DNA from: Proteromonas lacertae | Lineage: Eukaryota | Direction: 5' to 3' | Length of the DNA: 40,087 bases | NCBI GenBank assembly: GCA_002245135.1 | Contig: NGBS01001162.1 | Span: 310,001 to 350,087 of the forward strand | In this document: positions 1-40,087 of the stretch, piece by piece | How positions within the stretch are numbered: position 1 is the stretch's first letter | How the letters are laid out: each line of letters starts with the position of its first letter | Position numbers and translations under genes: made by a program | Notes under the pieces: model-generated | What the model was told of the DNA's origin: nothing | The model's database searches: none | What the model saw: the letters and a program-made list of their open reading frames with translations, nothing else

Positions 1-12
1 AAATAATTATGC

Positions 13-166
13 CATCTTTTAGGGTCAAAGTAGCCTCTTGTGTGTTAATATGGTATAAAATGCCTTCGTATCTAATTTCAGCTTTGGATATGATTGAAAC
101 TTTGCTACCAATATAAGAAACCTGTGAATTGTCTTGTGGAGGTTGGGCTGCTGCAGTATCAGCCAT
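13..166 (-). CDS. LSM14: LSM14/Scd6-family protein, first exon (gene continues off the window's left edge)
   Basis: Manual translation from ATG at 166 gives [51 protein letters not shown], matching the Lsm14 N-terminal motif [20 protein letters not shown]. It is followed by a probable intron starting GCATAATT at 12. Confidence 0.9.
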
Positions 167-232
167 TTATTTTAAAATGAAGAAAATGATGTGTTAGATC
201 TGATTTAGTCGCATTTTACTTAAAATTGAATT

Positions 233-1616
233 ATGGATGATCTAACGTTTAGTTTTCAAGAAAATCAGAATAGGGCAAAATTAGAAGAGGTGTATAAACC
301 GATGGAGAAGCGTGAAGATCTACCAGAGAATAATGCCTATAATCTAAAACAAACAGTGAGATACAGACCTGGACAAGTATAAACAAATATTTGGTTTTTA
401 CAATTTTAATAGGCTCCACATTGGGTAAAAGATGAAGAAAGTAGTGATGAAGAAGAAACAGTAAAAAGAGAACCTTTAAAAATAATAGAATCATCTGTAT
501 GAATATATTTATTATTGTTATTTAAATAGGATGAACAGTTGATTTATAAAAATCAGACAAATCAAACTCAAACCAGACGAAGAGAAAGACACTATGAACC
601 AATCATATTAGATAACAAAGAAAACACAATTGAAAAAACAAATGAGTCAATAACAAATCAAGAAACAGAGGAATCAATTCTACAAAGAAGAATGAGAGTA
701 AGACAAAAACAACAGGAAGAAGAAGAGGAAGAAGAGGAAGAAGAAATGCCAATTCAAGAGGAGGAGGAGGAGGAAGAAGAAGAAGAGGAGGAAGAAATGG
801 AAGAAGATGAAGATGATGATGAATGAAGATGATGATGAAGAAGAAGAGGAAGTATGTTTAGCTAAACCAGTATATATTCCTAAAGAGTATAGAAATATAA
901 TCAAAGCCAAAGAAGAAAAAGAGAAACAATTGGAAGAATTAAAAGCCAAAAAACAATACGAAGATGAATTAAGAAAAGCTGAAGTACATACAGAAGTATT
1001 AAAATTATTAGAAAAAGAAGAAATTGATAAACAAATGAAGGATTTAGATAATGATGATGATAAACCAGATGATACAGATTATCCAGATGATCAAGCCGAA
1101 GAGTTTGAGTTATGGAAAGTAAGAGAATTAAAAAGAATACAATTATATTTACAACAGAAACAGCAATTATTAGATGAAAAGAAAGAAACTGAAAGAAGAA
1201 GTAAATTGACAGATGAACAGCGTAAAAAAGAAGATGAGGAGTTAATACGTAAAGGATTAAAGAAAGGCGAAACTGAGAAGAAACAATGGAGTTTTATGCA
1301 GAAATATTATCATAAAGGTGTATTTTACATGGATGAAGATTCTATTAAAGATAAAAATGATGTTAGAAATAAAGATTATTCAGAACCTACAGCTAGTGAT
1401 GCTCATATTACTGAAGCTACACCTGCAATTATGCAAAAGAGAGATTTTGGTAAGAAAAGTCAAACGAAATGGACTCATTTAACGAATGAAGATACTACTA
1501 ACTGGGAAAACCCTTGGTTTCAGAAAGATAAAGCTAGAAATAAGTATAATAACAAATTAGCTGGTTATAAAGGTGATTTGAATGATGCTGGTAGAAAGAG
1601 AAGAAAATTGAAATAA
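233..1616 (+). CDS. MFAP1: MFAP1/Spp381-family spliceosomal protein
   Basis: ATG at 233. Introns 377-412 (36 nt) and 497-529 (33 nt) join the exons in frame to ORF 539. Acidic tract, then LAKPVYI, FELWKVRELKRI, FMQKYYHKGVFY and KWTHLTNEDTT, all typical of MFAP1. One apparent extra base near 823 in a GAA/GAT repeat splits the ORF. Confidence 0.9.
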
Positions 1617-1697
1617 TAATGATGTTTGTATTAGTAATTATATAAAAAATATACAATAATAAAAGACAAAAAAATATAAAAATATATTTATTAATTT

Positions 1698-2252
1698 TTA
1701 AACATTGATATTGTTTTGAAGAAAAAATTGCCATAAAAATTTGGTTAAAGGTTCTATAACATAATCATAAAATCCCATAGCACCATAAAACTGCAATAAC
1801 CATAACAAAAATATAAATCTGACAATGTAAGGGAAAGGAAAACTATTGATATAATAATAACACGATTATACAGATCATCTACCCATGGTAATGTTTTTTC
1901 TATCAACAATAACAATGAAAACATTGCCCAAAACAACAAAAAGTTGATTCTATATCGCTTTTGATGGTGATGGCATTTGCATTACATATGAAAAAAATGG
2001 TAGTATTACAAACATCATATTGCTATATTTATTAATTAATGATATAATCATACCTTACTAATCTCTCTCCCAGAACAGTTACAAACATAAGATATATACA
2101 TAATCCAATTATAATGACGATAATTAGTGGATCTATTTTTAGTTTTGATGATACAATGCTTTATAAATTCTAATATTGTTAATTCTTTAAACTATACTAT
2201 ATTTGTTGAGTGTTATTGTATCAAAATCAAATCCAAGTGGCTTTAATAACAT
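1698..2252 (-). CDS. TB2/DP1/HVA22 (REEP/Yop1-like) membrane protein; 5' structure uncertain
   Basis: Splicing intron 1843-1871 gives FLLFWAMFSLLLLIEKTLPWVDDLFPFPYIVRFIFLLWLLQFYGAMGFYDYVIEPL, with stop at 1698-1700. This resembles the REEP pattern. Upstream exons need frame corrections near T-runs at about 1940-1997. Confidence 0.6.
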
Positions 2253-2346
2253 ACTAAAGAATACTTATATATCACTTATAGAGAAATGTGAGGAAATATT
2301 ATGTTTCAAAAATTATATTCGTTAGTAAATTACAAAAATTACAGAA

Positions 2347-3101
2347 ATGTATTTCATTAATTTTCTATTGTTCTATAGGTGTAATTTTATAGCTAAATCG
2401 GTACTTTGCATAGTTAACACTATAATTCTTGTATACTAAAATATTTTGAGTTGATAAATAGATTATTGGTGTTGCTTTGATTGGTTTAGGTATTGTGGGT
2501 ATTGTATATGCAGAAAAACTTGGTATAATTATATCTATTATGTTTAGGTGAAGGATTGTTACCACATGCTTTAATGTACAGTGTATTGGGAGTTGGAGGA
2601 ATAATACTTCTAATATCTATCCTTGGATATATAGCAATGTGTAGAACTGATAAAATTGGTTGTTGTACTTCTTGTTGTGGATATATGTACGGTTTCTTAC
2701 TATTTATAATGATTATTGCTGAATTATTATTCACATTGTCATTTTTATCATTAGTGGATAAGGTTAAGTTGAATGTCTCACCATTCACTGATATAAGAGA
2801 AGTATTTGATATTGGTATAAATACAACATATGACTTATGCTGTTTAAATGCAACTGAATTAGTTGACCAATGCACTTTCTTAGGAGATAATCCAAAATGT
2901 GATACAATTGACGAATTTAAAGATTTTGTATTGACTAAACTAGATCCTTATGTAATGCCAATATTCTATGTATTTCTTGGTATAATGATTGCTGAATTAT
3001 TATCTCTATTGAGCGGTTGTTGTTTAGCAAGTATGAAGAAATATCAAGAAATGCATCATCCTGATAGTTTTGCAGAACCATTATTAAAAACAGCTCCATA
3101 A
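2347..3101 (+). CDS. Tetraspanin-like 4-TM protein, paralog 1
   Basis: AT(2347-2348), intron 2349-2378, then G. Further introns at 2431-2461 and 2523-2547. Product MCNFIAKSVLCIVNTIILIIGVALIGLG... has four TMs, Glu in TM3/TM4, and CC plus further Cys in the large loop. Confidence 0.8.
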
Positions 3102-3136
3102 TCTTACATTGTTTTACATTATATTAATTTTTAAAA

Positions 3137-4387
3137 TTAAATTCTTGTTTTTGTATTGGGATATAAAGGAAATTTTACATGTGAAGGTTTTTCTATGTTC
3201 AAATACTTTCTAACTTTATCAACATTCTCTTGAATATTGTCAATTCGATAATCATTACTATCGTTGTATGTCCATTTCGAATTACACGGAACTAGTTCAT
3301 ATTTAACTACTCTTCTTGTATGTCTAACATATCCAACATTCTCATTAACTACAACCTCTCTAGCTCCTTCAATAACTTCTTGAAAATTATGAATCTCTAT
3401 TTCAACTATTGATGATAAATTTACAACCCAATTCTTAGCTATATAACCAAATTTCAAATTACAATATTCTTTTGCATCAAATATATCTATATCTTTAATA
3501 TTATAATCATAGGAATCTGATTTTTTATAAACATTTTCGTGATATATTCTATTGATAAATATGTAATAATCTCCTTTCTCTTTTGTCTTTTCAATAATTG
3601 ATGTTAATTTATTACTTTCATTTGGCCATATAATCTCATCCATATCTGTATAAATTAGAGATTTTGATAATTTCATATGATAATACAAACAATCATTATT
3701 CTTAAATATTTGTCCCATATAAAAATGATATAATCTTGTCATTTCAAATTCTTTATTCCACATAATTACATCCATTATATCCAAATCAATATAATAATTT
3801 ATAACTTTAATAATTTCTGGAGTTGCTGATGTATAATATAATGTGAAATGATCAACACCAAAATATCGATATGTTTCAATCGTTTGAATAAATCTATTCA
3901 CAGCTACATAATCATGTAATACACTTATACACACTGTAATGTCATATTTTGGTGGTCCAGTGTAATACTTTGGTATGTTTATAGTTGCATTGTTTAGAAT
4001 AACTGTGTTTGGAAGGATGTTTGATGATAATTTGATTAGAATATGAACTTGAGGTTGGGTATTTATTATATACGATCTCACTGTTGGTATGCAATTAATA
4101 ATATTATAATCATCATAAATAAGCTTACAAGGTATTTTAGGAAGTGTTTCATTTTCATAAACACTAATTAATCTCAATGCTTTGAATCTTTCATCATAAT
4201 AAATACTAATTACATATGAATTTGGAAGGAATTCAATTAAATTTAACTTTCTGTATTTTTTTATCAAAACATTACTTAAATTACTATTCTTTGAATCATT
4301 GTTACTTTCTATTTCATTATTGTAATTTAATAGAGCTATAATTGCAATAGATGATATAAGTAATATAAATAATAAGTAAATATACAT
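3137..4387 (-). CDS. Glycosyltransferase family 92 / DUF23, type II membrane protein
   Basis: Likely ATG at 4387 (MYIYLLFILL, signal anchor). Motifs ITVCIS, FGVDHFTLY, GQIFKNNDCLY, DMDE and GYVRHTR. Confidence 0.8.
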   Translation of the reverse strand: MYIYLLFILLISSIAIIALLNYNNEIESNNDSKNSNLSNVLIKKYRKLNLIEFLPNSYVISIYYDERFKALRLISVYENETLPKIPCKLIYDDYNIINCIPTVRSYIINTQPQVHILIKLSSNILPNTVILNNATINIPKYYTGPPKYDITVCISVLHDYVAVNRFIQTIETYRYFGVDHFTLYYTSATPEIIKVINYYIDLDIMDVIMWNKEFEMTRLYHFYMGQIFKNNDCLYYHMKLSKSLIYTDMDEIIWPNESNKLTSIIEKTKEKGDYYIFINRIYHENVYKKSDSYDYNIKDIDIFDAKEYCNLKFGYIAKNWVVNLSSIVEIEIHNFQEVIEGAREVVVNENVGYVRHTRRVVKYELVPCNSKWTYNDSNDYRIDNIQENVDKVRKYLNIEKPSHVKFPLYPNTKTRI

Positions 4388-4431
4388 TATTTTTGAATTA
4401 ATAAAATAGAGTCGTTTCAGTTTATATAAAA

Positions 4432-5096
4432 ATGTCATTTGTGAGGAAGGTAGTTTGATGATTCTATGGATATATGGAATCAATGCTTAAACCATCCATT
4501 TTTACAAGAATTAGCAAGAGGAATATTATCAGAAGAGAAAATGAGAGTGTATATGATTCAAGATAGCTTGTATCTTCGTGAATACGCTAGAACGTTTGCA
4601 GCAGCCATTTATCATTCCACATACAATTCGTGATATTCAGTTTTATTACATGTTACTTGGTTTTGTCACTGAAGGAGAGAGTGTAACAAGATTAAACTAT
4701 CTGAAAAAGTCTGGTTTAACTGATGATGACATTGATAAAATGTCACCATTACCAGAAAACAAAGCATATACAGATCATCTACTTAAATATGCTGATAAAG
4801 GCGAAATTCCAGAAATATTAATGGCTGTTTTGCCATGTACATTTAGTTATGTTTATATATTCCGTAAGCTTGTTGAAACTATTCCTGATATTGAAAAATC
4901 AAAATACATTGATGTTATTCATGATTATTCAAATGATATTTATGTTAAAGTTTGTGAAGATTTTGGTAAATTTACTGAAGAAAAGTGTAAAGACTTACCA
5001 GAAGAAAGAAAGGTAGAATTATTGAAAATCTTTAGAGAATCAAGTGAACATGAGTTAAAGTTTTGGGGAATGTCATATTCGTGTAAAATGGATTAA
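4432..5096 (+). CDS. tenA: Thiaminase II / aminopyrimidine aminohydrolase TenA, bacterial type, intronless, two apparent frameshifts
   Basis: Correcting extra bases near 4455 and 4621 gives MSFVRKVVDDSMDIWNQCLNHPFLQELARGILSEEKMRVYMIQDSLYLREYARTFA...AVLPCTFSY...EHELKFWGM, containing the HPF, YMIQD, catalytic LPC and ExxFW motifs. Confidence 0.88.
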
Positions 5097-5154
5097 TTAA
5101 CAATCAAAAACAACAATCAAATGTATAATATAGTATTAATTGAAGATAATAATA

Positions 5155-8098
5155 CTATATTGTCATTGTTTGAGAAGGTAAAAGATACTCTTCTTTGTTG
5201 AGTGGTTTATTTCCTCTATTATTCTTTATTTCTCTACAGATCAATACAACAACAACTATTACTAAAACTACACATACTACTGTCACAATTGTAATAATTA
5301 ATAATTGATTCTTATCACTATTCTTATCATTATTTACTATTATATCATTTTTGCTTATAACTTCATAACTTTGATTTTCTTCATTAAATGACAATTCATT
5401 TCCAAATACAGTTGATTTAAATGGAGTAAATTTAAATGATAATTCAACTTCTTCATATACAATATGATATCTTTCTGTGTTATTAATTGGTATTAATATT
5501 TCACCTTTTTCTTGTTTTACAGGCATAGTCAGAATAAGTCCAAGAATAAACAGGTCTAATATTCAAAATATCAATATCATTATTAAATGTAAATGAATAG
5601 ACTTGGCCATATCCACCAGTATTATTATTGATTTCACGATAAGATATTAATACACTAATATCATTCAAACCATTAAAACAACTCAAATCTTTGGTATAAT
5701 TACCATTATCAGTTTCTATTTTTACCTCTAGACCAGATGGAATACTTCCACTAATATCAATATAAAAGTAATCATTCATATCCATAAATAAGATTGGATA
5801 TATGAATAATTCATTGGTTTTGAAATGACGTGTTTGTATTAAACCAGATTGAGTTTTACAACCAGTTGGAATAACTGCTGGACGAACTTTAAATATAAAA
5901 TTATTATCACTGTTAGTTCCAATAAATTCATAAGCAATTCTTTTATCAATATTATCATTTTGATATAAGTAGAAATGTTCTCCAGTGGTTGTTTCTTTAT
6001 CTTTATTTCTGCCCAATAAATACACTTCACTAAACCCTTGTATTTTTAAATCATCTAATGATGTTACAATTCTCCCTTCTTCTACTTTCACAGAGATAAC
6101 AGTATTATATAAATCACTAATAATAAAATCACTCAAATCATCATCAAGCTTCAATTCATCCGCAAACAATATATTACCATTTAATAATTTCGTTTCAGAT
6201 CCTTCATCATCAATTATTGATAATACAGCCTTTTGATAATATACAAAATAAAATTTTGGTTTCTTTGCTTTCTTTAATCTAACATTCGTTGATCCAATAT
6301 TATTATTATCATCACCATATCTTATAGTATAATAATTACCATCATCATTATTATTCATAATACCAAATGTACCAAATCTATAATGATCCATTACTTCATT
6401 ATCATCTAAGTTATATATTCTTGGAGTATTTATATCTCTTAATCCATTAGATAACATATAACTCCATGAGAAATCTACCAATCTTTCACATGCAATATGA
6501 TTCGTTTCTCTTTCTACAGTTTTCATACAGTTATATACATTTGGTGAGAATATTATTGTTGGATTTGGTGGAGGATTATTTACAACTTTATGTGGTACAT
6601 TTGGATAATATTCAATCTCTACTTCAATATAAGGTAATTCACTATATGCTTTTATTGTTTCATCATTTATTGAATCTTCATTCACTTCAATATTAACAGG
6701 AGGATGCCATTTAGTCATACGAATAGAATAAGTACCAACATCTTGTTCTTTAGGATAAAAAGTAACACCTAATGGTAAGGAAGTACTCAAGATAGAAGTG
6801 ATATTCTCAAAATTAGCATCAAATAAAACAGGACATTTCCAGTGATCATATCGAAAATCAAAATCTGGATCACTTTTCTTTACATCACCAGGTGTAAATC
6901 TTACACCTTTATTTCTCCAATCTCTTTGACCATTCATATTCCATCGAAACTCTAAGGCTAAACTACCAGAAACAAATGTTGGATCATCCATCTTCGTATA
7001 GATTGATTCTTTTGACATTGGAATTCTTACACTCATTCCATTATGATCAAATGGAATATCATCTAATACTTCATTACTTGGATGATTCTTTAATAAAAAT
7101 TGTTTACAATATGGAAAATCCCAAGCAAATATTCGATATTTCTCTTTACTACCAGACTTTGGTGTTAGAAAAAAATATGGTTCAATTCCATTTATAGTCA
7201 ACATATTTATATAATGAGTGATTCCTGGTATACCCCACCATGATATTTTATTACCCATTATATTAGCACTATCTAATAAATCACATTCAAAGACAAATTT
7301 ATTAACTAAACCAGTTTCACTATTCTTCTTGAAATTAGCATGTCCAAATGCTACATTATGATATAATTCATGAATTGTTGTTAATACTTGAGCACTATTA
7401 GGATCCATTGCATAGTTATACCATTTTATCAATGCCCAATATTTAGTAACATGTTGTACATACCAATCAACATGACCAGATGTAGCCTGTCCTTTAACAG
7501 CTGGATATGCAGTTGAATCATCAGTAAAAAATACTCTTGAATTAAAACTATCTCTATCACATATTCCATCCAATTTACATGCTTGATCAATTATATAATT
7601 ACGAAACTCTGTTGCACTTCCAGTATCATAATTAGCATCTAAACATTGAGAGGATATGTAATTATCTTTAAATGATACACGAGCTCGATTGGCAGTTAAT
7701 AATTTCACACTCAAATCGAAATATTTTATTGCGTTATTCACTTCAGCTACACTTATACAATCATCTTTGTCATTTCGTTTTCTTGCTCGCATAATAGCAA
7801 ATTTAATTTCTTGTCCAAAGAGAGGAGAATAAGGCTGAGATTGTAGTTGTCTGCTTTCTATCTCTAATGGAACATATGTCAACATTTCTACTCTATATGG
7901 TTCATATAATTTATATGAGACAATAGCATCACCAGATTTCAGTTTAAAGTCATTACTGTTGATAATTTCGTAATCAAACAACGATCCATTAGACAGCGAA
8001 AATGTCCCTCTATTTTCACTCATAATAAACACTGTTTCATTCCAGTGTATTTCTGTACACGAAACAAATGATAAAAACACCAGAAATAAACAAAACAT
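5155..8098 (-). CDS. Large type I membrane zinc metallopeptidase-like surface protein
   Basis: Signal peptide MFCLFLVFLSFVSC from ATG 8098 and metzincin-like HELYHNVAFGH. ORFs 5501-8113 and 5155-5526 overlap and probably form one gene broken by a frameshift near 5510-5525. C-terminal TM followed by a short tail. Confidence 0.65.
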
Positions 8099-8244
8099 TC
8101 TAATAAAAACCAACTGTATTTGTATTTCTGTATTTTTGTATTTTTTCTTTTATGGAATTATTACAATCAAATCTCAATAAACAACATATATTACTTATTC
8201 TGAATATATAAATTATGTATATTTATATATAAAAAATATATAAA

Positions 8245-8998
8245 CTAAACTGGTGGTTGAACATTACCTTTTGTTTCAGGTGACACTTGCTGAGTTTGCT
8301 TCTTGTTACATGACATAACACATGTAATAATTACACCTAATATTTCTATAACTGCAAACACTATTAAAAGTATAGCTAATGGATTGAATAATGATTCTAT
8401 TTTATCTGTACAATCATCAAAGTAAATATCATAGCTTGTACAGTTTGAATCTTTAAAGAAATCACATGAATAGGATGAAGAATCGGTTGGTTCACCCAAA
8501 TCACAACATTCTTTAAATGATTCATCCACGCCATGAACATATTGTTCATAAATATCATTAAATGGCCATGAGGTTGTTTCATATTTTCCAATGACATTCA
8601 TAAATCCCAATGCAATAATAATTTCGAGTATAAGAACAATAACAACAAATATTGAATAACTATTTGAATAAATACTTATTATAATTATACATGATAGTGT
8701 CCCAATTTAAGCAACATGTTTTTGCTTTACTGCTAGATGAAGCAATACAACCAAACGTAGCAACTAAGATTAACACTATACCAGCAATTAATAGAATTAT
8801 TCCCAATGACATTGGCGCTATACTCGCCTTTTGAATATAATAAATCAAAATAGCAGCAAGTACTACCACCGCTATACCAACAATCTAGTTTTATTATAAT
8901 ATAAAACTATATATACGCATATGACGAAGTTAACTATCCATAGTAAAGTCTTTAGTAAACACTTACACCTATTACATGAGAGAGGTAAAGAAATACAT
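8245..8998 (-). CDS. Tetraspanin-like 4-TM protein, paralog 2
   Basis: AT(8998-8997), intron 8969-8996, then G. Further introns at 8885-8916 and 8660-8690. Product MCKCLLKTLLWIVNFVICIVGIAVVVLAA...ECC... Confidence 0.8.
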
Positions 8999-9177
8999 TT
9001 TTTTAACCGTTTTTTAATAATTGTTTTGATTTTTCACTCTCTTTTTCTGTCCAACGTGAAAATAGTATGTTGCAATTTGTCTAAACAATATTTAAACACA
9101 AAAACTATATGTAAACATTATTAACATTATATATTTAGAAATTGTCAAGTAAATACAAACATTTATATTAAATTAAC

Positions 9178-9977
9178 TCACAAACAACTGACATTAGAAT
9201 CCTTTTCAGCTTTTACACAACATGTTAAAATTAATATGATTACCTATATAATATGAGTGAATATTAAGATATACTTCAATTGCCATAACAGCAATAATAA
9301 TACCAAATATACTATCTGTATATGAACTCATTTCTTGGATTATATTTTCTTTCAATTGTTCTGGAGTTTTAAATCCTTCACAAAGTGTTGGGAAGAAATC
9401 ACAAGAAGAAATACCAGTTTTATTAACACAACATTTATTAAATGTTGAAGTAACACCTTTGCTAAATGTTTCTTTAATTCCAGCCATAGGCCATGCTATT
9501 AAGAATGAATTAGAGAATAATCTGTGTTATACCATTAATATCTACTTTATCCATTAATTGCATCACACATAATAGAGCTAATACTTCAGCTGCTAATGCT
9601 ATTACAATTGCTGCTGAATAACTATAAGTAATTAGCTAAATTACAAAATACATAGATAAAAACATGCATCTCGTATATTTACAACATTTATAAGAGCAAC
9701 TACCAAGTGCTCCAAATAAGAATATAATTATCCCAATAGCAACTACACAATCACCAAGAGATTTGTTAACTAAATCTTGTCCTAGTCATAATATAATGCG
9801 TACTTGTATACCAATATTATCAGCACACCAAATTAGAAGAATACCCAAAGCAGAAATAACAATCCCAATTAACTAGTTTGTGAAGAATGAAAGATACTGT
9901 GAGGATTGAATTGACTATTGTAAGAGCACACTGTAAAACACAACAAATCCTACGAGTTATGAATGGAAGCAATACAT
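9178..9977 (-). CDS. Tetraspanin-like 4-TM protein, paralog 3
   Basis: AT(9977-9976), intron 9950-9975, then G. Introns 9873-9897, 9782-9811, 9622-9651, 9496-9532 and 9244-9274 give a continuous frame MICCVLQCALTIVNSILTLIGIVISALG...KCC..., ending at TGA 9178-9180. Confidence 0.8.
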
Positions 9978-10088
9978 TATTTATCACTTTCTTTTTTGTA
10001 TATCCGTTATACTATTCTTTGAACAAATGTTAGAAGTTTGTTCAAATTACCCATAAAAAAAAGTTAAACGAACTACTTATTGTATTTA

Positions 10089-10967
10089 TTAAAATTTAAG
10101 TGCATGATACAACTTATTTCTATTTATAGAATTATTTTGTATCTTAATCCACTCATCTAAAGTTATCCGATCAAAAACACTACACTTATTACTTATATCT
10201 TCTTTATCAATAACTTTAATAGATAAACCATTTATTGTAGCACATTCTATAAGTGTAGCTTCACTAAAAGTATGTCTTTTATGTTTTATATTCTCTGTAA
10301 CAAAACTAATTAATCTATTTGATATTCTTGCTATATTTATTTGACCAACTAGTCTTTTACCTCCTAGTTTTGCTTCTTTCCATTTTGTATATTGCGGAGT
10401 TGAACAATCTATCCACATCCACGTTTCATTTGAAAAATGCTCTGAATAAGGTTGAGTTATAAAATCATTGTCAAATTTATCATATTTTCTAAAAAAGTCA
10501 AAAAAATTCCCATTATATCCTAAGTCTTGTTCAACTAACCATAAATATTCGAAGTCAATATCTAATTTATTTATCCCTAAAAGTACATGTTCTATACTAG
10601 ATGTCCACATATAGTATCCAGGCCATTTATCTGTACAAAGTCCTGTCATTGCTTTTAATTGCGGTAATTCTTGCATAAACTGATTTTGAGTTACACATAA
10701 TATTGAAATGGTTGTTATATTGTTCTTTAAATCACAATTATCCGTAATGATAACAACATAGTAACTGGGTGTTTTTTCATTATTCCATTCTTTGTATCTT
10801 TGAATTTGGTGGTATGTAGGAGAAGATGCATGCATAACTACTACTGATTTATAAATGACTTTTAAATTCTGTGTTTTTTGTAGTGAGGATAAGAATAAAT
10901 TGTGATTTAAGTATACTAAACATACTAAAAACATCATAAATATCCCTAAAAAAAAGTAAAATTGCAT
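10089..10967 (-). CDS. Type II membrane putative glycosyltransferase (DUF3405-like)
   Basis: Signal anchor from ATG 10967, YLWLVEQDLGYNG and C-terminal NKLYHALKF resemble the W..EyD...G / LYHPvK pattern. Family assignment is from memory only. Confidence 0.5.
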   Translation of the reverse strand: MQFYFFLGIFMMFLVCLVYLNHNLFLSSLQKTQNLKVIYKSVVVMHASSPTYHQIQRYKEWNNEKTPSYYVVIITDNCDLKNNITTISILCVTQNQFMQELPQLKAMTGLCTDKWPGYYMWTSSIEHVLLGINKLDIDFEYLWLVEQDLGYNGNFFDFFRKYDKFDNDFITQPYSEHFSNETWMWIDCSTPQYTKWKEAKLGGKRLVGQINIARISNRLISFVTENIKHKRHTFSEATLIECATINGLSIKVIDKEDISNKCSVFDRITLDEWIKIQNNSINRNKLYHALKF

Positions 10968-11062
10968 TTTCAATACTAAACAACAAACGCTAATCAAACT
11001 TTGATTATCATTAGAAACGAGTATATTTTTGAATTAAAAAGATTTGAAAATTGTTTTTAATC

Positions 11063-11995
11063 ATGAATCGACTTATTCATATAGATAGAATATTTATTAA
11101 TAAATCTATTAGGCCAGGATCAATAGTTTCAAGAAGTTTCAGCACTGAAACAAAGAAGAAAGACATTCGAATTTATAAAGGTGAAGGTGTGAGTCCTCTT
11201 GGATATAAAATGACTAAATTCTCAATAGAAAAGTTTTGCAACTTAGACAAATACAATGTGAAGTCTATAACCCCAGAACAGGTAATATCTGAAGATTGGG
11301 AAGCAAATACTAAATTAATCGTATTTCCTGGTGGTAGAGATATGCCATACGTAGAAGCACTGAGTAATAATCAAGGTAAAAAAACAGGTGGTAATAAAAG
11401 AATTCGAAAGTTTGTAGAAGAAGGTGGTAGTTATTTTGGAATATGTGCTGGTGCCTATTATGGTACTGATCAAGTGCAATTCGATACAGGTGGAAACCTC
11501 CAAGTACAAGGTGAAAGAGAATTGAAATTCTTCCCAGGTATAGCTGATGGTCCAGCATATGAAGGATTTTCTTATACTGATGAGTCTTATGCAAGAAGTG
11601 TTTGGATATTATATCCATTCTTTTATCCTACACTAGTTGAAACAATTCTCACTGCCAGTTGTTGGTTTTTCGGTGGACCACATTTTAAACCTTATGTAAA
11701 GGATGATGATCGTTATAAAGTACTTGCATATTATTTCCCTCATACAAATAAGAATTTTACTGAAGATGATGCAATTGCTGCAGTATCATGTAATGTAGGT
11801 AAAGGTAAAGCTGTATTATGTGGTCCACATCCTGAATATGATCCTGAGATGATGCCTAAACATGCAAATGCTACTATGATGATGGATATGTCAGATCCTT
11901 ACTTTAATACTTGTAGAAAAATATACTTGTATATATTCATTAAATGTATATGTAGAATATCAAAATGGATTTTAGATTCGATATACAAGAATTAA
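11063..11995 (+). CDS. Stand-alone biotin-protein-ligase N-terminal (BPL_N, class I glutamine amidotransferase-like) protein
   Basis: Motifs IYKGEGVSP, VFPGGRDMPY, FVEEGGSYFGICAGAYY and GPHPEY. Arg/Ser-rich N-terminal extension. Possible in-frame 27-nt intron at 11929-11955. Confidence 0.8.
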   Translation: MNRLIHIDRIFINKSIRPGSIVSRSFSTETKKKDIRIYKGEGVSPLGYKMTKFSIEKFCNLDKYNVKSITPEQVISEDWEANTKLIVFPGGRDMPYVEALSNNQGKKTGGNKRIRKFVEEGGSYFGICAGAYYGTDQVQFDTGGNLQVQGERELKFFPGIADGPAYEGFSYTDESYARSVWILYPFFYPTLVETILTASCWFFGGPHFKPYVKDDDRYKVLAYYFPHTNKNFTEDDAIAAVSCNVGKGKAVLCGPHPEYDPEMMPKHANATMMMDMSDPYFNTCRKIYLYIFIKCICRISKWILDSIYKN

Positions 11996-13776
11996 GAGCA
12001 ATTGCTTTTCTATTAGTTTTTATTTATCATTTAAATTCTTATTTACTACCAGGAGGATATATTGGAGTTGATATATTTTTTGTAATAGCAGGTTATATAA
12101 TTACATTGTCTTTATGTAATACTCACATAATCAACAAAAGTTATATATTATTTTATTCAAGAAGAATAAAGAGATTGTATCCGTCTAGTCTAACTTGCCT
12201 TATACTATATTACAGTTATCATCCATCAATTACCAAATATAGCCATGATGAGACACAACTTTATTATGATATAATATCATCATTACTAAGTTTTTCTAAT
12301 ATTAGATTTTATAAAGTAACAAGCAGTTACTTTCAAAGCGAAAAAAAATCTATTATTTTAAATTACTGGTCACTATCATTAGAAGAACAATTCTATATAT
12401 TTTATCCTCTACTATATTTTTATCTCTATAACTATATTATTTATTTGATAATAATATTGTATAGTTTTTATAAATGTGTAATAAATACATATAAAAATGA
12501 TTCATCATCGTATTATCTTCTCTCTAATAGGGTATGGGAATTGTTAATAGGATGTATAATTAATAAATATGATGTCAAATATCATTTAAATAAGGAATTT
12601 GTAATTTGTATATTGATTATTTCATCATATGTAATAGGATTATCTACTATGTTAAAATTCCCAGGATATATTTCATTATTACCGATAATCCTCACGTCTT
12701 CAATCATTACACAACAAAATCATATACTATTTAATAGCAGAATACTTTATAAAATAGGAAATATGTCATATGTTTTATATTTGTTTCATTATCCAATCAT
12801 ACAAAACAATTCCTCTGTTTGTATAATATTATTAAAAATAATGTTGATATCTGTTTTTGTTTATCGTTATATTGAAATGCCTATAAGGAACGTAAGTAGT
12901 GTTTGTATATTATCGATAGTAAGCCTTACATTTTCATTCACATTTATTATCGTTATAGTTAAATCAATTAATGAAAATAAGAAACATCAAAAAAACAAAG
13001 CATATACTTATAATTATTGTTTTATTCAACTAAAATGTTATAATTCTTTTCTTAACAAATTGAATAGAAATACAATTCTGTTAATTGGTGATTCTCATCT
13101 TGGTCATTATCTACCTGTTATTAAAGCAACTCTATACAATTATAATGTTGATTATATATACTTTATTCAGGCATGGATTATAAACATAAAAAAGAATTAT
13201 ATCTTCTTATCTAAATATATAATTCAACAACAGAAAATTCAGTTATGCATTATGTCTATGTATGTTGATTATGAATTACTTTATACAAATAAAACTGAAT
13301 TCGAATATGCTTTTAAGTATTTGATAAAATCAATATTACAAATATCAGAAGGAATTATTATATTTCAAGATAATCCCCATAGATTTAGAATAAATGATAC
13401 AAAATGCAAAAGAGTATTATTACCAATATTAAAAAATAAAAAATTAACGTATATAGATATATTTAATAGATATTGTAAAGGAAGTAAACAATGCTTAGAG
13501 AATATCTATTCTAAGAATATATTTTCGGATATGCATCATTTGAATTTAAATTTTGTATGTCAAACAAAATTAATATACTCAACAATTAACTATGCTATAA
13601 CAAGATATTTAAAAATAAAAGTAAATAATAAAACCTTTTTATGTTATAAAATGGATATTTATTTTAATCACAAATATAATCAAGAATTTATAAAAGAGTA
13701 TAATATTAATACTATTAAATCAATAAAGTATGGATTATTTGGGTTTGATGAGACTCCTTTATTCGAATATATATAA
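11965..13776 (+). CDS. OafA/OatA-type O-acyltransferase (acyltransferase_3 plus SGNH domain)
   Basis: Motifs FRFDIQELRAIA, GGYIGVDIFFVIAGY, RRIKRLYP, WSLSLEEQFY and SYVLYLFHYP, followed by SGNH motifs GDSH and DMHH. Confidence 0.9.
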   Translation: MDFRFDIQELRAIAFLLVFIYHLNSYLLPGGYIGVDIFFVIAGYIITLSLCNTHIINKSYILFYSRRIKRLYPSSLTCLILYYSYHPSITKYSHDETQLYYDIISSLLSFSNIRFYKVTSSYFQSEKKSIILNYWSLSLEEQFYIFYPLLYFYLYNYIIYLIIILYSFYKCVINTYKNDSSSYYLLSNRVWELLIGCIINKYDVKYHLNKEFVICILIISSYVIGLSTMLKFPGYISLLPIILTSSIITQQNHILFNSRILYKIGNMSYVLYLFHYPIIQNNSSVCIILLKIMLISVFVYRYIEMPIRNVSSVCILSIVSLTFSFTFIIVIVKSINENKKHQKNKAYTYNYCFIQLKCYNSFLNKLNRNTILLIGDSHLGHYLPVIKATLYNYNVDYIYFIQAWIINIKKNYIFLSKYIIQQQKIQLCIMSMYVDYELLYTNKTEFEYAFKYLIKSILQISEGIIIFQDNPHRFRINDTKCKRVLLPILKNKKLTYIDIFNRYCKGSKQCLENIYSKNIFSDMHHLNLNFVCQTKLIYSTINYAITRYLKIKVNNKTFLCYKMDIYFNHKYNQEFIKEYNINTIKSIKYGLFGFDETPLFEYI

Positions 13777-13809
13777 TTAGAATATATCTTCATTAAACCC
13801 AAATGAAAT

Positions 13810-13858
13810 TACATTAGCTGAAATGATTAGAATATAATAATTATTAAATCTTTCTATG
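13810..13858. repeat. Short remnant of the palindromic element family
   Basis: TACATTAGCTGAAATGATTAGAATATAATAATTATTAAATCTTTCTA closely matches the reverse complement of about 16640-16687. Confidence 0.6.
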
Positions 13859-14333
13859 CAGTGTTTTGCAACTTACTTATACAGTATTTCCTAATACGTA
13901 ACGACATTTGTTGCAAAATAGATATACCATTGCATAACTATTATACCATTTTGCATAATACTTATATTTTTTATCAAGCCATTTCATTGTACATTATATA
14001 ATGCAAAATAAATATACAAATCTCAAGCCTTTTCAAGAATTTCTATTCTATTATTTTACAATAAGAAGTATGGATAGAGCGTTATATATCTATCCTCTTC
14101 ATAACAGTTCTTTGTATTATGAAGTTTATATCTTCAATAGTGCTAAAACATTCAGCAGGACTGATTGTAGAAAATATATTTGTTATACTTTCAAGTATTT
14201 GATTTCTGTTCTGGTAAATGCTTTTTTTCCATATGCCAAAGATATTTTCCTAATACAATTACTTTTAAAACAAACTAATATCATTTTTATCTTTGTTATA
14301 AAGAGTTATTATCAATATTAAACCAATTCTTTT

Positions 14334-14483
14334 ATATTTTCTATTTTAAAGTTTCAGTCACTACTACAGTCTAAAATACATTATTTGATATGAATAAATT
14401 TCAATAATTTTAATAACAACTTATTTAAAAAAGAAATTAAAAAGCTGGCTTGAGTGAGGCTTTAACTTTTTTTTTCTTTATTT
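14334..14483 (-). repeat. Truncated, inverted copy of palindromic element A including the central core
   Basis: Aligns to the reverse complement of about 15935-16090 (CTACTACAGTCTAAAATACATTA). Core GGCTTGAGTGAGGCTT at 14447-14462. Confidence 0.8.
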
Positions 14484-14499
14484 GCGGGAGGAGTGATCG

Positions 14500-15115
14500 C
14501 GCGCGATAAAGAAATTTGCTCGGTAAAGGAAGTAAGAAATTTCCATTAAAGTGAATATGTTAATACTTATTTGGAAGGCCGAGTAAATATAAATACAACA
14601 TCATTTTGTCTAATTTACTAAATATATTGAAATAATACTCAAATTTTCTATGATATTTATATCATCTATTATTAATCTTTATAACTATTTTATAATTGGA
14701 ATTGCTAGAGTATATTAGCATTTATGTCTCATTAACATATTGATGCATATATAGTGCCCTTTAAAAAAATATAGAAGAAAAAAGAAAATAAGGTCAAGCC
14801 TTCATCAAGCCAATATTTTATTTTTTATTTTAAATCATCGTAACACCGATTTTGTTTTATCTTATCATCAAAGAATTAATAACTCCATTCTCTTCCAGTG
14901 ATATATGCAATAAAAATAATGTTATATGATAGAAATAAGGAAGATGAATATGAAGTGAATATTTGTTAATAATTAAAGATAACTATTGTTCATGAATGTT
15001 TTAAGACAAAATGATTATATATTCATACATTACATGATGACATTAACAATAGTATTATATTAGATCTAAATATAAACAATTACTTCCTTTACCAAGCAAA
15101 TTTCTTTGTCGCGCG
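14500..15115. mobile_element. Degenerate palindromic element D (616 bp)
   Basis: 36-bp terminal inverted repeats at 14500-14535 and 15080-15115 with 2 mismatches. Internal inverted match ATCATTTTGTCT/AGACAAAATGAT. Central core CAAGCCTTCATCAAGCC at 14795-14811. Confidence 0.75.
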
Positions 15116-15117
15116 AC

Positions 15118-15450
15118 AGGACTGGAGCATTTAGCATTGAATAAAAGTGTATAACCAGATCCTTCAATCAACATTTTAACCTGGTCTGAATGATGGATAT
15201 TTACATTGTCCATAAAAAAGCAGAATTTACCCTTTGATTTTAGAGCATCTAATAAGTATTTCAAGTATGTTGTAAATACCTCAATACTATTTGGTCCGTA
15301 AATGGTATCACACCTATGAAAACCTAAATTAATCATAGTAGCTATAATTGTAATATCTGTAGCACCTCTAGCCATATGAACGATTGGTGTTGTTCCTTCG
15401 TCAGACCTTGCACATCCATTGACAACTCCCATACTCCAATGGGTTTCATC
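15118..15450 (-). pseudogene. IS630/Tc1/mariner (DDE_3) transposase fragment
   Basis: DETHWS...FFMDNVNIHHS...LLFNAKCSSP contains the first and second catalytic Asp. The sequence is cut by element D just before the expected SPxLNPIE Glu. Confidence 0.85.
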
Positions 15451-15659
15451 TTAGTTGTTGTGTGTTGTTCCCCTTTTACTTCCTTGAAATAATTCTTAAT
15501 AGGCTGTCTGTTATGCATAACAAACTTTGAAGGATTGAATGCAATAATATGATAAGTAACATTGGATGGATTATCACAATTAGGTTCAGCTTGGTTGCAA
15601 TACCCTTTAATGGTATAATACTGAACATCCTTATCATCTAAGGTGATGTAATTCTCGTT

Positions 15660-16282
15660 TGTTGTTCCCCGTATGTCTGAACTCTATATTGCAGAATGAT
15701 TCAATCAAAACTAATATGATATTCATGATGTTCGGAGTTAGTTATTAACAAATATATAGTTAGTTTGTCATATGACCTACATCTGTGATATACTTATTTA
15801 TGAACTTCATTATTATCAATATTAAACTAATTTTTGTATATTTTCAATTTTAATGTATCAGTGACTACTACAGGACTAAAATACATTATCTGATATAAAT
15901 AGAATTCATTATTTTTAATGTTAAGGCGGTTAAAAAATAAAAAAGAAAAAAGAAGTTCAAGCCTCACTCAAGCCTGCTCTTTAGTTTCCTTTTTTATTAC
16001 CTTAACATTAAAATTAATGTATTCTATTTATATCAGATAATGTATTTTAGACTGTAGTAGTTACTGATACATTAAAATTGAAAATATACAAAAATTAGTT
16101 TAATATTGATAATAATGAAGTTCATAAATAAGTATATCACAGATGTAGGTCATATGACAAACTAACTATATATTTGTTAATAACTAACTCCGAACATCAT
16201 GAATATCATATTAGTTTTGATTGAATCATTCTGCAATATAGAGTTCCGCCATACGGGGATTTCCGCCATACGGGGAACAACA
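15660..16282. mobile_element. Palindromic element A (623 bp, near-perfect ~270-bp arms)
   Basis: Ends TGTTGTTCCCCGTATG...CATACGGGGAACAACA. Arms are almost exactly reverse-complementary. Core CAAGCCTCACTCAAGCC at 15958-15974. 17-bp tandem duplication at 16244-16277. Confidence 0.9.
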
Positions 16283-16909
16283 GTTGTGCGCCGTTTGTCA
16301 TAGTTGGCCGTTTGTCTGCCAGACACTTTTAAAATAAACTAAATGTATATTCTTACTTGTCTTGATGAAAAATTGTTACTTTTACTTTTATACTTACTTT
16401 GTTATATGACCTACCTCTGCAGTATACTTTTTTGTTAATATAAATAGTTTGAATATTTGCGCCTTTTGTTTTCTAGAAATTATTGAAACAAACTAAATGC
16501 ATAATTAGCTAATATAGACTAAAATACATTAGATGAAATGATTAGAACAACTTAATGTTGATCACAAGACATTTAAAATTAAAAAAGAAAATATAGATTC
16601 AACCCTCCCTCATGCTTTCTTTTACATTTCTTTTTTTATATAGAAAGATTTAATAATTATTATATTCTAATTATTTTACCTAATGTATTTTAGTCTATAT
16701 TAAGCTAAATATACATTTAGTTTGTTTCAAAAAATTCTAGAAAACAAACAGGAGCAAATATTCAAACTATATATATTAACAAAAAAGTATACTGCAGAGG
16801 TAGGTCATATAACAAAGTAAGTATAAAAGTAACAATTTTTCATCAAGACAAGTAAGAATATACATTTAGTTTGTTTTAAAAGTGTCTGGTAGACAAACGG
16901 CGCGCAACA
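16283..16909. mobile_element. Palindromic element B (627 bp), directly abutting A
   Basis: Ends GTTGTGCGCCGTTTGTC...GACAAACGGCGCGCAACA with long reverse-complementary arms. Core variant CAACCCTCCCTCATGCT at 16600-16616. Confidence 0.88.
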
Positions 16910-16934
16910 CATGTAATAAACTTAAATAAATTAT

Positions 16935-17541
16935 CTATATTTCTTCCACATTTATTTTACAATGAACTGGATCTTCACCGTTTTTTAAATAACATTTGTA
17001 TTGATTACTACATTTGATATATATACATTTATTGTTATTTATAAACTGCAACACATAATTCTAGTAAGGCGCTGAAAAATTGAAATCTATTCCTTCTAAC
17101 TTTCCATCTTCATATAATCTCCTTACTTCGCTTGTGGCATCAGACGGTTGACTTATTTAAGTCATAAATTTAATGAAAAATGATAATGAAAATTATCAAG
17201 CGAAAAAGCTTGTTTGTTTTTCTTTGAAGAACTATTTCTCTTTTATAACTATATATTACTTCATAGTATGATTGTATTAATTATTATTATTAGCTGCATA
17301 TATCATTTTATAATCTTTTTTATATATGCAAGTTAATAGTGTCTTAAAATAGATTTTAACATTATATGGCTTGAAGTTTGACCGACCGAAGGTCAAGACA
17401 AAACAGAAAGGTTTTGACCGAACCTCTTCGGTTGACCGATAAATACAACACTGTGAAAATTTGCATAGGAATAATGAATGGAGTTATTCATGCAAAGAAC
17501 TATGATTAACGGCCAACTCTGACAAATAGCTCACAACAACA
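16935..17541 (-). mobile_element. Element E: a family-type terminus followed by a decayed ORF, possibly the 5' end of a coding element
   Basis: GGCCAACTCTGACAAATAGCTCACAACAACA ending at 17541 resembles the end of element C. Minus-strand frame 17165-16935 reads MT*ISQPSDATSEVRRLYEDGKLEGIDFNFSAPY*NYVLQF... with two premature stops. Confidence 0.5.
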
Positions 17542-17662
17542 TGTTACTATACATATTGTTGTGAGCTATCAAGTTTGAAATATTTATTAGAAATGTTAAA
17601 AACTATTCATATCAATTTTTTTATGATACTTTACATTCCAAAGAAATCTTATTTTATAATCG

Positions 17663-18698
17663 CTATTCTTTATTAAAGAATGTAATTATTTCATTTTTTA
17701 TATTTAATATTTTTTTCTTTTTAACTACATAGCTTAAATTGTATTTTCTATCTAACAACAACCCAGATTTTAAAACAGCAGTTAAACCAAATGTACTTCT
17801 TGATATTATAAGAAAACTACTTCTTGAAAGTATTTCATGTTCTATAATTATAGTAGTGTCATTTTAATGCTTCGCATAATGGTTTGTGATATTTTTGGAA
17901 TAAATAAATATGTTTTTATAAATGTTACTTAATTTAATCTTTAATTCTTTTGAATCTCCTGTTAAAAACCATTTACTTTTATAAAAATACTTAAACGCAA
18001 TCTTAATCATTGTATTTATTTCATTGTTATTTATTATTTGTTTTTCTTTCAGATCTGCATTTCCAACTCTCATTTGAATTCCAATAAAAGGCTTATTTGT
18101 TAGAATAGATAAATACTTATCTATTTTCTTTTCTATAGGTTTATTTATAATCAGCATTTTTGAAAATATTATATAGTATAAATAGAATGCATTCCATAAA
18201 TAATCAGCTCTTTTGTTTAATAATATGTACTTCTTTATATTTTTATAAAAATATATATCATTAGCTATACCAGTTGTTATGTCACACCATATGTAACTAA
18301 AGTATTTAATTTTCTTTTCAATACGTATGCTCTTTAGATTATTGATATTAAAAGGACATATACAAAATTGTGTTAGTTTTTCAATTTTAGTAGTTGTGAT
18401 ATTGTATTGAGGGAAATGATAGAATAAATCAAACTCATTCCAATTTAATACTAAATAGAAATAATAATGTTGCAATACAGTAAGGCTTTGACTGAAAATA
18501 GAATGACAATATAATTATTCCTGCAAATGACATTAATCTATTACCAAGTCCAGCAATAATATTTACATTCACTTCAGTTTGTGATGTTTTATACATTTTT
18601 ACTATGTTCTGTAAATTAATATTTGTATTTTTGTTATGTAATATAATTAAAATCAGAAAATTAAAACATAAAATAAGAAGTATAAATAATGTTTCCAT
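17663..18698 (-). pseudogene. Fucosyltransferase-like (GT11/GT23/NodZ fold) gene with an in-frame TAA
   Basis: TM anchor, AGLGNRLM, intron 18451-18478, IGIQMRVG and WFLTGDS. TAA at 17864-17866 is followed by 66 more open codons with EILSRSSFLIISRSTFGLTA, ending at TAG 17663. Confidence 0.75.
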
Positions 18699-18791
18699 AA
18701 GAATAATATACTAATATATATATTTTAAGTATTTGTATATATATATCTATAAAACGCAATCTAAATCGATAAATGATAAAAAGAAAAGTAT

Positions 18792-19940
18792 ATGTTTCAT
18801 TTATCTATTTTTATTGTATATATATTTATATCTTGTATATTATTATTAAAGAAAGTATATACATTATTTGAAGTGAGTTATACATGTAATCATCAGTGTT
18901 TATCAAAAATAGATAAAGATGTTTATATATACTATGCAAATATTAATAAAAAGCAGAATGAATTAATACTAATTGGAGTATCATTTCCGTATCACAGAAG
19001 AAATTATAAATGCAAGATTATTTATCAGAACTTTATTTCTTTATGTAACATCAGTTATAAACATAAATATAATATTAACAAGATAATGAATTTATCATAT
19101 ATATCGATACATCTATCACTAAGAACTATAAACAAAACTCCTATAGGGGTGTTTATAAATAATAAATATTTGCCGTTGATAATATATAAGCCTAATAGAT
19201 ATTACGATATTATTTTAGTAATAGTAAATTTTCATAATATTAGAAATTATAAGCAAGTTATTGATGTAATTGAAATATCGATAATCTATGGAGTAGATCA
19301 TATTGTTATGTATGTGACATCATCAACATTATTTATTAAATCTATATTGTATAATTATGTAAAAAGTGGATATATTGAATTACTACCATTCTGTTTTAAT
19401 AAAGAAATAAAATATGTTCATGAAACAGGACAAGTAGAAAAAATTAATGATGCATTATACAGATATATGTATAATACAAAATATATAATATTTCATGATA
19501 TTGATGAAGTTATCATACCTATCACGATAAAGGATTATTTAAAGTTTATAAAATATGTAGATAATAATACAAGTGATATGTATCTATTTAAATCCAAATT
19601 ATTTTCATATGAATCTAAGGAATACAATTCTATAATAACGTATAAAGATTGTTGTTTTGTAAAAAATGGCTATGAAAAATACATAGTTGGCAATCTGTAC
19701 AAATATTCTATGCTTGATGTTCATATATATAAGGAATCTGTTCTACCTATAAAAATAAGATCTATAAATAAAAACTATGGATATGTTAGACATACTAGAT
19801 TCAAAGGTAAAATGTGTAATAAGCATTTAATTGATAATTCCTTAGATTATTTAGAAAAGCATTTGAAAAAAATATATAGAAAATTCGAAAAAATGTTTAA
19901 ACATAATGAAAAATTGTACTATTATGGTAAGAAATCTTGA
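18792..19940 (+). CDS. Glycosyltransferase family 92 / DUF23
   Basis: Signal anchor, YGVDHIVMY, GQVEKINDALY, DIDE and GYVRHTR. Paralog of 3137-4387. Confidence 0.8.
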   Translation: MFHLSIFIVYIFISCILLLKKVYTLFEVSYTCNHQCLSKIDKDVYIYYANINKKQNELILIGVSFPYHRRNYKCKIIYQNFISLCNISYKHKYNINKIMNLSYISIHLSLRTINKTPIGVFINNKYLPLIIYKPNRYYDIILVIVNFHNIRNYKQVIDVIEISIIYGVDHIVMYVTSSTLFIKSILYNYVKSGYIELLPFCFNKEIKYVHETGQVEKINDALYRYMYNTKYIIFHDIDEVIIPITIKDYLKFIKYVDNNTSDMYLFKSKLFSYESKEYNSIITYKDCCFVKNGYEKYIVGNLYKYSMLDVHIYKESVLPIKIRSINKNYGYVRHTRFKGKMCNKHLIDNSLDYLEKHLKKIYRKFEKMFKHNEKLYYYGKKS

Positions 19941-19976
19941 TTTTGGTAATGCTTGTGTGAGTTATTTATACTTAAT

Positions 19977-20858
19977 ATGATTAATATTTTTCTTTATTTA
20001 TTAAGCATTTTAATTTTTTATCATTATTTTATTCAACTGGAAAGAATAAATAAAAAAAATGGCAAAACATTTATGTATGAATATTTATTTGTTACTTCGT
20101 TTTATGTAGGTAAATCTAAATATACAACAGAAAAATATAAAATGTGGATAAATAATTTCTCCGTTTTAGTAAAGCGCAACTTGTACATATTTTGTAATAT
20201 AGAAGGATATAAACTCATAAATCCAAAGTTGAAAAAGTTTGTTAGAGTTATAAATGATGTATTTGACTTAAGAAAAATAAATGACTATAAGTTTTCATAT
20301 AAAAATATGTGGAAGTATGATCCAGAAAAAAAGAGGCATAATTATAGATTGTATGCTATATGGAATGGAAAAATTAGTATGCTAAAATATGTATCTGAAC
20401 ATCTTAATAGTAAAATATATATGTGGATTGACATTGGTTGTTACAGAGAAAATAAATACTATTTCAATTTTCCATCACTTAAACAAATACATTTTTTGCA
20501 GAATATAACACAAAATTCGTATATGTTTTTCTTTCAATTGTATGACTTCCCTAATATACATAGTAACAATATTACATTAATTACCAAAAACTGCATTGAA
20601 GGAGGAACATTTGGTGGTTCACAATTAGGGATAAGTAATTATTATTATACATTTTTTTCGTTACATGATAAATTTTATAGAGAGAAATATTTTGTGGGAA
20701 AAGATCAAACATTGTACAATACAATTGCATATTACAATTTAAGCAAAGTTGCTTTATTAAGATATAAATCACATAGTTGTAATGATAATATATGGTTTAG
20801 ATTCTTAGATTTTTACGCTGGTTCATATTGTGCTAATGTTAACGTTATTTACATTTAA
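19977..20858 (+). CDS. HtrL/YibB-like putative glycosyltransferase
   Basis: ATG at 19977, TM anchor, and motifs IWNGK, MWIDIGCYR, GGTFGG and FVGKDQ. Confidence 0.7.
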   Translation: MINIFLYLLSILIFYHYFIQLERINKKNGKTFMYEYLFVTSFYVGKSKYTTEKYKMWINNFSVLVKRNLYIFCNIEGYKLINPKLKKFVRVINDVFDLRKINDYKFSYKNMWKYDPEKKRHNYRLYAIWNGKISMLKYVSEHLNSKIYMWIDIGCYRENKYYFNFPSLKQIHFLQNITQNSYMFFFQLYDFPNIHSNNITLITKNCIEGGTFGGSQLGISNYYYTFFSLHDKFYREKYFVGKDQTLYNTIAYYNLSKVALLRYKSHSCNDNIWFRFLDFYAGSYCANVNVIYI

Positions 20859-20908
20859 ATAATTAAGCAAATATTAGTAAAATTAATAGAAATTTTCAAT
20901 CATTTATA

Positions 20909-21661
20909 TTGTTATTTGAAATTATATTTATCTATAATTTATATTATAATAGTTTAAATACATGTAGCATATCTTTAATAATTCCAGCTACATATTCAAC
21001 TTATCAAGCATGTAAAATTAGAATAATGAGAATGATTCTTAAATCTTCTATGTTACCTTATGAAGTTATTATTGTTATTAGTGAAAATAATTATTCATAT
21101 TTTAGAAAATCCAAAATAAAAGGGAAATTATTATTATTATACTATATGGCTGGAAAACATAATCAAGCAGAAAATAGAAATGCAGGTATAAAATTAGCAA
21201 AATGTCAATATATATCTTTATTTGATTCAGATGATTATATGTCCAAATACAGAATAGAAATAATTTATAATATATTTAAAAGAAATAGAAACATAGATTT
21301 GTTATTGCATTCATATACAAACAATATGAAGTTAATATATGATAAAAAGAGCATAAATTATAACATAGATCAAATGTTATATAATTATACTCCTACTGAT
21401 ATATATAATTCATATTATAGAAATATAAAATCACCTATTCATGCTAAATATTGTTGCAATTTCTTAAACAAAAGGTTGAATATCCAAAATGCATGGCTGT
21501 CAGGAAAAACAAATCTGCTGAAGAGTTATTATTACAATGAGTCTTGGGAGTATTATAGATTAGAAGATACAGAATTGAACTACAGATTAATTATGAATAG
21601 ATATAATTTAGCTTTGATAAAATATAATTTAGGTGTATATATTTCAAAATATAAATGTTGA
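20909..21661 (+). CDS. Glycosyltransferase family 2; start codon unresolved
   Basis: Motifs SISLIIPA, PYEVIIV, NRNAGIKLAKCQYISLFDSDD and ED. No in-frame ATG precedes the domain. Confidence 0.8.
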   Translation: MLFEIIFIYNLYYNSLNTCSISLIIPATYSTYQACKIRIMRMILKSSMLPYEVIIVISENNYSYFRKSKIKGKLLLLYYMAGKHNQAENRNAGIKLAKCQYISLFDSDDYMSKYRIEIIYNIFKRNRNIDLLLHSYTNNMKLIYDKKSINYNIDQMLYNYTPTDIYNSYYRNIKSPIHAKYCCNFLNKRLNIQNAWLSGKTNLLKSYYYNESWEYYRLEDTELNYRLIMNRYNLALIKYNLGVYISKYKC

Positions 21662-21722
21662 ATGATTATTATAAGCGAAAATAATAAGTAACAAAATATA
21701 AATAATGGTAAATAGTTAGTAT

Positions 21723-22709
21723 ATGATAGTATATTTATATATATATTTACTGATACTATTTATCTATGTTAATATTTATATAGAGTATAAACTAAAAAGG
21801 AAATGTAATTTGACTATGGTATTTCCTTTCAATAGCAAAGATGGTCCAGGTAATTTAGCATACTATATTAATGAATCTATAATCGATTGGAATAATTCTG
21901 AATATGGTAAATATTGTAATATATCATTTGTGAAACATATATCATTTTTGAATGTAAAATATTTTAGCAGAATGAATACATATGTATGGTTTCAATCACT
22001 TTTGTATCCTATAAATAGCGATTTTAATTATAATAAAATAATTTATGGCCCTAATGTATCACCTATAAAATATTTATATTTTCCTTTAAATAATACACAT
22101 GAAATGATGTGGATACATATAATTAATAAAATAAAATACTATATAGTTCATCATTATAGAGTAGCTTATCATCTCATGAATAGAACCAACTCTTTTTTTC
22201 AATATAAAAAGTATTTAACATTTCCATGTTGCATAAAATATTCATATGAAAAAAATATAATAAAAAAATGGGATGAAAGAAGATATGACTTTGTAATATA
22301 TGAAAAATATGTTGATCGTAACCATAAAAACGATGGCAAAATTCTTATTCATTCACTAAAAGAATTATTCAAAGTAAGTGTTTTTAAGTATGGATCATAT
22401 CAAAGAAATGATCTATTAAAATATAGTAGAGATTCAAAAATTGTAATATACTATTCATTTTATGATACTGGAGCTCTAGCATTAATCGAAATGCAAAGGA
22501 TGGGTGTATATACTGTAGCTTTGCAAAGTGAGTTTGTAACAAAAGTTAATGGAGTATTTTTGCCAGAATTGGAAAGTAATATTACATTAGCTGTTAAAAA
22601 ATTAAAAGAAATAATTAAATTAAAGCATGATTCACATTATTTATCAGAATATAACAGGAAGAGATATGATTGCAAAAAATATTTATATAATATTATTAAA
22701 AAATTATAG
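21723..22709 (+). CDS. Putative GT-B (GT4-like) glycosyltransferase, type II membrane
   Basis: TM anchor, GPGNL, YGPN and C-terminal SFYDTGALALIEMQRMGV, resembling the GT-B nucleotide-sugar-binding helix. Confidence 0.5.
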   Translation: MIVYLYIYLLILFIYVNIYIEYKLKRKCNLTMVFPFNSKDGPGNLAYYINESIIDWNNSEYGKYCNISFVKHISFLNVKYFSRMNTYVWFQSLLYPINSDFNYNKIIYGPNVSPIKYLYFPLNNTHEMMWIHIINKIKYYIVHHYRVAYHLMNRTNSFFQYKKYLTFPCCIKYSYEKNIIKKWDERRYDFVIYEKYVDRNHKNDGKILIHSLKELFKVSVFKYGSYQRNDLLKYSRDSKIVIYYSFYDTGALALIEMQRMGVYTVALQSEFVTKVNGVFLPELESNITLAVKKLKEIIKLKHDSHYLSEYNRKRYDCKKYLYNIIKKL

Positions 22710-22722
22710 TTAACTTTAAGTA

Positions 22723-23759
22723 ATGTTTTTTATTTCTGTTATATTTTGTAGCATGATAATATCATTCCATATACTTTTTGTAACTTTATATTTTTATATT
22801 TTGGTTATATTATTTAATGATTATTATTCTTTAATGTATATATATATTCAACCCAATATTGGATATTATCCAAATAATGGAACTGGCTTATTTACCAAAC
22901 TTATAGGTTTAGGTTCTGTTATTGGATTATGTATAATCAGAAAAAGAGGACTAATATGTAATTTTTATAGCATATATATATAGTATATAGATGGAATTCG
23001 TTTCATGATTACTTTCATATAAATTACAAACACAAATATATCGGTCAAATGTATAATACATCAAATAAAATGATTGTCAAATTAAACAGTTCTATGACCA
23101 AAGAAAGTTTACTTAATAATTTAATTATCTATTCATATTCATATAATCTAATTATTGTTGATCCTGGTAATATAATTTTGTATTTAAATGAAAAATATAA
23201 TACTATTCTGAAAAATAGAATAAGGTGCGAATATCATTCTAATGATTATTTTTTTCATTACTTTTTTCGTAAAGTATTAACATTTTCATCACACATACTT
23301 CATAGATTTACCAATTACAAAGTATTTCATTTTATTAACCAAAATAATTTGACTACAGTAGGAGTTCATATAAGATTAGGAAAATTTGGTGATTTTCATG
23401 AAAAAAAAGCAACATATTTTGCTAATTCTAAATCAGTATCACAATTTAATTATACAATTATTGAATTAATAAAGAATTATAATGTTCAGTATGTAATTTT
23501 ATCATCTGATTCATCTTATATAACCAAGAATAAAAATAACAAATTAATTATTATAAGGAATATATTAAAATCTAAGAATATAAAACACTCAAACAATTGG
23601 TATTTTAAACCAATTAATAATGATTCAGTAGAATGCCTATTAGAAATTTATATGTTAAAAATGGCAAAATACTTGGTACTAACTAAGAACAGTGCATTTA
23701 GTAAAGTAGCATATTATATGAACAATAATTGTAATGCAAATAAATGTATTTTTATTTAG
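22723..23759 (+). CDS. Fucosyltransferase-like (GT11/GT23 fold)
   Basis: Intron 22958-22983 joins ORFs 22723 and 23049 in frame. Motifs TGLFTKL, VGVHIRLG, ILSSDS and LVLTKNSAFSKVA. Confidence 0.75.
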
Positions 23760-24826
23760 TAATAGTTACAATGTTGAAAGTTTTTCCCTACAAATAAGAT
23801 ATTTTTATATTCACATCTACTAAAATAAGAAGCAAATAATGAGAAAGTGCTTCCTCTAGTTAGTATAAGGAAATTAGCATTTTTCATAATCATTATATCA
23901 ATCATTGATTGATTTATGCATACTATATTTCTACTATGACAAGGAAGATTGTTATCAGTGTAAATATGATTTCCTAACTTTTTCTTCATTTCAATTTTAT
24001 TAACTAATGAATCTGACAATAATACATTTTTTGTATAATTTGATTTTTTTAATAACATCACTAAATAATCAATATCTGCTTTATTTAAATATTTTTGAAA
24101 TGGTTGATTATCAACATCACCAATTCTCAAATGAATAGCATTGTATTTATCATTCATTGAAAAAAGGTAAATCTTAGTAAAATAGTTTCTTATTATGTTT
24201 GTGAATGAAGAAGATATTTTAAAATAATAATTACAAATTATTTTATTTATCATTCTAATATTAACACTTATGCTTCTGTCTACTTTATTAAGTAAACCTT
24301 TATTTTTTATTAAATTGTTATATCTATTACTTTTTAATATATGCTCTGTAGAATACCAATGTTTATTAGCTCCAATAAGATTTAATTTAGATTCTAATGC
24401 TAAAATTCCATCAGAAAAATAAGCCATATTATCAAATGTGATGTTATAATATTTAATAGGGAAATTGAAATAATACCATAACATTTTCCATGATACTAAA
24501 ATATAAAAAGATTGATATAATAGATAATACTAAATAGCGATCTGTTTGATATTAATGATACAAATATTGAGCTTACAGCTTGTAGTAACGAATTTCCTAA
24601 ACCCTAAAGTTGAAGAGATTATAATAAATATTACTCCTAATTTAATATTATCAAAAAATGCAAATCCAACTTTGGATTGATAATATGCTTGTGTTATTAA
24701 TGCTTGATTTTTGATATGATATAATAAAATATTACGAGTATTACTTAATTCATATCTATATAAATTGTATACACATATTATGTATAAAAATAATATAAAT
24801 AAAAACCAAATCACCTTAGTTTTCAT
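23756..24826 (-). CDS. Fucosyltransferase-like (GT11/GT23 fold)
   Basis: Introns 24604-24634 and 24496-24530 give GGLGNSLLQAVSS...ISWKMLW. Motifs AIHLRIGD, LLSDS and LILTRGSTFSLFA. Confidence 0.8.
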
Positions 24827-24895
24827 TAATTATTATTGTAGACTGTACATAAATTTATGTTGTTAAGATGAATAACAATTTTATGATATAAAAAA

Positions 24896-25861
24896 ATGAT
24901 CATAAAAAGATTAAGTATATATATTCTTACTATATATATTTTATATACAATGATTCTTTATTGTTATTTTAATGATATTACTTTCATTCCTATAAAAATA
25001 AAAGAAAACAATTTATCACATTTATTTTTGGAATCAATAAAGAATTATAATCAGATTATTCATCATATAAACAAGTTATATATGAAGGTAAAAAATTTAG
25101 AAGGTAAAAGAAAAGCAGTAATTGTTCTATTGAATTATAAAGAAATAAAGCCATTTATAAATAGAAATTATTTATTTTTAAAACAGAACTACCATGATAA
25201 GTTACTATTTTATGTTACAGAAAATAAATCTCTTGTAGAACAATTCAAAAATATTCAATATAATGTAATTGATGTTTCAGATATATTTTTTTCTTTTCCA
25301 TTTAAATTTAATAAATCATATTACATTTCTACTTATAGAAAAAGAGGGAAATGGAATTATCAACATATGTGCAGATTCTTCTTTAGAGATATTTTTTTAC
25401 ACCCGTCACTTTTTGATGTTGATTTATGTATGAGACTTGATTCTGAATCATTATTAAATACATCTGTTAACTTATTCGACTATATGATAGAAAAAAGAGT
25501 ATATATGCACAACAGAATATTTAATGATGCTGATTTTGTTGTAAAAGAACTAAAAAACTACACTATATCTTTAGTGAAAGGATTAAATATAAAAGTAAAA
25601 GATAAATCAAGATATGATTTAACTTTTAAAAATACTGTTTTATCATATTATAATAATTTTGAAATTTGTAGAATGAATTTTTTTAGAAGTAAAGAAATTT
25701 TTCAATTTACAAATTTGGTTGATTTAAGTTATGGACAATTTCTTTATAGATGGGGAGATGCTCCTCTTAGATACATTAGTTTATCGTTGTTTGCAGAGCA
25801 TAATTCAAAAATATCTCTACCTAGAAACATACAATATTGTCATAAAGATTGTCCAAAGTAA
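24896..25861 (+). CDS. GT15 alpha-1,2-mannosyltransferase-like (KRE2/MNT1 family)
   Basis: Motifs YQHMCRFF, MRLDS, YNNFEI and YRWGDAP, with a TM anchor. Confidence 0.9.
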   Translation: MIIKRLSIYILTIYILYTMILYCYFNDITFIPIKIKENNLSHLFLESIKNYNQIIHHINKLYMKVKNLEGKRKAVIVLLNYKEIKPFINRNYLFLKQNYHDKLLFYVTENKSLVEQFKNIQYNVIDVSDIFFSFPFKFNKSYYISTYRKRGKWNYQHMCRFFFRDIFLHPSLFDVDLCMRLDSESLLNTSVNLFDYMIEKRVYMHNRIFNDADFVVKELKNYTISLVKGLNIKVKDKSRYDLTFKNTVLSYYNNFEICRMNFFRSKEIFQFTNLVDLSYGQFLYRWGDAPLRYISLSLFAEHNSKISLPRNIQYCHKDCPK

Positions 25862-26279
25862 TTAATTTATAGAGAGTGTTTTGCTCAGTGATTATTTCTC
25901 CTTATCATTACCACAATATTTTAGTTAATAAGAAGTAATATATAGAAACACAAGCTGCATAATAAATTATATAATAAAGGTCGATTTAAGTCATTGATCG
26001 ATGAAGATATAAATATAACCTATTGGTTTTTGACCGTTCTATACAACCTTACTAATATTCATAGATTAATAATATATATAGATAGATAATTCTATGAATT
26101 ATATAAAATTGAGAAGAAAAACATTGTAATATACTATTCTATCATTCCTTAAAATAGTCATTATAATTTGATTCATTTAAATGATGTTCTATATTATCAA
26201 TATATCCTAATTTTGTATAATTAATTTTAAACTTCTTTATAGTTATGCAATTATAGAAATAATCTCCTTTCTTTTGTTC

Positions 26280-27061
26280 CTATAGAATAAATATTTTTAA
26301 TACAATTGTCATTTTATGTTTCTCTAATTCTGTTATACTTAGATGTATAGCTTTTATTAAGAAAGTAGCATCTATAGCATTATCATTCTTTTTCTTTAAT
26401 ACTAATGCTAGTATTATATTATCATATCTTACTCTACCAACAACTATATTATTTAGTATTATCTTATCTTTATATGAAAATGTATATTGAGTAAATATAA
26501 AATAATCTATACCACATCCTGGATGAAGCCTTGATCTTTTCCAAATTGAATCATGATTAATAGTGCTGAATATATTTCTCCAATAAATATCTCCTCTTTT
26601 ACCTACTATTAGTAATTGTTTATTGTAAATTCTTTTATCTGATGCAATTATATTAATTAATTTATATATATTTTGATGAAAAAGAATATCTGAATTAAAA
26701 TATACAATTACTTTACAATTAGTAATAGTTATTGTTTCAACAATCATAGGATAAAAGTAAGGAGTACCAAAGCTGTTATTTCTATATATACTAAATTATT
26801 AAAATATAGATACTTTGAGTATTTAAAATATTTGCATTTCCTACATGAAATATTATACACTGCTATATTGCTTTGATAGTATATTGCTACAACACCATTT
26901 CTTTTGATATTATTATTTAAATTATAAATGACAATATTAAATATATCATGATTAAAATACTTTAACGGAGGTAATGTTGTTATGAATGAATAGTCTAATT
27001 TTTGGAATTGTTTATTACATAAAAAAATTGTTCTAATTATATTACTTATAAAAATAATCAA
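26280..27061 (-). CDS. Uncharacterised GT-A-like protein, possibly a pseudogene
   Basis: An intron from donor 26813 to acceptor 26791 or 26782 joins the two ORFs. Motifs NSFGTP, YFNSDIL, GIDYFIF and VGRVRYDN. No in-frame ATG, and the 3' end may be frameshifted. Confidence 0.55.
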
Positions 27062-27130
27062 AAATATAGATAAATTATTTATTATTTTATTGTTACAAAT
27101 GGAAATGTGGATTGAACTAACAATCGATAA

Positions 27131-27880
27131 ATGTGTCTTAATATGAATAAAAATCTATCTGAATATATTGCACTTATATTCTTAATGTTCGATTGTATTA
27201 TTTATCTTTATAATAGATCTTACAAAAATTGCTTCAATATTGCTCATGGATGTGGATTGCTTAATAATATTACATATACAAATGCTTTAGAAGCTTTTTA
27301 TCATTCTTATGCTAAAGGTTATAGACATATAGAAATTGATTTACAAACTACAAAGGATGGTCATATTGTAGGAGCTCATGACTGGATGAGATTTAGATAT
27401 TTAACTAACTCTAGTTATAATGAAAGCATGAATTATGAATTTATAAAAAGAGGAAAAATTTTAAATAAATATCACATAATATATGATAGTATGATATTTG
27501 AGCTATTAAATAGATTTAAAGATATTACTATATTTACTGATAAAATTACAAATTATTTAATATTAAAGAAATACACTAAAATAATTAATAGATTGTATGT
27601 AGAAGTATTTACATATCACCAATACAACTATTCAAAGACTCTTGGATTTACTAATGTTATGCTAAATATAAATTCAGGAATAGATTTAATTCGCTTTTAC
27701 AAATTAAAATATAATTCAATAACAGCTATAACTATAGGACCATCTTTATTTTATTCACATAAAGACTTATTGCAGAAATTATTCAGAAAAAATATAAGAA
27801 TATTTGTCTTCTTAGTAAACAATGTTTCAGCTATTAAATCTTCGTTTTGCAAATATGTTAATGGATTTTACATTGATTAA
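27131..27880 (+). CDS. Glycerophosphodiester phosphodiesterase (GDPD) family protein, bacterial type with N-terminal anchor
   Basis: IAHGCG...YTNALEAF...IEIDLQTTKDGHIVGAHDW and C-terminal GFYID. Confidence 0.88.
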   Translation: MCLNMNKNLSEYIALIFLMFDCIIYLYNRSYKNCFNIAHGCGLLNNITYTNALEAFYHSYAKGYRHIEIDLQTTKDGHIVGAHDWMRFRYLTNSSYNESMNYEFIKRGKILNKYHIIYDSMIFELLNRFKDITIFTDKITNYLILKKYTKIINRLYVEVFTYHQYNYSKTLGFTNVMLNINSGIDLIRFYKLKYNSITAITIGPSLFYSHKDLLQKLFRKNIRIFVFLVNNVSAIKSSFCKYVNGFYID

Positions 27881-28015
27881 TATTCTTAACAACATAATCT
27901 TAATAATAACCACTACTTTCAGAATAATTATTATGAAAATGAATTAAAATAAGTTTGAAAAAATACAAAGAAATGAAGATAATACTTATATATCCTATTA
28001 CATGTGAATGAGATT

Positions 28016-28023
28016 AACAAACA
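28016..28023 (-). promoter_or_regulatory. TGTTTGTT motif downstream of the DUF229 stop (Blastocystis-type polyadenylation element)
   Basis: Exact TGTTTGTT about 40 nt after the stop. Variants TGTTTGTA at 1623-1630 after MFAP1 and TGTTTGTG at the end of tetraspanin 3. Confidence 0.45.
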
Positions 28024-28064
28024 AAACTCATTTTTGATTTAACTGATAATTATTATATTTTATC

Positions 28065-29677
28065 TTATTGATGTATTTTTATGCTTGTTGGAAATTCCAT
28101 ACATTGTTTTGATATTAGTTCTGCATCATAGTTATCATTATCAAGTTCTTTTTTTCCAACTCTGCATGAACAACCAAATTTTACTCCTTGATTTGCACAA
28201 TTTCTTTTGCTAGATATTCTCTCAAACAAACTAGTACCTTCATATATCTTATTAGTTTTTTTTCTCTATAGATTAATTAATGTATATACATTCCCTAAAT
28301 GAGCTAAGTCTATCAATGTTTTATGAATATCAAATGCTGTAATGAATTTATTTTGATTAGCAAGCAAATTTCTTTTAATTATTTTATTTGTTTCTGTAAA
28401 TGACTTGGGCAATATCTAAAATATTAATTTTAATGCTAATAGAATACTAAGAATAGAAGAGGAAGTGAGTGATCAAGCTTGCCAAACTAAATGATTTAGA
28501 ATTACATAATATATACTTCGGTATTATAATAATCGCCATATTGAATTCCATGATCTGCTGTTATAACAATTACGCTTTTCTTCATTATTCCGTTATCATT
28601 TAAATATTTTATGTACTTGTAGAAATCATTATCAAGCCTTGGAACAGATTTTAAATTTTTATCATGTGAATCCATAAATAACAATTTTGAAAATACAGGT
28701 TGTTTTTTTGAATGATAATATTTTAAAGCCTGTTTAAGATAATTAAAATAATGCTTATGAATCTGTTTTTCTCCCAAACAACGTGTTTTACTAGAAAATA
28801 TATATTTAATGTAAGTAGAATCACAAGCAGGTGGATTTAAATTATGATCTGAACCAGTATAATTATTATTTAAATAGAATTTTTCTGTTACATCACATAC
28901 TAAATGAGCATTTATTGTTATATATTTTTCTTCTTCAAAATCTTGAAATAATATTCTGTGTATGGAATCATTTCTTTCTGATGTATTATATCTATATCCA
29001 TAGAATAAAGCAGCAAAATGTGAAAAGGAATTATAATCAATTGAATGATATTTTAGCATATCAAACATGCTATACAAATGTTTTATGCTTTTTAAATATT
29101 TTATAGTTTTTAATAATTGATGCTTTAATACAAATCTTGATCCTCCGTCAAACATTATAAAATGAACTGATAACTTAGTTCCATATCTTTTTAATTTTAT
29201 TTGACGTGGTATAAAGTGAAAGAACCATTGTGATTTGCTATTTCTGCTGTTATTATTAAGTTCTGATATTTCTATTATTTCTGATTCTATATTGGCTTTT
29301 TCACCCATCTAATAGGTTTAAATATAGTGTAATACTTTTAAATTCTTTAAATACATGTAATATTTTTTGTTTTTTACTTGGTGCTGTTTTACAATTATAT
29401 TTGAATATGCTAATATTGTGTTGTTTATTATTGAAATAGAATAAGTAACATTAGGACATAATACATTTTTTTGACTAGAAGTAATATGAAATCTATTCAT
29501 TGCTTTGCATGGTAACTGACATGAATCATTAGTTGTATCATATTCAACATCATTTAAAAAGCTGCTGCATAAACTTGTACTATTATATCTTCTCTTAGTT
29601 ATAGTTTTATACTTTCTGTTAATCAATATTAAAAAAACAAATAAAATTAACACTAAGAATAGATACATATAATTCAT
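28065..29677 (-). CDS. DUF229 / alkaline-phosphatase-superfamily membrane protein
   Basis: ATG at 29677, intron 29309-29335 and three further small introns at about 28270-28515. Motifs MFDGGSR, ITADHG, ITAFDIHKTL, GTSLF and RNC...CSC. TAA at 28065. Confidence 0.8.
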
Positions 29678-29745
29678 GTTAAAATTACTAATATGGAAGA
29701 AAAAAGAAAATAAAAGAATGGTATATGTAATATTCACATAATTTA

Positions 29746-30256
29746 TGTTGTTGTGCTCCGTTTGTCATAGTTGACCGTTTGTCTACCACACACTTTTAAA
29801 ACAAACTAAAAGTATATTCTTACTTGTCTTGATGAAAAATTGTTACTTTTATACTTACTTTGTCATATAACCTATGTCTGCAATATACTTTTTTGATAAC
29901 TTTAGTAGTGTATATATGAAACACATTATTCTAATTTTTAATTTTAATGTTTCATTCGCTACTAGAGACTAAAATACATTAACTGAAATGATTAGAATAC
30001 TTAAATTTTAATTTGAAGACCCTAAATGTCTTTTAGTCTTTAGTAGTGATTGAAACATTAAAATAAAAAATTAGAATAATGTGTTTCATATATACACTAC
30101 TAAAGTTATCAAAAAAGTATATTGCAGACATAGGTTATATGACAAAGTAAGTATAAAAGTAACAATTTTTCATCAAGACAAGTAAGAATATACTTTTAGT
30201 TTGTCTTAAAAGTGTCTGGTAGACAAAAGGCCAACTCTGACAAACGGCGCACAACA
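29746..30256. mobile_element. Palindromic element C (511 bp, B-like, core deleted), flanked by TA
   Basis: TA|TGTTGTTGTGCTCCGTTTGTC...GACAAACGGCGCACAACA|TA with ~230-bp inverted arms. The outer ~140 bp are nearly identical to element B. Confidence 0.9.
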
Positions 30257-30565
30257 TATATTATTATATAATTGATGTGTTATTAGTTTCAAATTATAAT
30301 AATAATTAATGAGTTTGAATTAGAAAATGAAATAATTAAAGAGTATTTATGTGTAATTATTAAAGCCACTATTCTTCTATAATATTTTCATTCATAAATG
30401 ACATATGTTTTACATTTGAAATATTACACTATTTACTATATAGAAAAATAATCTAATCACTAGAATGATATAAAATTTGTATTATATTATATAGCATTTA
30501 GTATTAAACGGATAGTTATTTAGTATTGAATATTATATAAATTCTTTTATATTTTAATAATTTAG

Positions 30566-31076
30566 TATATATAGAAATAACAGCTTTGGTACTCCTTACT
30601 TTTATCCTATGATTGTTGAAACAATAACTATTACTAATTGTAAAGTAATTGTATATTTTAATTCAGATATTCTTTTTCATCAAAATATATATAAATTAAT
30701 TAATATAATTGCATCAGATAAAAGAATTTACAATAAACAATTACTAATAGTAGGTAAAAGAGGAGATATTTATTGGAGAAATATATTCAGCACTATTAAT
30801 CATGATTCAATTTGGAAAAGATCAAGGCTTCATCCAGGATGTGGTATAGATTATTTTATATTTACTCAATATACATTTTCATATAAAGATAAGATAATAC
30901 TAAATAATATAGTTGTTGGTAGAGTAAGATATGATAATATAATACTAGCATTAGTATTAAAGAAAAAGAATGATAATGCTATAGATGCTACTTTCTTAAT
31001 AAAAGCTATACATCTAAGTATAACAGAATTAGAGAAACATAAAATGACAATTGTATTAAAAATATTTATTCTATAG
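30566..31076 (+). pseudogene. 5'-truncated duplicate of the GT-A-like gene (second exon only)
   Basis: Identical 155-aa ORF. The duplication breakpoint lies inside the gene's intron. Confidence 0.7.
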
Positions 31077-31494
31077 GAACAAAAGAAAGGAGATTATTTC
31101 TATAATTGCATAACTATAAAGAAGTTTAAAATTAATTATACAAAATTAGGATATATTGATAATATAGAACATCATTTAAATGAATCAAATTATAATGACT
31201 ATTTTAAGGAATGATAGAATAGTATATTACAATGTTTTTCTTCTCAATTTTATATAATTCATAGAATTATCTATCTATATATATTATTAATCTATGAATA
31301 TTAGTAAGGTTGTATAGAACGGTCAAAAACCAATAGGTTATATTTATATCTTCATCGATCAATGACTTAAATCGACCTTTATTATATAATTTATTATGCA
31401 GCTTGTGTTTCTATATATTACTTCTTATTAACTAAAATATTGTGGTAATGATAAGGAGAAATAATCACTGAGCAAAACACTCTCTATAAATTAA

Positions 31495-32460
31495 TTACTT
31501 TGGACAATCTTTATGACAATATTGTATGTTTCTAGGTAGAGATATTTTTGAATTATGCTCTGCAAACAACGATAAACTAATGTATCTAAGAGGAGCATCT
31601 CCCCATCTATAAAGAAATTGTCCATAACTTAAATCAACCAAATTTGTAAATTGAAAAATTTCTTTACTTCTAAAAAAATTCATTCTACAAATTTCAAAAT
31701 TATTATAATATGATAAAACAGTATTTTTAAAAGTTAAATCATATCTTGATTTATCTTTTACTTTTATATTTAATCCTTTCACTAAAGATATAGTGTAGTT
31801 TTTTAGTTCTTTTACAACAAAATCAGCATCATTAAATATTCTGTTGTGCATATATACTCTTTTTTCTATCATATAGTCGAATAAGTTAACAGATGTATTT
31901 AATAATGATTCAGAATCAAGTCTCATACATAAATCAACATCAAAAAGTGACGGGTGTAAAAAAATATCTCTAAAGAAGAATCTGCACATATGTTGATAAT
32001 TCCATTTCCCTCTTTTTCTATAAGTAGAAATGTAATATGATTTATTAAATTTAAATGGAAAAGAAAAAAATATATCTGAAACATCAATTACATTATATTG
32101 AATATTTTTGAATTGTTCTACAAGAGATTTATTTTCTGTAACATAAAATAGTAACTTATCATGGTAGTTCTGTTTTAAAAATAAATAATTTCTATTTATA
32201 AATGGCTTTATTTCTTTATAATTCAATAGAACAATTACTGCTTTTCTTTTACCTTCTAAATTTTTTACCTTCATATATAACTTGTTTATATGATGAATAA
32301 TCTGATTATAATTCTTTATTGATTCCAAAAATAAATGTGATAAATTGTTTTCTTTTATTTTTATAGGAATGAAAGTAATATCATTAAAATAACAATAAAG
32401 AATCATTGTATATAAAATATATATAGTAAGAATATATATACTTAATCTTTTTATGATCAT
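31495..32460 (-). CDS. Duplicate GT15 mannosyltransferase-like gene
   Basis: Protein identical to 24896-25861. Confidence 0.85.
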   Translation of the reverse strand: MIIKRLSIYILTIYILYTMILYCYFNDITFIPIKIKENNLSHLFLESIKNYNQIIHHINKLYMKVKNLEGKRKAVIVLLNYKEIKPFINRNYLFLKQNYHDKLLFYVTENKSLVEQFKNIQYNVIDVSDIFFSFPFKFNKSYYISTYRKRGKWNYQHMCRFFFRDIFLHPSLFDVDLCMRLDSESLLNTSVNLFDYMIEKRVYMHNRIFNDADFVVKELKNYTISLVKGLNIKVKDKSRYDLTFKNTVLSYYNNFEICRMNFFRSKEIFQFTNLVDLSYGQFLYRWGDAPLRYISLSLFAEHNSKISLPRNIQYCHKDCPK

Positions 32461-32529
32461 TTTTTTATATCATAAAATTGTTATTCATCTTAACAACATA
32501 AATTTATGTACAGTCTACAATAATAATTA

Positions 32530-33600
32530 ATGAAAACTAAGGTGATTTGGTTTTTATTTATATTATTTTTATACATAATATGTGTATACAATTTATATAG
32601 ATATGAATTAAGTAATACTCGTAATATTTTATTATATCATATCAAAAATCAAGCATTAATAACACAAGCATATTATCAATCCAAAGTTGGATTTGCATTT
32701 TTTGATAATATTAAATTAGGAGTAATATTTATTATAATCTCTTCAACTTTAGGGTTTAGGAAATTCGTTACTACAAGCTGTAAGCTCAATATTTGTATCA
32801 TTAATATCAAACAGATCGCTATTTAGTATTATCTATTATATCAATCTTTTTATATTTTAGTATCATGGAAAATGTTATGGTATTATTTCAATTTCCCTAT
32901 TAAATATTATAACATCACATTTGATAATATGGCTTATTTTTCTGATGGAATTTTAGCATTAGAATCTAAATTAAATCTTATTGGAGCTAATAAACATTGG
33001 TATTCTACAGAGCATATATTAAAAAGTAATAGATATAACAATTTAATAAAAAATAAAGGTTTACTTAATAAAGTAGACAGAAGCATAAGTGTTAATATTA
33101 GAATGATAAATAAAATAATTTGTAATTATTATTTTAAAATATCTTCTTCATTCACAAACATAATAAGAAACTATTTTACTAAGATTTACCTTTTTTCAAT
33201 GAATGATAAATACAATGCTATTCATTTGAGAATTGGTGATGTTGATAATCAACCATTTCAAAAATATTTAAATAAAGCAGATATTGATTATTTAGTGATG
33301 TTATTAAAAAAATCAAATTATACAAAAAATGTATTATTGTCAGATTCATTAGTTAATAAAATTGAAATGAAGAAAAAGTTAGGAAATCATATTTACACTG
33401 ATAACAATCTTCCTTGTCATAGTAGAAATATAGTATGCATAAATCAATCAATGATTGATATAATGATTATGAAAAATGCTAATTTCCTTATACTAACTAG
33501 AGGAAGCACTTTCTCATTATTTGCTTCTTATTTTAGTAGATGTGAATATAAAAATATCTTATTTGTAGGGAAAAACTTTCAACATTGTAACTATTACTAA
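32530..33600 (+). CDS. Duplicate fucosyltransferase-like gene
   Basis: Mirror of 23756-24826, with introns 32722-32752 and 32826-32860. Confidence 0.75.
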
Positions 33601-34633
33601 ATAAAAATACATTTATTTGCATTACAATTATTGTTCATATAATATGCTACTTTACTAAATGCACTGTTCTTAGTTAGTACCAAGTATTTTGCCATTTTTA
33701 ACATATAAATTTCTAATAGGCATTCTACTGAATCATTATTAATTGGTTTAAAATACCAATTGTTTGAGTGTTTTATATTCTTAGATTTTAATATATTCCT
33801 TATAATAATTAATTTGTTATTTTTATTCTTGGTTATATAAGATGAATCAGATGATAAAATTACATACTGAACATTATAATTCTTTATTAATTCAATAATT
33901 GTATAATTAAATTGTGATACTGATTTAGAATTAGCAAAATATGTTGCTTTTTTTTCATGAAAATCACCAAATTTTCCTAATCTTATATGAACTCCTACTG
34001 TAGTCAAATTATTTTGGTTAATAAAATGAAATACTTTGTAATTGGTAAATCTATGAAGTATGTGTGATGAAAATGTTAATACTTTACGAAAAAAGTAATG
34101 AAAAAAATAATCATTAGAATGATATTCGCACCTTATTCTATTTTTCAGAATAGTATTATATTTTTCATTTAAATACAAAATTATATTACCAGGATCAACA
34201 ATAATTAGATTATATGAATATGAATAGATAATTAAATTATTAAGTAAACTTTCTTTGGTCATAGAACTGTTTAATTTGACAATCATTTTATTTGATGTAT
34301 TATACATTTGACCGATATATTTGTGTTTGTAATTTATATGAAAGTAATCATGAAACGAATTCCATCTATATACTATATATATATGCTATAAAAATTACAT
34401 ATTAGTCCTCTTTTTCTGATTATACATAATCCAATAACAGAACCTAAACCTATAAGTTTGGTAAATAAGCCAGTTCCATTATTTGGATAATATCCAATAT
34501 TGGGTTGAATATATATATACATTAAAGAATAATAATCATTAAATAATATAACCAAAATATAAAAATATAAAGTTACAAAAAGTATATGGAATGATATTAT
34601 CATGCTACAAAATATAACAGAAATAAAAAACAT
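33597..34633 (-). CDS. Duplicate fucosyltransferase-like gene
   Basis: Mirror of 22723-23759 with identical ORFs. Confidence 0.72.
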
Positions 34634-34646
34634 TACTTAAAGTTAA

Positions 34647-35633
34647 CTATAATTTTTTAATAATATTATATAAATATTTTTTGCAATCATATCTCTTCCT
34701 GTTATATTCTGATAAATAATGTGAATCATGCTTTAATTTAATTATTTCTTTTAATTTTTTAACAGCTAATGTAATATTACTTTCCAATTCTGGCAAAAAT
34801 ACTCCATTAACTTTTGTTACAAACTCACTTTGCAAAGCTACAGTATATACACCCATCCTTTGCATTTCGATTAATGCTAGAGCTCCAGTATCATAAAATG
34901 AATAGTATATTACAATTTTTGAATCTCTACTATATTTTAATAGATCATTTCTTTGATATGATCCATACTTAAAAACACTTACTTTGAATAATTCTTTTAG
35001 TGAATGAATAAGAATTTTGCCATCGTTTTTATGGTTACGATCAACATATTTTTCATATATTACAAAGTCATATCTTCTTTCATCCCATTTTTTTATTATA
35101 TTTTTTTCATATGAATATTTTATGCAACATGGAAATGTTAAATACTTTTTATATTGAAAAAAAGAGTTGGTTCTATTCATGAGATGATAAGCTACTCTAT
35201 AATGATGAACTATATAGTATTTTATTTTATTAATTATATGTATCCACATCATTTCATGTGTATTATTTAAAGGAAAATATAAATATTTTATAGGTGATAC
35301 ATTAGGGCCATAAATTATTTTATTATAATTAAAATCGCTATTTATAGGATACAAAAGTGATTGAAACCATACATATGTATTCATTCTGCTAAAATATTTT
35401 ACATTCAAAAATGATATATGTTTCACAAATGATATATTACAATATTTACCATATTCAGAATTATTCCAATCGATTATAGATTCATTAATATAGTATGCTA
35501 AATTACCTGGACCATCTTTGCTATTGAAAGGAAATACCATAGTCAAATTACATTTCCTTTTTAGTTTATACTCTATATAAATATTAACATAGATAAATAG
35601 TATCAGTAAATATATATATAAATATACTATCAT
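34647..35633 (-). CDS. Duplicate putative GT-B glycosyltransferase
   Basis: Protein identical to 21723-22709. Confidence 0.5.
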   Translation of the reverse strand: MIVYLYIYLLILFIYVNIYIEYKLKRKCNLTMVFPFNSKDGPGNLAYYINESIIDWNNSEYGKYCNISFVKHISFLNVKYFSRMNTYVWFQSLLYPINSDFNYNKIIYGPNVSPIKYLYFPLNNTHEMMWIHIINKIKYYIVHHYRVAYHLMNRTNSFFQYKKYLTFPCCIKYSYEKNIIKKWDERRYDFVIYEKYVDRNHKNDGKILIHSLKELFKVSVFKYGSYQRNDLLKYSRDSKIVIYYSFYDTGALALIEMQRMGVYTVALQSEFVTKVNGVFLPELESNITLAVKKLKEIIKLKHDSHYLSEYNRKRYDCKKYLYNIIKKL

Positions 35634-35694
35634 ATACTAACTATTTACCATTATTTATATTTTGTTACTTATTATTTTCGCTTATAATAATCAT

Positions 35695-36446
35695 TCAACA
35701 TTTATATTTTGAAATATATACACCTAAATTATATTTTATCAAAGCTAAATTATATCTATTCATAATTAATCTGTAGTTCAATTCTGTATCTTCTAATCTA
35801 TAATACTCCCAAGACTCATTGTAATAATAACTCTTCAGCAGATTTGTTTTTCCTGACAGCCATGCATTTTGGATATTCAACCTTTTGTTTAAGAAATTGC
35901 AACAATATTTAGCATGAATAGGTGATTTTATATTTCTATAATATGAATTATATATATCAGTAGGAGTATAATTATATAACATTTGATCTATGTTATAATT
36001 TATGCTCTTTTTATCATATATTAACTTCATATTGTTTGTATATGAATGCAATAACAAATCTATGTTTCTATTTCTTTTAAATATATTATAAATTATTTCT
36101 ATTCTGTATTTGGACATATAATCATCTGAATCAAATAAAGATATATATTGACATTTTGCTAATTTTATACCTGCATTTCTATTTTCTGCTTGATTATGTT
36201 TTCCAGCCATATAGTATAATAATAATAATTTCCCTTTTATTTGGATTTTCTAAAATATGAATAATTATTTTCACTAATAACAATAATAACTTCATAAGGT
36301 AACATAGAAGATTTAAGAATCATTCTCATTATTCTAATTTTACATGCTTGATAAGTTGAATATGTAGCTGGAATTATTAAAGATATGCTACATGTATTTA
36401 AACTATTATAATATAAATTATAGATAAATATAATTTCAAATAACAA
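35695..36446 (-). pseudogene. Duplicate GT2, frameshifted (possibly a sequencing error)
   Basis: One T missing near 36241 relative to the left arm. Confidence 0.65.
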
Positions 36447-36496
36447 TATAAATGATTGAAAATTTCTATTAATTTTACTAATATTTGCTTAATTAT

Positions 36497-37380
36497 TTAA
36501 ATGTAAATAACGTTAACATTAGCACAATATGAACCAGCGTAAAAATCTAAGAATCTAAACCATATATTATCATTACAACTATGTGATTTATATCTTAATA
36601 AAGCAACTTTGCTTAAATTGTAATATGCAATTGTATTGTACAATGTTTGATCTTTTCCCACAAAATATTTCTCTCTATAAAATTTATCATGTAACGAAAA
36701 AAATGTATAATAATAATTACTTATCCCTAATTGTGAACCACCAAATGTTCCTCCTTCAATGCAGTTTTTGGTAATTAATGTAATATTGTTACTATGTATA
36801 TTAGGGAAGTCATACAATTGAAAGAAAAACATATACGAATTTTGTGTTATATTCTGCAAAAAATGTATTTGTTTAAGTGATGGAAAATTGAAATAGTATT
36901 TATTTTCTCTGTAACAACCAATGTCAATCCACATATATATTTTACTATTAAGATGTTCAGATACATATTTTAGGCATACTAATTTTTCCATTCCATATAG
37001 CATACAATCTATAATTATGCCTCTTTTTTTCTGGATCATACCTTCCACATATTTTTATATGAAAACTTATAGTCATTTATTTTTCTTAAGTCAAATACAT
37101 CATTTATAACTCTAACAAACTTTTTCAACTTTGGATTTATGAGTTTATATCCTTCTATATTACAAAATATGTACAAGTTGCGCTTTACTAAAACGGAGAA
37201 ATTATTTATCCACATTTTATATTTTTCTGTTGTATATTTAGATTTACCTACATAAAACGAAGTAACAAATAAATATTCATACATAAATGTTTTGCCATTT
37301 TTTTTATTTATTCTTTCCAGTTGAATAAAATAATGATAAAAAATTAAAATGCTTAATAAATAAAGAAAAATATTAATCAT
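36497..37380 (-). pseudogene. Duplicate HtrL/YibB-like gene, frameshifted (possibly sequencing errors)
   Basis: Extra G near 36973 and extra C near 37041. Confidence 0.6.
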
Positions 37381-37416
37381 ATTAAGTATAAATAACTCAC
37401 ACAAGCATTACCAAAA

Positions 37417-38566
37417 TCAAGATTTCTTACCATAATAGTACAATTTTTCATTATGTTTAAACATTTTTTCGAATTTTCTATATATTTTTTTCAAATGCTT
37501 TTCTAAATAATCTAAGGAATTATCAATTAAATGCTTATTACACATTTTACCTTTGAATCTAGTATGTCTAACATATCCATAGTTTTTATTTATAGATCTT
37601 ATTTTTATAGGTAGAACAGATTCCTTATATATATGAACATCAAGCATAGAATATTTGTACAGATTGCCAACTATGTATTTTTCATAGCCATTTTTTACAA
37701 AACAACAATCTTTATACGTTATTATAGAATTGTATTCCTTAGATTCATATGAAAATAATTTGGATTTAAATAGATACATATCACTTGTATTATTATCTAC
37801 ATATTTTATAAACTTTAAATAATCCTTTATCGTGATAGGTATGATAACTTCATCAATATCATGAAATATTATATATTTTGTATTATACATATATCTGTAT
37901 AAATGCATCATTAATTTTTTCTACTTGTCCTGTTTCATGAACATATTTTATTTCTTTATTAAAACAGAATGGTAGTAATTCAATATATCCACTTTTTACA
38001 TAATTATACAATATAGATTTAATAAATAATGTTGATGATGTCACATACATAACAATATGATCTACTCCATAGATTATCGATATTTCAATTACATCAATAA
38101 CTTGCTTATAATTTCTAATATTATGAAAATTTACTATTACTAAAATAATATCGTAATATCTATTAGGCTTATATATTATCAACGGCAAATATTTATTATT
38201 TATAAACACCCCTATAGGAGTTTTGTTTATAGTTCTTAGTGATAGATGTATCGATATATATGATAAATTCATTATCTTGTTAATATTATATTTATGTTTA
38301 TAACTGATGTTACATAAAGAAATAAAGTTCTGATAAATAATCTTGCATTTATAATTTCTTCTGTGATACGGAAATGATACTCCAATTAGTATTAATTCAT
38401 TCTGCTTTTTATTAATATTTGCATAGTATATATAAACATCTTTATCTATTTTTGATAAACACTGATGATTACATGTATAACTCACTTCAAATAATGTATA
38501 TACTTTCTTTAATAATAATATACAAGATATAAATATATATACAATAAAAATAGATAAATGAAACAT
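37417..38566 (-). pseudogene. Duplicate GT92, frameshifted (possibly a sequencing error)
   Basis: Extra A near 37901. Confidence 0.65.
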
Positions 38567-38659
38567 ATACTTTTCTTTTTATCATTTATCGATTTAGATT
38601 GCGTTTTATAGATATATATATACAAATACTTAAAATATATATATTAGTATATTATTCTT

Positions 38660-39688
38660 ATGGAAACATTATTTATACTTCTTATTTTATGTTTTATTTT
38701 CTGATTTAAATTATATTACATAACAAAAATACAAATATTAATTTACAAAACATAGTAAAAATGTATAAAACATCACAAACTGAAGTGAATGTAAATATTA
38801 TTGCTGGACTTGGTAATAGATTAATGTCATTTGCAGGAATAATTATATTGTCATTCTATTTTCAGTCAAAGCCTTACTGTATTGCATCATTATTATTTCT
38901 ATTTAGTATTAAATTGGAATGAGTTTGATTTATTCTATCATTTCCCTCAATACAATATCACAAACTACTAAAATTGAAAAACTAACACAATTTTGTATAT
39001 GTCCTTTTAATATCAATAATCTAAAGAGCATACGTATTGAAAAGAAAATTAAATACTTTAGTTACATATGGTGTGACATAACAACTGGTATAGCTAATGA
39101 TATATATTTTTATAAAAATATAAAGAAGTACATATTATTAAACAAAAGAGCTGATTATTTATGGAATGCATTCTATTTATACTATATAATATTTTCAAAA
39201 ATGCTGATTATAATAAACCTATAGAAAAGAAAATAGATAAGTATTTATCTATTCTAACAAATAAGCCTTTTATTGGAATTCAAATGAGAGTTGGAAATGC
39301 AGATCTGAAAGAAAAACAAATAATAAATAACAATGAAATAAATACAATGATTAAGATTGCGTTTAAGTATTTTTATAAAAGTAAATGGTTTTTAACAGGA
39401 GATTCAAAAGAATTAAAGATTAAATTAAGTAACATTTATAAAAACATATTATTTATTCCAAAAATATCACAAACCATTATGCGAAGCATTAAAATGACAC
39501 TACTATAATTATAGAACATGAAATACTTTCAAGAAGTAGTTTTCTTATAATATCAAGAAGTACATTTGGTTTAACTGCTGTTTTAAAATCTGGGTTGTTG
39601 TTAGATAGAAAATACAATTTAAGCTATGTAGTTAAAAAGAAAAATAAAATATAAAAATGAAATAATTACATTCTTTAATAAAGAATAG
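38660..39688 (+). pseudogene. Duplicate fucosyltransferase-like gene with multiple indels and the same internal TAA
   Basis: Mirror of 17663-18698, with indels near 38696, 38963, 39212, 39450 and 39645. Confidence 0.65.
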
Positions 39689-39809
39689 CGATTATAAAAT
39701 AAGATTTCTTTGGAATGTAAAGTATCATAAAAAAATTGATATGAATAGTTTTTAACATTTCTAATAAATATTTCAAACTTGATAGCTCACAACAATATGT
39801 ATAGTAACA

Positions 39810-40087
39810 TGTTGTTGTGAGCTATTTGTCAGAGTTGGCCGTTAATCATAGTTCTTTGCATGAATAACTCATTCATTATTCCTATGCAAATTTTCACAGT
39901 GTTGTATTTATCGGTCAACCGAAGAGGTTCGGTCAAAACCTTTCTGTTTTGTCTTGACCTTCGGTCGGTCAAACTTCAAGCCATATAATGTTAAAATCTA
40001 TTTTAAGACACTATTAACTTGCATATATAAAAAAGATTATAAAATGATATATGCAGCTAATAATAATAATTAATACAATCATACTAT
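39810..40087 (+). mobile_element. Duplicate of the element E terminus
   Basis: TGTTGTTGTGAGCTATTTGTCAGAGTTGGCC from 39810, mirror of 17263-17541. Confidence 0.55.

What the first reader, a model, noticed from the sequence alone, without database searches (positions are those of the whole stretch)
2347..9977. An intron splits the start codon (AT^G) in all three tetraspanin-like paralogs
Seen: each gene reads AT|GTATT...TAG|G, with introns 2349-2378 (30 nt), 8969-8996 (28 nt) and 9950-9975 (26 nt). Each is followed by G plus exactly 17 codons and a second, phase-0 intron. The donor G also completes an ATG in the unspliced RNA, but that frame stops after 8 codons (paralog 2) or 6 codons (paralog 3). 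In paralog 1, retention adds 10 residues in frame. Inference: the position is conserved despite divergent proteins and intron sequences, so splicing could act as an on/off switch for these surface proteins. Gene predictors would miss this structure.
Basis: seen in the sequence. Interest (0 to 1): 0.7.

Follow-up and report, generated by a model that had tools for sequence, protein, structure and literature searches.

The report
Start codon split by inherited intron
Three related membrane-protein (tetraspanin-like) genes of an unidentified, probably Blastocystis-like protist each carry a tiny intron-shaped insert inside the start codon, most likely an ordinary intron inherited once from their common ancestor rather than a special on/off switch.

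Summary
Each of three tetraspanin-like genes reads AT|GTAT…TAG|G (2349-2378, 8996-8969, 9975-9950), then 17 codons and a phase-0 intron; 200 of 200 shuffles of bases 1-12000 lack this architecture. The spliced start is probably the real one: the conserved TM1 Asn falls at residue 14, against 12-18 in five uninterrupted homologues, and no typical upstream coding exon was found. The switch idea is not supported. The genes are paralogs (26-30% identical) that share other intron positions too, so this is one inherited event. Any AT^GT intron shows an ATG before splicing. Retention of 10 of 12 introns truncates the proteins, and the start-codon intron of paralog 1 is the only one whose retention keeps the frame. 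Start-codon-splitting introns are in print as relatively rare (PMC1626468); in Yarrowia, start-codon introns are the most efficiently spliced class (PMC13309789). No RNA run or genome was available, so splicing is inferred. This scan noted split start codons before on other DNA (e1-646152, e1-7897723). Side results: the first introns are pyrimidine-rich (post hoc), and intron 2 may be the ancient tetraspanin 'intron 1'.

The parts
2347..2348 (+). Paralog 1 coding exon 1: AT of the start codon
2349..2378 (+). Paralog 1 intron 1, 30 nt, phase 2, inside the start codon; stop-free and in frame if retained
2379..2430 (+). Paralog 1 exon 2 (G + 17 codons; short cytoplasmic N-terminus and first half of TM1)
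2431..2461 (+). Paralog 1 intron 2, 31 nt, phase 0, in TM1
2462..2522 (+). Paralog 1 exon 3
2523..2547 (+). Paralog 1 intron 3, 25 nt, phase 1 (about 27 nt and in frame in relative P0022)
2548..3101 (+). Paralog 1 exon 4 to TAA (TM2-TM4, large loop); model gives 222 aa
8997..8998 (-). Paralog 2 coding exon 1: AT of the start codon
8969..8996 (-). Paralog 2 intron 1, 28 nt, phase 2, inside the start codon; retention stops after 8 codons
8917..8968 (-). Paralog 2 exon 2 (G + 17 codons)
8885..8916 (-). Paralog 2 intron 2, 32 nt, phase 0
8245..8884 (-). Paralog 2 exons 3 (8884-8691) and 4 (8659-8245, to TAG) with intron 3 (8690-8660, 31 nt, phase 2); model gives 220 aa
9976..9977 (-). Paralog 3 coding exon 1: AT of the start codon
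9950..9975 (-). Paralog 3 intron 1, 26 nt, phase 2, inside the start codon; retention stops after 6 codons
9898..9949 (-). Paralog 3 exon 2 (G + 17 codons)
9873..9897 (-). Paralog 3 intron 2, 25 nt, phase 0
9178..9872 (-). Paralog 3 exons 3-7 (9872-9812, 9781-9652, 9621-9533, 9495-9275, 9243-9178 to TGA) and four further introns of 30, 30, 37 and 31 nt; model gives 206 aa

Best explanation
The three genes are tetraspanin-like paralogs that likely inherited one ordinary, constitutively spliced short GT-AG intron, probably gained once inside the start codon of their common ancestor gene. Shown: splice signals, open frames, shared intron positions and homology of the N-terminus. Inferred: the major spliceosome removes the intron in every productive transcript and joins AT to G. 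Translation then starts there and gives a four-helix membrane protein with a short Cys-containing cytoplasmic N-terminus. The position persisted because introns are rarely moved and Met cannot change. Unspliced RNA is unproductive in p2 and p3, as it is for nearly any intron in these genes. If the intron has a role, the likelier one is constant support of expression (intron-mediated enhancement), not switching.
For: Stop-free models of 222, 220 and 206 aa with four hydrophobic segments. Met-to-TM1-Asn distance is 14 in 3 of 3 paralogs, and 14, 15, 18, 12, 13 in the 5 uninterrupted homologues that have an N-terminal Met (a sixth, P0018, is N-terminally cut). A profile built only from those 6 homologues aligns from position 1 for p1 and p2; removing the first 18 residues costs 14 and 13 bits (only 2 bits for p3). 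Shared intron positions at nt 2, 54, 115 and 245/248. All 14 introns modelled (12 tetraspanin, 2 MFAP1) begin GTAT, end TAG and are 25-37 nt, so intron 1 is of the ordinary type. Relatives of p1 carry a 31-nt intron at an internal AT^G Met codon, read from their off-frame predicted proteins P0002-4, P0006, P0007, P0021, P0022, so AT|G junctions occur away from gene starts as well. A 30-nt intron of this composition is stop-free 77% of the time and 5 of 14 introns are 3n, so the in-frame p1 case needs no special cause. Yarrowia start-codon introns splice most efficiently and their genes vary least (PMC13309789).
Against: No transcript evidence and no genomic sequence of orthologous 5' ends was obtained. 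The start-codon intron is kept in 3 of 3 paralogs while the nt-115 intron is missing in p2 and the nt-245 intron in p1, which could reflect selection (intron 2 is also kept in 3 of 3). The three first introns are more pyrimidine-rich than the other 11 (0.73 vs 0.55; 2 of 364 triples reach it), and p1/p2 first introns are somewhat alike (z 2.25, rank 4 of 91 pairs); both tests are post hoc and the introns are related by descent. For p3 the homology support for exon 2 is weak (2 bits).
Confidence: 0.75

Rival explanations
1. Regulated retention switch: the cell controls splicing of intron 1 to turn these surface proteins on or off; retained RNA would yield a 6-8 codon peptide in p2 and p3, or an N-terminally extended p1.
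For: Retention in p2 and p3 does abolish the protein; the next in-frame Met is residue 43 and 78, which loses TM1. First introns are pyrimidine-rich. An unchecked scan note (e1-7897723) describes a yeast thiamine riboswitch in an intron that splits a start codon, so regulated cases may exist.
Against: p1 retention keeps the frame and scores almost the same against the family profile (122.8 vs 124.9 bits). 10 of 12 introns truncate on retention. No shared RNA structure. At 26-30 nt there is little room for a regulatory element beside the splice signals (inference). Yarrowia start-codon introns are the best spliced class.
Confidence: 0.08
2. Lineage-wide habit: this protist places AT^G introns in many gene starts, and the tetraspanins are one instance.
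For: The GTAT donor follows AT at five modelled phase-2 sites (three starts, p2 intron 3, p3 intron 4) and in relatives of p1. Start-proximal introns are enriched in other compact genomes (PMC6349667; PMC13309789).
Against: 0 of 14 other candidate gene starts in the window begin with AT|GTA. The test is weak: these starts are first-ATG guesses and only MFAP1, and perhaps LSM14, contain introns.
Confidence: 0.12
3. AT^G is not the initiator: an upstream coding exon exists, or p1 is normally translated through intron 1.
For: One candidate for p1: an ATG 46 nt upstream joined through a GTTAGT donor and a 58-nt intron to the same acceptor. p1 intron 1 is 3n and stop-free.
Against: That donor and length match none of the 14 modelled introns. 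No candidate was found for p2 or p3, and in-frame stops lie 1-6 codons upstream in all three. Only 179 nt separate the p3 stop from the p2 start and 111 nt the upstream ORF from p3. N-terminal length matches the homologues.
Confidence: 0.05

Closest known systems
Start codon introns (Nielsen & Wernersson 2006, PMC1626468; passages read)
   Same: [quoted passage not shown]
   Different: Its enriched class is phase 0, after the ATG; codon-splitting introns like these are called relatively rare. Here the intron is only 26-30 nt and is shared by three paralogs.
Yarrowia lipolytica 'start codon' introns (PMC13309789; passages read)
   Same: 42 introns whose donor follows the A, T or G of the start codon; highest splicing efficiency, high and stable expression.
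   Different: A yeast with much longer introns (median 196 nt); the passages read do not give the number that are AT^G.
Encephalitozoon cuniculi 5'-biased ~25-nt introns (PMC6349667; one passage read)
   Same: Very short GT-AG introns at the extreme 5' end in a compact genome.
   Different: Usually in the codon after the ATG and mostly in ribosomal protein genes.
Tetraspanins CD9, CD81, CD53, TSPAN7 (PF00335) and their intron set (Garcia-Espana et al. 2009, PMC2650405; parts 1-3 of 7 and passages read)
   Same: Four-helix topology, TM1 Asn, vicinal Cys pair in the large loop; a phase-0 intron in TM1 that may be their ancient intron 1.
   Different: No CCG motif (CCL, CCD, CCV), shorter large loop, other introns are phase 1 or 2. 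That study excluded the protein ends, so it says nothing on start-codon introns.
Blastocystis gene structure (PMC5608401 and bioRxiv 10.1101/2023.11.20.567959; passages read)
   Same: Introns near 30 nt, tight gene spacing; GC 21-23% and canonical stops in reptile isolates; a TGTTTGTT-like downstream motif.
   Different: The organism is not identified here. The enriched motif is TGTTTGTA, not TGTTTGTT. 'Start codon' and 'tetraspanin' do not occur in the main text of either paper.

Membership tests
Major-spliceosome (GT-AG) intron | GT donor and YAG acceptor like the organism's other introns | tested here: met
   14 of 14 modelled introns are GTAT..TAG, 25-37 nt
Major-spliceosome (GT-AG) intron | Removal restores a reading frame homologous to uninterrupted relatives | tested here: met
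Major-spliceosome (GT-AG) intron | Absent from mature RNA (junction reads) | not testable with these tools
   no RNA run was listed
Intron disrupting the start codon (phase 2, codon 1) | The split ATG is the first in-frame Met and matches the homologues' N-terminus | tested here: met
   TM1 Asn at 14 vs 12-18; in-frame stops 1-6 codons upstream; one atypical upstream-exon candidate for p1 only
Phase-0 'start codon intron' sensu Nielsen & Wernersson | Intron between codons 1 and 2 | tested here: not met
   phase 2 within codon 1; a phase-0 reading would need TA..GG ends
Regulated intron-retention switch | Retention has the same outcome in all members and differs from ordinary introns | tested here: not met
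   p1 in frame, p2 and p3 truncated; 10 of 12 introns truncate
Regulated intron-retention switch | Conserved cis element or RNA structure | tested here: inconclusive
   no unusual folding; pyrimidine enrichment and weak p1/p2 similarity
Regulated intron-retention switch | Condition-dependent retention in RNA | not testable with these tools
Tetraspanin (PF00335) | Four transmembrane helices, small and large extracellular loops, 200-300 aa | tested here: met
   hydropathy on the models, 206-222 aa; large loop about 60 aa, a little under the 69-132 quoted in PMC2650405
Tetraspanin (PF00335) | Pfam score above the curated cut-off of 32.1 bits | tested here: inconclusive
   single exons score 23.3, 20.9, 16.9 and one had no match; whole spliced proteins were not scanned; 6 of 6 full-length homologues pass at 47-90 bits
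Tetraspanin (PF00335) | Homology to solved tetraspanins | tested here: met
   family profile A3 hits CD9, CD81, CD53, TSPAN7 at E 1.5e-12 to 2e-10; model of homologue P0010 ranks tetraspanins 1-9 in Foldseek, best E 1.2e-3
Canonical animal tetraspanin | CCG motif in the large loop (motif recalled, from no call) | tested here: not met
   CCL, CCD, CCV; the vicinal Cys pair and two further Cys are kept. Filed as tetraspanin-like.
Ancient tetraspanin intron 1 | Phase-0 intron at the same aligned position as in animal genes | tested here: inconclusive
   intron 2 is phase 0, four residues after the TM1 Asn; that Asn aligns with CD9/CD81; the animal exon boundary at this point is recalled, and Fig. 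1B of PMC2650405 could not be seen

The most novel reading that the evidence does not exclude
This protist keeps a distinct, pyrimidine-rich class of 26-30-nt introns inside start codons as a splicing checkpoint: the AUG of its surface tetraspanins is assembled only on splicing, and regulated retention silences p2 and p3 through a 6-8 codon decoy ORF while giving p1 a longer N-terminus.
Probability: 0.08. Interest if true: 0.65.

Novelty: new member of a known kind. Interest (0 to 1): 0.25.

Why it matters
Mainly for annotation: in short-intron protists a two-base first coding exon is easy to miss, and missing it would drop TM1 and the Cys-rich N-terminus from p2 and p3 or add 10 residues to p1. 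It is a clean example of an uncommon intron position kept through duplications that left the proteins under 30% identical. If intron 2 is the ancient tetraspanin intron 1, it would add a probable stramenopile to a position that PMC2650405 reports from animals and Amoebozoa. A regulated switch would matter more, but nothing here shows one.

Tried and rejected
No whole genome is held, so no genome-wide count was possible. No RNA holder was listed; this is no evidence on expression, and no reads were laid. A metagenome scan with p1 exon 4 found no relative among 247 candidate stretches. A scan with MFAP1 gave 80 distant loci (38-56% identity), none with tetraspanin or neighbour-gene hits in tblastn (the LSM14 query in that script was in the wrong frame and tested nothing); the prokaryote collection gave none. 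A search with the 55-codon frame across p3 intron 1 and exon 2 found nothing; 0 of 5 window proteins were in the exact look-up. The model of p1 exon 4 alone (no TM1, pTM 0.47) gave no meaningful fold match and no tetraspanin among the rows shown. The protein atlas gave no answer. RNA hairpins around the start codons were rejected. Paper searches for a report of split start codons in tetraspanins or Blastocystis (listings only, except the papers named elsewhere) showed none; one search was on Proteromonas. The library lacks most subscription journals. PMC6679479 (passages) shows a phase-0 case only. A recalled Giardia ferredoxin example could not be retrieved and is not used. No supplements were opened; those of PMC13309789 and PMC5608401 may hold AT^G counts, and bioRxiv supplements are closed.
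Full report
Setting. The window is eukaryotic, AT-rich (GC 0.20-0.32 per kb), gene-dense, and read by the standard code (open frames up to 882 codons). It has 25-37-nt GTAT..TAG introns. Pfam names MFAP1, LSM14, TenA, biotin-protein-ligase N, an acyltransferase-SGNH protein, several glycosyltransferases and a DDE transposase fragment. The only homologue of the target genes with a species name comes from Cantina marsupialis (a stramenopile, recalled). Intron size, spacing and low GC fit published Blastocystis features, so the organism is probably Blastocystis-like, but this is inference: no genome was held and homologue searches did not name it.

Observation. All stated coordinates hold. Joining exons gives stop-free proteins of 222, 220 and 206 residues with four hydrophobic segments, 26-30% identical to each other. 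The architecture AT|GTAT..YAG|G, 17 open codons, second GTAT intron occurs 3 times, against 0 in 200 of 200 shuffles of 1-12000. The bare ATGTA..AGG motif is near chance (4 vs 3.17).

Is AT^G the start? A phmmer search with p1 exon 4 gave 15 proteins at E up to 0.001. Six are near full length and uninterrupted, and all 6 pass the Pfam tetraspanin cut-off; one other hit (P0019, 1030 aa) is unrelated in architecture and was left out, and the rest are exon fragments of closer relatives. In the five with an N-terminal Met, the TM1 Asn is residue 12-18; in the three paralogs it is 14. A profile of those six aligns from residue 1 of spliced p1 and p2; exon 2 adds 14 and 13 bits, but only 2 bits in p3. 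In-frame stops lie 1-6 codons upstream. A search of 330 nt upstream for an ATG that could splice in found one atypical candidate for p1 (GTTAGT donor, 58 nt) and none for p2 or p3. The split codon is therefore very probably the initiator.

What the proteins are. A profile of the family hits CD9, CD81, CD53 and TSPAN7 at E 1.5e-12 to 2e-10. A model of homologue P0010 ranks tetraspanins first to ninth in Foldseek, though none reaches E 0.001. The model of p1 exon 4 alone was uninformative. The window's single exons stay under the Pfam cut-off and the large loop has CC without the Gly of the recalled CCG motif, so I file them as tetraspanin-like.

One event, not three. The paralogs share intron positions at nt 2 and 54 (3 of 3), nt 115 (p1, p3) and nt 245/248 (p2, p3). 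Predicted proteins from relatives of p1 show the nt-245 intron there too. P0002-4 and P0006 begin with the window's off-frame reading at 2677 and then hold ten extra residues; P0007, P0021 and P0022 stop just after the same Met. That intron is 31 nt and splits an internal Met as AT^G; the window's p1, P0001 and P0005 lack it. P0022 reads through a 27-nt in-frame intron 3, where the window has 25 nt. These readings are deduced from proteins, not from DNA. They suggest that AT|G junctions are not confined to starts, that intron lengths drift, and that in-frame stop-free introns arise incidentally. In the window 5 of 14 introns are 3n, and a 30-nt intron of first-intron composition is stop-free 77% of the time.

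The switch idea. The unspliced ATG is a logical result of AT plus a GT donor. Retention lengths for the 12 introns are 232, 20, 47 (p1); 8, 32, 92 (p2); 6, 43, 46, 86, 118, 207 (p3). So nearly every intron is 'off' when retained, and the start-codon intron of p1 is the one that is not. Folding around the three starts is unremarkable. In favour of some constraint: the first introns are pyrimidine-rich (0.73 vs 0.55; 2 of 364 triples) and p1/p2 first introns are mildly similar (rank 4 of 91 pairs). Both tests are post hoc, the introns share descent, and p3 intron 2 is as pyrimidine-rich (0.72). No RNA data could be obtained, so regulation is not excluded.

Is it lineage-wide? 0 of 14 other candidate gene starts begin with AT|GTA, but most of those genes look intron-free, so this is weak.

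Comparison with what is known. Nielsen and Wernersson describe the phase-0 peak after the ATG and note that phase 1 and 2 introns disrupting the start codon exist but are relatively rare (PMC1626468). In Yarrowia, 42 introns follow the A, T or G of the start codon; they splice best and their genes vary least (PMC13309789), which points to constant enhancement and away from switching. Microsporidian 25-nt introns sit right after the ATG (PMC6349667). My searches found no report of this structure in tetraspanins or Blastocystis, within a library that lacks most subscription journals. Two unchecked scan notes describe split start codons in other genomes.

Side result. Intron 2 is phase 0, four residues after the TM1 Asn. 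Garcia-Espana et al. infer a phase-0 'intron 1' in the common ancestor of eukaryotic tetraspanins and found it in animals and Amoebozoa (PMC2650405). From memory the CD9/CD81 boundary lies at this aligned point; I could not test it. If so, the '17 codons then a phase-0 intron' regularity is old tetraspanin gene structure.

Caveat on the assembly. The two arms of a large inverted repeat differ by 8 single-base indels and 3 substitutions over 9.1 kb, and several genes show frameshifts, so indel errors are likely. None is needed in the three tetraspanin models, but a one-base error in p1 intron 1 would change its in-frame status.

Verdict. A real, correctly described, uncommon but known gene structure, most likely inherited once and constitutively spliced. 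New member of a known kind; interest 0.25.

Noticed in passing
window 2679-2693 (+), and P0002-P0007, P0021, P0022: Intron presence/absence among close relatives of paralog 1: a 31-nt intron at an internal AT^G Met is read from relatives' predicted proteins but is precisely absent in the window, P0001 and P0005. It sits at the position of p2 intron 3 and p3 intron 4, so probably a recent precise loss.
   Followed up: partly
window 2431-2461, 8885-8916, 9873-9897: Phase-0 intron in TM1 that may be the ancient tetraspanin intron 1 of PMC2650405; the animal boundary is recalled, not tested.
   Followed up: partly
window 17263-26808 and 30548-40087: Inverted duplication with arms of at least 9.5 kb, running to the window end, holding a cluster of intron-poor glycosyltransferase-like genes. 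The 9.1 kb compared differ by 8 one-base indels and 3 substitutions, and several right-arm ORFs are broken. Real palindrome or assembly artefact.
   Followed up: partly
window 14300-16900 and 29749-30256: Nested inverted repeats, including near-perfect 208-nt and 232-nt arms with short spacers (MITE-like or foldback elements), and a broken DDE_3 transposase at 15055-15683 near a 36-nt inverted pair 14500-14535/15080-15115.
   Followed up: partly
window 1-30000; e.g. 1623 (+), 9161 (-): TGTTTGTA is enriched (10 vs 2.8 expected, 0 of 100 shuffles; motif chosen after seeing it) while the Blastocystis motif TGTTTGTT is not (4 vs 2.7). Two copies lie just after the MFAP1 and paralog 3 stops: a possible variant downstream polyadenylation element.
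   Followed up: partly
window 4432-5096 (+), about 820 (+), about 5520 (-): Apparent frameshifts in TenA/THI-4 (two), MFAP1 (one, in an acidic repeat) and a roughly 1000-aa single-pass membrane protein without a Pfam family (8098-5155, -); likely indel errors.
   Followed up: partly
window about 1680-2255 (-): Hydrophobic, probably intron-containing ORF pieces head-to-head with paralog 1; no Pfam family and no gene model settled.
   Followed up: partly
window 1-13 (-): The LSM14 frame runs into GCATAATT at the window edge, a possible GC-AG intron donor.
   Followed up: no
window 11063-13776 (+): Stand-alone biotin-protein-ligase N-terminal domain gene overlapping an intron-free acyltransferase-3/SGNH gene of bacterial type; possible lateral acquisitions.
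   Followed up: no

Follow-up and report, generated by a model that had tools for sequence, protein, structure and literature searches.

The window analysed here, a stretch of DNA of 40,087 nt, contains a family of long-inverted-repeat palindromes (elements A, B and E, and fragments of similar elements; Table 1). With a probability of about 0.6, these are non-autonomous foldback DNA transposons served in trans by a Mutator-like mobilizer, with element D as a distant relative and with a 57-bp centre that would act in cis as a protein site, helpful but not essential. Taken singly, the identification as non-autonomous foldback transposons is very probable, while the mobilizer can be called Mutator-like only tentatively, at somewhat short of even odds. 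All results for the family come from this one window, and the four central cores from a single 2.2-kb nest within it.

The window is 23.9% G+C and CG-poor (CpG observed/expected 0.44), with eukaryotic gene content. Twelve of 22 ORFs scored above the Pfam cut-off; the genes include MFAP1 (closest match 43–53% identity), two tetraspanin-like pieces, TenA, BPL_N, an acyltransferase-SGNH, and many glycosyltransferases. A tRNA scan of the window found none, and Rfam gave no matches at gathering score. Within otherwise gene-dense DNA there is a 4-kb stretch without genes (13777–17863). To its left, the bacterial-type BPL_N and acyltransferase-3/SGNH genes at 11051–13776 are candidates for lateral transfer, which the Atlas taxa do not show. 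To its right, between family ends F and E, lies a dense and apparently intron-poor glycosyltransferase-like island (17864–29737; GT92, GT2, GT15, weak GT1, GDPD, DUF229, and further ORFs without assignment) with 21.7% G+C, compared to 26.9% in the genes to the left; it is possibly a transferred or transposon-borne cluster. Positions 17263–26808 and 30548–40087 are inverted duplicates of each other, 99.8% identical over at least 9.5 kb, and E sits in the 3.7-kb spacer between them. In the second copy, 14 single-base gaps and three mismatches are confined to the last 3.9 kb before the window end, and ORFs are split; this is either a recent duplication or a long-read fold-back, with a noisy consensus.

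Table 1. Palindromic elements, central modules, TCAAGCC sites, and transposase remnants in the window. Positions count from the first base of the window.
Feature	Position	Strand	Description
Element A	15660–16282		623-bp palindrome with TGTTGTTCCCC ends; 17-bp subterminal repeat once at left, twice at right
Module of A	15938–15994	+	A-tract, core CAAGCCTCACTCAAGCC (15958–15974), T-tract; loop region of the foldback
Element B	16283–16909		627-bp palindrome adjoining A; (T)GTTGTGCGCC ends; 17-bp repeat twice at left, once at right
Module of B	16580–16636	+	Degenerate core CAACCCTCCCTCATGCT (16600–16616)
Element D	14496–15117		TIR of 36 bp (14500–14535 / 15080–15115) with 17-bp periodicity; ends uncertain by a few bases
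Mirror-placed box of D	14600–14611 / 15004–15015		Arms otherwise unpaired
Module of D	14775–14831	+	Core CAAGCCTTCATCAAGCC (14795–14811)
Element E	29749–30256		B-type palindrome of 508 bp, complete, both arm boxes present; a central deletion took the module
Half copy H	14306–14482	-	Inverted inner arm and module, A-type, 85% to A; core 14447–14463
Fragment G	13806–13857	+	B-type inner-arm piece of 52 bp, 92% to right arm of B
F	17508–17569		Head-to-head pair of truncated B/E-type termini with an 18-bp gap; duplicated at 39782–39843
Terminus stubs	15456–15473	+	B-type (TGTTGTG) adjoining A-type (TGTTGTTCCCC)
DDE_3 (Tc1/IS630-type) transposase, broken	15116–15450	-	Catalytic part; residues 187–298 of homologue P0127
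Same transposase gene, C-terminal part	14085–14249	-	Residues 302–360 of P0127; lies beyond D and H
TCAAGCC pair	13974–14040	+	Sites 13974 and 14023, downstream of the transposase stop
TCAAGCC	17368–17374	-	In a repeat-bearing, CAGTG-type end-like stretch (17371–17453)

A and B are self-complementary, as the original prediction had it, with arm-versus-arm z scores of 29–32 and 22–25, respectively. The two spaced boxes said to be shared by the arms of A, B, and a third copy, C, were found in A, in B, and at 29749–30256; E is probably that third copy. A fixed length was also proposed, but E is complete and about 115 bp shorter than the others, without a core. The arms of A and B are not unrelated sequence but diverged homologues, 63–64% alike. 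Nor are the ends unconserved, as had been implied: A, B, and E all have TGTTG termini (seen at A, the right end of B, E, and F) and 17-bp subterminal repeats. A lag of 17 was the best among lags 14–21 in all six ends tested, both ends of D included, and the number of units varies between ends, with one versus two copies in A and B. B has in addition an internal duplication at 149-bp spacing, present in both arms. Arms in A, B, and E are about 240–290 bp long, so that inverted repeats of hundreds of bp are present; three full copies and three fragments are dispersed over 40 kb with differing flanks, and no coding capacity was seen in any of them. On the minus strand, stop-poor frames lie on either side of A and B (15474–15659 and 16938–17156), possibly one decayed gene split by insertion of the pair. 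Neither the 65-residue frame at 15465–15659 nor the frames to the right of B gave anything above the Pfam cut-off, and a word-based protein search with the 65-residue frame was without match.

Within a copy the arms are 97.7% (A), 90.6% (B), and 94.1% (E) identical, counting gap-free columns for A and B, while between copies of A, B, E, and H identity is about 61–86%. In four-way alignment columns, both arms of one copy agree against those of the other at 73 of 240 positions for A and B, 61 of 220 for A and E, and 31 of 220 for B and E; side-specific columns, in which left goes with left, number zero in all three comparisons. At the level of aligned columns, then, the two arms of each copy are shown to evolve in concert, which bears out the suggestion that they are homogenized within each copy. 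Differences between arms cluster close to the ends and the centre. Mismatch-free tracts run through the middle of the arms, significantly so in A (184 nt; P = 0.0025) and E (139 nt; P = 0.0001) but not in B (P = 0.11); they are as expected of conversion tracts, although assembly polishing could contribute to them. The arms might be equalized when a folded element, as hairpin or cruciform, copies one arm onto the other. The centre, as the loop, would then be the only part out of reach of arm copying and the one most prone to deletion, as in E; a length of ~620 bp would simply be two ~285-bp arms plus the module.

The four cores, three on the plus strand and the inverted one in H, were all found where they had been claimed. 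Allowing up to three mismatches, the core pattern has four matches in the window sequence against a shuffle mean of 0.30, with one of 100 shuffles reaching four; none of 3000 shuffles of D contained a match to the core of A at the same tolerance, and a core profile derived from A, B, and H scored the centre of D at 19.3 bits, compared to 10.6 for the best of 20 shuffled windows. From the two ends, the core is offset by 295/304 (D), 298/308 (A), and 318/293 (B). D and A agree at 39 of the 57 module positions (14/20, 14/17, and 11/20 by part), and outside the module identity drops to 3, 3, 5, and 9 of 20, delimiting a 57-bp unit with sharp borders. The description of the core as TCAAGCC repeated at 11-bp spacing is exact for D and A and holds with one mismatch for H, but B is degenerate (TCAACCC / TCATGCT). 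That the centre is better kept than the arms is, similarly, true by a wide margin for D versus A, but not for the A–B 17-mer (13/17 identical; 27.5% of alignment windows are equal or better), nor for E, which has no core; the whole 57-column module of A and B is in the top 1.6% of their alignment. To that extent, two of the outcomes that the original prediction had named as speaking against it, a core kept no better than the arms and a length that varies, have been partly observed.

TCAAGCC itself occurs eight times in 13800–17600, where 0.2 would be expected, and twice in the remaining 26.7 kb. Three of the eight belong to no core but to end-like stretches of transposon DNA; one of these, at 14023, is core-like (TCAAGCCTTTTCAAG) yet scores only 2.3 bits by the core profile. 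A host promoter or 3′-end signal was considered and rejected: no exact TCAAGCC or GGCTTGA lies within 150 nt of the ends of 24 ORFs, and one-mismatch matches near host ORF ends are at background level. That it recurs in nearby transposon ends but not at those of host genes suggests a protein site acting in cis, a reading that rests on four copies in one window; for the 57-bp module as a whole, selection as a protein site is predicted at roughly even odds. A conserved hairpin RNA, as had been proposed, is not borne out by the predicted structures: seven of eight folds are not significant and none is common to all cores, and a G–U stem that A and D could form on the minus strand is broken in B. 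The Pol III B-box has the consensus GTTCRANNC, which only the first heptamer of A fits. There was no sign in the window sequence of an origin, centromere, or nicking site, all of them suggested originally.

Two end-like stretches lie nearby. The first, at 13859–13970, starts with CAGTG / TA-CAGTA and contains a 19-bp tandem repeat as well as several copies of TTGCA; the DDE_3 element probably ends here on its downstream side. The second, at 17355–17455 on the minus strand, starts with CAGTG and carries three TTGACCGA repeats and one TCAAGCC; it is perhaps a further Tc1/pogo-type end.

Element D had also been described as self-complementary, but only its TIR is (94%); past 46 nt its arms give a z score of 2.5, inside the shuffle range, and with 36 bp it does not share the long TIRs of the foldback class. 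Each of its arms does carry an exact 12-bp box, at offset 101 from its own end, a result matched by 4 of 2000 shuffles. Along the ungapped diagonal 75 of 154 positions (49%) are complementary, versus 53 expected (P = 0.0002), with the excess confined to the first ~112 bases (37/88 at offsets 112–200, P = 0.16; none beyond 200). A TTTGT[CT] box is at offset 108 in both arms of D (as TTTGTC in the mirror box), 105 in the left arm of A, and 111 in E. Around this box the right arm of D matches the A arms at 27 of 40 positions, a value reached by one and none of 100 block shuffles, these being two significant pairings among 12. Comparisons of whole D arms with other arms gave z scores of at most 2.9 in 12 tests, and the arm profile scored 5.0 bits on D, inside the null range (up to 7.1). 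The box and the matches around it hint that D is a remote relative of A, B, and E with the same spacing, in which case its arms were never homogenized, or are no longer so. Its right end can be read as TGTCG, its left end cannot. Each end (14496–14507 and 15107–15118) is a perfect 12-bp palindrome (ATCGCGCGCGAT and TGTCGCGCGACA) that mirrors its own variant base; in a CG-poor genome, this is reminiscent of opened hairpin ends.

The centre might instead be a neutral relic between long TIRs, shielded in the loop, and present in D by common descent or by capture of an A-type middle. This is a serious alternative, though the odds are against it. It would account for the loss of the centre from E, the degenerate core of B, and an A–B 17-mer no better kept than many alignment windows; the broken end of H that carries the core is ~17 bp from D, and A- and T-tracts inflate identity. 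A recent local copy is difficult to reconcile, however, with a D module only 75% like that of H over 57 nt, and a relic of any kind with two TCAAGCC copies intact in D between arms near chance, at the same offset from the end as in A, and with three more copies in neighbouring transposon-like ends.

The DDE_3 transposase is 55% identical to homologue P0127, in which the catalytic spacing is DD34E; its two pieces, split at D and H, gave tblastn E values of 2e-39 and 3e-10. Because the gene breaks at the right end of D and resumes beyond H, at 14249, D and H (~870 bp together) are insertions in it. It is their insertion target, and was not shown to be a mobilizer. D and the family copies are nested insertions in a transposon nest. 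The homologues P0127–P0186 make up a DD34E transposase lineage, Blastocystis included, with 25–61% identity to the remnant; the only named relatives, in one of six clusters looked up, are Blastocystis proteins with ~32% identity, from which a Blastocystis-like stramenopile host may be presumed. A word-based protein search with the transposase piece found no match, and no viral locus was found for the homologue. The elements as MITEs of this neighbouring Tc1-type transposase were also considered and rejected: none has TA on both sides, their termini differ from those of the transposase element, and the gene is a target. The CAGT-starting stretch downstream of it, its putative end, does not match the termini of A, B, D, or E.

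Target duplications were found only as candidates, with none of 8–11 bp above the null. D is flanked by a candidate of 7 bp with one mismatch (AGGAGTG / AGGACTG; shuffle P = 0.014, post hoc), the A–B block by an exact 7-mer displaced 7 nt from the end of A, and E by candidates of 9–11 bp with two mismatches, whose score of 6.0 is at the 90th percentile of the null. No duplications of 13–27 bp flush with both ends were found in a scan of the elements. Five B/E-type ends adjoin YATRT or its complement, which would fit a 5-bp target instead; for a 4–5-bp RTATAY-like target, the flanks of E agree at four of five positions (TATGT / TATAT), and those of A and B give none.

No autonomous element or MULE transposase is present in the window. 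TIRs of MULEs are often hundreds of bp, and long TIRs with 8–11-bp target duplications are reported to mark them (PMC6446971); foldback elements are described as mostly Mutator, with TIR elongation as a possible origin (PMC4079207). In low-GC Blastocystis, presumed kin of the window's host, MULE transposase domains number 26, 4, and 15, and rve integrase 0, 0, and 0 (PMC12129017, Table S5). A Mutator-like mobilizer is favoured on these grounds: the TIRs are long, foldbacks are mostly Mutator, and low-GC Blastocystis proteomes have MULE domains and no rve. Three of five features of the foldback/Mutator-like class are found here, namely long TIRs, varying subterminal repeats, and dispersed insertions. 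Tm1 of Meloidogyne (PMC3169594) and Tetris of Drosophila virilis (PMC4079207) are similarly non-coding and nested, with long TIRs and subterminal repeats that vary between ends. Tm1 combines a variable number of subterminal repeats with a conserved internal motif, in Tm1-HH a histone hairpin, which gives a precedent for a conserved centre in a Mutator/foldback family (PMC3169594). As far as those descriptions go, the present elements differ from both in arms that are mostly non-repetitive and reach the 57-bp centre, in flanks that gave no clear 8–10-bp target duplication, and in a centre common to D, with its other termini and unpaired arms.

An integrase-type mobilizer (Ginger2/TDD, IS481EU, or Polinton-like), with the elements as TIR-only deletion derivatives, is unlikely. 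The TGTNR ends and 260–297-bp TIRs do fit Ginger2/TDD, for which TGTNR termini, TIRs of up to ~300 bp, and an AT-rich target are given (Bao et al., 2010, PMC2836005). No element, however, has the exact 4–5-bp duplication that would go with it; the flanks of A misfit; there is no integrase among the 22 window ORFs scanned; and the low-GC Blastocystis proteomes tabulated lack rve. The available part of Bao et al. (PMC2836005) describes no fully palindromic derivative with a common centre. IS481EU, with TIRs mostly <50 bp and target duplications of ~4, 15, or 25 bp, is reported from parabasalids (PMC10045372), and the long TIRs of A, B, and E do not suit it. The M1 and M2 units of Pithovirus are comparable by description only, as a precedent for palindromic units whose mobilizer is not known: they are AT-rich, palindromic, and MITE-like, with a 37-bp internal segment and two families inserted adjacently, but they are ~140 bp long, viral, have a TA target, and form arrays of thousands of bases (PMC10664404).

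It is much less credible that the nest is a centromere or replication-origin region, in which TCAAGCC would be a site for a host chromosome factor selected after insertion. The gene-free 4 kb does hold eight of the ten non-duplicated TCAAGCC sites, and dyad symmetry is there, but such gaps arise from transposon nests alone, every site is in transposon-derived DNA, and E, 13 kb away, lacks the motif. That the palindromes are sequencing or assembly fold-backs can be dismissed almost entirely: the 9.5-kb inverted duplication, with its single-base gaps and split ORFs, is a sign of noisy long reads, but the arms differ by 2–9% with indels, end at shared termini in unique flanks, and the three copies differ from one another symmetrically.

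For foldback transposons with a cis-acting centre, a mechanism can be sketched. A transposase would bind the 17-bp repeats and the TTTGTC boxes; the two TCAAGCC copies, set a helical turn apart and flanked at the midpoint by two bendable tracts, could bind a protein that helps to join the two ends or controls transcription through the element. Phage Mu (37 kb) has a strong gyrase site at its midpoint that helps pair its two ends, and the likeness to the TCAAGCC pair would be in function only, Mu being a phage that uses gyrase and nothing here pointing to topoisomerase binding. By this analogy, one could conceive of a ruler: repeats at the ends, a box ~105 bp in, and a protein-bound double TCAAGCC at the exact middle of ~620 bp, retained by families with diverged termini and arms, pairing or processing ends as the Mu site does, and reused in Tc1-type ends, with the perfect palindromes derived by arm conversion from asymmetric, D-like ancestors. 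So complete a scheme is distinctly improbable.

Pattern scans found no copies outside the window, in either metagenome or viral contigs; two prokaryote matches to one 19-mer were discounted as chance, similarity stopping at 18–21 bases. In the literature consulted, mostly open-access and with Repbase and Dfam outside it, such elements were not found described for Blastocystis. Nor did the mostly open-access search find a paper that joins palindromic MITEs with a conserved centre, or a midpoint module that a perfect foldback family has in common with an element of different termini whose arms do not pair. The module shared by D and the foldback family, with its four cores from one nest, is a lead. 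Should the elements prove ordinary, they would still add a foldback MITE family not described before, from a gut-protist-like genome that has received little study, and show clearly, on a small scale, how the two arms of an element evolve in concert. A functional centre would mean that a eukaryotic cut-and-paste transposon carries a cis-element at its midpoint; D and A would then be a natural before-and-after pair for the passage from short-TIR elements to foldbacks.

Follow-up and report, generated by a model that had tools for sequence, protein, structure and literature searches.

Eleven consecutive, mostly glycan-related genes between transposable elements in the genome of Proteromonas lacertae

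Blastocystis and its relatives bear a thick carbohydrate coat whose synthesis is poorly known. The Blastocystis ST1 genome paper lists the coat sugars, including fucose, and its CAZyme table is without GT92, GT15 or fucosyltransferase entries (PMC5608401). A sequence-only reading of a 40,087-nucleotide stretch of P. lacertae contig NGBS01001162.1 (the window) proposed that 11 consecutive genes within it form an island resembling a bacterial capsule locus. Is this block such a locus, how did it come about, and what might it contribute to the cell surface?

Gene content of the block

The block (positions 17663 to 29677) consists of 11 genes in a row, here g1 to g11, and an ORF scan found no further gene-sized ORF inside it, which bears out the claim that no housekeeping gene intervenes. 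As described earlier, five genes (g2 to g6) lie in tandem on the plus strand (18792 to 23759) with gaps of 36, 8, 61 and 13 nt. Across the block, gaps are 8 to 93 nt in 5 of the 10 intervals, genes overlap in two others, and no transposon lies between them. About nine glycan-related families had been proposed; evidence was obtained for 10 of the 11 genes and eight of the nine families (five genes, GT92, GT2, GT15, GDPD and DUF229, are above the curated Pfam cut-off), but the “GT-A-like” assignment of g9 was unsupported. Since eight unrelated families are represented, the block is not a tandem array; non-homologous genes are adjacent, as in eukaryotic biosynthetic gene clusters. Even if 20% of all genes were glycan related, 1e-4 runs of 11 would be expected per 7,000 genes. 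In Blastocystis ST1, the 125 catalogued glycosyltransferases (GTs) are unclustered, with a maximum of 3 in 12 tags versus 2.99 at random.

Three genes are fucosyltransferase-like (GT23/GT37-type GT-B): g1 (17663 to 18698, minus strand, one 28-nt intron), g6 (22723 to 23759, plus strand, one 26-nt intron), recognized by motifs and profile, and g7 (23756 to 24826, minus strand, three exons, introns of 31 and 35 nt), recognized by relatives and profile. They are only 18 to 27% identical to one another, and all have an intron of phase 1 close to a shared, conserved tryptophan. Three GDP-fucose-binding motifs in the GT-B C-terminal domain align with FUT8 (E = 0.01), and the seven best PDB matches of a 23-sequence profile are all FUT8 (E = 0.010 to 0.013). 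Curated cut-offs favor no single CAZy family: O-FucT is matched by 5 of the 23 members (best, 1.7e-4) and NodZ by 1. Thirteen relatives of g7 were found at 52 to 58% identity, the 14 g7-type sequences being mostly 55 to 65% alike pairwise, a star-like spread; alignment against viral contigs gave no relative. A single g7 intron of 66 or 81 nt was rejected because two introns restore a conserved N-terminal motif. In g1, an in-frame stop at 17864 to 17866, common to both copies of the inverted repeat described below, lies ahead of the third motif, which is thus beyond the stop. The frame is open across this site in the orthologues P0152 and P0154 (41 to 47%), and an 87-nt intron skipping the stop would delete sequence conserved in them. 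g1 is likely a null allele.

Among the remaining genes, g2 (18792 to 19940, plus strand) encodes an N-anchored GT92 enzyme with a DxD motif (Pfam PF01697, 1.8e-20; 74 bits, cut-off 23). g3 (19977 to 20858, plus strand) encodes an N-anchored HtrL/YibB-like GT-A protein according to its relatives and predicted structure (pLDDT 84, GT-A fold matches, a conserved acidic motif). It has no direct Pfam match to HtrL_YibB (PF09612) and is tied to it only via relatives (E = 6e-19 and below), of which there are seven at 27 to 67% identity, one carrying HtrL_YibB; in the tree it groups with anchored forms, apart from anchorless ones (SH-aLRT 91). g4 (20867 to 21661, plus strand) is a GT2 gene (PF00535, 2.4e-9; 37.8 bits, cut-off 23.3). 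g5 (21723 to 22709, plus strand) represents an unnamed family of N-anchored, GT4-like GT-B enzymes, indicated by 50 relatives that differ strongly in amino acid composition and by a predicted structure (pLDDT 93) with GT-B matches at E = 1e-7; its match to Pfam Glycos_transf_1 (7.7e-4, 19.5 bits) is below the 26.4-bit cut-off, and no sequence match was found in PDB. The fold matches of g3 and g5 (TM 0.42 to 0.60, 9 to 15% identity) indicate fold, not sugar specificity. g8 (24896 to 25861, plus strand) is a GT15 (KRE2/KTR-type) gene (PF01793, 1.4e-11, above cut-off), that matches Kre2/Ktr4 (Ktr4, 4.2e-10). g10 (27131 to 27880, plus strand) encodes an N-anchored GDPD-family phosphodiesterase (Pfam, 5.9e-10; PDB GDPD, 0.003); a weak match of this domain to AvrBs2 was disregarded. 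g11 (28065 to 29677, minus strand) encodes an N-anchored DUF229 protein of the alkaline phosphatase/sulfatase superfamily (Pfam, 7.4e-21) in five exons with four phase-0 introns of 24 to 32 nt, and has weak additional matches to Pfam Sulfatase and sulfatase/phosphonate hydrolase. The family of the two-exon gene g9 (26280 to 27154, minus strand; modelled from ORFs and an intron) is unconfirmed: no profile or sequence match was found in the collections searched, including Pfam, NCBIfam, PHROG and viral contigs. Its likeness to GT-A is confined to a motif, and a weak match to EcoRI methylase was disregarded.

N-terminal anchors, claimed for every gene, were found in nine, where an ATG is followed by a hydrophobic stretch, but not in g4 and g9. 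g4 has no hydrophobic window above threshold, and a start search found no in-frame ATG upstream of its anchor; the only source of an ATG is a start within the 3′ end of g3 combined with a GTT-donor intron. g9 has a hydrophobic N-terminal stretch with no in-frame ATG ahead of it. Lesions therefore concern 3 of the 11 genes (g1 broken, g4 and g9 with doubtful starts). Premature stops amount to 1 in 3,620 codons in DNA of 21 to 25% GC, and catalytic motifs are kept, which suggests that selection was active until recently. Overall, the families point to a heterogeneous cluster of probable secretory-pathway glycan enzymes and fit a putative product that is fucosylated, acetylated and possibly phospho-decorated, as first proposed.

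Neighboring genes, repeats and composition

The OafA-type O-acyltransferase that had been placed across the repeat nest from the block is an intact single ORF (11965 to 13776, plus strand) with AT3 and SGNH domains (Pfam Acyl_transf_3, 4.3e-18; SGNH, 2.3e-5; PHROG O-antigen acetylase, 2e-64), and its plasmid relatives are only about 31 to 32% identical. The block adjoins ordinary genes, e.g., MFAP1, TenA and BPL_N; tetraspanins and a large surface-type protein are encoded near it but not inside it. A tree of one gene points to a relationship of the host with Blastocystis and Proteromonas (SH-aLRT 84). Two of about 10 genes in the supposedly ordinary region at 1 to 12 kb are of glycan type, a GT92 gene at 3.1 kb (29% identical to g2) and a DUF3405-like gene. 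The sequence-only reading had missed these, as well as the stop codon in g1, the doubtful starts of g4 and g9, and the facing terminal repeats and the inverted copy described next.

A nest of Tc1/IS630-type elements (13806 to 17538; repeats and Pfam DDE_3) contains palindromic MITE-like elements at 15666 to 16259 and 16307 to 16901, terminal repeats at 16282, 16909 and 17538, and a broken DDE transposase at 15055 to 15450 (DDE_3, 4.4e-9). On the other side of the block, a palindromic MITE at 29749 to 30256 (232-nt arms, 95%), delimited by terminal repeats, shares their family with 16282 to 17538. Terminal repeats of this family at 16282 and 30256 face each other around the block, the left one being embedded in the nest.

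An inverted copy of 17263 to 26808 occupies 30548 to 40087 (minus strand), reaching the window end, with 99.8% identity over 9,550 columns. The two copies differ in 18 columns, 14 of them gaps (11 events) and 4 substitutions, all in the distal part, and the 5.7 kb adjoining the junction are without any difference; in the inverted copy, g5 to g8 are identical, g1 to g4 are frameshifted, and g9 is present as its 3′ exon only. The copy is either a recent duplication or an assembly artefact. A chimera from assembly or amplification, with no second genomic copy, is a serious possibility, to which we give somewhat less than even weight: beyond the difference-free stretch there are mostly single-base gaps increasing towards the window end, every frame-breaking difference falls in the second copy, and the sequence at the junction is AT rich, resembles an intron and has short homology. 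Conversely, this is no plain fold-back, since the arms are kept apart by 3.7 kb of unique sequence and the hairpin MITE does not coincide with the turn, and long inverted repeats are known from the analogous region of Ostreococcus.

The block is indeed richer in I, N, K and Y, as noted earlier (0.414 versus 0.279 in seven non-glycan flanking ORFs), but this is not specific to the place: the GT92 gene at 3.1 kb, outside the block, reaches 0.409, and the bias therefore marks gene class. Total GC is 0.20 to 0.25 in the block versus 0.25 to 0.32 at 1 to 12 kb, a difference confined to codon positions 1 and 2 (GC12, 0.248 versus 0.361 in the flank), with equal GC3 in block and flanking genes (0.164 versus 0.165). 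Nine introns of 24 to 35 nt were modelled in the block, and candidates in the flanks are 23 to 36 nt. By introns and GC3, the block genes are host type, and their amino acid bias is consequently no sign of recent transfer. Recent horizontal transfer as the cause of the composition was rejected in view of equal GC3, and bacterial contamination in view of introns and eukaryotic neighbors.

Function of the block and competing explanations

The reading we prefer, with about even confidence, is that this transposon-bracketed, fast-evolving, intron-bearing block is a Golgi cassette whose enzymes jointly attach and trim side groups of surface-coat glycans. It starts from the observed gene order, families of 10 of the 11 genes, introns, composition, flanking repeats and lesions. 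From general knowledge of the families, the GT92, GT2, GT15, GT4-like and HtrL-like enzymes would extend sugar chains, GT23/GT37-type enzymes would transfer fucose from GDP-fucose, DUF229 and GDPD proteins would attach or strip phospho-substituents, and the neighboring OafA-type enzyme would O-acetylate, with donor sugars and their transporters supplied from elsewhere in the genome. Genes at the locus may be born and lost through duplication, transposon-linked rearrangement and nonsense mutation, probably under pressure by viruses, gut microbes or the host; as has been suggested for the Ostreococcus outlier chromosome, this turnover would alter the coat.

Possibly, although we consider it unlikely, the block is a transposon-rich sink for decaying paralogues of expanded glycan-related families, whose enzymes, if active at all, work singly without a shared pathway or regulation. 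Proteromonas has 48 GT92, 20 DUF229, 14 GT15 and 11 FUT8-like genes genome-wide (published counts give no GT15 or AT3 in all eight Blastocystis genomes and no GDPD in P. lacertae). Because these families are expanded genome-wide and glycan-related genes also occur outside the block, it could be a dump of paralogues; the lesions, the adjoining nest and the drift towards AT-rich codons evident in GC12 agree with this. Other expanded families would then be expected inside, yet the tetraspanins and the large surface-type protein stay outside, and the 10 glycan enzymes of 11 genes are tightly packed with no transposon among them.

A bolder and more doubtful extension of the Golgi cassette reading is a serotype system of gut Opalinata, in which transposon-bounded, divergent cassettes of Golgi enzymes would be duplicated, inactivated or swapped among strains or lineages, switching the coat. 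Transposition of the block as one composite transposon by its outer Tc1-type repeats (16282 and 30256), within the genome and perhaps also from one lineage of gut protists to another, is improbable. Repeats of one family do face each other around it, the right-hand MITE and the start of the inverted copy are 290 nt apart, members of the g5 family differ widely in amino acid composition, and g3, g5 and g7 have relatives at 52 to 67% in AT-rich assemblies, a collection in which the housekeeping gene MFAP1 has none above 53%. However, MITEs accumulate in any relaxed region, no terminal repeat marks either end of the inverted copy, the transposase gene nearby is broken, GC3 is that of the host, and the lack of closer MFAP1 relatives may stem from the search or the assembly. 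Uptake of a whole bacterial capsule or O-antigen locus or giant-virus glycosylation cluster is very improbable: in several of nine metagenome or viral loci scanned, HtrL-like genes have GT11, GT2 and GT4-type genes as neighbors, the best viral fold match of g5 is a Yasminevirus GT (TM 0.66, 18%), and OafA-type genes are typical of bacteria, but membrane anchors, spliceosomal introns (including the shared phase-1 intron of the fucosyltransferases), host-like GC3, mixed gene orientation, the grouping of g3 with anchored forms, viral and bacterial relatives just 24 to 32% alike, a second island family in 0 of 33 loci (one weak GT2 match apart) and the commonness of GT15, GT92 and DUF229 in eukaryotes count against it.

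Comparison with known systems

In bacteria, the variable loci for capsule, O-antigen and LOS outer core likewise hold GTs of several families together with genes for acetylases, HtrL-like proteins and fucosyltransferases in a single block, and to this extent the capsule-locus analogy stands. However, no polymerase, flippase or ABC export genes (including wzx and wzy) were found among 34 ORFs (Pfam) or 16 ORFs (NCBIfam), and no genes for nucleotide-sugar synthesis or transport were found in the block by either collection; it is therefore not a capsule locus proper, and it also differs by its introns, signal anchors and lack of operon orientation. In giant-virus glycosylation groups, HtrL_YibB similarly stands beside GT11, GT2 and GT4-type genes, but these are mostly anchorless, intron free, 18 to 32% identical and set among viral core genes, and there are no viral genes in this window.

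The fungal galactosaminogalactan cluster is conserved, its synthase, epimerase and deacetylase serving one polymer. Its five genes in Aspergillus and Metarhizium are likewise unrelated eukaryotic genes for one surface polysaccharide (PMC8224951); the block differs in its many type II anchored transferases, lack of a synthase and fast turnover. Such clusters had been called rare in eukaryotes, but this one and Ostreococcus chromosome 19 are precedents (PMC8224951, PMC5082852).

By analogy, the closest counterpart appears to be the GT-rich outlier chromosome of Ostreococcus. Chromosome 19 of O. tauri carries grouped GTs from several families (GT92 among them) together with a long inverted repeat, transposon genes such as a DDE endonuclease, and fast-evolving, lineage-specific genes, and a role in surface glycans has been proposed (PMC5082852, PMC5498103). 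Grouped mixed GTs, transposon genes and a long inverted repeat are common to both, the last likeness resting on a copy that may be an assembly artefact. Lower GC, a trait of chromosome 19, holds for the block at codon positions 1 and 2 only. In contrast, chromosome 19 is an entire chromosome of ∼300 kb on which the GTs form small groups set among numerous other genes, it has sugar-phosphate transporters and epimerases, neither of which is in the block, and its variability and link to virus resistance have been demonstrated, whereas the block is a 12-kb run of 11 genes in an ordinary chromosome of a different lineage, with GC3 equal to that of its flanks. With its ten enzymes, the block provides named candidates and makes coat diversity testable at a defined locus; it also adds three unnamed enzyme families with many relatives (anchored HtrL-like, GT4-like and FUT8-like). 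If its versions differ among strains at one site, a protist would possess a bacterial-style serotype locus; if they do not, the block still shows that surface-glycan genes came to be grouped with transposons outside green algae and fungi.

Gene content of the island

The island at 17663-29677 is filled by eleven genes (g1 to g11), consecutive as the sequence-only reading had it and with nothing else of gene size between them; successive intergenic gaps from g1 to g11 are 93, 36, 8, 61, 13, −4, 69, 418, −24, and 184 nt. The families assigned in that reading stood for all but g9, which had no match in any family, sequence, or profile search. Five genes pass Pfam cut-offs: g2 (GT92), g4 (GT2), g8 (GT15, also matching Ktr4/Kre2), g10 (GDPD, also matching GDPDs of solved structure), and g11 (DUF229, with weak matches to sulfatases and one phosphonate hydrolase). 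There was no direct Pfam match for g3, which was placed by relatives and fold: seven relatives among 278 candidates range in identity from 67% down to 27%, the last carrying HtrL_YibB, and its predicted model (8 sequences; pLDDT 84) resembles GT-A enzymes (best E value, 2.4e-4; TM, 0.35 to 0.46). Similarly, g5 has 50 relatives and a predicted model (29 sequences; pLDDT 93) resembling GT4-type GT-B enzymes (E value, 1e-7; TM up to 0.60).

The products of g1, g6, and g7 share 18 to 27% pairwise likeness, and their alignment, used as a query, retrieved 20 relatives. The first 7 of 14 PDB matches to the 23-row profile were FUT8 (E values, 0.010 to 0.013), and a plant fucosyltransferase matched at 0.55 to 0.67; these values are weak, and it is the three known fucosyltransferase motifs, brought into register by the alignment, that support a fucosyltransferase-like identity. 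Each of the three genes has a phase-1 intron 2 to 3 codons upstream of the same tryptophan, an intron that their relatives appear to share, as the called proteins start at it or read through it. The nine modelled introns of the island are 24 to 35 nt long.

N-terminal anchors had been proposed for every gene, and an ATG followed by a hydrophobic stretch begins 9 of the 11; in g4 and g9 the anchor is not preceded by an ATG in frame, and these two can be rescued only via a start within the adjoining gene and an additional intron. An in-frame stop interrupts g1 at 17864-17866 in both copies of an inverted repeat. This gene is likely a recent null, because its orthologues P0152 and P0154 are open at that position and continue into the third motif. 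That 3,620 codons of such AT-rich DNA contain a single premature stop suggests that most island genes were under selection until recently.

The run of 11 exceeds chance. Among 7,000 genes, 1e-4 such runs are expected if glyco-genes make up 20% of all genes, approximately the share seen on the left side of the window itself (∼10 genes, 2 of them glyco-genes), and 0.18 if they make up 40%. In Blastocystis ST1, 125 locus-tagged GT entries (PMC5608401, supplement 28; one untagged row omitted) showed no clustering, assuming that gene order follows locus-tag order (adjacent pairs, 1 observed versus 2.3 expected; maximum within 12 tags, 3 versus 2.99), in a table that would overlook divergent genes such as g3 and g5. 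We consider the chances evenly balanced that the block is a functional coat-decorating cassette; that it is an unlinked sink of glyco-genes seems rather unlikely.

Mobile elements and the inverted copy

Nested palindromic elements, along with a DDE transposase that is broken, occupy 13.8 to 17.5 kb. One terminal repeat is present at 16282, 16909, and 17538, and a MITE (29749-30256) has it at each end, so that the same repeat brackets the block on its left and right. We judge it improbable that the block is a mobile cassette. Additional inverted-repeat pairs, one with 36-nt arms around a transposase fragment (14500-15115) and one of a second terminal-repeat type (15660-16282), reveal at least two nested element families.

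The segment 17263-26808 recurs inverted at 40087-30548 with 99.8% identity. Of the 18 differing columns, 14 are gaps and all lie in the distal part, leaving 5.7 kb without any difference, which suggests that the differences are read errors near a contig end and that the copies are effectively identical. We lean towards a very recent duplication, with a chimera a serious though lesser prospect. At the duplication junction, 62 nt (30498-30559) resemble the second exon and intron of g7 (81%) and may be what is left of a fourth gene of the fucosyltransferase type.

Composition, relatives, and origin

The reported enrichment in I, N, K, and Y is real (0.414 in the 11 island genes versus 0.279 in 7 non-glyco ORFs; P = 6e-5) but is linked to gene class. 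An intact, N-anchored second GT92 gene among ordinary genes (3137-4387, minus strand; 29% identity to g2) is as rich in these residues as g2. As to the GC and codon usage proposed as a check, GC at codon positions 1 and 2 is lower in the island (0.248 versus 0.361; P = 6e-5) and synonymous choice differs (P = 1e-9), but GC3 (0.164 versus 0.165) and 4-fold GC (0.099 versus 0.107; P = 0.66) are alike. Synonymous choice shows no clear difference from that of flanking glyco-genes (P = 0.08). The bias is thus no foreign signature but protein drift in a fast-evolving gene class.

The nearest relatives of g3, g5, and g7 are AT rich, as is the window. Fourteen g7-type sequences share 52 to 82% likeness, mostly 55 to 65%, indicating that many divergent versions exist. 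Island genes have relatives at 52 to 67% in the same collection where MFAP1 has none above 53%, a gap that could reflect interlineage exchange, a greater number of copies, or the limits of the search. The relatives of g5, P0157 to P0206, form an unnamed, N-anchored GT4-like family whose sequences differ widely in composition and which may represent a new CAZy family of gut protists; g5 itself falls in a clade of 25 rows that vary in composition, with outliers on long branches.

Distant HtrL relatives were found at 33 loci, 8 of them viral and 25 from metagenomes, for the most part at 24 to 32% identity, and often adjoin GT11, GT2, or GT4-type genes (62 ORFs at 9 loci scanned). On giant-virus-like contigs, HtrL_YibB lies beside GT11 and a pyruvyltransferase (L001:1877-5363), lies between GT11 and GT2 (L031:8244-10665), or forms a fusion with GT2 that has DNA polymerase B as its neighbour (L026:9299-10711), arrangements that support HtrL as a glycosyltransferase. 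Uptake of the island in one piece is very improbable: the 33 HtrL loci contain no other island family apart from one weak GT2 match, g3 clusters in a quick tree with anchored HtrL forms and apart from anchorless viral ones (SH-aLRT, 91), the best viral fold match of g5 has 18% identity, and the best plasmid matches of the OafA-type gene reach only ∼31 to 32%. Single families were possibly borrowed long ago.

Genomic setting and proposed function

Window GC is 20 to 32%, and the region from 0.2 to 12 kb has eukaryotic gene content (MFAP1, tetraspanin-like genes, TenA, and BPL_N) and GT-AG intron candidates of 23 to 36 nt. In a quick MFAP1 tree of 50 rows (the window protein and 49 of the 120 matches listed), the window protein groups with brown algae and further rows (SH-aLRT, 91), with P0027, whose cluster contains a Blastocystis protein of 40% identity to the window's, as sister (SH-aLRT, 84, not starred). 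The tetraspanin-like genes, divergent and rich in introns, number three or more within 8 kb (2365-3101, 8245-8990, and 9206-9990). The TenA/THI-4 gene lies at 4500-5096 (plus strand), and the stand-alone BPL_N gene lies at 11066-11950 (plus strand). The OafA-type O-acyltransferase gene placed across the repeat nest by the earlier reading is intact (11965-13776). One kilobase from it lies an ORF (10089-10967, minus strand) whose product has an N-anchor, matches DUF3405 weakly (2.7e-5), and is possibly another glycosyltransferase; the glyco-region may extend left as far as 10 kb. A protein of ∼1,000 residues (5155-8149, minus strand) has a signal-like start and a C-terminal membrane segment; its 882-aa part had no matches in Pfam and PHROG, and it is a possible surface protein and glycan acceptor.

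The sequence-only observation was largely right, with corrections, and its interpretation is plausible, its key claims being predictions. If the block is a coat-decorating cassette, its products would work in the Golgi as type II anchored enzymes that modify glycoconjugates in transit. Chains would be extended by the GT92, GT2, GT15, GT4-like, and HtrL-like enzymes and fucosylated by g6 and g7, with GDP-fucose the expected donor for g7. The DUF229 and GDPD proteins could add phospho-decoration or trim, and the OafA-type enzyme would O-acetylate.

In the literature covered, which included version 2 of PMC10690189, such a cluster is undescribed for Blastocystis or Proteromonas; version 1 of that article, which mentions glycosyltransferases and the surface coat, and the Proteromonas genome paper may each bear on its novelty. 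Supplement 7 of PMC10690189 lists InterPro counts for Proteromonas lacertae of 48 GT92, 20 DUF229, 14 GT15, 11 FUT8-like, 6 AT3, and 0 GDPD and, for eight Blastocystis genomes, 0 GT15, 0 AT3, 0 to 1 DUF229, and 1 to 17 GT92; it records BPL_N for Proteromonas and Blastocystis but not for Cafeteria. The window exactly matches neither set of counts in that supplement. We place the host, with fair confidence, in Opalinata as an AT-rich lineage related to both. Coat sugars reported for Blastocystis (PMC5608401) are mannose, glucose, GlcNAc, and fucose. Null alleles and turnover at the island may be adaptive, given the precedents of GT92 loss that can confer virus resistance in nematodes (PMC13105082) and of the GT-rich chromosome 19 of Ostreococcus, linked to virus resistance and strain variability (PMC5082852, PMC5498103).
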